This document shows positions 1 through 46,360 of a stretch of 46,360 nt of DNA, piece by piece (within the stretch, counting starts at the first letter, position 1; each line of letters starts with the position of its first letter). The translations under genes and the position numbers were made by a program. The DNA comes from Anaerolineae bacterium (GTDB lineage Bacteria; Chloroflexota; Anaerolineae; Aggregatilineales; Phototrophicaceae), in assembly GCA_034435595.1 (NCBI GenBank), contig DAOTXA010000300.1, positions 1 to 46,360 of the forward strand. Direction: 5' to 3'. Below the pieces are notes generated by a model. That model saw nothing but the letters and a program-made list of their open reading frames with translations. It was not told where the DNA came from and ran no database searches.

Positions 1-423
1 TCTCACGATGCACCGATGGTGCGTGGTGATGACGAAGCAATTAGTCAGATTATCGGGCAATTATTGACCAATGCATATCTTGTTTCGTCACCTAATACAG
101 AGATTTTCATCCAGGCCGAAGGTCGCAGTATGAGCCTGGGTGAAAATGGAGTGTCTCAACCGCTTGATTGTCTGCTTGTCTCTGTGGAGGATCGTGGCAG
201 TGGGATACTAGCGGAGGATCAAGGACATGTCTTTGCACGCAAATATCGTGCGGATAACCCCTTGATTCAAGGACTTGGTGACACTGGTGTGGGCCTTTCT
301 ATTGCTAAGGCTCTTGTTGAGGCACATGGCGGCGTGCTGTGGTTGGAGAGCCAGCCAGATATTGGTTCGAAATTTAGCTTTGCTCTGCCTGTGAACAACG
401 CTATACGTACGGGGACATTATAG
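1..423 (+). CDS. Sensor histidine kinase, C-terminal HATPase_c part (5' truncated by window edge)
   Basis: Frame 1 is open from base 1 to TAG at 421-423. It shows an N-box LLTNA, G1 DRGSGI and G2 GDTGVGLSIAK, and ends in the typical WLESQP..GSKFSFALP. Confidence 0.85.
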   Translation, partial: SHDAPMVRGDDEAISQIIGQLLTNAYLVSSPNTEIFIQAEGRSMSLGENGVSQPLDCLLVSVEDRGSGILAEDQGHVFARKYRADNPLIQGLGDTGVGLSIAKALVEAHGGVLWLESQPDIGSKFSFALPVNNAIRTGTL

Positions 424-424
424 G

Positions 425-1480
425 ATGCGTCGCAGCATGAACAATGAGTTGAGTGCTGCATTAATGGTGACTACTGCGATCGCATTTGCAGTTGTGGCTG
501 GTGTGTTGCTGTCTTCACCCAGTAATGACAATACTAGCCCACCGGTTACGCATACACAGCCTGCGTTGGCTATGTCCGAGAGTAATGTCGAAAACATTAC
601 TGCTATACCGCAGGATACCGTTGTAAATACCCCGACAGCATCGATTTCTCAGACTGCCGCCATGTTCGATAGCATAGAATTTACAGAACAACCCCCAATA
701 CAGACGACAGATAGGCTATTTAGTGCAACACCGTCACCAATGCCGAGTATAGTGCCGTCCTCTACCGCGACCTCTACAAGTACGGCAACGATGACAATTA
801 CTCCTACCCCAACATACACATCAACCTCAGTTCCCAGCCCTAGTCGCACACCCATGCCCGAAGAAACATCTGGGATTTTACCAACTTCAACAGCTACATT
901 GTCTCCGTTGACGATTATCTCGCTTACGCCATCTACGTGCAGCGGGTTGTCTGGCTGGGTAGGGTATGTGGTTGCACCGGGGAATACATTGTTCTCAATT
1001 GCGAGGGCGACTGGCACGAGTGTGCCAGAACTTCTGGCAGTGAATTGCCTGGACAACGCAAGTCGCATATTTGTGGGTGACATCATTTTTGTGCCACAAC
1101 TACCAACGAGTCTGCTACAGGCCCCTAACATGTCGTCGTCACATTCTGATTCGCAAGTGGAGAACGTACTGGGTTGCAGAAATCCCGGTGTGAACATTCA
1201 AAGTCCTTTAGCAAACAGCACTGTTACCGGGCTTATAACCATAATTGGATCGGCGATATGGCCCGAATTTGGCTATTTCAAAATTGAAGTGCGGTTAGAC
1301 GGTGCGTCAACATATAATTTTATATCTCGTCAGGATATCCCCATACCATCTGGGCATCTAGGGGTGGTGGATAGTAGTTTGTTCGGGGCGGGGTTGCACT
1401 GGATTCGCCTGACAGTTGTAGATGCGACAGGCAATATTCCTGACGGTGCAACCTGCGTTATTCCTCTGATATTTGAGTGA
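425..1480 (+). CDS. Membrane-anchored LysM domain protein with Thr/Ser/Pro-rich linker
   Basis: ATG lies 1 nt after the upstream stop. There is an N-terminal TM helix (LSAALMVTTAIAFAVVAGVLL) and a long T/S/P tract. The LysM-like segment is YVVAPGNTLFSIARATGTSVPELLAVNCL..IFVGDIIFVP, followed by a C-terminal beta-rich domain. Confidence 0.75.
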   Translation: MRRSMNNELSAALMVTTAIAFAVVAGVLLSSPSNDNTSPPVTHTQPALAMSESNVENITAIPQDTVVNTPTASISQTAAMFDSIEFTEQPPIQTTDRLFSATPSPMPSIVPSSTATSTSTATMTITPTPTYTSTSVPSPSRTPMPEETSGILPTSTATLSPLTIISLTPSTCSGLSGWVGYVVAPGNTLFSIARATGTSVPELLAVNCLDNASRIFVGDIIFVPQLPTSLLQAPNMSSSHSDSQVENVLGCRNPGVNIQSPLANSTVTGLITIIGSAIWPEFGYFKIEVRLDGASTYNFISRQDIPIPSGHLGVVDSSLFGAGLHWIRLTVVDATGNIPDGATCVIPLIFE

Positions 1481-1552
1481 CCGTCGCTAAGGGCTTGTAT
1501 CTACGCTACACTGATAGGCTGTTGTTGTCCTTGCAGTTGTTCAAGGGTTTTT

Positions 1553-3514
1553 ATGGCTTCTAAGAAACCGTCACTTATTGTCCGTATTGGCTTTTTTCTT
1601 CTCTTCCGCCTTATACCATTGATTCTAATCGTCGGGATAGTGTGGTCGGGTTTTCAGATCGCGCAAGCTATGGAGCGGCAGCTTGATGAGCGTGCTACTT
1701 ATGCGGCGATCACTCAGAACATTGGAGGAGCGGCGACTGCCATTGTTCCTGAGTCCACTTTAGCTCCCACCGAAACATTGACCGCGACGGCTTCGCTTGT
1801 ACCGGCATCGACAAGTACGTCAACGCAAGTTCCTTCAACCGAAACGTCAGTGCCTGAGTTAACTGCAACTGCGACCAGCACGCTTACCTCCACGAGAACT
1901 ATGTTGCCTCCATCTGAGACAACAACTTTCACTCCAACAGCGATATCAACGTTGACTACGACACCGTCGGCAACATCAACTACTACCGAAGAAGTGCTCG
2001 TTCCACCGCAAAATCAATTCTCGGCAACAAATACGCCAGTACGTGCAGTGTTCGCGACGAATACGCCGCAGGGTATACCAAATCCGACTGGAGGTTTGGC
2101 AACAGTTACCTCACAGCCCGCTACTCCGGTTCCCCCACCTACGACTGTGCCGACATTACCGCCAACGATAACCATGGTGCCAAGTGCGATTCCATCTGCG
2201 ACGAATACCGAGATGGCTGAAACTGTGCGTCCATTGCCTACCGTCTTTTTCGCGGTTTCGCCAGAAGAGGGGCTTGTCGCGGGTGGAACAGCTGTGCCGA
2301 CCCGTGTGCCGACTGTACCACGCCCGTACAATCTTCTGAATGTGTTGCTTCTCGGCGGGGATGATACACTTACGTCGGATAGCACTATTCGGACCGATAC
2401 GATGATTGTTGTCTCGGTGAATCGGGATACCGGCACAGTTTCTATGCTCAGTCTGCCTCGTGACATGTACGTCTGGATTCCGAGTGGTTTTGACGGCGGT
2501 GGTTTCATGGGGCGCTTGAATGTGGCTTATGGAGTAGGTGAGAGTATCGGTTATACCGGTGGGGGGTTTGGCCTTCTTAGGCAGACGATATTGTATAACT
2601 TCGGCATCAACACGCACTACTACGCCCGTGTGAATTTCGACGGTTTTCAAGAGATCATTGACACGCTTGGTGGGGTCGAAATCGCAGTTGATTGCGCATA
2701 CCAGGACTACGCATTGATCGGTGCGGATGTTCCAGGTAACGCGGTTGAGGTGAGTGAAGATGGTCTGTGGACGTTACCGGTCGGCTACTATTCTATGACG
2801 GGTGCAGAAGCACTGTGGTATGCACGTACGCGTGGAAACAGTGACGATTTCGACCGAGGACGCCGTCAGCAGCAAATCATCCGGGCAATGTGGCGTGCTG
2901 TGCGCGACACTGGCAATCTAGATATTGCTTCGTTGCCTTCGTTATGGAATCAGACAATCGCTGCGGTAGATACCGATTTGACATTGCCCGATATCCTCGG
3001 TTTGCTGCCGATTGCATTAGATTTGGATGTAGACGATGTTGAGCAGTTCACACTTATTAGAACGTACCACACACAGCCCTGGCAACCGCCGGATGGTACG
3101 TTCGTTCAACTGGCAATTTATGATACACTTCGCCCGCTCCTGGAAGATTTTTACCTTCCGCCAACTGAGAGTCAGTTGACGGTAGTGGGTGCATCTGTTG
3201 CGGTTTACAATGGCACTGCAAATACGAATTGGGATCGTGTCGCCGCTGAAAGCCTTGCCTGGGATGGCTTTCTTGCCTGGGCCGCAGGGGATGCTGACTC
3301 AGCTACGTATGAGGCAACAATTCTGATTGATCGTACTGGGCAACAAAAAGGAAGCAGTCGAGATGCGATCGCCTCCTCAATGAATGTACGTTCAAACAAT
3401 ATTTTGATTGAACCAGATGCAAATCGTGAAGCTGACTTTGAGGTAATTCTTGGTGAGAATCACGATTTTTGTAACGCCGCAGTTCTCGCAGTAGAAACCC
3501 CCGGCGATGAGTAA
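1553..3514 (+). CDS. LytR-CpsA-Psr (LCP) family cell-envelope phosphotransferase with C-terminal LytR_C-like domain
   Basis: N-terminal TM helix and T/S/P-rich linker. The LCP core is NVLLLGGDD..RTDTMIVVSVN..VSMLSLPRDMYV..LNVAYG..INTHYYARVNFDGFQEIIDTLGGVEI..ALWYARTR..DDFDRGRRQQQ. Confidence 0.85.
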   Translation: MASKKPSLIVRIGFFLLFRLIPLILIVGIVWSGFQIAQAMERQLDERATYAAITQNIGGAATAIVPESTLAPTETLTATASLVPASTSTSTQVPSTETSVPELTATATSTLTSTRTMLPPSETTTFTPTAISTLTTTPSATSTTTEEVLVPPQNQFSATNTPVRAVFATNTPQGIPNPTGGLATVTSQPATPVPPPTTVPTLPPTITMVPSAIPSATNTEMAETVRPLPTVFFAVSPEEGLVAGGTAVPTRVPTVPRPYNLLNVLLLGGDDTLTSDSTIRTDTMIVVSVNRDTGTVSMLSLPRDMYVWIPSGFDGGGFMGRLNVAYGVGESIGYTGGGFGLLRQTILYNFGINTHYYARVNFDGFQEIIDTLGGVEIAVDCAYQDYALIGADVPGNAVEVSEDGLWTLPVGYYSMTGAEALWYARTRGNSDDFDRGRRQQQIIRAMWRAVRDTGNLDIASLPSLWNQTIAAVDTDLTLPDILGLLPIALDLDVDDVEQFTLIRTYHTQPWQPPDGTFVQLAIYDTLRPLLEDFYLPPTESQLTVVGASVAVYNGTANTNWDRVAAESLAWDGFLAWAAGDADSATYEATILIDRTGQQKGSSRDAIASSMNVRSNNILIEPDANREADFEVILGENHDFCNAAVLAVETPGDE

Positions 3515-3520
3515 TTCTCA

Positions 3521-4375
3521 CTAGTCGAATACAACGGTTTTGTTGTTGTAGACTAGTAGTCGATGTTGCAGATGGTGCCAGATTGCCCGTGCAAGGACAG
3601 TTTTTTCGAGGTCCTTGCCTTTTCGAATCATGTCGCTTACTGAGTCTTTGTGGCTGACGTTGGTGACCCCCTGCGCGATGATAGGGCCAGCATCCAAATC
3701 AGGCGTAACATAATGGCTGGTTGCGCCGATGATTTTGACGCCGCGTTCATAGGCGCGATGGTAAGGTTTAGCACCGGCAAAGGCTGGCAAGAACGAATGG
3801 TGAATATTGATAATCTGGTTCGGGTATGCCCGAACAAATTGCTCGGTGATGATTTGCATATAGCGTGCCAGGACAACGACATCAATCCGATGTTCTGCGA
3901 GTTTTTCTAATTGATGCTGTTCCTGCGAAACCTTGTTTTCCTTTGTGATCGGGTAATGCTTGAACGCGATGCCATAGGTTTGTGCGACAGATTCCAGATT
4001 TGAATGATTGCTCATGATGATAGGGATATCGACTTTTAACTCGCCAGAACGATGACGTGCGAGAATATCATGTAAGCAGTGGCTCTGCTTCGATACGAAT
4101 ATCGCCATTCGTAATCGATCACTCGAGTGATGTAGACGCCATGTCATATTGAATCGGTCAGAAATTGGTTGAAATGCAGCCTCAATACTTGCTTTCTCCA
4201 AATGAAATCCATGTAAATCCCATTCGACGCGCATGAAGAAAACATTCTGCTGAGTGTCTACATGCTGATCAAGATGAAGTATGTTACCGTTATGCCTCAA
4301 GATAAAATCTGTGACTGCTGCGACCAATCCACGTTGATCTGCGCATGAAATGAGTAGTATCGCCGATTCCGTCAT
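3521..4375 (-). CDS. purU: Formyltetrahydrofolate deformylase
   Basis: N-terminal ACT domain (ILLISCADQRGLVAAVTDFI) and formyltransferase core IINIHHSFLPAFAGAKPYHRAYERGVKIIGATSHYVTPDLDAGPII. I chose the ATG at 4375 (MTESAILL). The longer ORF would start at a TTG at 4414. Confidence 0.9.
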   Translation of the reverse strand: MTESAILLISCADQRGLVAAVTDFILRHNGNILHLDQHVDTQQNVFFMRVEWDLHGFHLEKASIEAAFQPISDRFNMTWRLHHSSDRLRMAIFVSKQSHCLHDILARHRSGELKVDIPIIMSNHSNLESVAQTYGIAFKHYPITKENKVSQEQHQLEKLAEHRIDVVVLARYMQIITEQFVRAYPNQIINIHHSFLPAFAGAKPYHRAYERGVKIIGATSHYVTPDLDAGPIIAQGVTNVSHKDSVSDMIRKGKDLEKTVLARAIWHHLQHRLLVYNNKTVVFD

Positions 4376-4757
4376 TGTCAATCTTATGCCTTTAGATGAA
4401 GTAATATTCGCCAAATTATTTTAGCGCAATTGTCCTCACAATCATCGGTGAAAAGTTCTGAAAGATCGGTGAATCGGTATAAGAACGCGGTTCCGTATAT
4501 GATACGGCAGCACAAAGGTCATATTAAAGACGTATAACATCATTTCTATAACTAAACATGATTTCGGGATTGTAACCTTTGTGTAATTCAAGTGAAATGA
4601 ATAATTGGCAGACTTGAATTACATTGCTCTCACTATTTTTCCTGAATCCCTCTTGGCAGTTGGCTACTATCAAGAGGGTCTTGTATTGCATCTACATCAG
4701 GCGCGTTGCGTATTTCATTTGTGATAAACTTTAGCAAAATAAATTGGATGAATAGAA

Positions 4758-5459
4758 ATGAATCAATCTGCACAGATTCTGGTGATCGAAGATGACTCGG
4801 CTGTTGCCCAGAGTTTGCGTGATGGCCTTGAGCGTGATGGTTATACAGTCACCTGGAAAAACACCGGCCAAGATGGACTAACCTATGCTAAAGAACACAA
4901 TCCTCACTTGATCATTCTTGATGTACGATTGCCCGACGGGTCGGGGTTTGATGTTTGTCGCCAGCTTCGCCAGCAGGGAGCGACCCAACCGATCTTGATG
5001 TTAACGGTTCAGCGTGACGAAATGGATAAGGTTCTTGGGCTTGAAATGGGTGCGGACGATTATGTCACCAAGCCTTACAGTCTGCGCGAGTTGCTATCCC
5101 GAGTTCGAGCGCTACTGCGACGTGCATACGGCGAATTGTCGGTGTCAAATTCCTGGTTATTGTATGTGAATGACTTAATTATAGACCGTAGTCGAGGACA
5201 TGTGCGCCGGGGTGAACAATTGATTTTGTTAACGCCAATTGAGTTCCGGTTGCTGGTTTATCTTGCACGCCATCAAGGGCAGGCGTTGACCCGAAATCAG
5301 ATTTTAGATGCCGTTTGGGGATATGATGCCGATGTTGAAAACGAAAGAATTGTAAACGTTCATGTGCGACGACTGCGTGAGAAAGTCGAAATTGATCCGA
5401 GTGAACCTCGTTTGATACTGACCGTACCTGGCATTGGGTACCGTCTGGCAAAGCAGTAG
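4758..5459 (+). CDS. OmpR/PhoB-type response regulator
   Basis: Receiver domain (ILVIEDD, LIILDVRLPDGSG, DDYVTKP) plus a winged-helix output domain (LTPIEFRLLVYLA..VWGY..VNVHVRRLREK..TVPGIGYRL). Confidence 0.9.
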   Translation: MNQSAQILVIEDDSAVAQSLRDGLERDGYTVTWKNTGQDGLTYAKEHNPHLIILDVRLPDGSGFDVCRQLRQQGATQPILMLTVQRDEMDKVLGLEMGADDYVTKPYSLRELLSRVRALLRRAYGELSVSNSWLLYVNDLIIDRSRGHVRRGEQLILLTPIEFRLLVYLARHQGQALTRNQILDAVWGYDADVENERIVNVHVRRLREKVEIDPSEPRLILTVPGIGYRLAKQ

Positions 5460-5473
5460 TGCGGGAGAATAAG

Positions 5474-7177
5474 ATGAGAGCCTGGAAATCCATACGCTGG
5501 CGTTTGCCTGCGAGTTATGCGGCAATCGCGCTACTGTCGACCTTCGCGCTTGGGGCAGTTCTGCTCACCACTTTGCGGAGTTACTATGATCAGTTGGAAC
5601 GAGATTATCTTGAGAGTAACGCGGATACGATTCGTTCTGCGATTTCTCAGATGGTTGATCAGGGTATATCGTTGCCTGTGATTCAGGCACAGATTGCCAG
5701 TTATTCATTCTTGTCACAGGCGCGGATACAGATTTTGGATGAGAATCGTCAGCTTTTAGTTGACTCCGGGCTACCCCATGGTCAAAATTTTCTGTCAATT
5801 TCTGCACAACCAAATCCGCCTCAGACGACAAGTAGATTATATGATGATGGATTTAGAATTGTCGGTAGGGAGGTCGCTGATATCATTGACTTCCACTCGA
5901 TTCGAGCACAGATTGATCGATCAATTAGTCTTTCTGGTAATGTGAATGCGGATGGTGATTATTATACTCCCGTCATTTCGCTGGACTTTGTACGTGGTAG
6001 TGAGTCTCAATCCGGGACAGATGTGAGTGCACAATCAACTGTATCTGGAGAATCTGACGAAGAGGGACTTACATATGTGTTGCCAGCGACCAGTACCCTA
6101 TTCGGGTTCGGGCTGAATGCTGAGCTTACGGAGCAGGATCGGTTTTCCAGTCAACAGATTTCCCATGACATCTATACTAGTGAAGGGGAGTATGCGGGAA
6201 CCGTGATACTTTCGGCGGGTCCAGCATATGGTCGTCAAATTGTAGACCGGGTTGCGCGAGGCTGGGTCGTGGCGAGTGTGCTTGCGGTTGCGATTGCTAC
6301 GGGCGCAGGCTGGAGTGTGAGCCGTTATATGAGCGTCCCTCTATTGAAACTGAAAACAGTCACAGAGAAAATGGCTGATGGTGATTTATCTGTGCGTGCT
6401 GACATTGACCGGGATGATGAATTAGGTGTGTTAGCCCGTGTGTTTAACAATATGGCACAACGAATTGAGGAGACGGTCGTTACCTTGCGGCGATTTGTGG
6501 CGGATGCTGCTCATGAATTGCACACACCGCTTACCGCTTTGCAAACGAATTTAGAACTAGCGGTAGATGAGCGTGAAACTGAAGTGCGCCAGGCATATAT
6601 TCAACGGGCGCATATGCAGGTTAAACGTCTTGAGTCATTGACAGATGGTTTGCTCGATCTGTCGCGGATTGAGGCACGCATGACGGATGCGCCGCACGAA
6701 CGCCTTGTGTTTACACGGGTTGTTCAAGAAGTGAGTGAAATCTATGCTTCTCGATCCGAACAGGCTGAAGTTAACTTCGACTTAGACCTGCCCGAAAAGT
6801 CAATTGTTGTGTGCGGAAATGAGGTTCAACTAAGACGTGTACTCAACAACCTGCTTGATAATGCACTTAAATTTACTCCACCCGGACAAACCGTGGCTTT
6901 ATCCCTGCGTGGTGACGGGCAATTCGTTTGGGTAATTGTGCGCGATTCCGGGATTGGCATTCCAGATGAGGAATTGCCGTTCATCTTTGATCGTTTCCAT
7001 CGTTGTCGCAATGCCGCTGATTATTCTGGTAGCGGCTTAGGACTTGCAATTGTTAAGGGGATTGTGGCTGCGCATTCAGGGGAAATCACTGCACGTTCTG
7101 CGTTGCCTGGAACCGAATTTATTATGCGCATTCCACTAGAAACCGTTACTCGTAGCCAGGTACTTCACACGGTCTAA
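5474..7177 (+). CDS. Membrane sensor histidine kinase (periplasmic loop, HAMP, HisKA, HATPase_c)
   Basis: Two TM segments, a HAMP region (PLLKLKTVTEKMADGDLSVR..ELGVLARVFNNM), H-box FVADAAHELHTPLT, N-box LLDNALKF, G-boxes DSGIGI and GSGLGLAIV. ATG 5474 is preceded by GGGAG 6 nt upstream. The alternative GTG at 5459 overlaps the response-regulator stop by 1 nt. Confidence 0.9.
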   Translation: MRAWKSIRWRLPASYAAIALLSTFALGAVLLTTLRSYYDQLERDYLESNADTIRSAISQMVDQGISLPVIQAQIASYSFLSQARIQILDENRQLLVDSGLPHGQNFLSISAQPNPPQTTSRLYDDGFRIVGREVADIIDFHSIRAQIDRSISLSGNVNADGDYYTPVISLDFVRGSESQSGTDVSAQSTVSGESDEEGLTYVLPATSTLFGFGLNAELTEQDRFSSQQISHDIYTSEGEYAGTVILSAGPAYGRQIVDRVARGWVVASVLAVAIATGAGWSVSRYMSVPLLKLKTVTEKMADGDLSVRADIDRDDELGVLARVFNNMAQRIEETVVTLRRFVADAAHELHTPLTALQTNLELAVDERETEVRQAYIQRAHMQVKRLESLTDGLLDLSRIEARMTDAPHERLVFTRVVQEVSEIYASRSEQAEVNFDLDLPEKSIVVCGNEVQLRRVLNNLLDNALKFTPPGQTVALSLRGDGQFVWVIVRDSGIGIPDEELPFIFDRFHRCRNAADYSGSGLGLAIVKGIVAAHSGEITARSALPGTEFIMRIPLETVTRSQVLHTV

Positions 7178-7208
7178 CTTGATGAGCATTGGAACCAATT
7201 TGGGGTAG

Positions 7209-7808
7209 GTGGTGTCTAATCTCAATAGAATACAGAATTCACAGGAAAGACGGGATCATCTGACAACCGACCCCGACCTGGAACTAATTGAGGCGATTGC
7301 GGCCAAGGATATGACCGCCCTTGACGAACTGTATACGCGTCGCAGTTCGGCTATTTTAGGTTATCTTGTCACAAAACTTGGAGATCGAGAACTTGCTGAG
7401 GAAGTGTTGCAGGACGTGATGTTGTCTGCATGGAAAAATGCCGCTAATTTTCGTGGTGATAGCAAAGTGTTAACGTGGTTGCTGTCTATTGCGCGTAATC
7501 GTGCAATCAATACTTTTCGCAAGAAAAAACCTTCGCTTGTTGCTTTGGAAGATGCGTTTGAATTACGGGGTAGCGACACCGGTCCTTTGGAGCAAGTTGA
7601 GCGTAATGACCGCCGCCAAGAGGTCGCTAAAGCATTGCACCAACTTGCAGAACCGCAGCGCGAGGTACTTTTGCTTGTTTTCTATCACCAACTCACTGGC
7701 CCGGAGATTGCTGAGGTCTTGAATATCAGTGTTGGTACAGTGAAGAGTCGTCTTCATCGGGCAAAGCAGGCATTGCGCCAGGTCCTTGAAGTTCAAGGAG
7801 AAGTGTGA
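7209..7808 (+). CDS. ECF-type RNA polymerase sigma-70 family factor
   Basis: Region 2 (LAEEVLQDVMLSAWKNAANF..TWLLSIARNRAIN) and region 4 HTH (PQREVLLLVFYHQLTGPEIAEVLNISVGTVKSRLHRAK). Confidence 0.9.
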   Translation: MVSNLNRIQNSQERRDHLTTDPDLELIEAIAAKDMTALDELYTRRSSAILGYLVTKLGDRELAEEVLQDVMLSAWKNAANFRGDSKVLTWLLSIARNRAINTFRKKKPSLVALEDAFELRGSDTGPLEQVERNDRRQEVAKALHQLAEPQREVLLLVFYHQLTGPEIAEVLNISVGTVKSRLHRAKQALRQVLEVQGEV

Positions 7809-9082
7809 TGCGTGACTATTGGGAAGATTTGATTCCGTTTTATGTCGCAGGAACACTGTCCTCACAGGAGATGCAGGGCTTCGAGCAACATCTGTCAACG
7901 TGTCAGCGATGTCAGGAGGCGCTCGCTACGTGGACGCTTATTGGTAATACCGTAGTTGATCAGGGGAGTCGATGGGGCGCGAATCCTCCACCGTTGCGGT
8001 TTCATGAGATAGTAGATCAACCGATTGGCTTATTTGCTGCCAACAGTCTGGTAAATCCAACACAAAAGCGTTCTTCTACTATTGGCGGCAAACGTCGGTT
8101 TGAGTGGGCTTTAGGCGTCGCCGCAGCCTGCCTCATTGCAGTGTTCGGTGTGAGTTTATTATTGTATGCGATGCTATCATCTGAACCCGATCATGCCGAT
8201 CAAGTTGCCGTAATTGCGACTCCTTTAGGTACCGCAAAGACGCAATCTGCTACCTCTTCCCAATCAACCGTAGATGGGGGGCAAGGTGAAAATGATCTGG
8301 GCATCTTACCGGTGCCTACGGCGGTTCATACCGCTCTCGCCACACTTACTCAACCAGTACCCATTCCATCCCCCAGTTCGGTTATTTTGCCCACTGCGAT
8401 GAGCTTGCCATCCCCGATGCCATTACCTCAGGAATCTTTAAATGCACCGACGCCTGAAACAGGAGCTATGCTTGCACCGGTTGCGACTTCAACATTGAAT
8501 GGTCGAACCTGTCTTATTACAAGTAACGGTGATGCGCCAGTGTCCATTTTTCGAGAACCTAATCTTGAGTCTGATGTCGTATATTCGCTTGTTCCTGGCC
8601 AGTACCTTCAATTATGGATGGGTGGCGATGCTACCTGGCGTCTGGTGGGGTGGCCCGAAGGTGGTCTGGCTGGCTGGGTCCTGACAAGGGAGATTCAATA
8701 TGCTGGCGCATGTGATACTTTCTTAATTCCAACCCCGACATTGACATCAATCTGCACAGTTGTGGGTGTTGTTGACGGAGTCACATATGCTGGACCTGGA
8801 TTCGGCTATTCTCAATTGAGTGTCCGTGTTGACGCGAATTCCACAGTGATTGTTCTTGGGCTAAGTGATAATGATTGGGCTAGAATATCCTACACGTCGT
8901 CTGATGGCGTCATCAGAACTGGCTGGCTGCCTCTCGTGAATATAGTGATAGCTGGTACATGCGATTTTGAGCCACGTATCCCGGTGAGCGAATATAGCCC
9001 GGAACCGACTCCGCGTATTATCACGCCCACGGGCCATGCTCCAGCGAGTACGCCATCGCCAGAATTTACGACCGAATTCTAG
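7808..9082 (+). CDS. Anti-sigma factor (zf-HC2 N-terminus, one TM helix, two extracytoplasmic SH3b-like repeats)
   Basis: The start overlaps the sigma-factor stop (GTGATG). The zf-HC2 signature is HLSTCQRCQEAL and the TM helix is WALGVAAACLIAVFGVSLLLYAML. A T/S/P linker is followed by two roughly 70 aa repeats, each ending in AG(A/T)CD. Confidence 0.75.
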   Translation: MRDYWEDLIPFYVAGTLSSQEMQGFEQHLSTCQRCQEALATWTLIGNTVVDQGSRWGANPPPLRFHEIVDQPIGLFAANSLVNPTQKRSSTIGGKRRFEWALGVAAACLIAVFGVSLLLYAMLSSEPDHADQVAVIATPLGTAKTQSATSSQSTVDGGQGENDLGILPVPTAVHTALATLTQPVPIPSPSSVILPTAMSLPSPMPLPQESLNAPTPETGAMLAPVATSTLNGRTCLITSNGDAPVSIFREPNLESDVVYSLVPGQYLQLWMGGDATWRLVGWPEGGLAGWVLTREIQYAGACDTFLIPTPTLTSICTVVGVVDGVTYAGPGFGYSQLSVRVDANSTVIVLGLSDNDWARISYTSSDGVIRTGWLPLVNIVIAGTCDFEPRIPVSEYSPEPTPRIITPTGHAPASTPSPEFTTEF

Positions 9083-9147
9083 ACGTGAGATTATGTCAAC
9101 GGAAGTAAAATACTAGAGCTTCCAGAATAGAGAGATAGGCTAACACG

Positions 9148-10338
9148 ATGCGCGTATGTATGGTGGTAGATCGCTTTCATCCCCTTATAGGGGGCGTGGA
9201 GCAGCAGACCTTGCAATTATCCAAGGCGTTGATTGACTGTAACGTGCAGGTTATGGTGCTAACCCGACGAGTGAATCAATCGTTACCTGCTTTTGAGGAA
9301 CTGGAAGGAGTCAGCGTTTATCGTGTTCCACCGGGTGGCAGAAGAAGCCATTGGCTGAACCTGATATCGGTGCCGATTTTTGTGTATGCATTGTTACGTC
9401 ATCGGCGTCGTTTTGATGTACTTCATGTTCACGACATGTTCGCGCTTTTTTTAGCAGCGGTTATATTTCACTGGCTGACCCGTAAACCGTTTATCGTCAA
9501 GGTACCAACGCATGGCAATGTCGAACGGCGAGCATCGAAAACTACACACACATCCCTTTACTCATGGCTCTTGCATCGTGTGATTCTTCCGGATTTCTTC
9601 TGGCGATTGTTACTAAAACAACCGGCATCATATATTGCAATCAGTCAGGAAATCGCTGACGAATTAAGCGCTTCTGGATTGGCTGACAAAATCGTGCGGA
9701 TTCCAAATGCAGTTGATGTGAGCCGTTTCAGACCACTCGATCATCAAGAGCGAACTGCGCTCCGTGCTCGTTTGGGGTTCGACCTGAACGACTTTGTCAT
9801 TGTGTCACATGGGCGTATTGTGGCACGTAAGCGATTAGATGTGTTGATAGATGCAGTGAGCCGCCTTGCTTCAACACATCGAGGAATTCGTCTGGTATTG
9901 CCGGGACCCTTCTATCCACCTGATCCGGCGCTGAAAGATTCTCTGAATTCGATGGTTCAAACATCAAAGTTGAGCGATGTGATAATCTTCACAGGAGCAA
10001 CGGACGAGCCGGAAATGTTCCTTCGTGCGGCTGATTGTTTCGTGCTGCCTTCAGAACGTGAAGGAATGCCTAACGCACTCTTAGAAGCTATGGCGTGCAA
10101 ACTCCCCGTTATCGCGAGCGAGATTGGGGGTGTGACGGATGTGCTTCGTCATACTGAGAACGGCTTCATGTTTGCTATCGGCGACGTTAATGCTCTGGTA
10201 GATTTATTGAATATGTGCATTCGTGATGCTGATAAGACGCTTGCACTCGCTAATGAGGCGCATCGGACGATTCAACAAGACTATATCTGGTCAGTTATTT
10301 CGCAGAAGTACAAAACGCTTTATGCGAATTTAGTCTAA
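9148..10338 (+). CDS. Glycosyltransferase family 4 (GT-B fold)
   Basis: N-terminus MRVCMVVDRFHPLIGGVEQ. The C-terminal GT1/GT4 signature is CFVLPSEREGMPNALLEAMACKLPVIASEIGGVTDVL..ENGF. Confidence 0.85.
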   Translation: MRVCMVVDRFHPLIGGVEQQTLQLSKALIDCNVQVMVLTRRVNQSLPAFEELEGVSVYRVPPGGRRSHWLNLISVPIFVYALLRHRRRFDVLHVHDMFALFLAAVIFHWLTRKPFIVKVPTHGNVERRASKTTHTSLYSWLLHRVILPDFFWRLLLKQPASYIAISQEIADELSASGLADKIVRIPNAVDVSRFRPLDHQERTALRARLGFDLNDFVIVSHGRIVARKRLDVLIDAVSRLASTHRGIRLVLPGPFYPPDPALKDSLNSMVQTSKLSDVIIFTGATDEPEMFLRAADCFVLPSEREGMPNALLEAMACKLPVIASEIGGVTDVLRHTENGFMFAIGDVNALVDLLNMCIRDADKTLALANEAHRTIQQDYIWSVISQKYKTLYANLV

Positions 10339-10346
10339 TGCTGCGG

Positions 10347-11339
10347 TCAACGAGACAGTAATTCTTCAAGTGTATCGTGGATGATCTGAGTGCGCGTGGC
10401 CATACTAAAGTTGTGCAAAACGCGTTTGCGGGCACTTTCGCCGACTTCATTAGGTGATTCCAGGCCGACTCGAATTGCATGAGCAATCTCTTCAGGCGTT
10501 GTATCCTTTGTAAAGACACCACTTTCTCCTACGACTTCTGGTAGTGCTCCTTCATTCGAAACCACTGGAATGCATCGCGCTAGCATCGCCTCTGCAACAG
10601 CCAATCCAAACCCTTCGTGTTGTGATACTTGAACATAGACCCTGGCCTTTTGTCGCAATGAAAGGAGTTCTGAGTCTGGCATGAACCCTGTGAATTCGAC
10701 ATTATTGGTTGCGATGGTTTGCAGGTGATGAATGTAGTCGTCACGTGGCTTTCCTACCACGATAAATGGAATATCGGGCAGGAATTTAGCGGCTTCGACA
10801 AAGGGTTGAATTCCTTTTCGATAGGCGGTAACGCGATCCACATCTCCGACAGTGAAAGCAATAGGTGACTTTGGTGTTTGCTCTTGAAAGGCAGGATTGT
10901 CTGGGACACCAAGATAAGCGACTTTGATTTGTTCGTTCTTGAGTGGTGTGTTTCGTAGTGCTTCCTGGCGACTAAAATCCGATGTAGGGATAGCGGTCGT
11001 TGTCAGTTGAAATGTCAGTGAACTGATCAGTTTTGGCAGCCCGCCACGCCGCAAACCATAGTTGATTTCTGGTGCATTCGCCAAATCATAACCGGCAGTA
11101 AGGAGAAGCCTTGGTTTGTTATGGATCGCCCCTGCCAAAAAAGAGGGTAGGCTGTGCCAACTGGCGAACCATGCAACGATTGCATCTGCGCGTCTCGCAG
11201 CCTGCCACATTTTGAAAATGTTAGTGTAACTTTTTCGATTGATGAGATATGACTCGACATGATATCGTTGTTCAAGTATCAACCGGTCTGTCTCTGTGAA
11301 AGGGTTATTCACGCTGGTGATATACAAAATGTTGTTCAT
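10347..11339 (-). CDS. Glycosyltransferase, GT4-like
   Basis: The signature is VYVQVSQHEGFGLAVAEAMLARCIPVVSNEGALPEVVGESG. It is convergent with the previous GT4, with the two stop codons 8 nt apart. Confidence 0.8.
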   Translation of the reverse strand: MNNILYITSVNNPFTETDRLILEQRYHVESYLINRKSYTNIFKMWQAARRADAIVAWFASWHSLPSFLAGAIHNKPRLLLTAGYDLANAPEINYGLRRGGLPKLISSLTFQLTTTAIPTSDFSRQEALRNTPLKNEQIKVAYLGVPDNPAFQEQTPKSPIAFTVGDVDRVTAYRKGIQPFVEAAKFLPDIPFIVVGKPRDDYIHHLQTIATNNVEFTGFMPDSELLSLRQKARVYVQVSQHEGFGLAVAEAMLARCIPVVSNEGALPEVVGESGVFTKDTTPEEIAHAIRVGLESPNEVGESARKRVLHNFSMATRTQIIHDTLEELLSR

Positions 11340-11464
11340 TGAGCCTCCTCAGTGCTGATGTATGTCAGGTATACCGCATGTCAATCAGTATTGTATACTG
11401 TCTGTTATTAACTAACTCAAACGACGCCATTTTTGTTGAACTATGACGCTACAGGGGGTACCTC

Positions 11465-12775
11465 ATGGTGAATTGGCAGGACCGCAGTATCTCTGCGGAA
11501 GATGCTGCGCGGAAAATTTCGTCGGGACAACGGGTGTTTTTGACAGGAAATTGCTCGACGCCGCAGCATATCCTGACCGCTCTGGTCGATCGCTACAAAG
11601 AGCTGACTGCTGTTGAACTTGTTCAATTGCTTGGTATGGGGCCGGGCGACTATGTGACGCCCGATATGGCCGAACATATGCGAATCAATACGTTGTTCAT
11701 CGCTCCGAATATTCGACGTGCCGTGAATGAGGGTCTGGCAGATTATACGCCCACGATGCTGAATGAAATTCCGCGTTTGTTTCGAACCGGACGTTTGCTG
11801 CTTGATGTCGCGGTAATTCATGTTAGCCCGCCGGATACGCACGGATATTGTTCATATGGCGTTGAAGTCGGCGTCACCAAGAGTGCTGCTGAGTCTGCTG
11901 GCATGGTGATTGCTGAAGTGAACCCGAACATGCCGCGTACATTGGGCGATAGCTTCATTCACGTCAACCAGATCGATTACTTCGTTGAAGTGGATTATCC
12001 CTTACCTGAGCTTCCAACTCCGGCTCCATCTGAGGTGCAGGATCAGATTGCAAAGCACATCGCAGAAGAAATCCCGGATAGTGCGACCTTGCAAATGGGA
12101 ATCGGAGGAATTCCAGATGCAGTCCTTAGACGCTTGACCGGGCACAAAAATCTTGGGGTTCATACCGAGTTATTCTCTGACGGTGTGATGGAAATGATTG
12201 AGCGCGGCGTCATTACTAATGCGATGAAATCGATCCATCCTGGAAAAGTAGTGTCAGGATTTCTATTGGGTACCCGGAAGCTGTACAACTACGTTCACGA
12301 CAACCCGATCTTCGAACTGCACCCTACCGAATACGTCAACGATCCTTTTGTGATCGCCCAGAATACCAAGATGATCTCGATCAATTCTGCTCTGGAAGTC
12401 GATATTACCGGGCAAGTTTGCGCTGATAGCATCGGCCCTCGTCTGTACTCTGGCGTAGGAGGACAACTTGACTTTGTGAGAGGTGCGGCGCGAAGCGAGG
12501 GTGGGAAGACGTTCATCGCGCTGCCAAGCACGGCGAAGGGTGGTAGCCTGAGTCGTATTGCGCCGCAGTTGAAACCGGGGGCGGGCGTGGTCACAACCCG
12601 CAACGATGTACATTATGTGGCGACCGAATATGGCACAGTTGATTTATGGGGGCGGAATCTTTCTGAGCGGGTTCATGCGCTGGTAGGTATTGCACATCCT
12701 GATTATCGTGAAGATTTGATGCGGTACGCACGCGAACAGAACTACATCGGTAAGGTGTACCCGGTAGGCAGCTAA
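11465..12775 (+). CDS. Acetyl-CoA hydrolase/transferase family protein (4-hydroxybutyrate CoA-transferase-like)
   Basis: Family-typical blocks are LQMGIGGIPDAV, LGVHTELFSDG, NDPFVIAQN..ISINSALEVDITGQVCADS..SGVGGQLDFVRGA and GGKTFIALPST. A GGGGG RBS lies upstream. Confidence 0.85.
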   Translation: MVNWQDRSISAEDAARKISSGQRVFLTGNCSTPQHILTALVDRYKELTAVELVQLLGMGPGDYVTPDMAEHMRINTLFIAPNIRRAVNEGLADYTPTMLNEIPRLFRTGRLLLDVAVIHVSPPDTHGYCSYGVEVGVTKSAAESAGMVIAEVNPNMPRTLGDSFIHVNQIDYFVEVDYPLPELPTPAPSEVQDQIAKHIAEEIPDSATLQMGIGGIPDAVLRRLTGHKNLGVHTELFSDGVMEMIERGVITNAMKSIHPGKVVSGFLLGTRKLYNYVHDNPIFELHPTEYVNDPFVIAQNTKMISINSALEVDITGQVCADSIGPRLYSGVGGQLDFVRGAARSEGGKTFIALPSTAKGGSLSRIAPQLKPGAGVVTTRNDVHYVATEYGTVDLWGRNLSERVHALVGIAHPDYREDLMRYAREQNYIGKVYPVGS

Positions 12776-12790
12776 ACTGTCTTTTCAATG

Positions 12791-12825
12791 CAAAAGGGTG
12801 TGCACTTAGGGTGCACACCCTTTTG
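12791..12825. terminator. Bidirectional intrinsic terminator between convergent genes
   Basis: Perfect 15 bp stem CAAAAGGGTGTGCAC / GTGCACACCCTTTTG with a 5 nt loop. The A-tract and T-tract lie inside and flank the stem, so it can work on both strands. Confidence 0.8.
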
Positions 12826-12879
12826 GTCGAAGATAAATTTAGCGTAGGTTACCACATCTCAGGCACGTAATTTTCAATG

Positions 12880-13533
12880 CTACAGACCGTAACTTGCCCA
12901 CAGCAAGCCTCTACGAACCATCTCACGCGCTTCTGGTACGTCAAAATCAGCAGCAACATGCCCCAGAGAACAATAGAATACCCTTCCTTTGCCATAGTGA
13001 CGCAGCCAAGTCACAGGCATCACTGTGCTGTCAATCCAACGGGCGTGTTCGCCCGAGAAGGTGGTGGTTGCCAGTGTTTGGTTGGACGGGTCGGTGTGCA
13101 TATAGTATTGTTCGGAGTGCATATCGAAGTCGTCCAACCCGGCAGTGATTGGATGTGTGTGATCTGTGATGTTGACACGATAATCAATGATGCCCCCTGG
13201 GTGAGCGACCCATTGACCACCGACCATCCATTGATATGCGGTGTTTTCGCGAAATGAATCTCCCATGGTACCGTGCCACCCACCGATGCCAACACCGCTT
13301 TCGACAGCAGCAAGCAGGTTTGTCTGTTGTTCCTTGCTGATCTTGCCCATAGTCCATACCGGCACGATGAGATCAAGGCTATTGAGAAGATCAGCGTCTA
13401 GATAGGCGTCAAGCGTATCGGAAACAGTGACCTCATACCCGGCTTCTTCCAACAAACTGGAAAATATGTCGGTAGATTCTTTTGGTGTGTGACCTTCCCA
13501 GCCACCCCAAACGAATAATGCTTTCTTTGTCAT
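12880..13533 (-). CDS. ThuA domain protein (trehalose-utilisation-like, class I glutamine amidotransferase-like fold)
   Basis: The 217 aa length, the N-terminus [13 protein letters not shown] and the C-terminus [12 protein letters not shown] are typical of ThuA-like proteins. Confidence 0.75.
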
Positions 13534-13556
13534 GCTACATCCTTTCAGATGATATG

Positions 13557-14660
13557 TTAGTTATCGAATTGACCTTCTTGTAGGCCTACAGGTAAAGCGG
13601 CTGGACGCTCTACTGTACTGGTAAGATCGATGTGCACGCCGCTTGTAGATGATTCGTCAAAGGCTTGCATGATGTCGAGTACATGCAGGCCCAAGTTGCC
13701 GCTAGCAAGATGTGCTCGATCGGATTTCACAGCGAGAGCAAGGTCAGCAACCCCAATGCCACGCTGGACTGTATCGCTGTGCGTCAGCGGAATTTCCTCC
13801 CAATCGCTTTTTTCAGTCGTGTAAACTTTGACAGGCCCCTTGAATGTATTTGGGTCGGGTACGCTTAAAGTTCCTTCAGAGCCGTAAATTTCAATTCGGG
13901 GTAAGTTGTGTGCCCAGATATCGAAGCTCGTGATAACTGATGCCAAAGCCCCGGATTTAAAGCGAAGTGAACCGGAGAAGTGCGTGTTTACATCAACCTG
14001 TAACATGTCACCAGTGCCAGCCAGACGCTCGGAAAATGATTTGCCGGTAATGGCGCTAACCTGTGCTACGGGACCAAGTAGGGCGACGAGTGCGGTCAAA
14101 TAATATGGGCCAAGATCGAACATGGGGCCGCCCCCGAATTGGTAGAAGAAGGCTGGATTGGGGTGCCACGCTTCGGGACCATGTCCTGCGAAGAAGGCAG
14201 CAGCGGCTACAGGTTGACCGATGACACCGTCGTCAAGTAGCTTGCGGCTCGTTTGAATGCCGCCACCGAGGAAAGTATCTGGTGCGCAGCCGATGCGGAC
14301 GCCCTTTGCCTTCGCGGCTGCCATGATCTTTTCACCATCTTCACGGGTTGTTGCCAGTGGTTTTTCCGTATGGACGTGTTTTCCCGCTTCAATCGCGGAC
14401 AGACTGACTTCTGCGTGTACCGCCGGAATCGTGAGGTTCACAACGATGTCAACACTTGAGGATGCAAGCAGTTCGTCATTGCTCATTGCTATTAGGTTAT
14501 GGTCATTAGCGAATGATTTTGCACGCTCAAGATTGATATCGCTACATGCGACAAGCTCAACGATATCGGGGAATTGTCGGATGCCACGCACGTATGCTGG
14601 TGCAATCTTGCCAGTACCGATTAATCCAACTTTTAGTTTATCTTCCACGAGCGAGGCCAT
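13557..14660 (-). CDS. Gfo/Idh/MocA family NAD(P)-dependent oxidoreductase (ThuB-like)
   Basis: N-terminal Rossmann motif [11 protein letters not shown], the EKPLA motif ([11 protein letters not shown]) and a C-terminal alpha/beta domain. It overlaps the upstream gene's stop by 23 nt. Confidence 0.85.
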
Positions 14661-15396
14661 TCTGGGTCATGTAGGCGTAGCTTTTTTCGATTGCTTCCAT
14701 CATATCTGTGTCGCAGCGATCCAATTCCACAATCAGCCATTGTGCGGTGCCTTCGCCAGCCTTGACGATAGCGGGTATGTCCATGACGCCGTCCCCGGCA
14801 GCTTGCATTGCTTGCCCACGCACACCGGGTCCGTCTTTGATGTGAAGCAGGGGTGAGCGTGCGCCCAAATCCTTAACAAGCTCGGCAGCATCGAATCCTC
14901 CGACTTTGACCCAGTAGGTGTCAACCTGCAACTGAATATTTGGATCCAGCTCGGCACGCATGATGTCGTAGCCTGTTTGGTCGCCAATTTGTTTAAATTC
15001 GAAGTCGTGATTGTGATAACCATACTGGAACCCTGCTGCACTCGCATTTGCATAGGCTTCGTTGAGTGTTTCGCAAATACGTTTCACGTTGTCTACTGTG
15101 GTGAATTCCTCGCGTGGTTGATATGGGCAGACGATGGTTTTAAGCCCGTATGCGGCAGCATCTTCGAGGGTCTTTTGCTTATTGTCGCCAATTGGAACCG
15201 ACAAGTGCGAGCTTTCAACTTTCAAATCGAGTTCTGCAAAGAGTTTTGCTGCTTCCTGTGCTGGTACTGGAAGTCCCCCGTATGGTTCTACGCCAATGTA
15301 GCCGATTTCAGCGACTTTACGAATGGTTCCCTCGAAGTCTTCGTTGAGTTTTTCTCGTAGAGAATAAAGTTGTACGGAAATGGGTGTGTTAGACAT
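14638..15396 (-). CDS. Sugar phosphate isomerase/epimerase (xylose isomerase-like TIM barrel)
   Basis: The start is trimmed to ATG at 15396 (MSNTPISVQLYSLRE). Motifs are GYIGVEP, YHNHDFEF, DTYW and the LIVELD-type C-terminus. Confidence 0.85.
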   Translation of the reverse strand: MSNTPISVQLYSLREKLNEDFEGTIRKVAEIGYIGVEPYGGLPVPAQEAAKLFAELDLKVESSHLSVPIGDNKQKTLEDAAAYGLKTIVCPYQPREEFTTVDNVKRICETLNEAYANASAAGFQYGYHNHDFEFKQIGDQTGYDIMRAELDPNIQLQVDTYWVKVGGFDAAELVKDLGARSPLLHIKDGPGVRGQAMQAAGDGVMDIPAIVKAGEGTAQWLIVELDRCDTDMMEAIEKSYAYMTQNGLARGR

Positions 15397-15534
15397 GCGT
15401 CGTATTGTATCCTTTGCTTGTATCCAATAAATTAAATGTAGACTGCACGTGATTCCTGATGTCAAACTCCAAATCAAAGTGGGACGTTGTGGTTGAGAAT
15501 CTGGATTACGTTTTTCTCCCGCATTTCGTGTCAG

Positions 15535-15851
15535 TCAGTGTAAGCGTTTACGCAACAAGGGCATTTTACCGGTTTTTCGATGCCTGTGTGGTTGTTTTTC
15601 AACTTTATTCAGACTAAGGTGAATTGCTACCATACAATAGACTATGTCAGGAAGTGTCTTGAAGATATTCGACCCTGCAACATCTAAGAAGAGGCCGTCA
15701 TAGTCGATGCAATTCAAGACACAGATGATGTTTTCAAGGTTTATGCTTTTGCGTTATGGATACATAAAATTCCATCCGCAACGATGATTACCGAATCACA
15801 AGGTGAGAATTCAAGATACTGTTGTGCCTGCTTGACTTCACCTTCGGATCC
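15535..15851 (-). pseudogene. Decayed C-terminal remnant of a HAD-IA (beta-phosphoglucomutase-like) hydrolase
   Basis: The minus-strand translation gives ..KQAQQYLEFSPCDSVIIVADGILCIHNAKA*, resembling HAD motif III/IV (LGV.PEECVVIEDA..GI.AAKAAG). After a frameshift it continues NIICVLNCIDYDGLFLDVAGSNIFKTLPDIV, resembling VIGV....L..AGAD.V...L.EL. There is no intact N-terminal half. Confidence 0.35.
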
Positions 15852-15877
15852 TTAACATAAACATGATTTATCAAGGC

Positions 15878-15935
15878 ATAGATATATCTATTTAACTACT
15901 GATTGAAATAGTATTGTTCCAACCGGATATATCCG
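15878..15935. promoter_or_regulatory. Two perfect palindromes sharing a GATATATC core, candidate operator pair
   Basis: ATAGATATATCTAT (15878-15891, 14 bp) and CGGATATATCCG (15924-15935, 12 bp). Their centres are 45 bp apart, and they lie 77-134 bp upstream of the EEP gene start. Confidence 0.3.
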
Positions 15936-16011
15936 ACCAATCACTTTGGCCATTTTAACGTCTGTCAGGGTCAAATACTATGTCTGACGCACGTTGTATG
16001 GAAGGTTAACT

Positions 16012-16761
16012 ATGAAAATTGCTACGTTAAATTTGCGACATGATGTTGATCGCTGGGAAGAGCGACGATCACTTGTCGTGAACGCCCTTGCGGATGAAGA
16101 TGCAGACATTATTGCTCTGCAAGAGGTTGCGTTGACATCACCTCAGGCGCAGCAGATTGAAGATGGATTGCGTGAGCTTGGCATTCGTTATACATCGCTG
16201 GTTGCCCCAAAATGGCAAGATAAACCGCGGGAAGGAATCGCAATATTTGTACGTGGTAACCTGTTGCAATATGAACATGTAAATTTGCCCGAGGGGAATA
16301 GGATTGCACAGCGAGTTCAGATTGAGATTGATGGATACTACGTAAACGCAGTAAATGTTCATTTGCATCATCGACCCCGTGATAGCGAAGTGATCCGATT
16401 GCGTCAGATGCGATATCTACTCGATTGGATGCGATCTCGTGCGGATTCCAATTGGTTTCTAGCAGGGGATTTCAACGCACTTCCTGAAAGTGAAACGCTT
16501 CAAATCGCTACAACTTGGCTTAAGTCATCGCACTTGGTTATGCATGGGTTTGAGCCGATAACGCATCCGACACCGCTTAATCCTGATCGAGAACCGGGTA
16601 TGTCACTCTCTATTGATTATGTTCTCTACGATCCTGAGACATTTCGACTCACTAACGCCTATCGATTCGCTGACAATTCTCACCAAAACGATAAAACACT
16701 ATATCCGTCAGATCATTTTGGCGTAGTTGCCTGTTTTGAACCGCTGATTTCTGGCGTCTGA
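16012..16761 (+). CDS. Endonuclease/exonuclease/phosphatase (EEP) family protein
   Basis: ATG 16012 with a GGAAGG RBS. Motifs are MKIATLNLR, IIALQEV, the GDFN segment and the C-terminal SDHFGV. Confidence 0.8.
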   Translation: MKIATLNLRHDVDRWEERRSLVVNALADEDADIIALQEVALTSPQAQQIEDGLRELGIRYTSLVAPKWQDKPREGIAIFVRGNLLQYEHVNLPEGNRIAQRVQIEIDGYYVNAVNVHLHHRPRDSEVIRLRQMRYLLDWMRSRADSNWFLAGDFNALPESETLQIATTWLKSSHLVMHGFEPITHPTPLNPDREPGMSLSIDYVLYDPETFRLTNAYRFADNSHQNDKTLYPSDHFGVVACFEPLISGV

Positions 16762-16780
16762 AAAATTGTCACTTTCTGAT

Positions 16781-16826
16781 CAAGCCACAGTGAGAAGCAT
16801 CCGCTCATGCTTCTCACTGTGGCTTG
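16781..16826. terminator. Long hairpin between convergent genes (20 bp stem, 6 nt loop)
   Basis: CAAGCCACAGTGAGAAGCAT-ccgctc-ATGCTTCTCACTGTGGCTTG. There is no clear U-tract on either side, so calling it an intrinsic terminator is tentative. Confidence 0.55.
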
Positions 16827-16829
16827 GCA

Positions 16830-18695
16830 TCAGAAGGGGAAAAACACTGGGATCATAATCATGGATATTACAAACATTAGCAAGATCAACGGAACGCCAA
16901 TCTTGACATAATCCATGAAGCGGTATTTGCCTGCACCCATCACTAAGGTGTTAACTGGAGAGGCAACGGGCGAAGCAAATGCCATGGATGCTGATATCGC
17001 GACTGTCATTAGAAGCGATTCTGGTGCAATGTCAAGTTGTGTTGCTGTTGCAAAAGCAATTGGTGCCAGGAGCACCGCAGTTGCCGTATTAGACAATACC
17101 TGCGTCAAAACGGCAGTCAACAAGAAGAATCCGGCCATCATGACATATGGGCTTGAATCGCCCAGATTCATGGTAACTTGCGCGACAATTTCGTCGACTA
17201 AACCGACTTTGCGTAGTGCATCTGCCATTGGCAGCATACCACCAATGAGTATGATGCTTTTCCAATCAATAGCATCATAAAACTCGTCAGGTGAAAGGCA
17301 GCCAGTCAAGGCAACTGCCAGTGCTGCTAATAAGCTCGCTGTGGTAAGAGGAAGTAAGTCGAATGCCAGAATTCCGAGCATGGCAAAGAAGATGATCGCA
17401 GCGACTGGTGCTTTCTGGCTGTTGGTTGCATCTACCATAGTTTCAGGTTGCCCCAAGACGATAAAATCTTGCCTGCGTCGCTTTAGAGCAATGATATTAT
17501 GCCACAAGCCTTGAACGATGAGTGTATCACCAAATTCGAGCCGGGTCTTATTCAAGTCGAGTGATTCCTCACCGGGGCGACTTACGTCTAAAATGCTCAA
17601 GTTATAGGATGGGGCAAAGCGAGTTTCTCGCAATGTTTTGCCAATTAATGAAGATCGTGGTGGAAGAAGGACCTCGCCAATACCATGCTGGCGATCTACT
17701 AGCGCCTCTGCATCGTTCTCAGGGTTCGGTTTCAACTCCAGAACGCAATCTTCAATCGCTTTGTTAATGGTATCTTCTCTACCTTGAACGATGAGAACGT
17801 CATCCTGCTTAATTATGGTTTCAGCGGTAGGGAAAACGCGGTCTGATGCGTTCGATTGTAGGATGAGTTTCTGGTCACCAAATGAAGCAACGGAAACAGG
17901 TTCAGGTTCACGTAGGATTTCTACTACAGTCAAGCCAAATTCGCTACGTAGGCGGGCATTTGCGAGTGATTGGTCAATTAAGGGTGACTTGCTTCTCACA
18001 CGCAGATAGAAGAGTTTTTCTGCGAGTCGGTATAACTCAATGAGTTGCTCGGGGCTGGTGGAACGTTCTATGTCTTCGCTTTGATAGTCGGGTAAACGTC
18101 GGCGACCCACGAAAAGCATGAAACCAATACCCGCAACCAGGATAAATACCCCGATAGGCGTAAAATCGAAGAATTCAAATCCTGCGAGGCCCTGATTCTT
18201 TAACTCATCGCTTACAATGATGTTGGGTGGTGTACCGATTAGCGTCATCGCGCCGCCCATTGATGAGCCAAAAGCGAGTGGAAGCAGCAGCTTCGACGGA
18301 CTGATTCCGGCACTGCGAGCGAGACTGATAATTGCCGGAAGCAAGACCGCAACTGCTCCAGTGTTGCTCATAACACCCGACAGCAAACCAATCGCAACCA
18401 TGATGACTACGATGAGACGCGTTTCGTTTGTACCTGCAATTGCTAGAATGCGTCTCCCGATTATTCCGGCCAGCCCGGTTTGTAGAACTGCACCGCCAAC
18501 GACGAAGAGTGCAGCAATCGTTACGACAGCATTGCTCGAGAATCCGGCAATGGCTTCAGCAGGGGTTAGAATCTCTGTCAACATCAATGCGACGACCACA
18601 GCGAGCGCAACAAAGTCCACGCGCACACGTTCAGTGACGAATAATCCGACAGCGATTGCCAGGATGCCCAGCGTTAACCACATATCCTGTGTCAT
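16830..18695 (-). CDS. SLC13/DASS-type anion permease with two central TrkA-C (RCK_C) domains
   Basis: The 621 aa protein has many TM helices at both ends. The central soluble region has two TrkA-C-like repeats (LRVRSKSPLIDQSLANARLRSEFGLTVVEILRE and VLLPPRSSLIGKTLRETRFAPSYNLSILDVSRPG). Confidence 0.85.
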   Translation of the reverse strand: MTQDMWLTLGILAIAVGLFVTERVRVDFVALAVVVALMLTEILTPAEAIAGFSSNAVVTIAALFVVGGAVLQTGLAGIIGRRILAIAGTNETRLIVVIMVAIGLLSGVMSNTGAVAVLLPAIISLARSAGISPSKLLLPLAFGSSMGGAMTLIGTPPNIIVSDELKNQGLAGFEFFDFTPIGVFILVAGIGFMLFVGRRRLPDYQSEDIERSTSPEQLIELYRLAEKLFYLRVRSKSPLIDQSLANARLRSEFGLTVVEILREPEPVSVASFGDQKLILQSNASDRVFPTAETIIKQDDVLIVQGREDTINKAIEDCVLELKPNPENDAEALVDRQHGIGEVLLPPRSSLIGKTLRETRFAPSYNLSILDVSRPGEESLDLNKTRLEFGDTLIVQGLWHNIIALKRRRQDFIVLGQPETMVDATNSQKAPVAAIIFFAMLGILAFDLLPLTTASLLAALAVALTGCLSPDEFYDAIDWKSIILIGGMLPMADALRKVGLVDEIVAQVTMNLGDSSPYVMMAGFFLLTAVLTQVLSNTATAVLLAPIAFATATQLDIAPESLLMTVAISASMAFASPVASPVNTLVMGAGKYRFMDYVKIGVPLILLMFVISMIMIPVFFPF

Positions 18696-18870
18696 AATGT
18701 CCTCTTTAGGGTGGAGCCAGCCAACACATAAAGACTTTGTTCTGCTTATTTAAAGTAGCACACTATTCATCAGGACTTTATGAAGTATTTTCACAGTCTC
18801 ATATTGCCACAGTTTGTACTGAAAGCAAGTGTTTTGTGATTAATTTCACGAGAAGAAAGAACTCATCTCC

Positions 18871-21270
18871 TTATTCACCCTGACTGCTAGTCGGGGTTGA
18901 GGCAATGAAGACGACTCCTTCACTGTCCTTGAGGGTGAGGTAGTCATTGATTGCATCTACATTCAAACCTGGCGTCTGCAAAGCCACATGCCATGAGTGT
19001 GACTTAATATGTGGAATCGGCAAATCTTCCGGGATAATTGTGCGTGGTGAACCCTCCATATTTGCCAGAAACAATAAACGTTCTGAGCTATCAGGTGAAA
19101 TTCGTTCTCCGAAGAACAATGCGGTGCTATCGGTAGGATACACATAGTCAAACGTGTCATTCATGCCAAGATTATCCGCCAGCCATGGGCGATCACGGCG
19201 AAAATTCCGAACAGCCAACATGAACTCGGCCTGTTTCTGATCAACGCGATCGGAATATCGGCTGACATTGCATAGTTCGTGCACATCGTCCATCCATGCT
19301 CGAGCAATCTGTTTTAGTGTAGGGATATCGAGATCCGGTCCTATAAGTTTAGGCGTAGTGGCATTCATCATTGCAGCGATAGCGGATAGTTTGTAATCGG
19401 TCGCATGGACGACATCAGCGAGAGTGGTCATAAAACGTCGGAGTCCGTCCAATTCATTAAACCCCATCCTCTTGAGGCGCGGGAACGTTGTGGGATGAGC
19501 AAAAAGATCGTCATTTAGGATCCAATACAAGAATCTTGCTTCCTCTGCAACAACTTTCACGCCATAGCGATCGTCTGTATTGCGGATGAATCCCCACGGA
19601 GTTTGTAGCGAGGCGTTAATGAAATCCATTGGAATACCGGGCATCATGACGTAATCGAACAATTTTGAGGCGGGGTTATCATATGCTTTGCGGAAAATTT
19701 CGGGCAGTTCTTTGCCCAGGTACGTATTGATTCTTGCATCGGTCGGAACCTGGGTTCCACGTCGTAGCGTATCGTGATTGGCGCATCCGGTGATCCAGTT
19801 TTTGCCCACAGATGCGATTTCTCTGATTCTCCACCATTTGCTTACCCAGAATGTAAATAGAAATGGCGTATTGTGGGCAAAAGTCAGCGGTCCCCATTGA
19901 AATACATTTGGGAATTGCTTCGTGACCTCACGATATGTGGATGCCAGTTCCCAATCATCACGGGGCCATGGACGCCCATCTTCGAAAATCATCCACGGAC
20001 GGTACTTTGTCCCTGCGATTTCCTGCACGATGTCGTTCATTTCGCGCAAATAATCATCATCATGTTCCATGATTTGCTTATCGGGATTCCAATTCTTGAA
20101 ATCTTGTGCTCCATCCACGCGAACTCCATCCACGCCAAAATTATGATTGCGGCGCTGCATTTCGAGTAGTAGAGCACGAACGACCGGGTCTTTGAAGTTG
20201 ACGTTTTGACCGTACATATTTGCATCTGCAAAAAATCGTTTGTTGAGCAGAGGTAGCGCCTGATTGTCAATGTGACCATATACGACATCGAAGATCACTT
20301 TGATTGGTTTTCCAGGAAAATTGTGAAGTGTAGCGATAAAATCAACCAGTTCATCCGGGCGTTTGCTTCCTAATGCTGTGGGATTAATGGCACACATGGC
20401 GCTCATCAGGATGTCGTAACCCCAATTTGTCATATCCGGCTGGCGTAAATTGATTGTCACGGTATCGCCATCTACAGTATCGTTCACTATGTTCCAGAAT
20501 TGAGCGCCGGACTCGTACTCAATTGTGGGATGGATTGGCATCAATTGTATTGCATCATATCCGATATAAGCCTGCTCGGTTGGGGTCAATGGAGACTTGT
20601 TTTCAATCTTTTTCGCGATTTCTGTATATCTTTTTGTTAACCCCTCGAGTGTGCCAGATGGGGACGCTGTGTTGACATGGATTTGCAGAATGTTCATGGG
20701 TGTTGCAATACGTGGGATGCCATCGCGCTCAAACCTCGGATCAAAATCGAGTTTTGCAAAGTAATCACGATCTGCACGCTGTGACTGGACTCGTGCTACA
20801 TCGTAGAATTCGGCAGGCGCAAATGAGCCGAAAGGTAAGGAGTACGCAAGATAATCTGGGATACTATGAGATTGTGAATTGTCATTTGTATAGATGACTT
20901 GATAAAAATCACCGCTTCCATTTCGGGAACCGGGCCTCATACCCTCGATAACGCCCCAGAGATATTCGCCGTCTAATATCAACGGTACCCGGCGACATTG
21001 GAAGCGGATTGTTTGCATATCTGCCCGAAAATCTAGTGATTCTTGTGCCCGGAAGACTTCCAAATAAACATGCTCTGATGAAATATTGTATTGAATCAGC
21101 TCAGGTGCCCAGAATCCGATTTCTGCAAGACCATCTTTGTAGTGTGCCCCTAATCGCGTTGCGAGGTGGCGCGAAGCGGCAAAAGCGGTGTTTTCTTCTC
21201 GTCTGATTTTATTTGCCCACTGTACCAAGGCTCTAGTCGCTTCTTCGTTCAAACTTAGCTTCATAACCAT
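18871..21270 (-). CDS. GH13-like (alpha-amylase superfamily) enzyme with a roughly 330 aa N-terminal extension
   Basis: All four GH13 conserved regions are recognisable: I VIFDVVYGH, II FGVDGVRVDGAQDF, III WMIFEDG, IV GCANHDT. The start is set to ATG 21270, downstream of AGGAGAGGG. The track ORF extends to 21330. Confidence 0.65.
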   Translation of the reverse strand: MVMKLSLNEEATRALVQWANKIRREENTAFAASRHLATRLGAHYKDGLAEIGFWAPELIQYNISSEHVYLEVFRAQESLDFRADMQTIRFQCRRVPLILDGEYLWGVIEGMRPGSRNGSGDFYQVIYTNDNSQSHSIPDYLAYSLPFGSFAPAEFYDVARVQSQRADRDYFAKLDFDPRFERDGIPRIATPMNILQIHVNTASPSGTLEGLTKRYTEIAKKIENKSPLTPTEQAYIGYDAIQLMPIHPTIEYESGAQFWNIVNDTVDGDTVTINLRQPDMTNWGYDILMSAMCAINPTALGSKRPDELVDFIATLHNFPGKPIKVIFDVVYGHIDNQALPLLNKRFFADANMYGQNVNFKDPVVRALLLEMQRRNHNFGVDGVRVDGAQDFKNWNPDKQIMEHDDDYLREMNDIVQEIAGTKYRPWMIFEDGRPWPRDDWELASTYREVTKQFPNVFQWGPLTFAHNTPFLFTFWVSKWWRIREIASVGKNWITGCANHDTLRRGTQVPTDARINTYLGKELPEIFRKAYDNPASKLFDYVMMPGIPMDFINASLQTPWGFIRNTDDRYGVKVVAEEARFLYWILNDDLFAHPTTFPRLKRMGFNELDGLRRFMTTLADVVHATDYKLSAIAAMMNATTPKLIGPDLDIPTLKQIARAWMDDVHELCNVSRYSDRVDQKQAEFMLAVRNFRRDRPWLADNLGMNDTFDYVYPTDSTALFFGERISPDSSERLLFLANMEGSPRTIIPEDLPIPHIKSHSWHVALQTPGLNVDAINDYLTLKDSEGVVFIASTPTSSQGE

Positions 21271-21422
21271 CGCAGTTCCCTCTCCTAAAACTGATTCGGT
21301 AGACGCAACAATAATAGCGAATGTCCTCAAATTCTTGTAATGTTAACAATGGTAGCAATCGTGGCATCAATTCGTAAGACTTGAAAAAGCATTGGCCTCT
21401 GATATTGTAGACAAGCTGGGAG

Positions 21423-21905
21423 ATGATAATGCGAGTATATATTCTTATATTGGTGCTGATCACGTTTGTTTTGACAGGGTGTGATGCTTTATCTTTAGCA
21501 CTGCAAACTGCGGAAGAAGGACGTGATACATCAGAATCGAGCGCTGATGCAAATGTGACTTTTGTTCGTGCTGTTGAGACAGCGGCGAACAACTGGACCT
21601 TCTATGTTACAGTGCAACACCCTGATACCGGATGGGACGATTATGCCGATGGATGGGATGTAGTACTTCCCAGTGGGCAAGTCGTCAAGCCGGATGCCTC
21701 TAGCCCTTTTACCCGACTGCTTTTGCATCCACATGAGAATGAACAGCCATTTACACGTAGCCAGAGTGGAATTCAGATTCCGTCAGATATCACCACTGTA
21801 TCTGTGCGTGCACATGACATCGTGGATGGGTTTGGCGGCGAAGAGATACAGGTTAATCTGACGGTGTCTGCTGGTGACGGATTTACCGTAGAAAGGCAGC
21901 AATAA
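21423..21905 (+). CDS. Hypothetical lipoprotein
   Basis: Signal peptide with lipobox VLTGC (MIMRVYILILVLITFVLTGCD). The mature part is His/Asp/Trp-rich (VQHPDTGWDDYADGWDV, LLHPHENEQPF). I did not recognise a family. Confidence 0.55.
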   Translation: MIMRVYILILVLITFVLTGCDALSLALQTAEEGRDTSESSADANVTFVRAVETAANNWTFYVTVQHPDTGWDDYADGWDVVLPSGQVVKPDASSPFTRLLLHPHENEQPFTRSQSGIQIPSDITTVSVRAHDIVDGFGGEEIQVNLTVSAGDGFTVERQQ

Positions 21906-21967
21906 CCTGGGAAAGAAATTACGCACAGGCTACTCTACATTTTGCGAGAATTTTAGCGGGGTAAAAC

Positions 21968-22456
21968 ATGACCAAAAAAAGCAGCAAGAAACGGGTTGAT
22001 GGATCAACTTTGCGGCTCAATCGTCAACAGATCATTACTGTTATCGCGACCCTTTTTATAGTCAGCGTTGGTGTGGCTGTGATGCTTCTATCGGGTGACG
22101 AACCCGCGGGATCAGATGGGATTCCTAATACGTTGTCAGAGAGGCCCCAACTGATTACGCCACAGAACTATGTTGGACAATTTGTTGAAGGTGATGCGGA
22201 TTACGTGTTGATAGATGTGCGCACTCCTGCTGAATTTTCCGGTGGACATATCGTGGACTCGATCAACATTCCGGTAGAAGAGCTACAATCACGCATTGAT
22301 GAAGTACCGGATGGAATGCCAATAGTGGTCTATTGCCGAAGCGGTAATCGTAGTGCCCAAGCTGCAAACATTCTCGATTCGGCTGGATTCAATAGCATCT
22401 ACGATCTTGGCGGTGTGATCGACTGGTCAGCTGCTGGATACTCCCTGACGAATTAG
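21968..22456 (+). CDS. Membrane-anchored rhodanese-domain sulfurtransferase
   Basis: One TM helix (IITVIATLFIVSVGVAVMLL) and a rhodanese domain with active-site loop VYCRSGNRS. Confidence 0.85.
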   Translation: MTKKSSKKRVDGSTLRLNRQQIITVIATLFIVSVGVAVMLLSGDEPAGSDGIPNTLSERPQLITPQNYVGQFVEGDADYVLIDVRTPAEFSGGHIVDSINIPVEELQSRIDEVPDGMPIVVYCRSGNRSAQAANILDSAGFNSIYDLGGVIDWSAAGYSLTN

Positions 22457-22502
22457 CAATTTGAAGTGGGCCAGTGCGCCGATGGAGTTGCTACTCGAAC
22501 CT

Positions 22503-22958
22503 TCACAATCCAGGCAGGAACCTCCCGGTCTGCTTTTCATACTCACGATAGCCCGGGAACACCTGCCGGAGTAGTGTTTCTTCATAGCGAGATTTAATGC
22601 TGAAAAATATTGCCAGGGCAATTGCCATCACGAAGACCACAGGATGGCCATGGGCGAGGGCAGATCCAAAAGCTGTCAACAAAACACCTGTATAGATCGG
22701 ATGCCGTATCAGACGATATGGGCCGCTATCAATGAGATCAGTGTGTGCTTTTGGCGTAGGAACTACATTCGGCGTGGTCTTATTCTGGGTGCTGTGTTCG
22801 TGAATGGCAATCAGCCCAAGAATTGGGCCGATCACTGCCATCATCAGGCCAATTGTCGTTGACAAAGCGGATGACACGGTCGGTAACGCAAATAACAAAA
22901 TTGCGAATACACCGAAAAGGAGAAACTGGATAATGACAAAGATCAGTGCTTTACTCAT
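22503..22958 (-). CDS. Isoprenylcysteine carboxyl methyltransferase (ICMT)/phospholipid methyltransferase family membrane protein
   Basis: The 151 aa protein has four hydrophobic helices and the family motif GPYRLIRHPIYTGVLL..G. A strong RBS (AAGGGGAGAA) is present and the start overlaps the upstream stop by 8 nt. Confidence 0.7.
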   Translation of the reverse strand: MSKALIFVIIQFLLFGVFAILLFALPTVSSALSTTIGLMMAVIGPILGLIAIHEHSTQNKTTPNVVPTPKAHTDLIDSGPYRLIRHPIYTGVLLTAFGSALAHGHPVVFVMAIALAIFFSIKSRYEETLLRQVFPGYREYEKQTGRFLPGL

Positions 22959-23931
22959 AATTATTCTCCCCTTTATTTGACAGTTGTTGTTCCAAAATGT
23001 GGCGGAGTTTCTTCATCTCTTTGAGCATCTTCTCAAGTGTTTTTTCCGAGAATGTTGAACGTCTGGCAGTCAATTCAAGTTGACTGATGTTTCGTTCGTG
23101 ATCTATAAGTTGACGATCCGAGAATGACCGTCCTGTCATATCCCGGTAGATTAGGTCCAGATAGACCGGATTGCTCCCCAACCACGCTCGACGATTACGC
23201 AATGTTGTTAGGTCCATGTGAAAAGGATTCTGATGGTCAATCACTGGCACCATCAACGGGAATTGATACTGCGTGTATTCGTTTCGGGCGAAGAACTTTG
23301 GCAGTGGGTCAAGGTTAATCGAAACATCCAATGCCGGTGTGTCATTTACCGCGAGAACGACAAGTTCCAGCACGCCAGCTTTTCGCTCATGTTTCCGTAC
23401 TAATCCCTTTAGTACTGGCTGTAGTAACCCTCTACGTGATCGCATTGCCTCGACCAGATAATGTCCTGCCGGGTTGGAGTGCGCCCCGGCGCGAACATAG
23501 TACCGATTATCTGCACTCATATGAGGCAGCAAGTAACTTTCTTCAAATCCGATTATGAGCACTACACACTCAGGATCAATGAATGAGTTATTGCGTTCTC
23601 CGAGGATTGTAGCCACATGATATTCCCCGATTGGACGCACGCCTGCAATAACCTGATCAACCCAGTCTCGCAGACGTTGTCCTCCCATGTGAGCTGGGAT
23701 ACCGCCGTCAATTTTACCCTGATCATTGATACCTACTGCGAATAATCCGCCGCCTGTATTCCAGAATGCGGACGCCGCAGTTTGGATTTCTCGCTGCAAC
23801 TTGGTTCGATAGGATTTGTCGCTGTGAATCCGACTGGACTTGTATTCATAGTTATCATTTTCCTCTTCTGGGAGCGTGGCGAGATCTACTTCAGTCCAAT
23901 GCTCAATGTAATGCCACTGCTGGCTATTCAT
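22951..23931 (-). CDS. AlbA_2 (Schlafen-like) domain protein with an uncharacterised C-terminal half
   Basis: The N-terminal pattern E..NYEYKSS...LQREIQTAASAFWNTGGGLFAVGINDQGKIDGG....VVLIIGFEES..LPH....RYYVRAGAHSNPA matches the AlbA_2 layout (E.EFK, AFANT.GG.L.IGV.D.G...G, YIR.GS.T..A). The C-terminal 150 aa or so are unassigned. Confidence 0.55.
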   Translation of the reverse strand: MNSQQWHYIEHWTEVDLATLPEEENDNYEYKSSRIHSDKSYRTKLQREIQTAASAFWNTGGGLFAVGINDQGKIDGGIPAHMGGQRLRDWVDQVIAGVRPIGEYHVATILGERNNSFIDPECVVLIIGFEESYLLPHMSADNRYYVRAGAHSNPAGHYLVEAMRSRRGLLQPVLKGLVRKHERKAGVLELVVLAVNDTPALDVSINLDPLPKFFARNEYTQYQFPLMVPVIDHQNPFHMDLTTLRNRRAWLGSNPVYLDLIYRDMTGRSFSDRQLIDHERNISQLELTARRSTFSEKTLEKMLKEMKKLRHILEQQLSNKGENNYE

Positions 23932-24320
23932 TGGTTTATATTCCCATGCAATCGTGTCTTATTATGGATCATGATGTTACTCTGTAAACACATAGGTCGC
24001 CTGTCTCATTCATTCAACGAGATGTACTTATTGTAAACCAGGCTTTGTTTGACGGCAGAGATCAATACAGAAGAATGCTACCCCCAGCGCGTTACAGACA
24101 TCACTGGCAATCGTATCTCTCAGGGGGCATATTAGATTCAGTATAACTTTTGGATGTGCCGAAGGCGGACATCGCTTGCGCAACACCACCACATCAGAGG
24201 TATTTTCTATCGGCAGTCTGTCGTATCGGGGCGTATCGCAATATGAAACGCCCATTTTGCTTGGATTGTTGCTGATAGCCATAGAGAGAGTTCTCTTAAC
24301 ATGTTAGGAGTAATGCAATA

Positions 24321-27300
24321 ATGGCTGAACGAGAGTTTATCACGCTGGACGGTAATGAGGCTGTTGCGCGTGTTGCCTACAAACTCAATGAAGTGGTTGC
24401 CATTTATCCAATCACGCCATCTTCCCCGATGGGCGAGTGGGCCGATCAGTACATGTCGGTGGCGCGTCCCAATCTTTGGGGTACAGTGCCGCAAGTTGTT
24501 GAGATGCAGAGCGAAGGCGGTGCAGCCGGGGCTATTCACGGTGCGTTGCAGGCTGGCACACTGGCAACAACGTTTACAGCTTCGCAAGGGCTGTTGCTGA
24601 TGATGCCCAATATGTATAAGATTGCCGGCGAATTGACTTCGATGGTGATCCACGTTGCAGCTCGGTCGCTGGCAGCACAGGCATTATCTATTTTTGGCGA
24701 TCATAGTGATGTCATGGCAACACGAGCGACGGGTTTTGCTTTGCTATCCTCGAATTCTGTGCAAGAAGCGCATGATATGGCATTGATTGCGCAGGCTGCT
24801 ACGCTTGAAACCCGCGTACCTTTCCTACATTTCTTTGACGGATTCCGCACATCACACGAAATCAACAAGATCGAATTGCTCGACGAGTCGGTGTTGCGTG
24901 AGATGATTAATGATGAGCGCGTGTTTGAGCATCGTGCCCGTGGCTTGACCCCGGATCGCCCTATGCTGCGTGGAACGGCACAGAACCCCGACGTGTATTT
25001 CCAGGCACGGGAAACCGTAAATCCGTATTATGATGCGTGCCCTCAGATTGTTCAGAATATGATGAATCAATTTGGCGAACTCACCGGGCGTCAGTACAAG
25101 ATTTACGAATATCATGGTGCGGAGGATGCTGAGTCTGTCATTATTATGATGGGGTCTGGGGCAGAAGCCGCCCACGAAACGGTCGATTATCTGGTAAATC
25201 AAGGCGAAAAAGTCGGCCTCCTGAAAGTTCGCCTGTACCGTCCCTTCGATGCAGCAAGTTTCATCGAGGCGTTGCCTTCAACAGTGAAGGGGATTGCGGT
25301 CTTGGACCGGACGAAAGAACCGGGTAGTGTTGGCGAACCGCTCTATCAGGATACGGTCACCGCACTGATGGAAGTTTGGGATGATGTGATGCCGCGTGTA
25401 ATCAGCGGGCGATATGGCTTGTCATCCAAAGAGTTCACCCCGGCGATGGTTAAGGGTGTATTCGACAATCTGAATAGTGATGCTCCGAAGAACCACTTTA
25501 CAGTGGGCATCAATGACGATGTGAGCAAAACACATATCGACTTTGACCCCGAGTTTACGATTGAGTCGGATGATACAGTGCGCGCAGTCTTCTTCGGCCT
25601 GGGTTCCGACGGTACGGTCGGCGCGAACAAGAACTCGATCAAGATTATCGGTGAAAACACCGATAACTATGCGCAAGGATACTTCGTCTACGACTCGAAG
25701 AAATCTGGCTCAATGACGGTGTCACATCTGCGTTTTGGCCCGCAACCTGTGCGTGCCACTTATCTGATTTCTCAAGCTAATTTTGTTGGTTGTCATCAAT
25801 GGGTCTTTCTTGAGAAATACGATGTGCTAGAGAGTGCTGCTCCGGGTGGCGTGTTTTTGCTGAATTCCCATTTCTCACCGGAAGAAGTATGGGATGAACT
25901 GCCGCGTGCGACGCAGGAATCTATTGTTGAGAAAAACCTGAAATTCTATGTCATTGACGCAAGTTCGGTCGCACGAAACGCGGGCATGGGACGGCGCATC
26001 AACACCGTAATGCAGGTTGCATTTTTTGCGATTTCTGGTGTGTTGCCGCGTGATGAGGCAATTGAAGAAATCAAAAAATCGATTCGCAAGACGTACGGTC
26101 GTAAGGGCGAAGAAGTCGTCCAGATGAATCTTAACGCGGTTGATCAAACACTTGAGAATCTTTTTGAAGTGTCTGTGCCAGATGCGATTACGAGTGATCG
26201 CGAACTCCTGCCTCCAATTGCTGAGGATGCGCCGGAATTCGTGCGCGAGGTCGAAGGCATGATGATTGCTCGTCAGGGAGACTTGATTCCAGTAAGTATG
26301 CTGCCGGTAGATGGCACCTATCCCACAGGAACGACTCAGTACGAAAAGCGCAATCTTGCGGAAGAAATTCCGGTCTGGGAGCCGGACATCTGCATTCAGT
26401 GTGGCAAGTGCGCGATGGTCTGCCCACACGCGGTCATTCGTATCAAAGCCTACGACGAAGAGGTACTTGAGGCTGCCCCTGAGACGTTCAAATCTACGAA
26501 GACACGCGATCGTGCGTGGGCAGATACGATGTACACAATTCAAGTTGCCCCAGAGGATTGCACTGGCTGTGCCTTATGCGTGGATGTTTGCCCTGCGAAG
26601 AGCAAATCCGCCAACAATATCAAGGCAATCAACATGAAACCGCAGCCTGAAATTCGCGATGCAGAGCGCGATAATTGGGATTTCTTCCTGAATATTCCTG
26701 AAGTAGATCGGGAAGACATTAAGGTCAACAGCATCCGTCAGCAGCAGGTACAGCAACCGTTGTTCGAGTTCTCAGGGGCATGTGCTGGTTGTGGAGAAAC
26801 ACCGTATCTCAAGCTGGCAACTCAATTGTTCGGAGATCGAATGTTGATTGCTAATGCGACGGGTTGCTCGTCAATTTATGGCGGAAATCTACCGACAACC
26901 CCATGGGCGAAAAATGCGGATGGTCGTGGTCCTGCATGGTCGAATTCACTGTTTGAGGATAATGCAGAATTTGGCCTTGGTATGCGTGTCGCGGTTGATA
27001 AGCTGACCGAAATGGCGCTTGAGCTAGTACGCCAATTGTCAGATGAAATCGGCAGTGAACTTGCCAGCGACTTGCTTATGGCAGACCAGCATGATGAAGC
27101 GGGAATCTTTGCACAGCGTGAGCGTGTGGATGCACTAAAAGAAAAGCTCACCAGTTTGGATTCGCCCGAAGCGCAACGACTGTCTACAGTTGCCGACTAT
27201 CTGGTGAAGAAGAGTCTTTGGATCATCGGTGGCGACGGATGGGCGTATGATATCGGTTATGGCGGTTTGGATCATGTGCTTGCAAGTGGCCGCAATGTGA

Positions 27301-27884
27301 ACATTCTCGTTATGGATACGGAGGTCTATTCGAATACAGGCGGGCAGATGTCGAAGGCGACACCACTTGCCGCCGTCGCGAAGTTTGCCTCTGGTGGTAA
27401 GCCGGTTGGCAAAAAAGACCTCGGTATGATGGCTATGAATTATGGAAATGTTTATGTCGGTAGTGTTGCGATGGGTGCAAGAGATGAGCATACATTGCGT
27501 ACATTCCTTGAGGCCGAAGCGTATGAAGGCCCGTCACTGATTATCGCTTACAGCCACTGCATTGCGCACGGTATCAATATGACCACAGCAATGCGCAATC
27601 AGAAGGCCGCGGTTGACTCTGGTCAATGGTTGCTTTATCGCTTTAACCCCGATCGGGCAGCACAGGGTCAGAACCCGATGCAACTCGACTCGCGCCCACC
27701 GAAGATTCCAGTGACTGATTTCCTCCACATGGAGAATCGTTTTAAGATGCTGGAGTTGAGTAGACCGGATACGGCTCGTGAGTTGTTCCAGAAAGCGCAG
27801 GAAGGTATCGATCAACGCTGGGCGATGTATCAGTATCTCGCAACACGTTCATTTGATGATGGTTCAAACGGCAGCGAAGGATAG
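24321..27884 (+). CDS. nifJ: Pyruvate:ferredoxin (flavodoxin) oxidoreductase, single-polypeptide NifJ/PFOR type
   Basis: The 1187 aa protein starts DGNEAVARVAYKLNEVVAIYPITPSSPMGEW. It has two ferredoxin-type 4Fe-4S motifs (CIQCGKCAMVCP, CTGCALCVDVCP), the CAGCGETPY motif and the TPP motif GGDGWAYDIGYGGLDHV. An AGGAG RBS is present. Confidence 0.95.
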   Translation: MAEREFITLDGNEAVARVAYKLNEVVAIYPITPSSPMGEWADQYMSVARPNLWGTVPQVVEMQSEGGAAGAIHGALQAGTLATTFTASQGLLLMMPNMYKIAGELTSMVIHVAARSLAAQALSIFGDHSDVMATRATGFALLSSNSVQEAHDMALIAQAATLETRVPFLHFFDGFRTSHEINKIELLDESVLREMINDERVFEHRARGLTPDRPMLRGTAQNPDVYFQARETVNPYYDACPQIVQNMMNQFGELTGRQYKIYEYHGAEDAESVIIMMGSGAEAAHETVDYLVNQGEKVGLLKVRLYRPFDAASFIEALPSTVKGIAVLDRTKEPGSVGEPLYQDTVTALMEVWDDVMPRVISGRYGLSSKEFTPAMVKGVFDNLNSDAPKNHFTVGINDDVSKTHIDFDPEFTIESDDTVRAVFFGLGSDGTVGANKNSIKIIGENTDNYAQGYFVYDSKKSGSMTVSHLRFGPQPVRATYLISQANFVGCHQWVFLEKYDVLESAAPGGVFLLNSHFSPEEVWDELPRATQESIVEKNLKFYVIDASSVARNAGMGRRINTVMQVAFFAISGVLPRDEAIEEIKKSIRKTYGRKGEEVVQMNLNAVDQTLENLFEVSVPDAITSDRELLPPIAEDAPEFVREVEGMMIARQGDLIPVSMLPVDGTYPTGTTQYEKRNLAEEIPVWEPDICIQCGKCAMVCPHAVIRIKAYDEEVLEAAPETFKSTKTRDRAWADTMYTIQVAPEDCTGCALCVDVCPAKSKSANNIKAINMKPQPEIRDAERDNWDFFLNIPEVDREDIKVNSIRQQQVQQPLFEFSGACAGCGETPYLKLATQLFGDRMLIANATGCSSIYGGNLPTTPWAKNADGRGPAWSNSLFEDNAEFGLGMRVAVDKLTEMALELVRQLSDEIGSELASDLLMADQHDEAGIFAQRERVDALKEKLTSLDSPEAQRLSTVADYLVKKSLWIIGGDGWAYDIGYGGLDHVLASGRNVNILVMDTEVYSNTGGQMSKATPLAAVAKFASGGKPVGKKDLGMMAMNYGNVYVGSVAMGARDEHTLRTFLEAEAYEGPSLIIAYSHCIAHGINMTTAMRNQKAAVDSGQWLLYRFNPDRAAQGQNPMQLDSRPPKIPVTDFLHMENRFKMLELSRPDTARELFQKAQEGIDQRWAMYQYLATRSFDDGSNGSEG

Positions 27885-27892
27885 AGCGAGCG

Positions 27893-28900
27893 ATGAATCT
27901 GGAATCGAATTATCTTGGTTTGAAACTGCGGTCGCCGTTGGTTTGCTCGGCATCGCCGCTGACGGAAGATGTGGAGAATCTACGTAAGATGGAAGATGCG
28001 GGCGCAGGGGCGATCGTCTTAAGCTCGCTCTTTGAGGAGCAAATTAAAGAGGAGCGTTTGCGCCTGAATGAAAGTATGCTCGAAGGTACAGAGAGCTTCG
28101 CCGAAGCGTTGTCTTACTTCCCTGAACCGGAGTCGTATCATAAAGGGACGGATGACTATTTGGATCGGATTCGCAAAGCGAAACGAGCAGTGGATATACC
28201 AGTCATCGCCAGTTTGAATGGCGATTCTATCGGTGGTTGGACCGACTTTGCATCGCAGATGGAACAGGCTGGGGCCGATGCGCTAGAACTCAATGTGTAT
28301 TATATTCCTACAGATATGGAACTCAGTGGTGCAGAGGTTGAGCAAACCTATATCGATATTCTAAAAGCAGTGAAAGGGGCGATTAGCATTCCTGTGGCGG
28401 TCAAGGTTAGCCCGTTCTTTAGTAGCACGGCTAACATGCTTAAGCAACTTGACGATGCTGGTGCAGATGGCCTGGTATTGTTCAATCGCTTCTATCAGCC
28501 GGATATTGATCTGGAAACCCTGGAGATCGTGCCGAATGTTTTACTCAGTACGCCCGCGGCGTTGCGATTACCATTGCGGTGGATTGCTATCCTTTATGGG
28601 CGTCTTCAAGCAGACCTTGCTGCAACAAGCGGGGTTCATGCTGGGGAGGATGCTATCAAAGTCATTATGGCTGGGGCAAAAGTCGCTATGATGACATCTG
28701 CATTGCTACGTCACGGCATCGAACATCTGCGTGTGATTGAGAATGGTGTGGTCGAGTGGATGCAGCAGCATGAATACGAGTCGATTGAACAGATGCGCGG
28801 CAGCATGAGCCAGATGCATTCAGAAGACCCCTCAGCTTTTGAGCGTGCGCAGTATCGTCGTGCTATCACGACGTTCCGCCATAAAGCTCCTCGTCTCTAG
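27893..28900 (+). CDS. Dihydroorotate dehydrogenase-like protein (non-canonical PyrD paralog)
   Basis: Class-1 DHOD-like TIM barrel (LKLRSPLVCSASPLT, IPVIASLNG, ADALELN, IPVAVKVSP, DGLVLFNR, AATSGVHAGEDAIKVIMAGAKVAMMTSALL). The catalytic LSCPN loop reads VYYIP instead. It starts 8 nt after nifJ. Confidence 0.85.
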   Translation: MNLESNYLGLKLRSPLVCSASPLTEDVENLRKMEDAGAGAIVLSSLFEEQIKEERLRLNESMLEGTESFAEALSYFPEPESYHKGTDDYLDRIRKAKRAVDIPVIASLNGDSIGGWTDFASQMEQAGADALELNVYYIPTDMELSGAEVEQTYIDILKAVKGAISIPVAVKVSPFFSSTANMLKQLDDAGADGLVLFNRFYQPDIDLETLEIVPNVLLSTPAALRLPLRWIAILYGRLQADLAATSGVHAGEDAIKVIMAGAKVAMMTSALLRHGIEHLRVIENGVVEWMQQHEYESIEQMRGSMSQMHSEDPSAFERAQYRRAITTFRHKAPRL

Positions 28901-28912
28901 CTTCGAATAGCT

Positions 28913-28956
28913 TTGAATCAATAAGGCTGGACGATCGTCCAGCCTTATTGATTCAA
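28913..28956. terminator. 44 bp perfect palindrome, probable bidirectional terminator
   Basis: TTGAATCAATAAGGCTGGACGA|TCGTCCAGCCTTATTGATTCAA has a GC-rich core flanked by A/T runs. It lies between the convergent DHOD-like and GT2 genes. Confidence 0.75.
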
Positions 28957-28978
28957 TATTTCCAAACAAGCTGGCAAC

Positions 28979-30079
28979 CTACATATCCATTATCGCCTGG
29001 GTGACTTCTTCGGCTGCCTCAACTTCCTCATCCTGCTTCTTCTGCGAAGCGTCGAGCCGATAGCGTACGCTATAGGACGGATGACCCTGTGGATTGTAAT
29101 AGGTTCGCATGACGATCTCTGCCACAAGACCAATGCTAATCATCTGTACGCCGAGAATTACGAGCAAGATCGCTAGCAAGAGAAGCGGACGCTCAGAGAG
29201 GCTCATATCCAATACGAGACGCTCGTAAGATAGCCATAGACCAACAATTGTACCGAGGAAACCAAAGAAGAAACCCATCGTTCCGAAAATATGCATTGGT
29301 CGGCGTGCATAGTTCAAGAGGAACAACACGGTTGTCAGGTCGATGACGACGCGGAATGTACGTCCAATTCCATACTTGCTGCTGCCATAGCGGCGTGCGC
29401 GATCGTTGACAGGCACCTCTGTGACTTTAACGCCCATTGAACTAGCGACGGCGGGGACGAAGCGGTGCAGTTCACCATACAGTTCAACGCCCTTGGCGAC
29501 CGCGTGGTCGTAGGCTTTTAGGGTACAGCCATAGTCGTGCAGATGAACGCCGGTCGTTGCGGAAATAAGCTTATTCGCAGTTATTGATGGCAGGCGACGG
29601 GTTAAAAACTTTTCTTTGCGGTCGGCTCGCCAGCCGCTTACGATATCGTAACCCTGTTCCCACAGTTCAAGTAACTTGGGGATGTCTCGCGGATCATTCT
29701 GGAGGTCTGCGTCAATCGTGATAACAACTTCGCCACGAGCTGCATCAAACCCGGCACTCATCCCTGCAGTTTGGCCAAAATTGCGCCGAAAACTGACGAT
29801 GTGCCAGCGATTATCGACTTCATGAATCTTGCGTAGGAGCGGAAAACTGCGATCTTTACTGCCATCATCGACAGCCACAATTTCATAGCTTCGCCCGATT
29901 TCAGTTAACGCCTCAGTGAGTTCTTTGTAGAGGCCCTCTAAATTCTCTTCCTCATTATAAATCGGAACAACGACAGAGAGTTGAGGGTTTTCTACTGCCG
30001 CGGCTTCCTGAAGGAGCGACAGATCGAAAAGAGGAGTTCCATCCGATTTCTTTTCGTTGTGCGTGTTGTTTTCTGACAT
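28979..30079 (-). CDS. GT2 polyprenyl-phosphate glycosyltransferase (GtrB/ArnC/DPM1-like) with C-terminal TM helices
   Basis: GT-A core LSVVVPIYNEEENL, VAVDDGSKD, TIDADLQNDP. The C-terminus has two hydrophobic helices (TTVLFLLNYA.., LLLLAILLVILGVQMISIGLVAEIV), the architecture of lipid-carrier sugar synthases. Confidence 0.85.
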   Translation of the reverse strand: MSENNTHNEKKSDGTPLFDLSLLQEAAAVENPQLSVVVPIYNEEENLEGLYKELTEALTEIGRSYEIVAVDDGSKDRSFPLLRKIHEVDNRWHIVSFRRNFGQTAGMSAGFDAARGEVVITIDADLQNDPRDIPKLLELWEQGYDIVSGWRADRKEKFLTRRLPSITANKLISATTGVHLHDYGCTLKAYDHAVAKGVELYGELHRFVPAVASSMGVKVTEVPVNDRARRYGSSKYGIGRTFRVVIDLTTVLFLLNYARRPMHIFGTMGFFFGFLGTIVGLWLSYERLVLDMSLSERPLLLLAILLVILGVQMISIGLVAEIVMRTYYNPQGHPSYSVRYRLDASQKKQDEEVEAAEEVTQAIMDM

Positions 30080-30463
30080 GCGACTGATTATGCCCCCTTA
30101 CGGACTCAATATCGGCGTTTGAAACAATTCGCCTCGCCTCAGACCGTAGTATATACAAGATACTTATTAGTTTGGGTGTAACTGAGTTGGTCTTTTGCGA
30201 TATTTCGCAAAATTTTCATAACTATTGAGAGGCAAAGACTTATGCCTGTGTGTGCAGGAACAGCGTATACTAAATAAAGAATAGACGCAAGCACAAAGAG
30301 AATTGACTCTTTGCCTCGATTGACAGTCCGTTTGTCAAAAGCGAAAAACTTATGAAAAGTGTCAATGTAATAAGATGAATATGATAATGCTGTGCTACGC
30401 TTGAGCCGCTTTACTATAAGCTAAGTGTGTTGGAGTTTTCCAACAGAATAACATTATCCAAAG

Positions 30464-31252
30464 ATGGGTGTTCAAAGGACGATCAAAATGCAAAAAACCG
30501 ACCTCAAAACGAAGAACATCCTCTCTGATGAGAAAAAATCGAAGGCGCAAAAATATCAAGAACTCATCATTGGTAAAACGGGATGGGGGAGCCTGATCAA
30601 ATACGAGTTAATCATGCTGATTTGCAGCACACTACCCGGTGTCTTGGGTTTGTTTCTTCGTAGCAAACTGTATCCGATGTTACTTGGTAGCTGCGGCAAG
30701 GGTGTCGTATTTGGTTCAAATGTCGTGTTGCGTCATCCTCACAAAATTCATGTTGGTGATGACGTGGTAATTGATGACAACTGTCTGCTAGATGCGAAAG
30801 GCGTAAGCAACTCAGGCATCAAACTTGGCAACGGTGTGTTCATCGGTCGAAATTCGATTCTCAGTTGTAAGGATGGAGACATCGTACTCGAAGAGAGCGT
30901 GAATATGGGCTTTAATTGTGAGATTTTCTCGGCAAGCGAAGTTGTCGTGGGGCGTAAGACCATGATTGCCGCATATTGCTACCTGATCGCTGGTAATTAT
31001 GATACAACTGCCGGAATCCCATTTGCTGACCAGGATGGTTTTGGGTCTGGTGTAGGCGTCCACATTGGCGAATACGCCTGGTTAGCTGCCGATGTCAAGG
31101 TGCTTGACGAAGTAACCGTTGGTGAGCATACGGTTGTTGGTGCCGGAGCCGTCGTGAATCGATCATTGCCCCCGAATAGTCTGGCAGCCGGCATCCCTGC
31201 GAAAGTGATCCGTGAACGCCAGTCTACCCACTCTGAAAAGTCCGAAGCCTAG
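30464..31252 (+). CDS. Left-handed beta-helix (hexapeptide repeat) acyl/acetyltransferase
   Basis: Hexapeptide-type repeats (IHVGDDVVIDDNCLL, GIKLGNGVFIGRNSIL, VHIGEYAWLAADVKVLDEVTVGEHTVVGAGAVV). There is an N-terminal hydrophobic segment. The alternative ATG at 30488 has a better RBS (AAGGA). Confidence 0.8.
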   Translation: MGVQRTIKMQKTDLKTKNILSDEKKSKAQKYQELIIGKTGWGSLIKYELIMLICSTLPGVLGLFLRSKLYPMLLGSCGKGVVFGSNVVLRHPHKIHVGDDVVIDDNCLLDAKGVSNSGIKLGNGVFIGRNSILSCKDGDIVLEESVNMGFNCEIFSASEVVVGRKTMIAAYCYLIAGNYDTTAGIPFADQDGFGSGVGVHIGEYAWLAADVKVLDEVTVGEHTVVGAGAVVNRSLPPNSLAAGIPAKVIRERQSTHSEKSEA

Positions 31253-31278
31253 CCTCGCTGAGTTCAGGAGTATTCTGT

Positions 31279-32340
31279 ATGTCTGTCAACGAAACGCAAC
31301 AATCTGCCAAAGAGAAGAATAGACTTCGGCAATTTGCCTTCACCGTAGTAAAAGTCGTGATTTCGGCAGGGCTGATTTGGTTCATCTTGCGAGATACCAG
31401 TGTTGAGGAAGTGTGGAACGCGATCCAGATGGCAAATCCCTGGCTGCTGGCGTTGGCGTTCTCATTGCATTTCATCGGGTTCCTTGTCAGCGCAATTCGT
31501 TGGAAAGGATTGCTTCGCGCTCAGGGTGTAGATGCGACAATCCCGTTCTTGTTCAATTCTTATGTTGTCAGTGCATTTTTCAACAATTTGCTACCTTCCA
31601 CAATAGGTGGTGATGCAGTCCGTGCATATGACTCGTGGCGGCTTGGGCAAAGTAAATCCGATGCAGTCGCAGTCGTGTTTGTGGATCGTTTCCTCGGCAT
31701 TCTGGTGCTGATGGCTTTCGCACTCGTAGCCGTGCTGTTTTCGAATACCATTACGGAAGATGCGCCTTCGCTATATCTCTGGGTTGTTGTTGGATCGGTT
31801 GGTGTCGTTATCATCTCGTGGATTATGTTCATTCCTTCGCCACGGTTGCCACGATTGATTGAGGCTTTACCATTGCCTGGAAAAATCAAGGACAAACTCG
31901 TAACGATTGTGCGTGCATTCCTTTCTTTTCAGGGGAAGAAGCGTGTTCTTGCCGAGGCGATGTTCTGGTCTGTGGCGCTACAAGCCAACGTAGTCTTGCA
32001 TTATTGGCTGATTTCTGAGGCCATGGGGCTAAACGTGCCCTGGTACAATTTTTTCTTGATTGTTCCGCTGGCGACATTCGTCATGATGATCCCGATTTCA
32101 ATCAATGGTTTGGGCCTTCGTGAGACGGTATTCGCCTTTTTCTTCGCGCCTTTCGGCGTCGCAAACTCTGCTGCTGTAGGGTTCTCATGGATTGTGTATG
32201 GCATGGTGGTGCTACTGGGCGTGATCGGCGGAGTCATCTATGCGACACGCCGGGAGACACGCCTCGAAATACCTGCCGAAGCACCGCCCGACACTGCTTC
32301 TATTCGATCTGATGGTGTGGTTAGTGAATCTGTTCATTAG
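31279..32340 (+). CDS. Flippase-like UPF0104 / lysylphosphatidylglycerol-synthase-TM-region family membrane protein
   Basis: Polytopic membrane protein with the family hallmark IRWKGLL.......FFNNLLPSTIGGDAVRAY. An AGGAG RBS is present. Confidence 0.7.
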   Translation: MSVNETQQSAKEKNRLRQFAFTVVKVVISAGLIWFILRDTSVEEVWNAIQMANPWLLALAFSLHFIGFLVSAIRWKGLLRAQGVDATIPFLFNSYVVSAFFNNLLPSTIGGDAVRAYDSWRLGQSKSDAVAVVFVDRFLGILVLMAFALVAVLFSNTITEDAPSLYLWVVVGSVGVVIISWIMFIPSPRLPRLIEALPLPGKIKDKLVTIVRAFLSFQGKKRVLAEAMFWSVALQANVVLHYWLISEAMGLNVPWYNFFLIVPLATFVMMIPISINGLGLRETVFAFFFAPFGVANSAAVGFSWIVYGMVVLLGVIGGVIYATRRETRLEIPAEAPPDTASIRSDGVVSESVH

Positions 32341-32364
32341 GAATTTTGGGAGACAGTAACGATT

Positions 32365-32913
32365 ATGCCTTCACCTATTGCTCATGCTGCCATGGGACTT
32401 GCAATTTACGAAGTAGCTCGGCATCATATGGCTGATAGCGACGAGTCTCAACGCATTGGACCTATCTCAGGGCTGATGGCGGCCACAATTGGATTTTCAC
32501 TTCTGCCAGATGTTGATGTCGTTCCAGCGATATTGACCGGTAACTTTGCCGCATTCCACAATAACTTTACACATAGCTTGTTTTTCGGTTTGCTGATGGC
32601 ACTGTGCTTTGCGGCTACGATGTTCTTCTTGGATCGTAAGAATGTGTGGCGGTGGCTAACAGTGGCACTTGGTTGTTACTGGGTTCATGTGGGCATGGAC
32701 TTTTTGACGCCCGGACGAGGTGTCATGGTTCTATGGCCGTTTATTCCTGAGAGGCTTGAACCATCGTTCTTTGCCTTTTACGGCGTTCATTGGTCTGAGC
32801 CGCTGACAAGCACAAGGCATTTGCTTACACTTGTTACAGAGGGACTTTTTGTTTCACTTGTCGGGGCCAGTTCGATGGCATATCGTCGTATACTTTCAAA
32901 TACTACGACCTGA
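32365..32913 (+). CDS. YdjM-like membrane-bound metal-dependent hydrolase (DUF457-type)
   Basis: The 182 aa protein has 4-5 TM helices, an N-terminal PSPIAHAAMG, LLPDVDV and the His cluster FHNNFTHSLFF. Confidence 0.55.
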   Translation: MPSPIAHAAMGLAIYEVARHHMADSDESQRIGPISGLMAATIGFSLLPDVDVVPAILTGNFAAFHNNFTHSLFFGLLMALCFAATMFFLDRKNVWRWLTVALGCYWVHVGMDFLTPGRGVMVLWPFIPERLEPSFFAFYGVHWSEPLTSTRHLLTLVTEGLFVSLVGASSMAYRRILSNTTT

Positions 32914-32917
32914 CAAA

Positions 32918-33676
32918 ATGCTCTACTTCACCGATGAGGAGGTTATTCCTGTGGTGGCATTCCCTGAAACCGCAGATATTGAAACGTCATCCGACGATTA
33001 CGCGACTCGATTCGCTGGTGACATAGGCAAATGGTTCCTGAAGTTACAGGAAGATGCAACACTTAAAATGCTCAAGCCTTATCCGGGTGCTACGATACTT
33101 GACGTTGGAGGCGGTCACGGACAAACCACAGAAGCTTTGGTGAAGGCCGGATACAAAGTGACTGTGCTGGGTAGCGATGAGAGTTGCAGGTCGCGCATTC
33201 AATCTTTTGTGGATATGGGACAGGTAGACTTTAAAGTCGGTAATGTGATTGATCTGCCTTATGAAGCACGTTCGTTTGACGTTGTGTTAAGCTATCGTTT
33301 AGTCCCGCATGTTGAACGGTGGGAAGAACTCCTCACAGATTTCACTCGCGTTGCTGACAAAGCGGTTATCGTTGATTTCCCTGAAAGCTTGAGCTTTAAT
33401 GCCATCACGCCACTGTTGTTTGGCTTCAAGAAGAAACTTGAAGGGAACACGCGAGAATACACGTTATTCCGCCGTAGTCAGCTGATGGATGTATACGAGC
33501 ACAACGGCTTTCAGTATTCGGCACGTATCCCTGAATTTTTCTTGCCGATGGTATTGCATCGTAAGCTGAAGAATGTGCGCATTTCTAGCTTCATGGAATC
33601 AATCTCCCGCCTGACTGGATTAACCCGATTGTTTGGGTCTCCAGTGATATTGAAGGTAACTCGGAAGGACGGATAG
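32918..33676 (+). CDS. Class I SAM-dependent methyltransferase
   Basis: The start is trimmed to ATG 32918, 4 nt after the upstream stop. Motif I is ILDVGGGHGQTT, post-I is VTVLGSDE and motif II/III is FDVVLSYRLVPHV. Confidence 0.75.
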   Translation: MLYFTDEEVIPVVAFPETADIETSSDDYATRFAGDIGKWFLKLQEDATLKMLKPYPGATILDVGGGHGQTTEALVKAGYKVTVLGSDESCRSRIQSFVDMGQVDFKVGNVIDLPYEARSFDVVLSYRLVPHVERWEELLTDFTRVADKAVIVDFPESLSFNAITPLLFGFKKKLEGNTREYTLFRRSQLMDVYEHNGFQYSARIPEFFLPMVLHRKLKNVRISSFMESISRLTGLTRLFGSPVILKVTRKDG

Positions 33677-33679
33677 CTC

Positions 33680-34888
33680 GTGCGTATTCTCTTTTTGTCT
33701 CCTCAACCACTCTATCAAGATCGTGGTTCCTCGATTGCTAATAAACTGATTATCGAAGTCCTCTCTGAGCGTGGCGAGGAAACAGATGTAATTACGTATG
33801 CCGAAGGCAAGACGGTTGAGTATCCACATATTACGCTGTTGCGAACACCGGACTACAACTTTTTGCGTGGCATTCGTCCCGGTTTCAGTGCAAAAAAGAT
33901 CGTCTGCGACATCTTCATGTTTTTCAAGGCAGTTCGCTTGTTGGTGCGTGGTGAACGGTACGATGTCGTCCATGCTGTCGAGGAATCTGCCTTTATCGCG
34001 TTATTGTTCAAGTGGTTCTTGCGGATTCCGTACATATATGACATGGATTCGTCACTCGCTCAGCAAATGGTAGAGAAGTATCCATCGCTCAAGTTTGCGT
34101 CAACAGCACTCAATTTTTTTGAGGGGGTCGCAATTCGCAATGCGACAGCGGTTATCGTTGTATGTGATGCGTTAGGGGATATTGCGAAAGAACATAATCC
34201 CAAGAAGCTGATTACCTTGCGTGACGTTCCATTGTTAGATGATGATCCTGTGGAGATCACCGAGGATTTGCGGTCTGATCTCGGTATCGACGGTCCCATA
34301 TTGATGTACGTCGGCAATCTTGAGAGTTATCAGGGGATCGATTTGCTGGTTGAAAGCACCGCAAAGGCGACACAGGAAACGGTCACACCATTCCACGTTG
34401 TTGTTGTAGGTGGGGCAGATGCTGATATTGAGAAATATCGCGCAATGTCGGTGGATAAAGGCATTAGTGATCGTATTCATTTCATTGGCCCACGTCCCAT
34501 CGGCGACTTAAAGATGTACCTTTCGCAGGCCGATATTCTGCTATCCCCCCGCACCAAAGGTAACAATACGCCGATGAAGATTTACTCGTACCTTTATAGC
34601 GGAAAGCCGATTGTCGCGACAGATTTGTGGACACATACGCAAGTTTTGACGACAGACGTTTCAGTATTGGCAGACCCTGACACCAATGCATATGCTGGTG
34701 GAATGGTAAAATTGGTAGAGGATGCGGCCTTACGAGACAGACTTGGTGGCGCGGGTAAGCAACTCATTGAAGATCATTACAGCTATGAGGTTTTTCACGA
34801 AACCCTTACCGGGTTGTTGGATTGGTTGAACAGCGAATTCGATTCGTCATCAAAAGGTGTCATCGCTACATCTGCCGGATCATCATAA
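33680..34888 (+). CDS. Glycosyltransferase family 4
   Basis: GTG start with a GGAAGGACGG RBS. The N-terminus is MRILFLSPQPLYQDRGSS and the C-terminal GT-B signature is DILLSPRTKGNNTPMKIYSYLYSGKPIVATD. Confidence 0.85.
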   Translation: MRILFLSPQPLYQDRGSSIANKLIIEVLSERGEETDVITYAEGKTVEYPHITLLRTPDYNFLRGIRPGFSAKKIVCDIFMFFKAVRLLVRGERYDVVHAVEESAFIALLFKWFLRIPYIYDMDSSLAQQMVEKYPSLKFASTALNFFEGVAIRNATAVIVVCDALGDIAKEHNPKKLITLRDVPLLDDDPVEITEDLRSDLGIDGPILMYVGNLESYQGIDLLVESTAKATQETVTPFHVVVVGGADADIEKYRAMSVDKGISDRIHFIGPRPIGDLKMYLSQADILLSPRTKGNNTPMKIYSYLYSGKPIVATDLWTHTQVLTTDVSVLADPDTNAYAGGMVKLVEDAALRDRLGGAGKQLIEDHYSYEVFHETLTGLLDWLNSEFDSSSKGVIATSAGSS

Positions 34889-34915
34889 AACGTCAAGAAA
34901 AGACAGGAGAACGCA

Positions 34916-36571
34916 ATGAAGCGCGATCTTGAACGGATATCCGGCGAGATGTACGATCTTGTTATCATTGGGGCCGGAATTTATGGCGCAACACTGCTGT
35001 GGGAAGCGACCTTGCGCGGGCTGAAAGCCATTGTTGTTGAAAAGGGTGATTTCGGTTCAGGCACATCTGCCAACAGCCTAAAAACCATTCATGGTGGCGT
35101 GCGTTACTTGCAGCACGCCGACATTCAGCGTATGCGCGAGTCAATGCGCGAGCGACGAAACCTGATGCGGATTACTCCGCACCTTGTTCACCCTCTCCCT
35201 GTGCTGATTCCTACCTACGGGCATGGGATGAAAGGGCGGGAGATTATGGCTGCTGCGATGATCGTGAATGATGTTTTGAGCATGGACCGTAATGTGCTGG
35301 ACGATCCACAAAAGCGGATCCCGAATGGGACGACTGTATCTCCTGCCAAAACACTTGACATTGCCCCAGGTATCAAAGAAGAAGGATTGACTGGTGGAGC
35401 AGTCCTGTACGATGCTCAAGTTTATAATTCGGAACGTCACATTCTCGCGTTCATTCGGTCCGCTGTCGAACGCGGATCGGATGCTGTAAATTATGCGCCT
35501 GTTATAGGGTTTCTTCGTGATGGAGATACAGTCTTCGGTGTTAAGTGCGAAGATCAGATTTCTGGTAGCGAAGTTGAGATTCGCGGGAAGTATGTAATCA
35601 ATACTGCCGGTCCTTGGATCAGCCATGTATTGGATATGGACGGTGGGGCAAATACGCCAGATAAGCTTAAACTTTCAATGGCGATGAATATCATCGTTCC
35701 CAATCTATTTGACACGTATGCGGTGGGAATTTCATCCACTCGAGTGTATCGCGATACCGATTCGCTGCTTGATCGTGGTAGCCGATTACTGTTCTTTTCG
35801 CCATGGCGCGGTAAAACAATGGTTGGTACCGAGTATGAAGCGTATGAAGGCCATCCTGACGAGTTTCGACTTACCGAACAGAAAATCGTTAATTTCGTAG
35901 AAGAGGTCAATCACGCATACCCTGCGGCTAATATCACACGCGATGACGTGAGTTTCGTCCATGCTGGTTTGTTACCGATGGATGGTTTGGATGAAACGAC
36001 AGGAGATGTTCGACTCGCCAAGCACTACGAAATCCGTGACCATCGTGAACAGGGTGTACAAGGGATTGCGTCTGTTGTTGGTGTGAAATACACCACGGCT
36101 CGCGATGTAGCCGAGCGTGTTATGAACTGGGTTTTTGACCGCATTTGGGAAAAAACTGCGCCTCGTTCCACATCGGCAATTACACCTTTATGGGGTGGCA
36201 ATATAACGCGATTTAATGATTTTCTGAATCGAGAGATTCGCCAGCAACCATGTGGCCTGGGCGAGGAGGCAGTACGTTGCCTCGTATACAACTATGGTTC
36301 TGCATATTCCAATGTGACCCGTTATTTGGATGGCCCTGTTGACGAGGGGGATCGACTTGCGCTGGCTGCTGCCGAAACACGTCATGCTGTACACGACGAG
36401 ATGGCGCAACATCTTGAGGACGTGATCCTGAGACGTACCGAATTGGGTTCTGCTGGATACCCCGGTGATGATGTACTTGCCGAATGCGCGAGAACAATGG
36501 CCGAAGAACTTAACTGGGATGATGTCCGCAAGCAGCAGGAAATCGACAAGACGAATGCCCGCTTCTACTAA
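34916..36571 (+). CDS. GlpD-like FAD-dependent oxidoreductase (DAO family plus C-terminal helical domain)
   Basis: YDLVIIGAGIYGATLLWEATLRGLKAIVVEKGDFGSGTSANSLKTIHGGVRYLQ closely mirrors the glycerol-3-phosphate dehydrogenase N-terminus. The 551 aa length includes a GlpD-type C-terminal domain. Confidence 0.8.
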   Translation: MKRDLERISGEMYDLVIIGAGIYGATLLWEATLRGLKAIVVEKGDFGSGTSANSLKTIHGGVRYLQHADIQRMRESMRERRNLMRITPHLVHPLPVLIPTYGHGMKGREIMAAAMIVNDVLSMDRNVLDDPQKRIPNGTTVSPAKTLDIAPGIKEEGLTGGAVLYDAQVYNSERHILAFIRSAVERGSDAVNYAPVIGFLRDGDTVFGVKCEDQISGSEVEIRGKYVINTAGPWISHVLDMDGGANTPDKLKLSMAMNIIVPNLFDTYAVGISSTRVYRDTDSLLDRGSRLLFFSPWRGKTMVGTEYEAYEGHPDEFRLTEQKIVNFVEEVNHAYPAANITRDDVSFVHAGLLPMDGLDETTGDVRLAKHYEIRDHREQGVQGIASVVGVKYTTARDVAERVMNWVFDRIWEKTAPRSTSAITPLWGGNITRFNDFLNREIRQQPCGLGEEAVRCLVYNYGSAYSNVTRYLDGPVDEGDRLALAAAETRHAVHDEMAQHLEDVILRRTELGSAGYPGDDVLAECARTMAEELNWDDVRKQQEIDKTNARFY

Positions 36572-36590
36572 TTACGATAGGAAAGATTAA

Positions 36591-37424
36591 ATGACGGTAG
36601 AGCAAGCAATCTCCAGTGAACAGGAACAAGACGAACGGATTAGTTTTCCGTTAAAGCTATTTGGAAAGTCTGTACTCAAGCAGCGCAAGTATAAGGAACT
36701 CAGTGCAATGCTTGGCCCAGTTGGTGACCGGACATGTATTGACATCGGTTCCGATAACGGTGTGATTAGCTATCTGTTTCGCCAGCAGGGTGGTACATGG
36801 AAGAGTGCTGATCTCGATGATCATGCTGTGCATGCTATTCGGTCAATGGTGGGAAGTGATGTTTATCAAATTGATGGCGGAAAAACTCCCTTTGCCGATA
36901 ATGAGTTCGACGCGGTAGTGATTGTGGATTTTCTGGAGCACATCTCGGATGATAAAGGTTTTATGCAAGAGATGAAGCGAATCCTAAAACCAGGCGGCAC
37001 CGTGATTATGAACGTGCCGCACCTCAAAAATAGCCTGTTAAGGCGATTCCGCCTCCTTATCGGTCAGACGGATGAGAAACATGGTCATTTGCGCCCCGGT
37101 TATACGCCTGCGATGTTGAAGGACCTTGCTGGTGCCGACTTCACCATTCAACGTCATCATACTTACTCTAAATTTTTCTCCGAGTTCATCGACACTATGA
37201 TTGTGTTTGCTGTCTCGGTGCTGAAATCGCTGAAAGGTGAAAAGGCTGACTCGCAAAAGGGTTTAGTGGTCACAGGTGATGATCTGAGCGCGAATAAGTC
37301 GATGTTCAAGATTTATTCGTTGATTTTCCCAGTAGTTAAAGTGTTCTCCTTGCTGGATAATCTGCTGTTTTTCCGCAAAGGGTACATGTTGATTGCCAGC
37401 GCAACTAACAACAAACAGGAGTGA
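36591..37424 (+). CDS. Class I SAM-dependent methyltransferase (Methyltransf_11-like)
   Basis: Motif I is CIDIGSDNGVIS, followed by FDAVVIVDFLEHISDD and ILKPGGTVIMNVP. A hydrophobic C-terminal tail is present. Confidence 0.8.
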   Translation: MTVEQAISSEQEQDERISFPLKLFGKSVLKQRKYKELSAMLGPVGDRTCIDIGSDNGVISYLFRQQGGTWKSADLDDHAVHAIRSMVGSDVYQIDGGKTPFADNEFDAVVIVDFLEHISDDKGFMQEMKRILKPGGTVIMNVPHLKNSLLRRFRLLIGQTDEKHGHLRPGYTPAMLKDLAGADFTIQRHHTYSKFFSEFIDTMIVFAVSVLKSLKGEKADSQKGLVVTGDDLSANKSMFKIYSLIFPVVKVFSLLDNLLFFRKGYMLIASATNNKQE

Positions 37425-37432
37425 GCGCAGCG

Positions 37433-38428
37433 ATGCACGACAAGAATGACAAGATTCTCGTCACGGGCGGAACCGGATATACTGGCAGCCATCTGGTGAG
37501 ACGGCTGGTCAACGATGGCTACGATGTACGTACATTTGTGAGGAATCCTGATAAATTTCCGCTGCTCAAAGATATCAACGTTGAAATCGCTACTGGCGAT
37601 CTGCGGAATAAGGACGATGTCAACAAGGCAATGGATGGTGTAAATGTTGTATATCATATCGCCGCTTTGTTTCGTGCAGAGAATGTCTCACGTGAGGACA
37701 TGTTCGATATTAACGCGGGTGGTGCGGAAAATATGCTTCAAGCTGCTGAAAAGCAAGGGGTGAAGCGTTTTGTACATTGCAGTACGATCGGTGTACATGG
37801 CGATGTCAAGAATCCACCTGCAGATGAGGAATCCCCATACAATCCTGGTGATTATTATCAGGAATCGAAGCTTGAAGGTGAACTAATCGCCCAGCGTTTC
37901 ATGAAGGCAGGCAACATCCCAATTAGCATCTATCGTCCTGCTGGAATCTATGGGCCAGAAGAGAAGCGTTTTCTGAAGCTCATTAAATCGATCCGCAATC
38001 GTACATTTGTGATGATCGGTTCCGGCGAAATTCTATATCATATGGTCTACATTGACGATCTGGTAGATGGCATCATTCTATGCGGTACGCAGGATGAGGC
38101 AGTTGGTGAAATCTTTATCCTCGCAGGGGATGATAACTTGACGTTGAACGATCTCGTACACTTGATTGCCGACATTCAGAATGTGCCGGCACCGAAATTG
38201 AGGGTCCCGTTTGCGCCGGTCTATGCTGCCGGATATGCTGCAGAGGTTTTGTTCAAACCGTTTGGTGTCCAACCTCCGATTTATCGTCGGCGTGTCGATT
38301 TCTTCCGCAAAACGCGCAGCTTCGACATTAGCAAGGCAAAGGATGTGCTCGGCTACAAGCCAAAAGTCTCGTTACGCGAGGGGTTGCAGAATACGATTGC
38401 CTGGTATGAGACGGAAGGGCTTTTCTAA
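37433..38428 (+). CDS. NAD-dependent epimerase/dehydratase (extended SDR)
   Basis: ILVTGGTGYTGSHLV Rossmann motif and catalytic YxxxK in YYQESK. ATG 37433 follows AGGAG. The track ORF starts at a GTG (37421) that overlaps the upstream stop. Confidence 0.9.
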   Translation: MHDKNDKILVTGGTGYTGSHLVRRLVNDGYDVRTFVRNPDKFPLLKDINVEIATGDLRNKDDVNKAMDGVNVVYHIAALFRAENVSREDMFDINAGGAENMLQAAEKQGVKRFVHCSTIGVHGDVKNPPADEESPYNPGDYYQESKLEGELIAQRFMKAGNIPISIYRPAGIYGPEEKRFLKLIKSIRNRTFVMIGSGEILYHMVYIDDLVDGIILCGTQDEAVGEIFILAGDDNLTLNDLVHLIADIQNVPAPKLRVPFAPVYAAGYAAEVLFKPFGVQPPIYRRRVDFFRKTRSFDISKAKDVLGYKPKVSLREGLQNTIAWYETEGLF

Positions 38429-38457
38429 ACAAGAACAGACATCCTAATTAGTAACAA

Positions 38458-38485
38458 CGGGGACAATTGATATTGTCCTCGTTTT
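38458..38485 (+). terminator. Intrinsic terminator closing the glycoconjugate operon
   Basis: Stem CGGGGACAAT / ATTGTCCTCG (7 Watson-Crick pairs, then a G-U and two more pairs), loop TGAT, followed by TTTT. Confidence 0.7.
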
Positions 38486-38583
38486 GATTCTATGCTTGTC
38501 TGTTTGCACGTAGAACAGCGCCGAAGCTTGACCACATTGAAAAGCCGCGTTACAAGTGTGGGCAATTGTATGCTTAAAACCAA

Positions 38584-40281
38584 GTGTTTTCAATGAAATC
38601 TAGACTACAGCGGCTTCTGCCGGATTCATCGCATAACTCGCAAATGCAAAGGGCTTTGATCAAGTTTCCAGAAATCAGCATCATGTGGCCAGATGGTCGT
38701 CCTGAAGCAAAGCAGATCGTTCGCAAGGAAACTGGCTGGGATATTGATTTGCGGCTTGACGATTTGGTGCAATCCATGACACTCGACCGGCGATATAGTG
38801 CATATATTCATCAAATCTTGCTATCGTTGACGACAGATACCGGGGTTATTGAATGGCGACAGGCAATTCTGGAAGACTTTCTCTCCAATCCTACATTGAC
38901 CGATATGTTTTCCGAGTTGTTGCCGCGAATGCAGGGCCTGGGACAGCGGTCTACTGCCTTACTCGGGCGACGTGAGCGGGGTCTTTTGCTTGAGGCTTCA
39001 GATCGGTTGGCAGAGCTTGATCTTTATACGGAAACAGTTGTTTCTATGCTTTCTGCACTTAAGCAGGCACATCTGAGTTCTCCTGGTTTGATCCAATTGT
39101 TGCGTGAACTGGAAATGCTGCAAAATAGCGAGAGTTTTCGAAATCTGCAAGATCAGTTACCTGAGATGCGTGCACCGTTCAGCAAGATTGCTAGCTTAAC
39201 AGTTGGCATCAATCTTGATGCGCAGTTGCGACCGCGGTCTGCAGTATTGATGGCAGTGAATGATGTCGAAATTGGTGAACCTGCCTCATTCTTGGAAAGA
39301 CTGGTTGGGATACGTGATTCTGAGGTCGATGAATCTGGTATTGCGCCGATGCATCATGTTCCGGGTGAGAAAAATCAGCGAATTTTGTCGCCTTTGTTTC
39401 AAGACCTCAATCGACTGATGAATCAGATTGCGCAACCTGTTACGCGTGAGTTGCAGCGCTACACGTGGCTGTCTAGCGAGCCACTTATTGAATTAGAATT
39501 TGAGTTGGCTTTTTTTGTCGGGGCAGCGCGAATGGTTGAGCGTCTGCGAGATAGAGGGGTTTCGTTTTGTCGTCCTGAAATTCGTCCGTCTGCCGCTCGT
39601 GAGATGGTGATAGAGGACCTGACAAACATTGCGCTCGCGTTGTCAGAAGAAAAGCATTTGCCGGTTACAAGTGATGTGAGGTTTGATGAGTCTGGTCGCA
39701 TAGGCATTTTGACTGGGCCAAATAGTGGTGGTAAGACGACATACTTGCAGGCTGTTGGCCTTACTCAAGCGATGTTTCAAGCCGGGCTAAATGTACCTGC
39801 AAAGTTGGCTCTGATGAGTCCAGTACGCACTATCTTAACTCATTTTCCGGCGCTGGAAACAAGAAGAGACGGGCGCTTGGCTGAAGAGGCGAGTCGGCTA
39901 CGTCGTGTATTTACCTTTGCGGATGCACATTCACTCATCTTGTTAAACGAGACGTTTTCCAGTACCTCAGCAAGTGAGGCGATCTATCTGGCGCGTGATA
40001 TTTTGTCGGCGATGCGCATAATTGGTTTGCGTGCACTTTATGCTACTCATTTTAGCGAACTTGTCGAGCACATTGATCAGATTGAGGAGAATGTTTCTGG
40101 TAGCAGCCGCATCTTTAGCCTTGTTGCCGGAATTGATACTGATGAAAAAGGAGAATCCGTTGCTACTTATAGGGTAGTTCGGGGAATGCCGCTGGGGCGA
40201 AGCTATGCTCGTCAGATTGCACTGCGCTACGGAATTAGTCTGGATCAGATTATGTCGAATCAAGTATATAATAATTCGTAG
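38584..40281 (+). CDS. MutS-related ABC-type ATPase (domain V only; no mismatch-binding or Smr domain recognisable)
   Basis: Walker A is ILTGPNSGGKTTYLQAVGL and Walker B region is SLILLNETFSSTS. The N-terminus resembles short MutS paralogs (SIMWPD....DIDLRLDDLVQ..). The start is uncertain among GTG 38584, ATG 38593 and ATG 38644. Confidence 0.7.
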   Translation: MFSMKSRLQRLLPDSSHNSQMQRALIKFPEISIMWPDGRPEAKQIVRKETGWDIDLRLDDLVQSMTLDRRYSAYIHQILLSLTTDTGVIEWRQAILEDFLSNPTLTDMFSELLPRMQGLGQRSTALLGRRERGLLLEASDRLAELDLYTETVVSMLSALKQAHLSSPGLIQLLRELEMLQNSESFRNLQDQLPEMRAPFSKIASLTVGINLDAQLRPRSAVLMAVNDVEIGEPASFLERLVGIRDSEVDESGIAPMHHVPGEKNQRILSPLFQDLNRLMNQIAQPVTRELQRYTWLSSEPLIELEFELAFFVGAARMVERLRDRGVSFCRPEIRPSAAREMVIEDLTNIALALSEEKHLPVTSDVRFDESGRIGILTGPNSGGKTTYLQAVGLTQAMFQAGLNVPAKLALMSPVRTILTHFPALETRRDGRLAEEASRLRRVFTFADAHSLILLNETFSSTSASEAIYLARDILSAMRIIGLRALYATHFSELVEHIDQIEENVSGSSRIFSLVAGIDTDEKGESVATYRVVRGMPLGRSYARQIALRYGISLDQIMSNQVYNNS

Positions 40282-40292
40282 TGTAATGCAAA

Positions 40293-40314
40293 ATGTGTAA
40301 GTTACACATATTTT
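40293..40314 (+). terminator. Weak AT-rich hairpin plus T-tract after the MutS-like gene
   Basis: ATGTGTA-agt-TACACAT followed by ATTTT. The stem is only 7 bp and AT-rich. Confidence 0.35.
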
Positions 40315-40469
40315 ATGGGCGATAGCACAATCAGGCATATGTTTGTGATATGTGTCACAAGGTGTTCTGCCAATCAAAGTGAAATCAGTTACGTTTGTAA
40401 CTCCGCTGTGCTCAAGAAATCCATTACTATACCACTGACGCACTCAGAAATCTTATAAGGGGGGATATT

Positions 40470-42113
40470 GTGGCTGGCCTTGACGTTGAAACCCGCGACA
40501 TGATTCTAGATACATTGAGCAGCTATGCGGAAGATCGGCTCACAGTAGACTATCTTCTAGAACTTGATCATAAGGATGAGTTCCCGACGGATGTTCTTCG
40601 TGAACTCTATGATCCTGAAACGTTTGGTCTGCACCTGTTGTTTATTCCCGAAGATTATGGCGGGTTAGATGGCGGCGCGTATGATATTTATCGTGTTTCC
40701 GAGATTATGGCGGGTATCGATCTCGGTATCGGCACTGGTGTTTTGGCTACTTTCCTTGGGCTTGACCCCATTACCGTCGGCGCGACAGATGAACAGAAAG
40801 AATATTGGATGTCTCGCGTGGCTGAAGAGGGTATGTTAATTGCCTATGGTGCCACCGAACCGCAGGCGGGTAGTGATCTTGCATCGTTGTCTACAAAAGC
40901 GGTACCTGTCGAAGAAGACGGTAAGATCGTCGGCTATAAGATTACAGGTCGTAAGCAATGGATCAGTAACGGTGGGGTTGCCGACTTATACACAATTCTT
41001 GCGAATGCTCCCGGCGGTCCATCATGGTTTATCGTGGAACGGGAAAAAGTTGATGGATTTACAACTGGTAAACCGGAAGATAAACATGGTATTCGTGCAA
41101 GCAATACCTCTGCACTTTTTCTTGAAGATGTTTACGTTCCTGTAGATCAACTTGTTGGCTTGAAAGAAGGAAACGGGCTAGCAGAAGCCCAGGCTGTTTT
41201 CGGGTATACCCGCTTGATGGTTGGTACATTCGGATTGGGGGCTGGATGGGAGGCGTTGCGCCGCGCTATTCGCTATTCGCAGGAGCGCATTCAAGCAGGT
41301 GCGCCACTTAGCGAAAAACAGGGCTATACTCACAAGTTGATTGTACCTAATGCTGTTCGGCTTGAGGCCTGTCGCTCGTATATCGAATGGGTCGCTGAAC
41401 GTCTTGATTTTGGTGAGGATAACCTTGCAACAGAGGGTGCGGTTGCTAAATATATGGCGACCGAAGGCGGTAACAAAGCGGCTGAAGACGCGATACAGGC
41501 GTTGGGAGGCTATGGTTATACGAAAGAGTATATGGTCGAGAAGATTAAACGTGATGTTCGCATTACAACCATTTATGAAGGTACATCAGAAATCATGGAA
41601 TGGACGATTGCGCGTGATCGTTGGCAAAGTCATTTAAAGTCGCGTGGTGCTTTTTATCGCGATTGGGCATCTCGACTTGATGCAATTCACTCAAAGCAAC
41701 CTGCTAATGGCGCAGATATTGCCGCTTTGGGATTGCGTGCCCTCGCAGTCGTACTTGACCGTTGCCGCGAGGATCGTCTCACGCGACAGCAGCACATTCT
41801 ATTCCGCATAGGTGAGTTAGTTGCTTTTGCAGAATTAGCGGCGACTTATGCCGAACGTGTGGTTGACAAAGCGACGCAGGCGTCACCGTTCAGTTTGGAA
41901 ACGCAGCAGGCGATGTGCCGCGTATTTGCCCGCGAAGCTGCGCTGAAGGTTGCAGTTGATGGCTTAAGCTGGACCAATGGGGCCGGACAAACAGATCCCA
42001 ATCTGGCGGACTCTTTGAATCTACCAGCGATCTACGCAGCTCAAAAGGGTGGCATTGAGGACATGGACACGGTCGCGGTAGCATTGGTATCTGCATATCC
42101 GGCTGCGCAATAG
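40470..42113 (+). CDS. Acyl-CoA dehydrogenase, long form with a roughly 155 aa C-terminal extension
   Basis: GTG start after AAGGGGGG. The ACAD core shows [28 protein letters not shown] and catalytic-Glu region [11 protein letters not shown]. Additional helical sequence follows the core. Confidence 0.9.
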
Positions 42114-42128
42114 CGACTGAATCTATTT

Positions 42129-42170
42129 GCAAACTGCAATGAGCAGCTAATTTATCTCATTGCGGTTTGC
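42129..42170 (+). other. 15 bp stem hairpin between the ACAD and megasynthase genes
   Basis: GCAAACTGCAATGAG-12 nt loop-CTCATTGCGGTTTGC has one G-U pair and no T-tract. It lies 67 nt upstream of the megasynthase ATG. Confidence 0.5.
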
Positions 42171-42236
42171 ATTACTCACGTAATTCTACTATTCTCTCAT
42201 GTGTATTTAATTTAGGGGAACTGGAGAGGCGAGCAA

Positions 42237-45200
42237 ATGGATTCTTCGGCAGATCGTGCGATCGCCATTGTAGGCGTTGGTGCCATTCTCCCTGATGCTC
42301 TGACTGCGCCGGATTTCTGGCAGAATATTATCAATAAGCGATATAGCATTTCTGATGTCCCTGACGGTCGATGGAATGTCTCTGACTACTTTAATCCTGA
42401 TATGACCGTTTCCGACAAGACGTATAGCAAGATTGGCGGTTGGGTAAAAGGCTTCGAATTTGACTGGCGGCGGTTTCGCATTCCACCCAAGGTTGCTGCC
42501 GCGATGGACCAGGGGCAACAATGGGCGCTTACAATTGCTGCTGAGGCCTTAGACGATTATGGCTACCCTGCACGTGCGCTTAATACTGAACGCACTGCTG
42601 TGATTCTAGGTACGGCAATGGGTGGCGAACTGCACTATGAAACGGCTCTTCGTGTCTCATTCCCGGAATTTGCTCGTTTGCTCAAGGAAACACCAGAATT
42701 TGCTGCGCTTTCTGTTGAAGCACGTGCTGCGCTGATTGATCATTGGCACGCAGAGGTCACGCGAGCCTTTCCACCTGTCACCGAAGACTCGATGCCGGGT
42801 GAACTGCCGAATGTGATGTCAGGCCGTGTGGCGAATGTGCTAAATCTTCGCGGCCCGAATTTTATCACTGATGCGGCGTGTGCATCAAGTTTTGCAGCGC
42901 TGAATTCTGCGGTGGAGATGCTCACCGAACATCACGTAGACGCTGTCTTGACGGGTGGTGTTGATCGAAATATGGGTGTCACTACCTTCGTGAAGTTCTG
43001 CAAGATTGGTGCGTTAAGCGCCACAGGTAGCCGTCCGTTTGGCGAAGGTGCCGATGGCTTTGTGATGGGAGAAGGATCGGGTGCGTTTTTGCTCAAACGC
43101 TTGTCCGATGCAGAGCGTGCTGGAGATAAGATTTATGCTGTTATTCGAGGTGTAGGTGGCTCAAGTGATGGTAAAGGCAAAGGTATTACTGCCCCCAATC
43201 CAGTAGGGCAGCAATTATCGATTCGTCGCGCCTGGGAAAACGCGATGTTGGAACCAGCGACAGCAACATTGATCGAAGCTCATGGTACCAGTACGCGTGT
43301 TGGCGATGTCGTAGAAGTTGAAAGCCTATCCACTGTGTTCGGTAACGCACAGCGCAATAGTATTGCGCTTGGGTCTGCGAAGAGCAATATTGGACATTTG
43401 AAAGCGGGGGCAGGCGCAGCCGGTTTGATGAAGGCAACTATGGCATTACATCACAAGACGCTACCTCCTACCCTCAATGCTGAACGTCCGAATCCCAATA
43501 TTGATTTCGAACAATCGCCATTTTACCTGAATACAGAGCCTCGCGAATGGGTGAGATCAAATGGAACGCCCCGAAGGGCCGGCGTCAGTGCCTACGGTTT
43601 CGGTGGGACCAACTTTCACATCGTTTTGGAAGAATATGTTCCTGGTTCATTGACCAGCAAAGTCAGGTCTTTTCCAACGGCAGTAGCTAACCGTGAGGCG
43701 GAGTCTGGTCCATCTGTTACTCGCTCCATCATGCCAGTTCGTGGTTTGCTGGCGATCGGCGCAAATACGCCGCAGGCGCTGAAGAATAAGTTGGACGACG
43801 TAAATGCTCGTGTTGAAGCTGGCTGGACCCCGCCTGCTGCCTTACCAGGTGAAGCTGACATCAAGGCGCGAGAGCGTATCGTTATCGATTTTGGAGATCA
43901 CGCCGAGCTTGTTGATCGTGTCCATAAAGCACAAAAAGCAATGGGTTTCGACACGCTTCAGGCCTGGCGTGCCCTAGAGGCACAGGGTATCTTCCGTGGG
44001 AGTGGTACCCGCTCCGGCAAGACCGCCTTTTTGTTCCCAGGGCAGGGTAGTCAATATCTGGGCATGGGTCGGCAGCTTGCAGCGGTTTCTCCGATTGTGC
44101 AGCAAGTATTTGATGATGCTGATGCCGTGATGGAGCCGATTCTTGGTAGACCGCTAACCGATTATATCTTCGTTGACGATCCAGATGATCCCGTCGCACA
44201 AATGACGCTGATGCAGACTGAAATTACTCAGCCAGCGATGTTGACACTGGATATTGCCATCTATCGACTTCTCCAATCTTACGGCTTTAGACCAGATTTA
44301 GTGATGGGCCACTCTCTGGGCGAGTACGCGGCATTGATTGTTTCTGGCATTATGTCGTTCAAAGATGCTCTAGAAGCAGCGGCAGCACGTGGTAACGAGA
44401 TGGCCCGTGTTAGTGTCGAAGACAATGGCTGGATGGCGGCAGTACTTGCACCATTAGATGCCGTGCAAGAGACACTAAAAGAAGTTGACGGTTATGTGGT
44501 TCCAGCTAATATCAATAGCCGCAGTCAGTGTGTAATTGGCGGAGCCAGCAAAGCCGTGGAGCAGGCGATTGCCCTTTTTGAAGAAAAAGACTATCGTGCG
44601 ATCCAATTGCCGGTCAGTCATGCATTCCACACGGAAATCGTCGCTCCCGCCAGTGCGCCGTTGCGCAATGTTTTAGATCGCCTAGATATTCGCCCGCCGA
44701 CCATTCCTTTGGTTGCCAATGTAACCGGTGATTTATATCCCACAGACGTTACAGCAATTAAAGATTTGCTACAAAAACAAATTGCTTCGCCAGTGCAATG
44801 GGTGAAAGGATTGGAAACACTCTTCCACGAAGGAGTGCGTATGTTCGTGGAGGTCGGTCCAAAACGAGCACTGCGTGGATTTGTCGCTGATGTGTTCAAG
44901 GGTAACGATGAAGTGTTAGCCCTTATGACCAATCATCCTAAAACTGGAGAATTGTCGGCATTTAATCACGCAATTGCGGGTTTATATGCCCATGGATACT
45001 ATGCCGCAGTCGAGAAAAAACCGAGTGTAACCGCATCAATTGAGCTTCCGCAACCGAAGTTAAATCCAGAAAATGAGGCCACAATGACGGCTCCAGCCGA
45101 ACCTCCCACCAATGCTTCGCTCGAAGCGCTGACGCAGATGTTGACGCAGGCTCTTGGCCGTACTGTAGTACAGCAAGGGGCCGCGACTAATGTCTATGAT

Positions 45201-46360
45201 CGCAACGATGTGCCGCTGGGTTCGATTGTTGTGTCGGGGACTGGTCTTGGTCTGCCGGGTGCCGAAAAATCGGTGATGGATCCTGATAATGCGCAGCGCA
45301 TCTTACGCGGGGAGCAGTTTGTCGATTTGATCCCCGAACGTTTCCGCAGGAAGATTCTTGACAAGCGCATTACACGTCTCGTCAAGTCAGCGGATGGGAG
45401 TGGCGAATTTGTCACAATATCTGATCCAGATGCAGTAATTCGTCTGGCCGGTCGTTCTGGTATGTTCGACCTCCATGACGAATATGGTGTGCCCACCAAG
45501 CTGATTGAGGCACTAGACCAGACCACGCAGCTTGCTATTGCCGCAGGTCTTGACGCGCTACATGAAGCCGGTATCCCGCTTGTACAGACTTACCGAACGA
45601 CGACGACCGGTAAGCAGTTGCCGGATCGCTGGATGCTGCCAGAATCATTGCGTGATGAAACCGGTGTTATCTTTGGAAGCGCCTTCCCCGGTGGGGACCG
45701 TTTTGCCGATGAACTAAGCAGATATCATACATTCCAGAATCGACTTGATCAGCTCAGGTTGCTAGAAGATCTTCGAAAGACAGTGAGTGATGGTGTAACC
45801 CTTACGGAGATCAATCGACGTGAGGCGGAACTCCGTGAGGAATTAGAGCGCGAACCTTACTCCTTTGATCGTCGCTTTATCTTCCGCATTCTTGCAATGG
45901 GACATAGTCAATTCGCCGAGTACATAGGTGCGCGAGGTCCCAATACACATGTCAACGCCGCATGTGCAAGTACTACACAGGGAATTGCCCTTGCCGAGGA
46001 TTGGATTCGTAGCGGACGTTGCCGTCGGGTCATCGTTCTCGGTGCAGATGATGTGACCAGCGATCACTTGATGGAATGGGTTGGGGCTGGCTTCCTGGCA
46101 ACGGGGGCGGCTGCGACTGATGACCGTGTCGAGGAGGCGGCCCTGCCGTTTGATCGTCGCCGTCATGGGACCCTGTTGGGTATGGGAGCCTGTGCGCTGG
46201 TTATAGAAAGCGAGGATGCTGTTCGCGAACGTGGAATGCGTGCCATCGTTGAAGTGTTGAGCAGCGAAACGCGTAACAGCGCATATCATGGTACAAGGCT
46301 AGATGTGAATCATATCTCCATGGTAATGAGTAATCTTGTTACTTCCGCAGAGCGTAGATT
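42237..46360 (+). CDS. PUFA-synthase/type I PKS-like megasynthase, N-terminal 1374 aa (3' truncated by window edge); domain order KS-AT-KS
   Basis: This ORF is not in the supplied track because it has no stop. I translated it by hand from ATG 42237 (RBS GGAGAGG 7 nt upstream) to the last base and found no stop codon. Frame-checked motifs are KS1 Cys DAACASS (42879), His EAHGT (43281) and NIGHLK (43395). They continue with AT FPGQGSQ (44034), GHSLGEY (Ser 44313) and HAFH (44619), then KS2 NAACAST (Cys 45963). Confidence 0.9.
42252..43637 (+). other. Ketosynthase domain 1 (PfaA/HglE-like)
   Basis: Runs from [14 protein letters not shown] to [14 protein letters not shown], with a complete Cys-His-His triad. 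Confidence 0.85.
44019..44900 (+). other. Malonyl-CoA:ACP acyltransferase-type AT domain
   Basis: Motifs are [32 protein letters not shown] and VSHAFHT. The HAFH motif is the one usually associated with malonyl specificity. Confidence 0.85.
45222..46360 (+). other. Second ketosynthase-like domain with retained active-site Cys (truncated by window edge)
   Basis: Runs from [12 protein letters not shown] through [23 protein letters not shown] and VIVLGADD to [23 protein letters not shown]. The His residues would lie beyond the window. Confidence 0.75.

Follow-up and report, generated by a model that had tools for sequence, protein, structure and literature searches.

What product could be made by a compact run of genes that combines two glycosyltransferases, two methyltransferases, an acetyltransferase, a flippase-like protein, and an enzyme annotated in the sources as a glycerol-3-phosphate dehydrogenase/oxidase? 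This question is raised by a locus of an Anaerolineae bacterium, located within a stretch of DNA of 46,360 nucleotides that was analyzed in its entirety and is referred to here as the window.

Organization of the locus

The listing of open reading frames (ORFs) and Pfam searches revealed nine genes, with a minus-strand GT2 gene facing an operon of eight plus-strand genes that spans positions 30464-38428. The features are as follows (Pfam families in parentheses).

28979..30079, minus strand: ArnC/GtrB-like GT2 with polyprenyl-phosphate sugar synthase architecture, 366 aa (Glycos_transf_2)
30080..30463, no strand: divergent intergenic (promoter) region by consensus matches, with an 8-bp-arm palindrome at 30193-30212
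30464..31252, plus strand: membrane-anchored LbH (hexapeptide) O-acetyltransferase, WcaF-like, 262 aa (Hexapep)
31279..32340, plus strand: UPF0104/flippase-like polytopic membrane protein, 353 aa (LPG_synthase_TM)
32365..32913, plus strand: YdjM-family membrane protein, putative metal-dependent hydrolase, 182 aa (PF04307)
32918..33676, plus strand: SAM methyltransferase MT1 (Methyltransf_11)
33680..34888, plus strand: GT4 glycosyltransferase (GT-B), 402 aa (Glycos_transf_1 + Glyco_transf_4)
34916..36571, plus strand: GlpD-derived FAD flavoenzyme with family-conserved residues changed, 551 aa (DAO + DAO_C)
36591..37424, plus strand: SAM methyltransferase MT2, 277 aa (Methyltransf_11)
37421..38428, plus strand: extended SDR, HpnA-like/3-beta-HSD-like, 335 aa (Epimerase + 3Beta_HSD)
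38456..38483, plus strand: terminator-like hairpin at the operon end, 12-pair stem with 5 G-C pairs and a 4-nt loop

Nine genes thus replace the ten described in the first-pass annotation, and eight operon genes replace its nine, in keeping with its own list, which also named eight operon functions. The ORF listing confirmed the strands and the single tight co-directional block, and Pfam and NCBIfam profiles confirmed the domain calls. Consistent with the described spacing of 3 to 27 nt with one overlap, the gaps measure 26, 24, 4, 3, 27, and 19 nt, and MT2 and SDR overlap by 4 nt. These values take ATG 32918 as the start of MT1; the ORF is open from 32831, and this ATG, 4 nt past the YdjM stop, is the likely start, with alignments to orthologues beginning only at residue 29 of the longer ORF. 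The 384-nt spacer at 30080-30463 holds short ORFs only (20 to 67 aa) and, as consensus matches, promoter-like sites on the plus strand (30359..30388) and on the minus strand (30442..30413); an Rfam search of the spacer gave no family match. The terminator reported as clear corresponds to the 12-pair hairpin, which has the longest stem among the 10 terminator-like sites of the region, although the number of such sites is not in excess of that in shuffles (10 versus 11.0 ± 3.3). For a flanking DHOD-like protein, the named closest relatives are mostly from Anaerolineae or Chloroflexota MAGs (68 to 70% identity), which supports the assignment to Chloroflexota.

The conserved cassette and its accessory genes

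The conserved unit is a four-part cassette of the GT4, the GlpD-derived flavoenzyme, the HpnA-like SDR, and the SAM methyltransferases, found across Chloroflexota, in metagenomes, and, by protein similarity, in filamentous cyanobacteria. Of the related loci, 18 have flanks of 3 kb or more on either side of the GlpD-like gene, and 16 of these contain an SDR, GT4, or methyltransferase relative no farther than 6 kb from that gene (SDR in 13, GT4 in 13, methyltransferase in 10), whereas 0 of 12 canonical glpD loci used as a control have any cluster relative within this distance. The motifs used to retrieve the metagenome loci derive from the GlpD-like clade, so these loci sample this clade and not all GlpD diversity. 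In five of five further genome loci, about 1.3 kb or less separates an SDR from the GlpD-like gene. The order MT1-GT4-GlpD-like-MT2-SDR is kept in G039, G622, and G464 and partly in G017 and G295, and the trio of GlpD-like, SDR, and methyltransferase genes is the most constant unit across loci. In the 50 loci whose downstream sequence extends for 900 nt or more, the immediate downstream neighbor of the GlpD-like gene is MT2-like in 14, MT1-like in 6, and an SDR in 6. The cassette of G017 has no adjacent SDR and features a PIG-L deacetylase adjoining the GT4, and AsnB-type amidotransferases are located inside seven variants (L016, L027, L032, L042, L079, L087, and L113). The first-pass annotation had made its case for a functional cluster depend on co-conservation. 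Relatives and metagenomes do share the core MT-GT4-GlpD-like-MT-SDR, so the case stands for this core, whereas the full gene set is not conserved as a unit.

No transmembrane helices were predicted in GT4, the GlpD-like protein, MT1, or SDR. MT1 (Methyltransf_11, 6.8e-12) has orthologues of 55 to 62% identity at the equivalent position in G039, G622, and G464, and orthologues of the GT4 (51 to 57% identity) directly precede the GlpD-like gene in G017, G039, G295, G622, and G464. The solved sequences nearest to the GT4 are 3C4Q/3C48 (1.4e-11), followed by 6KIH, which we take to be MshA and sucrose-phosphate synthase (SPS), respectively, both with soluble phosphorylated acceptors; the NCBIfam MshA model matches at 2.2e-10. 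In one database protein, a single record, GlpD-like, GT4, and FA_hydroxylase domains are fused. MT2 (Methyltransf_11, 1.5e-15) has a borderline C-terminal hydrophobic segment, and its orthologues (57 to 64% identity) directly follow the GlpD-like gene. A sequence search for solved relatives of MT2 found none; judged from its predicted structure (pLDDT 82.5), the nearest folds in Foldseek are those of TleD, RebM, MitM, and AtmM (TM 0.5 to 0.6), i.e., generic small-molecule or sugar methyltransferases. The SDR matches Epimerase (5.6e-45) and 3Beta_HSD (1e-30), its best named NCBIfam model is HpnA (188.9 bits, below the cut-off of 367.65), and 19 cassette SDRs share, without variation, Ser121, Tyr146, Lys150, and the glycine-rich NAD motif.

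LbH, UPF0104, YdjM, and GT2, all with predicted transmembrane helices, are variable accessories and not part of the conserved unit, being present in 5, 6, 1, and 3, respectively, of the 18 flanked loci. The GT2 (Glycos_transf_2, 4.9e-31) was described beforehand as a GtrB/ArnC-type enzyme with two C-terminal transmembrane helices, and two such hydrophobic helices were indeed predicted (residues 264-282 and 301-319), with ArnC as the best NCBIfam match (207 bits over residues 33-340, below the cut-off of 529) and PgfS at 163 bits. GT2 orthologues are located near the cassette in G622 (58% identity), G039 (63%), and L095 (55%), and in G001, G002, and G017 the conserved PFOR-DHOD pair lacks this neighbor. 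Only 3 of the 18 flanked loci have a GT2 at most 6 kb from the GlpD-like gene, which makes for a loose association with the cassette. The LbH protein (Hexapep, 2.2e-13; WcaF family, 80 bits, below the cut-off of 192) has one predicted N-terminal hydrophobic helix (residues 47-65), and its relatives directly adjoin a UPF0104 gene in five other loci (L079, L113, L078, L114, and L087). The UPF0104 protein, with at least seven predicted hydrophobic segments, matches LPG_synthase_TM at 172.6 bits and the flippase-like domain TIGR00374 at 95.9 bits (above the cut-off of 43.2), and reaches 46 bits with the HpnL model, below its cut-off. The YdjM protein (PF04307, 69.8 bits) has counterparts in the cassette loci L095 and L042.

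The GlpD-like flavoenzyme

The flavoenzyme shares its DAO + DAO_C architecture and its fold with GlpD/GlpO (PDB 2QCU, 2RGH, and 3DA1), whose structures match its AlphaFold2 model (pLDDT 89) at TM 0.76 to 0.84. The initial label of a GlpD-like FAD oxidoreductase is correct as far as these domains go, but the protein is more than a divergent GlpD, as it belongs to a distinct clade in which family-conserved residues are changed. It scores 218.5 bits against the glycerol-3-phosphate dehydrogenase equivalog (cut-off 360), lies below every NCBIfam cut-off for this activity, and is placed in a 69-row clade split from canonical GlpD with an SH-aLRT value of 99. Specifically, in E. coli numbering, the window protein features L46, R63, N108, N233, L317, and A358, whereas canonical GlpD has S/T46, L63, Y108, H233, and R317 in nine of nine sequences; relative to GlpD/GlpO, this amounts to Ser46 to Leu, Tyr108 to Asn, His233 to Asn, Arg317 to Leu/Val, and an arginine gained at position 63. 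In a 65-row set of the clade, L46 is found in 56, R63 in 57, N108 in 52, N233 in 60, and L/V317 in 61 sequences. Based on structural work on E. coli GlpD, the changed residues presumably line the substrate pocket. The clade retains H50 and R54 (the His and Arg of the HGGxRY motif), T270, K354, and R359, and the window protein also retains the FAD-binding glycines. A sister clade, in which the protein is joined to a lipid kinase domain of the DAGK type (L076), has kept the canonical GlpD residues. A GlpD with the canonical signature is encoded elsewhere in the same genome, on contig C613; it is 63 to 71% identical to the canonical GlpD of relatives and 30% identical to the window protein, which, unlike GlpD/GlpO, is surrounded by glycan genes and not by glpK/glpF, neither of which was found within the window. 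The flavoenzyme probably oxidizes a lipid-bound sugar instead of glycerol-3-phosphate.

Possible function and known counterparts

Judged from protein families and context, the locus can tentatively be regarded as a membrane-associated system that tailors a lipid-linked sugar. The GT4 would transfer a sugar to a membrane-bound acceptor, probably one carried on polyprenyl (di)phosphate. The flavoenzyme, with the GlpD catalytic His and part of the basic residues retained and His233 and Arg317 lost, would oxidize a secondary hydroxyl beside a phosphodiester, e.g., C2 of a lipid-phospho-sugar, to a ketone, passing electrons to FAD and perhaps on to quinone; the SDR would then reduce the ketone with the opposite stereochemistry, resulting in a net epimerization by DprE1/DprE2 logic. 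The sugar may further be methylated by MT1 and MT2 and O-acetylated by the membrane-anchored LbH enzyme, the product may be flipped outward by the adjacent UPF0104 protein, and the divergent GT2 may supply a polyprenyl-phosphate sugar donor for use on a cell-surface glycan by a GT-C transferase, of which the genome encodes many at unlinked sites. There is precedent for lipid-linked sugars being epimerized on their carrier by DprE1/DprE2 or by an SDR (available portion of PMC11127046). The earlier suggestion of a decorated lipid-linked sugar or glycolipid fits the mix of membrane proteins, although the product named in it is itself deduced.

The cassette is found among Wza/Wzc/Wzx and priming-transferase genes (L032, L078, and L016) or beside GT2 and GT-C genes (G622, with PMT_2 adjoining the GT2 orthologue; G039, with PMT_2 and GT87; L095, with YfhO and PMT_2), which points to carrier-linked glycans. 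In L033, the signature residues are present with menaquinone genes alongside and no glycan genes nearby. Pfam searches of the window detected neither a GT-C nor a priming transferase, and no Wzx or Wzy, which leaves the pathway incomplete here; the locus lacks the GT-C that accompanies GT2 in the two related genomes G622 and G039. In the genome as a whole, PMT_2 has 34 matches, of which 27 exceed the Pfam cut-off.

The absence of these partners from the window would also suit a free membrane glycolipid (glycosyl-diacylglycerol, phosphoglycolipid, or another polar lipid), in which case a lipid glycosylated by the GT4 would have its head group remodeled by the flavoenzyme and SDR, receive decorations from the methyltransferases and LbH, and reach the outer leaflet by way of UPF0104. 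The GT4 family includes lipid glycosyltransferases, UPF0104 is the family to which the flippase domain of the phospholipid-acting MprF belongs, and the SDR is closest to hopanoid- and sterol-associated models. The fusion of GlpD-like, GT4, and hydroxylase domains argues in the same direction but is a single record, and the DAGK-fused sister clade, having kept the canonical residues, has little bearing on the window clade. With the cassette positioned, in several loci, mid-operon among Wzx/Wzc/priming-transferase genes or beside GT-C genes, we consider a free glycolipid unlikely.

A different use of the keto product, as a handle for further modification in place of plain re-reduction to an epimer, appears improbable. 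C-methylation next to the ketone followed by SDR reduction would yield a branched-chain sugar, and the asparagine-synthase variants might aminate or amidate it. A methyltransferase is the commonest immediate downstream neighbor of the GlpD-like gene, the most constant trio includes one, AsnB-type enzymes occur in many variants, and TleD, the nearest fold of MT2, is a C-methyltransferase; however, the MT2 fold matches are generic and include the sugar O-methyltransferases RebM and AtmM, the sequence does not discriminate O- from C-methylation, and the window variant has neither AsnB nor an aminotransferase.

The nearest solved relatives of the GT4 and the PIG-L deacetylase of G017, which echoes MshA/MshB logic, would fit a soluble cytoplasmic product, such as a methylated glycosyl-polyol phosphate, a compatible solute, or a polymethylated oligosaccharide akin to mycobacterial MGLP/MMP, with the membrane genes as unrelated neighbors. 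Four of the enzymes (GT4, GlpD-like, MT1, and SDR) lack predicted transmembrane helices, and two methyltransferases with a GT4 and an LbH acetyltransferase resemble, we assume, the gene content of polymethylated polysaccharide clusters. Nevertheless, such a product is quite improbable, as three membrane proteins (LbH, UPF0104, and YdjM) belong to the same translationally tight operon, the cassette is embedded in export-type polysaccharide and GT-C loci, and the GT4 resembles MshA and SPS only weakly (E values of about 1e-11 and 3e-7). That the flavoenzyme is an ordinary sn-glycerol-3-phosphate dehydrogenase, merely clustered here to provide dihydroxyacetone phosphate, respiratory electrons, or glycerol-phosphate balance for a glycan, agrees with its annotation, full architecture, fold, HGGxRY motif, and K354/R359 but is very hard to reconcile with the subthreshold scores, its position outside the canonical clade, the loss of His233 and Arg317 (present in all nine canonical sequences and the DAGK-fused clade), the canonical GlpD already in the genome, the 0 of 12 canonical loci with cassette-type neighbors, and the lack of glpK and glpF in the window.

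The literature search found no characterized locus that matches, in agreement with the initial statement that the gene combination was not recognized as any named pathway. The cassette is a widely conserved unit without prior characterization, whose flavoenzyme is annotated as glycerol-3-phosphate dehydrogenase despite altered conserved residues. With the three-component extracytoplasmic glycosylation systems GtrA/GtrB/GtrV, ArnC/ArnEF/ArnT, and the Citrobacter polyprenyl-phosphoribose system, the locus shares an ArnC/GtrB-type GT2 and a candidate flippase, the proposed modification of a sugar while lipid-linked, and, in G622 and G039, a GT-C adjoining the GT2 orthologue, which the window itself lacks. 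It differs in that the flippase candidate is of the UPF0104 and not the GtrA or SMR type, the Arn aminotransferase and formyltransferase are missing, and a cassette of GT4, flavoenzyme, SDR, and methyltransferases is added. The flippase part of MprF belongs to the same UPF0104 domain family, and its modify-then-flip arrangement is mirrored by the recurrent pairing of UPF0104 with a membrane-anchored acyltransferase; the window protein, however, lacks the aminoacyl-PG synthase domain (37 bits with the MprF model, cut-off 600), and its partner is a separate protein, the LbH acetyltransferase. HpnA, itself of unknown function, and HpnL are hopanoid-associated and represent, respectively, the best named model for the SDR and one of those for UPF0104, both below cut-off, whereas the window contains no squalene-hopene cyclase or other hopanoid gene. 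HpnL is itself described as being of unknown function in the available portion of bioRxiv 10.1101/2025.07.29.667474.

The proposed logic is alike in DprE1/DprE2 of the mycobacterial arabinan pathway, which has homologues in O-antigen pentofuranose systems. DprE1 has an FAD_binding_4 (VAO) fold, whereas the window oxidase is a GlpD derivative with DAO + DAO_C domains. The window SDR, in comparison with DprE2, is of the extended, HpnA-like type, and the donor would come from GT2 rather than from a PRPP-dependent prenyl-phosphoribose synthase. According to the available portion of PMC11127046, a flavin oxidase yields the keto lipid-phospho-sugar and an NAD(P)H-dependent SDR the epimer, upstream of a flippase and GT-C transferases.

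Gene content and layout of the locus

The envelope glycoconjugate cluster that the first-pass annotation had placed at 28979..38485 lies at these coordinates, but it comprises nine genes rather than ten, one on the minus and eight on the plus strand according to the ORF listing; because the gene count was wrong, the observation was confirmed only in part. Instead of the claimed nine-gene operon, eight plus-strand genes were found, and the annotation itself had named only eight operon functions.

Genes of the locus (ORF listing, Pfam/NCBIfam). MT1 and MT2, SAM methyltransferases.
28979-30079, minus strand, ArnC/GtrB-like GT2
30464-31252, plus strand, LbH acetyltransferase
31279-32340, plus strand, UPF0104 flippase-like protein
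32365-32913, plus strand, YdjM
32918-33676, plus strand, MT1 (open from 32831)
33680-34888, plus strand, GT4
34916-36571, plus strand, GlpD-like flavoenzyme
36591-37424, plus strand, MT2
37421-38428, plus strand, extended SDR

If the ATG at 32918 is the start of MT1, the operon genes are separated by gaps of 26, 24, 4, 3, 27, and 19 nt and show one 4-nt overlap. This ATG is located 4 nt past the YdjM stop codon, and the alignment of MT1 orthologues begins only at residue 29 of the longer ORF. The 384-nt spacer between GT2 and the operon contains only short ORFs of 20 to 67 aa; within it, a perfect palindrome with 8-bp arms and a 4-nt loop (30193-30212) was flagged as terminator-like and could be an operator. 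A 12-pair hairpin at 38456-38483, 3' of the SDR gene, has the longest stem found in the region, where terminator-like sites as a whole are not in excess (10 versus 11.0 ± 3.3 in shuffles). The Rfam scan of the entire window gave zero family matches.

Analysis with Kyte-Doolittle windows predicted two C-terminal transmembrane (TM) helices for GT2, one N-terminal helix for LbH, at least seven helices for UPF0104, and TM helices also for YdjM, as well as a borderline hydrophobic helix for MT2; none was predicted for MT1, GT4, the flavoenzyme, and the SDR. GT2 (PF00535, 108.4 bits; hydrophobic segments 264-282 and 301-319; ArnC model aligned over 7-310 of 316) has the ArnC/GtrB architecture of a GT-A domain followed by two predicted C-terminal TM helices. 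It scores below the cut-offs for named enzymes (PgfS, 163.2 versus 500), and an identity as ArnC was rejected, the score being far below the equivalog cut-off (207 versus 529). The polytopic UPF0104 protein, a candidate flippase judged by its sequence, exceeds the cut-offs of TIGR00374 (95.9 versus 43.2) and PF03706 (172.6 versus 33.4); for the function of UPF0104/HpnL, the literature searched yielded no characterised match. A Ser-Tyr-Lys triad and a glycine-rich NAD motif are present in 19/19 aligned SDRs of the cassette, by which we mean GT4, the GlpD-like flavoenzyme (GlpDl), the SDR, and one or more methyltransferases (MT). The models nearest to the window SDR are of the HpnA, OleD, and SdmB types, all below cut-off (HpnA, TIGR03466, 188.9 versus 367.65), and its best solved relative is 3WJ7, a "putative oxidoreductase." The nearest solved relatives of GT4 are 3C4Q/3C48, which we take to be MshA, and 6KIH, presumably sucrose-phosphate synthase; the MshA model matched at 2.2e-10. 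MT2 has no solved relative by sequence, and a fold search retrieved only generic class I methyltransferases.

The window is a complete 46,360-nt contig of a genome that is 92% complete. The locus is preceded by PFOR and a DHOD-like gene and followed by a MutS-domain ATPase, an acyl-CoA dehydrogenase, and a PKS cut by the contig end. The closest named relatives of the DHOD-like protein (68-70% identity) are mostly from Anaerolineae/Aggregatilineales/Chloroflexota MAGs; among them are two cyanobacterial entries and one unclassified "bacterium" MAG. The PFOR-DHOD pair is kept in the related genomes G001, G002, and G017, in all three with no adjoining GT2 or operon, and in the island test by flank synteny in these genomes the downstream MutS-like gene was on separate contigs from PFOR-DHOD. 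The PKS-type protein (42237-46358, plus strand) is large, with KS and AT domains and, near residue 1240, another KS-like stretch; together with the preceding acyl-CoA dehydrogenase and MutS-domain-V ATPase (40470-42113 and 38584-40281, respectively), it could represent a lipid or polyketide locus directly 3' of the sugar operon. More envelope-related genes occur on the contig (1553-3514, 4758-9082, 9148-11339, and 18871-21330), including those for a LytR-CpsA-Psr protein, an 819-aa GHL5 glycoside-hydrolase-like protein, and, just 5' of two convergent GT4 genes, a two-component system together with an ECF sigma/anti-sigma pair. The longest contig listed for the database proteins P0003 (GlpD-like, 83% identical) and P0124 (DHOD-like, 85% identical) is 14,493 nt in both cases, which would be compatible with a close relative sharing this gene arrangement if both stem from one contig.

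Clade and family-conserved residues of the GlpD-like flavoenzyme

The GlpD-like protein contains the domains PF01266 (DAO, 129.8 bits) and PF16901 (DAO_C, 62.3 bits), and its AlphaFold2 model (pLDDT of 89) matches 2RGH, 3DA1, and 2QCU with TM scores of 0.76-0.84. It misses the cut-offs for glycerol-3-phosphate (G3P) dehydrogenases/oxidases (NF008899, 218.5 versus 360; NF009906, 210 versus 352; GlpO type 1, 211.5 versus 840). A maximum-likelihood tree was calculated from 78 near-full-length sequences after removal of duplicate loci, with GlpD of E. coli, Paraburkholderia, and Verrucomicrobiales and the canonical paralogues of relatives as canonical sequences. In this tree, a clade of 69 rows holding the window protein splits from the canonical sequences with an SH-aLRT of 99, and 47 of these rows have glycan-type neighbours. 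The own genome additionally encodes a GlpD with the canonical signature on contig C613, which shares 63-71% identity with the canonical GlpD of relatives and 30% with the window protein. Genes for glpK and glpF are absent from the window according to Pfam.

Columns of the alignment were compared between 9 canonical and 65 clade sequences, the latter set excluding loci L060, L076, L086, and L097.

Residues at selected positions (E. coli GlpD numbering).
Position 46: canonical S/T 9/9; clade L 56/65
Position 63: canonical L 9/9; clade R 57/65
Position 108: canonical Y 9/9; clade N 52/65
Position 233: canonical H 9/9; clade N 60/65
Position 317: canonical R 9/9; clade L 44/65 or V 17/65
Position 358: canonical Y/F 9/9; clade A

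The window protein carries L, R, N, N, and L at positions 46, 63, 108, 233, and 317, and in nine named cyanobacterial and Chloroflexota proteins that were checked, most of these positions have the clade residue. H50, R54, T270, K354, and R359 are common to both groups, and a small sister group (L076, L086, and L097) has kept the canonical residues. In E. coli GlpD, S46, L63, Y108, H233, and R317 are taken here to line the substrate site and Arg317 to be the proposed general base. In true G3P dehydrogenases, the G3P-binding residues are conserved and an arginine is the proposed general base, as stated in part of a preprint (bioRxiv 10.1101/2024.02.29.582781). For M. pneumoniae GlpO (MpGlpO), a passage of another study names His51 as the base (PMC10726252); by analogy, the histidine of the HGG motif in the GlpD-like protein, if equivalent to His51, would plausibly act as catalytic base.

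At least 120 cluster representatives share at least 49% identity with the window protein, and the names "glycerol-3-phosphate dehydrogenase/oxidase" that many clade members bear in databases are probably wrong, which bears on the metabolic reconstruction of cyanobacteria and Chloroflexota. In a single Logan record, P0121 (1230 aa), a clade-type GlpD-like part (1 to ~490) is followed by GT4 (567-890) and a fatty acid hydroxylase (1045-1179), a fusion that links the flavoenzyme to a GT4 and a membrane lipid enzyme. At L076 (9953-12640), a GlpD-type domain is fused to a DAGK_cat/YegS_C lipid kinase in a protein of 895 aa, whose gene adjoins those of an RND efflux pump and an FAD-linked oxidase.

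Conservation and genomic settings of the cassette

With the GlpD-like protein as anchor, close orthologues (42-54% identity) were found in 4/40 relatives, in 8/250 further genomes of the order (7/94 genera positive, own genome counted), and in 1/400 genomes sampled across the phylum; the distribution of the cassette is therefore patchy. Two genomes of the same genus, 95% and 97% complete, are without a close orthologue. Gene orders are MT1-GT4-GlpDl-MT2-SDR-UPF0104 in genomes G039 and G464, GT4-GlpDl-MT2-SDR in G295, GlpDl-SDR-MT in G471 and G599, and, without an adjacent SDR, GT4, PIG-L, GT4-GlpDl-MT2 in G017. G622 shows the divergent layout of the window, with a GT2 orthologue (58% identity) facing MT1-GT4-GlpDl-MT2-SDR and a PMT_2 GT-C gene co-oriented with GT2. 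The order in G577 is GT4-AsnB-MT-GlpDl-SDR-hydrolase-LbH (67%)-UPF0104 (58%), the inserted gene between SDR and LbH-UPF0104 encoding an alpha/beta-hydrolase (L113, 12368-13423).

When metagenomes were scanned with an alignment of 31 orthologues, 599 stretches matched; 555 of these were confirmed relatives, and the best 80 were used. In the set of 85 loci with a GlpD-like match, from which the canonical loci L017 and L018 were excluded, a relative of SDR, GT4, or MT lies within 6 kb in 47, whereas in 34, mostly short contigs, cluster-gene relatives are missing altogether. Among the 18 loci that extend for at least 3 kb to either side, relatives were counted of SDR (13), GT4 (13), MT (10), UPF0104 (6), LbH (5), GT2 (3), and YdjM (1); SDR, GT4, or MT is represented in 16 of them, and L033 alone is without any cluster-gene relative. 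In the control, relatives of any of these cluster genes occurred within 6 kb in 0/12 canonical glpD loci with long flanks. These counts and the control therefore define a conserved unit of flavoenzyme, SDR, MT, and GT4, to which LbH, UPF0104, YdjM, and GT2 are accessories, so that co-conservation of the cluster in relatives holds for this core and not for the full gene set. LbH and UPF0104 recur as an adjacent pair (L079, L113, L078, L114, and L087). A search of genome contigs with the single GlpD-like protein returned only two canonical GlpD loci, the plasmid search a single, canonical match (32%), and the ESM Atlas only generic GlpD-named clusters. At L066 (14310-15792), a second, shorter DAO-only paralogue is located directly 3' of the SDR gene.

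Pfam scans of long loci revealed two settings of the cassette, namely, export-type polysaccharide operons and GT2/GT-C lipid-phosphate-sugar settings. In the first, the cassette is surrounded by Wza, Wzc, a priming transferase, and Wzx (L032), Wzc (L078), a priming transferase (L016), or Wzy_C, a sulfotransferase, and PMT_2 (L116), and AsnB-type amidotransferases and carbamoyltransferases are frequent. In the second, an ArnC-like GT2 occurs with PMT_2 and two GT87 genes (G039), with PMT_2 (G622), or with YfhO and PMT_2 (L095). L033, where the protein with the clade signature adjoins menaquinone genes, is an exception, and several short contigs with the cassette flavoenzyme show no such context. 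The 46-kb window contains no GT-C genes (PMT_2, GT87, or YfhO) according to Pfam. Outside it, PMT_2 is matched 34 times in the own genome (5.2 Mb), 27 times above the Pfam cut-off, which is an unusually high number of lipid-sugar-dependent transferases; four of the matches are located on contig C89.

Proposed tailoring sequence and comparison with known systems

The substrate of GlpD is a secondary alcohol beside a carbon bearing a phosphate ester, and the C2 hydroxyl of a sugar 1-phosphate diester would present the same local geometry. Compared with the G3P monoester, a phosphodiester would carry one charge less and require more room, which would fit the loss of Arg317 and His233. On nucleotide sugars, one SDR with bound NAD performs both redox steps and a separate flavin oxidase is unneeded. 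With DprE1/DprE2, a separate flavin oxidase and an SDR act on a lipid-phospho-sugar, as described in part of a published account (PMC11127046). This logic, together with the geometry and the charge and room argument, therefore led us to propose a tailoring sequence in which a membrane-bound acceptor would receive a sugar from the cassette GT4. This sugar would be oxidised by the flavoenzyme, reduced to the epimer by the SDR, methylated by MT1 and MT2, and acetylated by LbH; UPF0104 would flip the tailored product, and GT2 would make the polyprenyl-phosphate sugar that an unlinked GT-C transferase would use. That the locus tailors a membrane- or lipid-bound sugar by this sequence is held tentatively, at somewhat less than an even chance, and the earlier interpretation of the cluster is supported in part.

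A free glycolipid as the product seems unlikely, and use of the keto intermediate for C-methylation or amination quite unlikely; a soluble product is decidedly improbable. An ordinary GlpD is highly improbable, since the protein scores below the cut-offs, has five family-conserved residues changed, falls outside the canonical clade, and lacks a glycerol-catabolic context.

Beyond the proposed tailoring of a membrane- or lipid-bound sugar, it is a rather doubtful conjecture that the GlpD-derived clade was re-tooled from G3P to a phosphodiester-linked sugar (arginine from 317 to 63, His233 lost), would form with the HpnA-like SDR a second, independently evolved DprE1/DprE2-type epimerase on lipid-carrier sugars, and would provide with GT4 and the MTs a methylated rare sugar in surface glycans of Chloroflexota, filamentous cyanobacteria, and other bacteria. 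Should the proposed chemistry hold, a second enzyme pair would be added to the few known to us that remodel sugars on a lipid carrier, and the envelopes of filamentous Chloroflexota, which are poorly known, would be implied to contain a methylated sugar not yet described. For the function of the flippase-like family, HpnL included, the recurrent LbH-UPF0104 pair provides a lead that can be tested.

Neither a published description of the cassette nor a characterised locus matching the cluster was found in the open-access literature searched, in agreement with the first-pass annotation, and the locus would belong with systems in which an oxidase-reductase pair tailors lipid-carrier glycans. The annotation's exclusion of the Arn, Gtr, and O-antigen pathways also stands, as none of them has its full set of required genes in the window. 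For the Arn (L-Ara4N) pathway, the locus lacks an aminotransferase, a formyltransferase domain, a deformylase, and ArnT. A Gtr-type three-component system of GT2, flippase, and GT-C was rejected because no GT-C gene accompanies GT2 in the window, unlike in G622 and G039, where GT-C adjoins the GT2 orthologue. Similarly, the components of a Wzx/Wzy (O-antigen-type) locus, i.e., a priming phosphoglycosyl transferase, Wzx, Wzy, and chain-length/export proteins, are absent from the window, whereas such components surround the cassette in L032, L078, L016, and L116. An HpnA/hopanoid assignment was rejected, the SDR being below cut-off and hopanoid genes being absent from the window. DprE1 belongs to the FAD_binding_4 (VAO) family and is paired with the SDR DprE2; the window oxidase, of the DAO/DAO_C type, is thus not DprE1, and the likeness of the window flavoenzyme and SDR to DprE1/DprE2 lies only in the proposed mechanism.

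Follow-up and report, generated by a model that had tools for sequence, protein, structure and literature searches.

The closest described relatives of the gene considered here are the Type R lipid synthases catalogued by Shulse and Allen in 2011 (PLoS One 6:e20146; PMC3098273), which consist of a single pfaA homolog with the domain order KS-MAT-CLF-ACP(3-6)-KR followed by a PPTase. Their recorded hosts are Roseiflexus, Koribacter, Solibacter and Elusimicrobium, an acetyl-CoA carboxylase (ACC) gene intervenes before the PPTase in Koribacter, and the product was described as uncharacterised (PMC3098273). Searches of the accessible literature for the KS-AT-KS layout, for an acyl-CoA dehydrogenase (ACAD) serving as enoyl reductase (ER) and for threonine carriers turned up that catalogue alone; they yielded no mutant, enzyme assay or characterised product for any family member, nor any already characterised synthase of this order with a known product. 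In Chloroflexota and Acidobacteriota, major phyla of soil, mats and wastewater, few PfaA-like genes are as widespread as those for Type R synthases, and fifteen years after the cataloguing their lipid product is still unassigned.

Here we describe the 5' part of such a gene at the end of a contig from an Anaerolineae bacterium; the window is this entire stretch of 46,360 bp. From the ATG at 42237 to the final base, the frame that a first-pass annotation of the sequence had read as open holds 1374 codons on the + strand and no stop, whereas the alternative frames across 42237-46360 hold 73 and 89 stops, and in-frame translation revealed no interruption. The synthase is absent from the accompanying list of open reading frames because that list omits any frame still open where the source sequence stops. 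Could two unrelated KS genes have been joined here by an assembly artefact, a chimera or pseudogene formation? The contig end at 46360 does cut the gene inside its second KS-like domain (KS2), and the contig of the closest relative (L083) likewise stops inside KS2, at residue 1437, but the frame is free of stops, and dozens of independent assemblies, of which some are long-read MAG contigs and one is a closed chromosome, show the same domain order without interruption, so that this explanation is extremely improbable. The features of the locus are as follows.

40470..42113, + strand: VLCAD-type acyl-CoA dehydrogenase, 547 aa (Pfam Acyl-CoA_dh N, M and C; motif; AF2 model)
42128..42171, + strand: inverted repeat, 16 nt, 94% complementary, 12-nt loop (repeat search)
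42223..42229, + strand: Shine-Dalgarno-like GGAGAGG, 7 nt before ATG 42237 (read from the sequence)
42237..46360, + strand: 5' part of a Type R PfaA-like megasynthase gene, 1374 codons (open frame, best NCBIfam model, colinear homologs)
42255..43481, + strand: KS1, a PfaA-type ketosynthase (Pfam, motifs, PDB sequence matches)
43488..43802, + strand: KS-AT linker domain, KAsynt_C_assoc (Pfam PF16197)
44028..44900, + strand: malonyl-CoA:ACP transacylase domain (Pfam Acyl_transf_1, TIGR00128 fabD at 234 bits, motifs)
44901..45248, + strand: post-AT segment and inter-domain linker (regex and composition)
45249..46360, + strand: KS2, N-terminal ~370 residues, divergent FabF-like with extra insertions (faint Pfam matches, homologs, AF2 model of a homolog)

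The synthase N-terminus, read from ATG 42237, lines up with residues 1-30 of its homologs. Between the stop of the ACAD gene and this start lie 123 nt that contain the inverted repeat (RNA fold -32.7 kcal/mol, z = -3.1), which may form a hairpin in the RNA or act as a protein-binding palindrome. We rejected a canonical intrinsic terminator, since the element has no T-run and was not called as one; the hairpin is not conserved in L083. A promoter scan of the interval between the two genes detected nothing sigma-70-like.

Profile models recovered the ketoacyl-synt N (E 2e-76) and C (E 9e-37) domains, which together span residues 7-415, KAsynt_C_assoc (418-522, E 2e-9) and Acyl_transf_1 (598-888, E 3e-46), followed by faint thiolase-fold matches only, at about residues 1234-1277 in KS2. 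KS1 is the complete Cys-His-His ketosynthase that had been proposed, with the motifs DAAC215ASS, EAH349GTST and SNIGH387 (catalytic codons 42879-42881, 43281-43283 and 43395-43397); its PDB sequence matches include KS-AT didomains of polyketide synthases and the PfaC KS-CLF structure 6riw. The transacylase carries GHS693LGEY (Ser codon 44313-44315) and H795AFH (44619-44630). HAFH is a malonyl signature in polyketide synthase ATs, and the two motifs, Pfam and TIGR00128 agree with the earlier assignment of a malonyl-type AT. No carrier-protein motif was found between KS1, AT and KS2 in a regex scan of the fragment; the pattern G.D[ST] occurs once, as GFDT within the KS-AT linker (residue 570). 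The first-pass annotation was thus right that the inter-domain linker lacks a carrier motif, but its description as Pro/Ala-rich overstates a mild enrichment (23% over residues ~905-1004 vs 17% for the whole fragment). Likewise, KS2 does keep its active-site cysteine (NAAC1243AST, codon 45963-45965), although what the contig holds is not a whole domain; its histidine pair is not visible because the sequence covers only the N-terminal ~370 residues. The domain order bears out the earlier observation of a KS-AT-KS arrangement without intervening carrier, unlike canonical PfaA/HglE and PfaC.

To which family does this fragment belong? Its best NCBIfam model is TIGR02813 omega_3_PfaA, with a score of 675.6 that lies under the cut-off of 1010.1 because the protein is truncated; a full-length homolog (L044, KS-AT-KS2-6xACP-KR-DH) scores 1180.8. 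The fragment is colinear with the first ~1400 residues of 35 full-length homologs at 54-70% identity, which span 2612-3220 aa and read KS-MAT-KS2-ACP(2-6)-KR-DH. These full-length frames were taken from genome loci; the homologs returned by protein search are at most 725 aa and mislead on protein length because their source contigs are frameshifted or short. The search for syntenic loci in other Chloroflexota that had been suggested found related loci there and in Acidobacteriota as well: the relatives include Roseiflexus loci L024 and L035, which align end to end, and many Acidobacteriota loci, while the ACAD of the nearest relative, L083, is 84% identical. The family spreads across at least 589 species-level genomes and 536 clusters at 50% identity (E<=1e-30). 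By its N-terminal order of KS, MAT and a second KS-like domain (Pfam, NCBIfam, motifs), its proximal KS, PfaA-type by its best model TIGR02813, and its Roseiflexus and Acidobacteria relatives, the fragment is a new member of the known Type R PfaA-like lipid synthase family.

The first-pass annotation had suggested an uncharacterised synthase class; the product does remain unassigned, but the class is not new, since the layout was catalogued as Type R in 2011. That this is nevertheless a previously unrecognised megasynthase class is quite improbable. No curated family model names the layout, NCBI names relatives 'beta-ketoacyl synthase N-terminal-like domain-containing protein' or 'hypothetical', and no product is known; the architecture, the taxa and the PPTase and ACC neighbours have, however, been in print since 2011, hundreds of genomes carry the genes, and the architectural part of the proposal is already refuted.

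Beyond the contig end we expect some 1250-1850 further codons, which would complete KS2 and add 2-6 carrier domains with the motif LG[IV]DTV, then KR and DH. All 35 colinear homologs have 2-6 carrier domains; Pfam matches KR and DH in L044, where the KR Ser/Tyr/Asn motif can be read, and the DH motif HxxxGxxxxP is present in 22 of the 35 by exact regex. Both domains are probably active in the homologs. No ER domain was found in L044, and no thioesterase or off-loading acyltransferase was identified for the synthase. Of 82 related loci, 38 have a PPTase downstream of the synthase and many have CT/BC or multidomain ACC genes, and in some relatives (P0324) the PPTase is fused at the C-terminus. 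For the contig's own gene, the ACP, KR, DH, PPTase and ACC are predicted from relatives at 54-79% identity. Every tandem carrier domain in the relatives has threonine at the phosphopantetheine serine site, and with threonine in place of the canonical serine the usual loading is not certain.

Is KS2 a ketosynthase or a chain-length factor (CLF)? CLFs are without the active-site cysteine. KS2 has Cys1243, and among the 35 full-length homologs the Cys, Lys and second His are conserved in all and the first His in 34; these residues align to the catalytic residues of FabF. An AF2 model of homolog P0002 finds its closest structural neighbours among free-standing FabF enzymes (best TM 0.84, normalised to target, at ~20% identity), and 6riw, although present among the PDB sequence matches of KS1, is absent from the best 60 of KS2. 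On its catalytic residues and its best structural and sequence neighbours we rejected KS2 as a PfaC-like CLF. Conserved catalytic residues and a predicted FabF-like fold make KS2 a FabF-like ketosynthase with a full catalytic set in homologs rather than a classic CLF, and one that is probably active. KS2 might instead be non-elongating, a CLF-like or priming module that is paired with KS1 and decarboxylates malonyl-carrier or gates chain length. The 2011 paper labels the second domain CLF (PMC3098273), and KS2 is very divergent, with faint Pfam matches and, in homologs, large insertions that include a long helical hairpin before the cysteine. Set against the conserved catalytic set and the FabF neighbours, we think this reading possible but rather unlikely.

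The gene upstream encodes a VLCAD-type ACAD with all three ACAD domains, the canonical IYEGTSEI motif with its catalytic Glu and an extra ~165-aa C-terminal helical domain. Its AF2 model (pLDDT 80.6) superposes along its whole length on the long ACADs 2z1q and 3owa and on 3b96, the human VLCAD, at TM 0.71-0.80, and in sequence it is closest to ordinary MCAD, SCAD and VLCAD. An ACAD lies directly upstream of the synthase in 68 of the 82 loci, at 51-79% identity and a median gap of 64 nt, the remaining 14 being cut short upstream or without an ACAD match. By this recurrence, ACAD and synthase are a conserved two-gene core. In Acidobacteriota and Binatia the gene order is Fe-S/CCG oxidoreductase, EtfB, EtfA, ACAD, synthase and multidomain ACC; no ETF genes adjoin the synthase in the 46,360-bp window or in most Chloroflexota loci.

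More distant KS2-bearing relatives have a PfaD/NMO-type ER, fused or adjacent, at the ACAD's 5' position. The NMO ER occurs in 0 of 82 ACAD-type loci and an ACAD of the present type in 0 of 80 NMO-type loci, two sets that came from different queries, and in a KS2 tree (neighbour-joining, midpoint-rooted) the ACAD-type loci form one clade nested among the NMO-type loci. This exclusivity looks like the mark of a single evolutionary swap. Because it fills the position of the PfaD-type ER and the two never co-occur, the ACAD is probably the missing trans-acting ER.

ACADs are normally oxidative enzymes, and the ACAD homologs of polyketide and nonribosomal peptide pathways oxidise carrier-bound acyl groups, so the present ACAD could be a desaturase. 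The system might then have no ER at all: the ACAD would oxidise acyl thioesters, either desaturating a primer or intermediate or serving beta-oxidation, and the product would be a polyene, or else an unsaturated or hydroxylated chain, on the pattern of iterative PKSs that lack an ER, for example enediyne PKSE. The lack of an ER domain in L044 and the ACAD's nearness to MCAD, SCAD and VLCAD fit such a role, as does the set of ACAD, ETF and Fe-S/CCG protein, which in general terms is the classical oxidative electron route. We nonetheless consider it unlikely. The deeper-branching relatives have a genuine PfaD-type ER where the ACAD stands in its own clade, which has lost that ER, so functional replacement is the easier explanation; bulk acyl-chain synthesis is suggested by the tandem carriers and by the acetyl-CoA carboxylase dedicated to the operon, and close adjacency across phyla argues against a chance beta-oxidation neighbour.

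On balance we lean toward a Type R PfaA-like iterative megasynthase with two active KS domains, the ACAD as trans ER and a mostly saturated product, an account that we hold to be somewhat probable. The complete protein would read KS1-MAT-KS2-ACP(2-6)-KR-DH by colinear homology, and its MAT would pass malonyl units to the tandem carrier domains. KS1, with Cys/His/His seen here, and KS2, with its Cys seen here and the rest in homologs, would both be competent for condensation and might divide the labour between initiation and elongation or between short and long chains, a pair resembling the PfaA-KS and PfaC-KS of PUFA synthases but fused in one polypeptide. KR and a PKS-type DH, whose domains and motifs are seen in homologs only, would process each beta-keto group. 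Comparative genomics suggests that enoyl reduction would then occur in trans on the upstream VLCAD-type flavoprotein, with electrons from ETF and, in Acidobacteriota, from the operon-encoded EtfAB and Fe-S/CCG oxidoreductase. On this account the synthase would make the long acyl chain, for the most part saturated, of a 'secondary' lipid.

A broader proposal, which we offer tentatively and think doubtful as a whole, is that the KS2-bearing superfamily is a self-contained type-I fatty-acid-like machine, in which a co-encoded PPTase would place phosphopantetheine on threonine rather than on the universal serine and, in the present clade, a VLCAD-type flavoprotein that draws on ETF, and through it on quinol, would have replaced the PfaD-type ER. 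What our analysis adds to the catalogue is the FabF-like KS2, the conserved ACAD partner as candidate ER and the threonine carriers of the relatives. If true, enoyl reduction by ACAD and ETF together with threonine carriers would widen the chemistry known for synthases that depend on carrier proteins; either threonine-borne phosphopantetheine or an ACAD-type ER would be a new biochemical solution within fatty acid and polyketide synthase enzymology, and both would open a way into a lipid pathway that is abundant and as yet uncharacterised.

How does the locus compare with known systems? With Type R it shares the PfaA-type KS, the MAT and the second KS-like domain and, in relatives, tandem ACPs and KR on one polypeptide, a downstream PPTase, an ACC gene in Acidobacteria, and Roseiflexus and Acidobacteria hosts. 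By contrast, the 2011 description says CLF and is silent on the C-terminal DH, the upstream ACAD and the threonine carriers, and only the KS-MAT-KS2 part is present on our contig. Homology and colinearity with PfaA (TIGR02813) extend over KS1-MAT and, in homologs, over the tandem ACPs-KR-DH, whereas a KS2 of ~700 aa is inserted between MAT and ACPs, the carriers of relatives have Thr rather than Ser, and the 10 kb around the synthase in related loci contain no pfaB/C/D-like genes. In a canonical PfaA/PUFA synthase the tandem ACPs follow KS-MAT directly and the partners are PfaB, PfaC (KS-CLF-DH2) and PfaD; the inserted KS2 and the missing partners led us to reject this type. An HglE-type synthase (KS-AT-ACPn-KR) was rejected on its different domain order and the lack of HglC (KS-CLF-AT) and HglD partners in related loci.

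The KS-CLF of PfaC and HglC (6riw) resembles the present system in having a second condensing-type domain that probably divides the work by chain length, but KS2 retains, as seen in homologs, all the catalytic residues, has the AT between it and KS1 and is nearer to FabF than to the PfaC KS or CLF; FabA-type DH/isomerase domains are also lacking. PfaD, a trans ER of the NMO/FMN type, corresponds in functional slot, and deeper relatives have a PfaD-like domain on the 5' side of KS1, either fused to it or next to it, whereas in the present clade the slot is taken by a member of the FAD-dependent ACAD family, which is unrelated to PfaD. That enzyme shares with VLCAD-type ACADs (3b96, 2z1q, 3owa) the fold, C-terminal helical domain included, and the catalytic Glu motif, but at 22-24% identity, and it differs in being genomically locked to a megasynthase and in its proposed reductive direction. 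Finally, enediyne PKSE (KS-AT-ACP-KR-DH-PPTase) is likewise an iterative, PfaA-related, ER-less single polypeptide with a PPTase, but it has one KS, one ACP, a polyene product and no ACAD partner.

Frame 3 is open from the ATG at 42237 to the last base at 46360, with 1374 codons and zero stops on in-frame translation, against 73 and 89 stops in the two other frames over the same region. The first-pass annotation had noted this frame as missing from the ORF track, and rightly so: the mechanical list omits ORFs that run off the end. Because the source contig is 46360 bp long, which is the whole window, the gene is truncated inside its second ketosynthase domain (KS2). The start site and the protein carry the following features:

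GGAGAGG, Shine-Dalgarno-like, + strand, 7 nt 5' of ATG 42237 (sequence)
Residues 7-415, ketoacyl-synt N and C, the first ketosynthase (KS1) (Pfam)
Cys215, His349 and His387, KS1 motif residues (motif analysis)
Residues 418-522, KS-AT linker domain (Pfam)
Residues 598-888, Acyl_transf_1, the AT (Pfam)
GHS693LGEY and H795AFH, AT motifs (motif analysis)
Around residues 1234-1277, faint thiolase-fold matches, with nothing else past the AT (Pfam)
NAAC1243AST, KS2 motif (motif analysis)

The Cys/His/His set of KS1, the malonyl-type AT motifs and the active-site Cys of KS2 are thus as first described, and the observation is confirmed. The linker between AT and KS2 indeed yields no carrier-protein motif, but its supposed Pro/Ala richness is only a mild enrichment (23% vs 17% overall). 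The top curated model for the fragment is TIGR02813 (PfaA), at 675.6 bits. The contig ends of two independent assemblies fall inside KS2, at residue 1374 here and at residue 1437 in the related locus L083 (L083:16070), both upstream of the repetitive carrier region, the more usual breakpoint of short-read assemblies.

With the KS2 part as query, a search of GTDB genomes, one for each species, returned at least 589 confirmed relatives. The matches listed include Chloroflexota (Roseiflexus, Oscillochloris, Kouleothrix, Ca. Amarolinea, Caldilineales, Anaerolineae, Promineifilaceae and Ardenticatenaceae), Acidobacteriota, Actinomycetes, Binatia and delta-proteobacterial/myxobacterial lineages. When 1.84 billion cluster representatives were searched exhaustively with HMMER, 536 clusters were retrieved at E<=1e-30, with KS2 at residues ~1000-1450 in most full-length members. 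In related loci the matching frame typically spans 2600-3200 codons and starts ~3 kb upstream of KS2, and the window protein is colinear with 35 full-length homologs over their first ~1400 residues (54-70% identity). The full-length protein of Ca. Oscillochloris fontis (locus L044; 3167 aa) comprises KS, AT, KS2, six PP-binding domains, a KR with its Ser/Tyr/Asn motif and a PS-DH, and scores above the PfaA (TIGR02813) cut-off (1180.8 vs 1010.1); the DH motif HxxxGxxxxP, as an exact regular expression, occurs in 22 of the 35 homologs. Most likely, the enzyme would be an iterative synthase of the order KS1/KS2-MAT-ACPn-KR-DH, and its output would most likely be a long-chain secondary lipid.

Is KS2 a classic CLF? 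In a HMMER alignment of the L044 domain with T. thermophilus FabF (1j3n), the catalytic Cys corresponds to NAAC-AST, the first His to SH-ETFTP, and the Lys and second His to NTK-GFTGH; across the 35 full-length homologs these positions are retained in 35, 34, 35 and 35 proteins, respectively. An AlphaFold2 model of the homolog P0002 (mean pLDDT 76.8) has free-standing FabF enzymes as its top structural matches (TM 0.84 normalised to target, ~20% identity); it also has extra insertions, one of them a long helical hairpin that immediately precedes the active-site region. The PfaC KS-CLF structure 6riw is matched by KS1 and is absent from the 60 best PDB sequence matches for KS2. By its retained catalytic residues, its FabF alignment and its fold, KS2 is not a classic CLF, and the family therefore appears, from alignments and modelling, to contain two competent condensing domains, KS1 and KS2.

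Directly 5' of the synthase lies a second gene that may complete its chemistry:

40470-42113, + strand, acyl-CoA dehydrogenase (ACAD) ORF (Pfam, sequence)
42128-42171, ACAD-synthase spacer, 16-nt inverted repeat, 94% complementary, 12-nt loop, RNA fold z = -3.1

The repeat lacks a T-run, is no canonical terminator, and is without a conserved counterpart in L083. The ACAD carries the catalytic-Glu motif in its canonical form, IYEGTSEI, and is extended at its C-terminus by ~165 residues; the full length of its AF2 model (pLDDT 80.6) can be aligned with 2z1q, 3owa and human VLCAD, all long ACADs of the VLCAD type (TM 0.71-0.80). Of 82 related loci, 68 have an ortholog (51-79% identity) directly 5' of the synthase and co-oriented with it, the median distance between the two genes being 64 nt; in the remaining 14, upstream DNA is cut short or shows no ACAD match. 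In Acidobacteriota and Binatia (within L065-L082; for example, L068:1262-5164 and L067:15530-21127) the operon reads Fe-S/CCG oxidoreductase, EtfB, EtfA, ACAD, synthase, ACC.

Pfam detects no ER domain in full-length L044. Many distant KS2-bearing proteins are extended at the N-terminus by ~680 residues that include a PfaD/NMO-type ER domain (P0365, for instance, reads NMO-KS-AT-KS2-6xACP-KR-DH; others include P0324 and P0276), and a metagenome scan with the ER region found 80 loci (L084-L163) with an ER immediately 5' of KS1, KS2 being seen within the fetched DNA in 42. The two sets, selected by different queries, are mutually exclusive: an NMO-type ER occurs in 0/82 ACAD-type loci and this ACAD in 0/80 ER-type loci, 69 of which have at least 1.8 kb of upstream sequence. 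A KS2 tree (NJ, midpoint-rooted) groups the ACAD-type loci in one clade, which nests among the ER-type loci. We read the pattern in these sequence comparisons as PfaD having been displaced once by a non-orthologous ACAD at the same genomic slot, exclusivity and nesting reflecting one evolutionary event. Chiefly for this reason, the ACAD probably supplies the enoyl-reduction step, with ETF, and would most likely act in trans as the enoyl reductase of the synthase. As background reasoning, not a result, electron transfer from menaquinol through ETF to an enoyl-thioester is plausible on thermodynamic grounds, and the host phyla use menaquinone. In some deeper-branching ER-fused relatives KS1 and AT are separated by an additional KS-like domain (e.g. 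L091:13229-14083), and in the deeper-branching P0324 a PPTase is fused C-terminally.

The carriers, outside the window (L044:12090-13800 in L044), are also unusual. All 128 tandem domains of the 35 full-length close homologs read LG[IV]D-T-V, with no canonical DS carrier among them, and in HMMER alignments with ACPs of solved structure (PigH 5y08, 2lol, 2koo) the Thr coincides exactly with the phosphopantetheine Ser. Among 50%-identity representatives, ER-fused and non-fused, 176 regex matches contain Thr and 10 Ser; only P0292 has Ser throughout its tandem motif (LGIDSV x4, LGVDSV x1). The phosphopantetheine position thus retains a hydroxyl residue. Nothing on Thr-type carriers was found in the literature searched; the co-encoded Sfp/HetI-type PPTase may modify the Thr.

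The closest relative is L083, whose ACAD is 84% identical, and one upstream block is common to both:

30464-38428 in the window, 1-7331 in L083, co-directional genes

It encodes a hexapeptide transferase (acyltransferase), an LPG_synthase_TM/flippase-like membrane protein, YdjM, a methyltransferase (SAM), a GT4, a glycerol-3-phosphate-dehydrogenase-like FAD enzyme, a second SAM methyltransferase and an NAD-epimerase. These neighbours of the synthase may make up a glycolipid or cell-envelope cluster; as the block is missing from more distant loci, any functional link is tentative. Between block and ACAD, 38584-40281 encodes a 565-aa protein with MutS domain V ATPase as its sole domain and weak similarity to MutS2/KamC; L083 has a two-component system on the opposite strand at that position. 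Elsewhere, 24321-28900 encodes a pyruvate:ferredoxin oxidoreductase in one polypeptide of 1187 aa and, after it, a dihydroorotate-dehydrogenase-like protein, and 18871-21330 (- strand) an 818-aa protein that matches Pfam GHL5 ('hypothetical glycoside hydrolase 5') over its whole length (E 6e-284).

How does this synthase relate to known systems? The first-pass annotation held that KS-AT-KS fits neither the PfaA/HglE nor the PfaC layout and suggested a possible new, uncharacterised class. The misfit stands for PfaA, HglE and PfaC; the novelty does not, and the interpretation is partly supported. Type R clusters, catalogued in 2011 in Ca. Koribacter, Ca. Solibacter, Elusimicrobium and Roseiflexus, have one pfaA homolog, KS-MAT-CLF-ACP(3-6)-KR, followed by a PPTase gene, with an acetyl-CoA carboxylase gene in between in Koribacter; their product was uncharacterised and an upstream ACAD unmentioned (Shulse & Allen 2011, PMC3098273). 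In the literature searched, this was the only source found for a KS-MAT-KS2-ACP-type string, and no product or enzymological study of the family was found. The downstream details are reproduced here: Chloroflexota loci have a PPTase directly 3' of the synthase, then carboxyltransferase, biotin carboxylase and BCCP genes, and Acidobacteriota/Binatia loci a 1866-aa multidomain ACC directly 3', a eukaryote-like single chain (BC-BCCP-ACC_central-CT). The gene adds a new, truncated member to this catalogued, functionally uncharacterised Type R family, and its interest would lie less in the KS-AT-KS order, catalogued and not new, than in a putatively active second KS, the apparent ER-to-ACAD swap and the Thr carriers.
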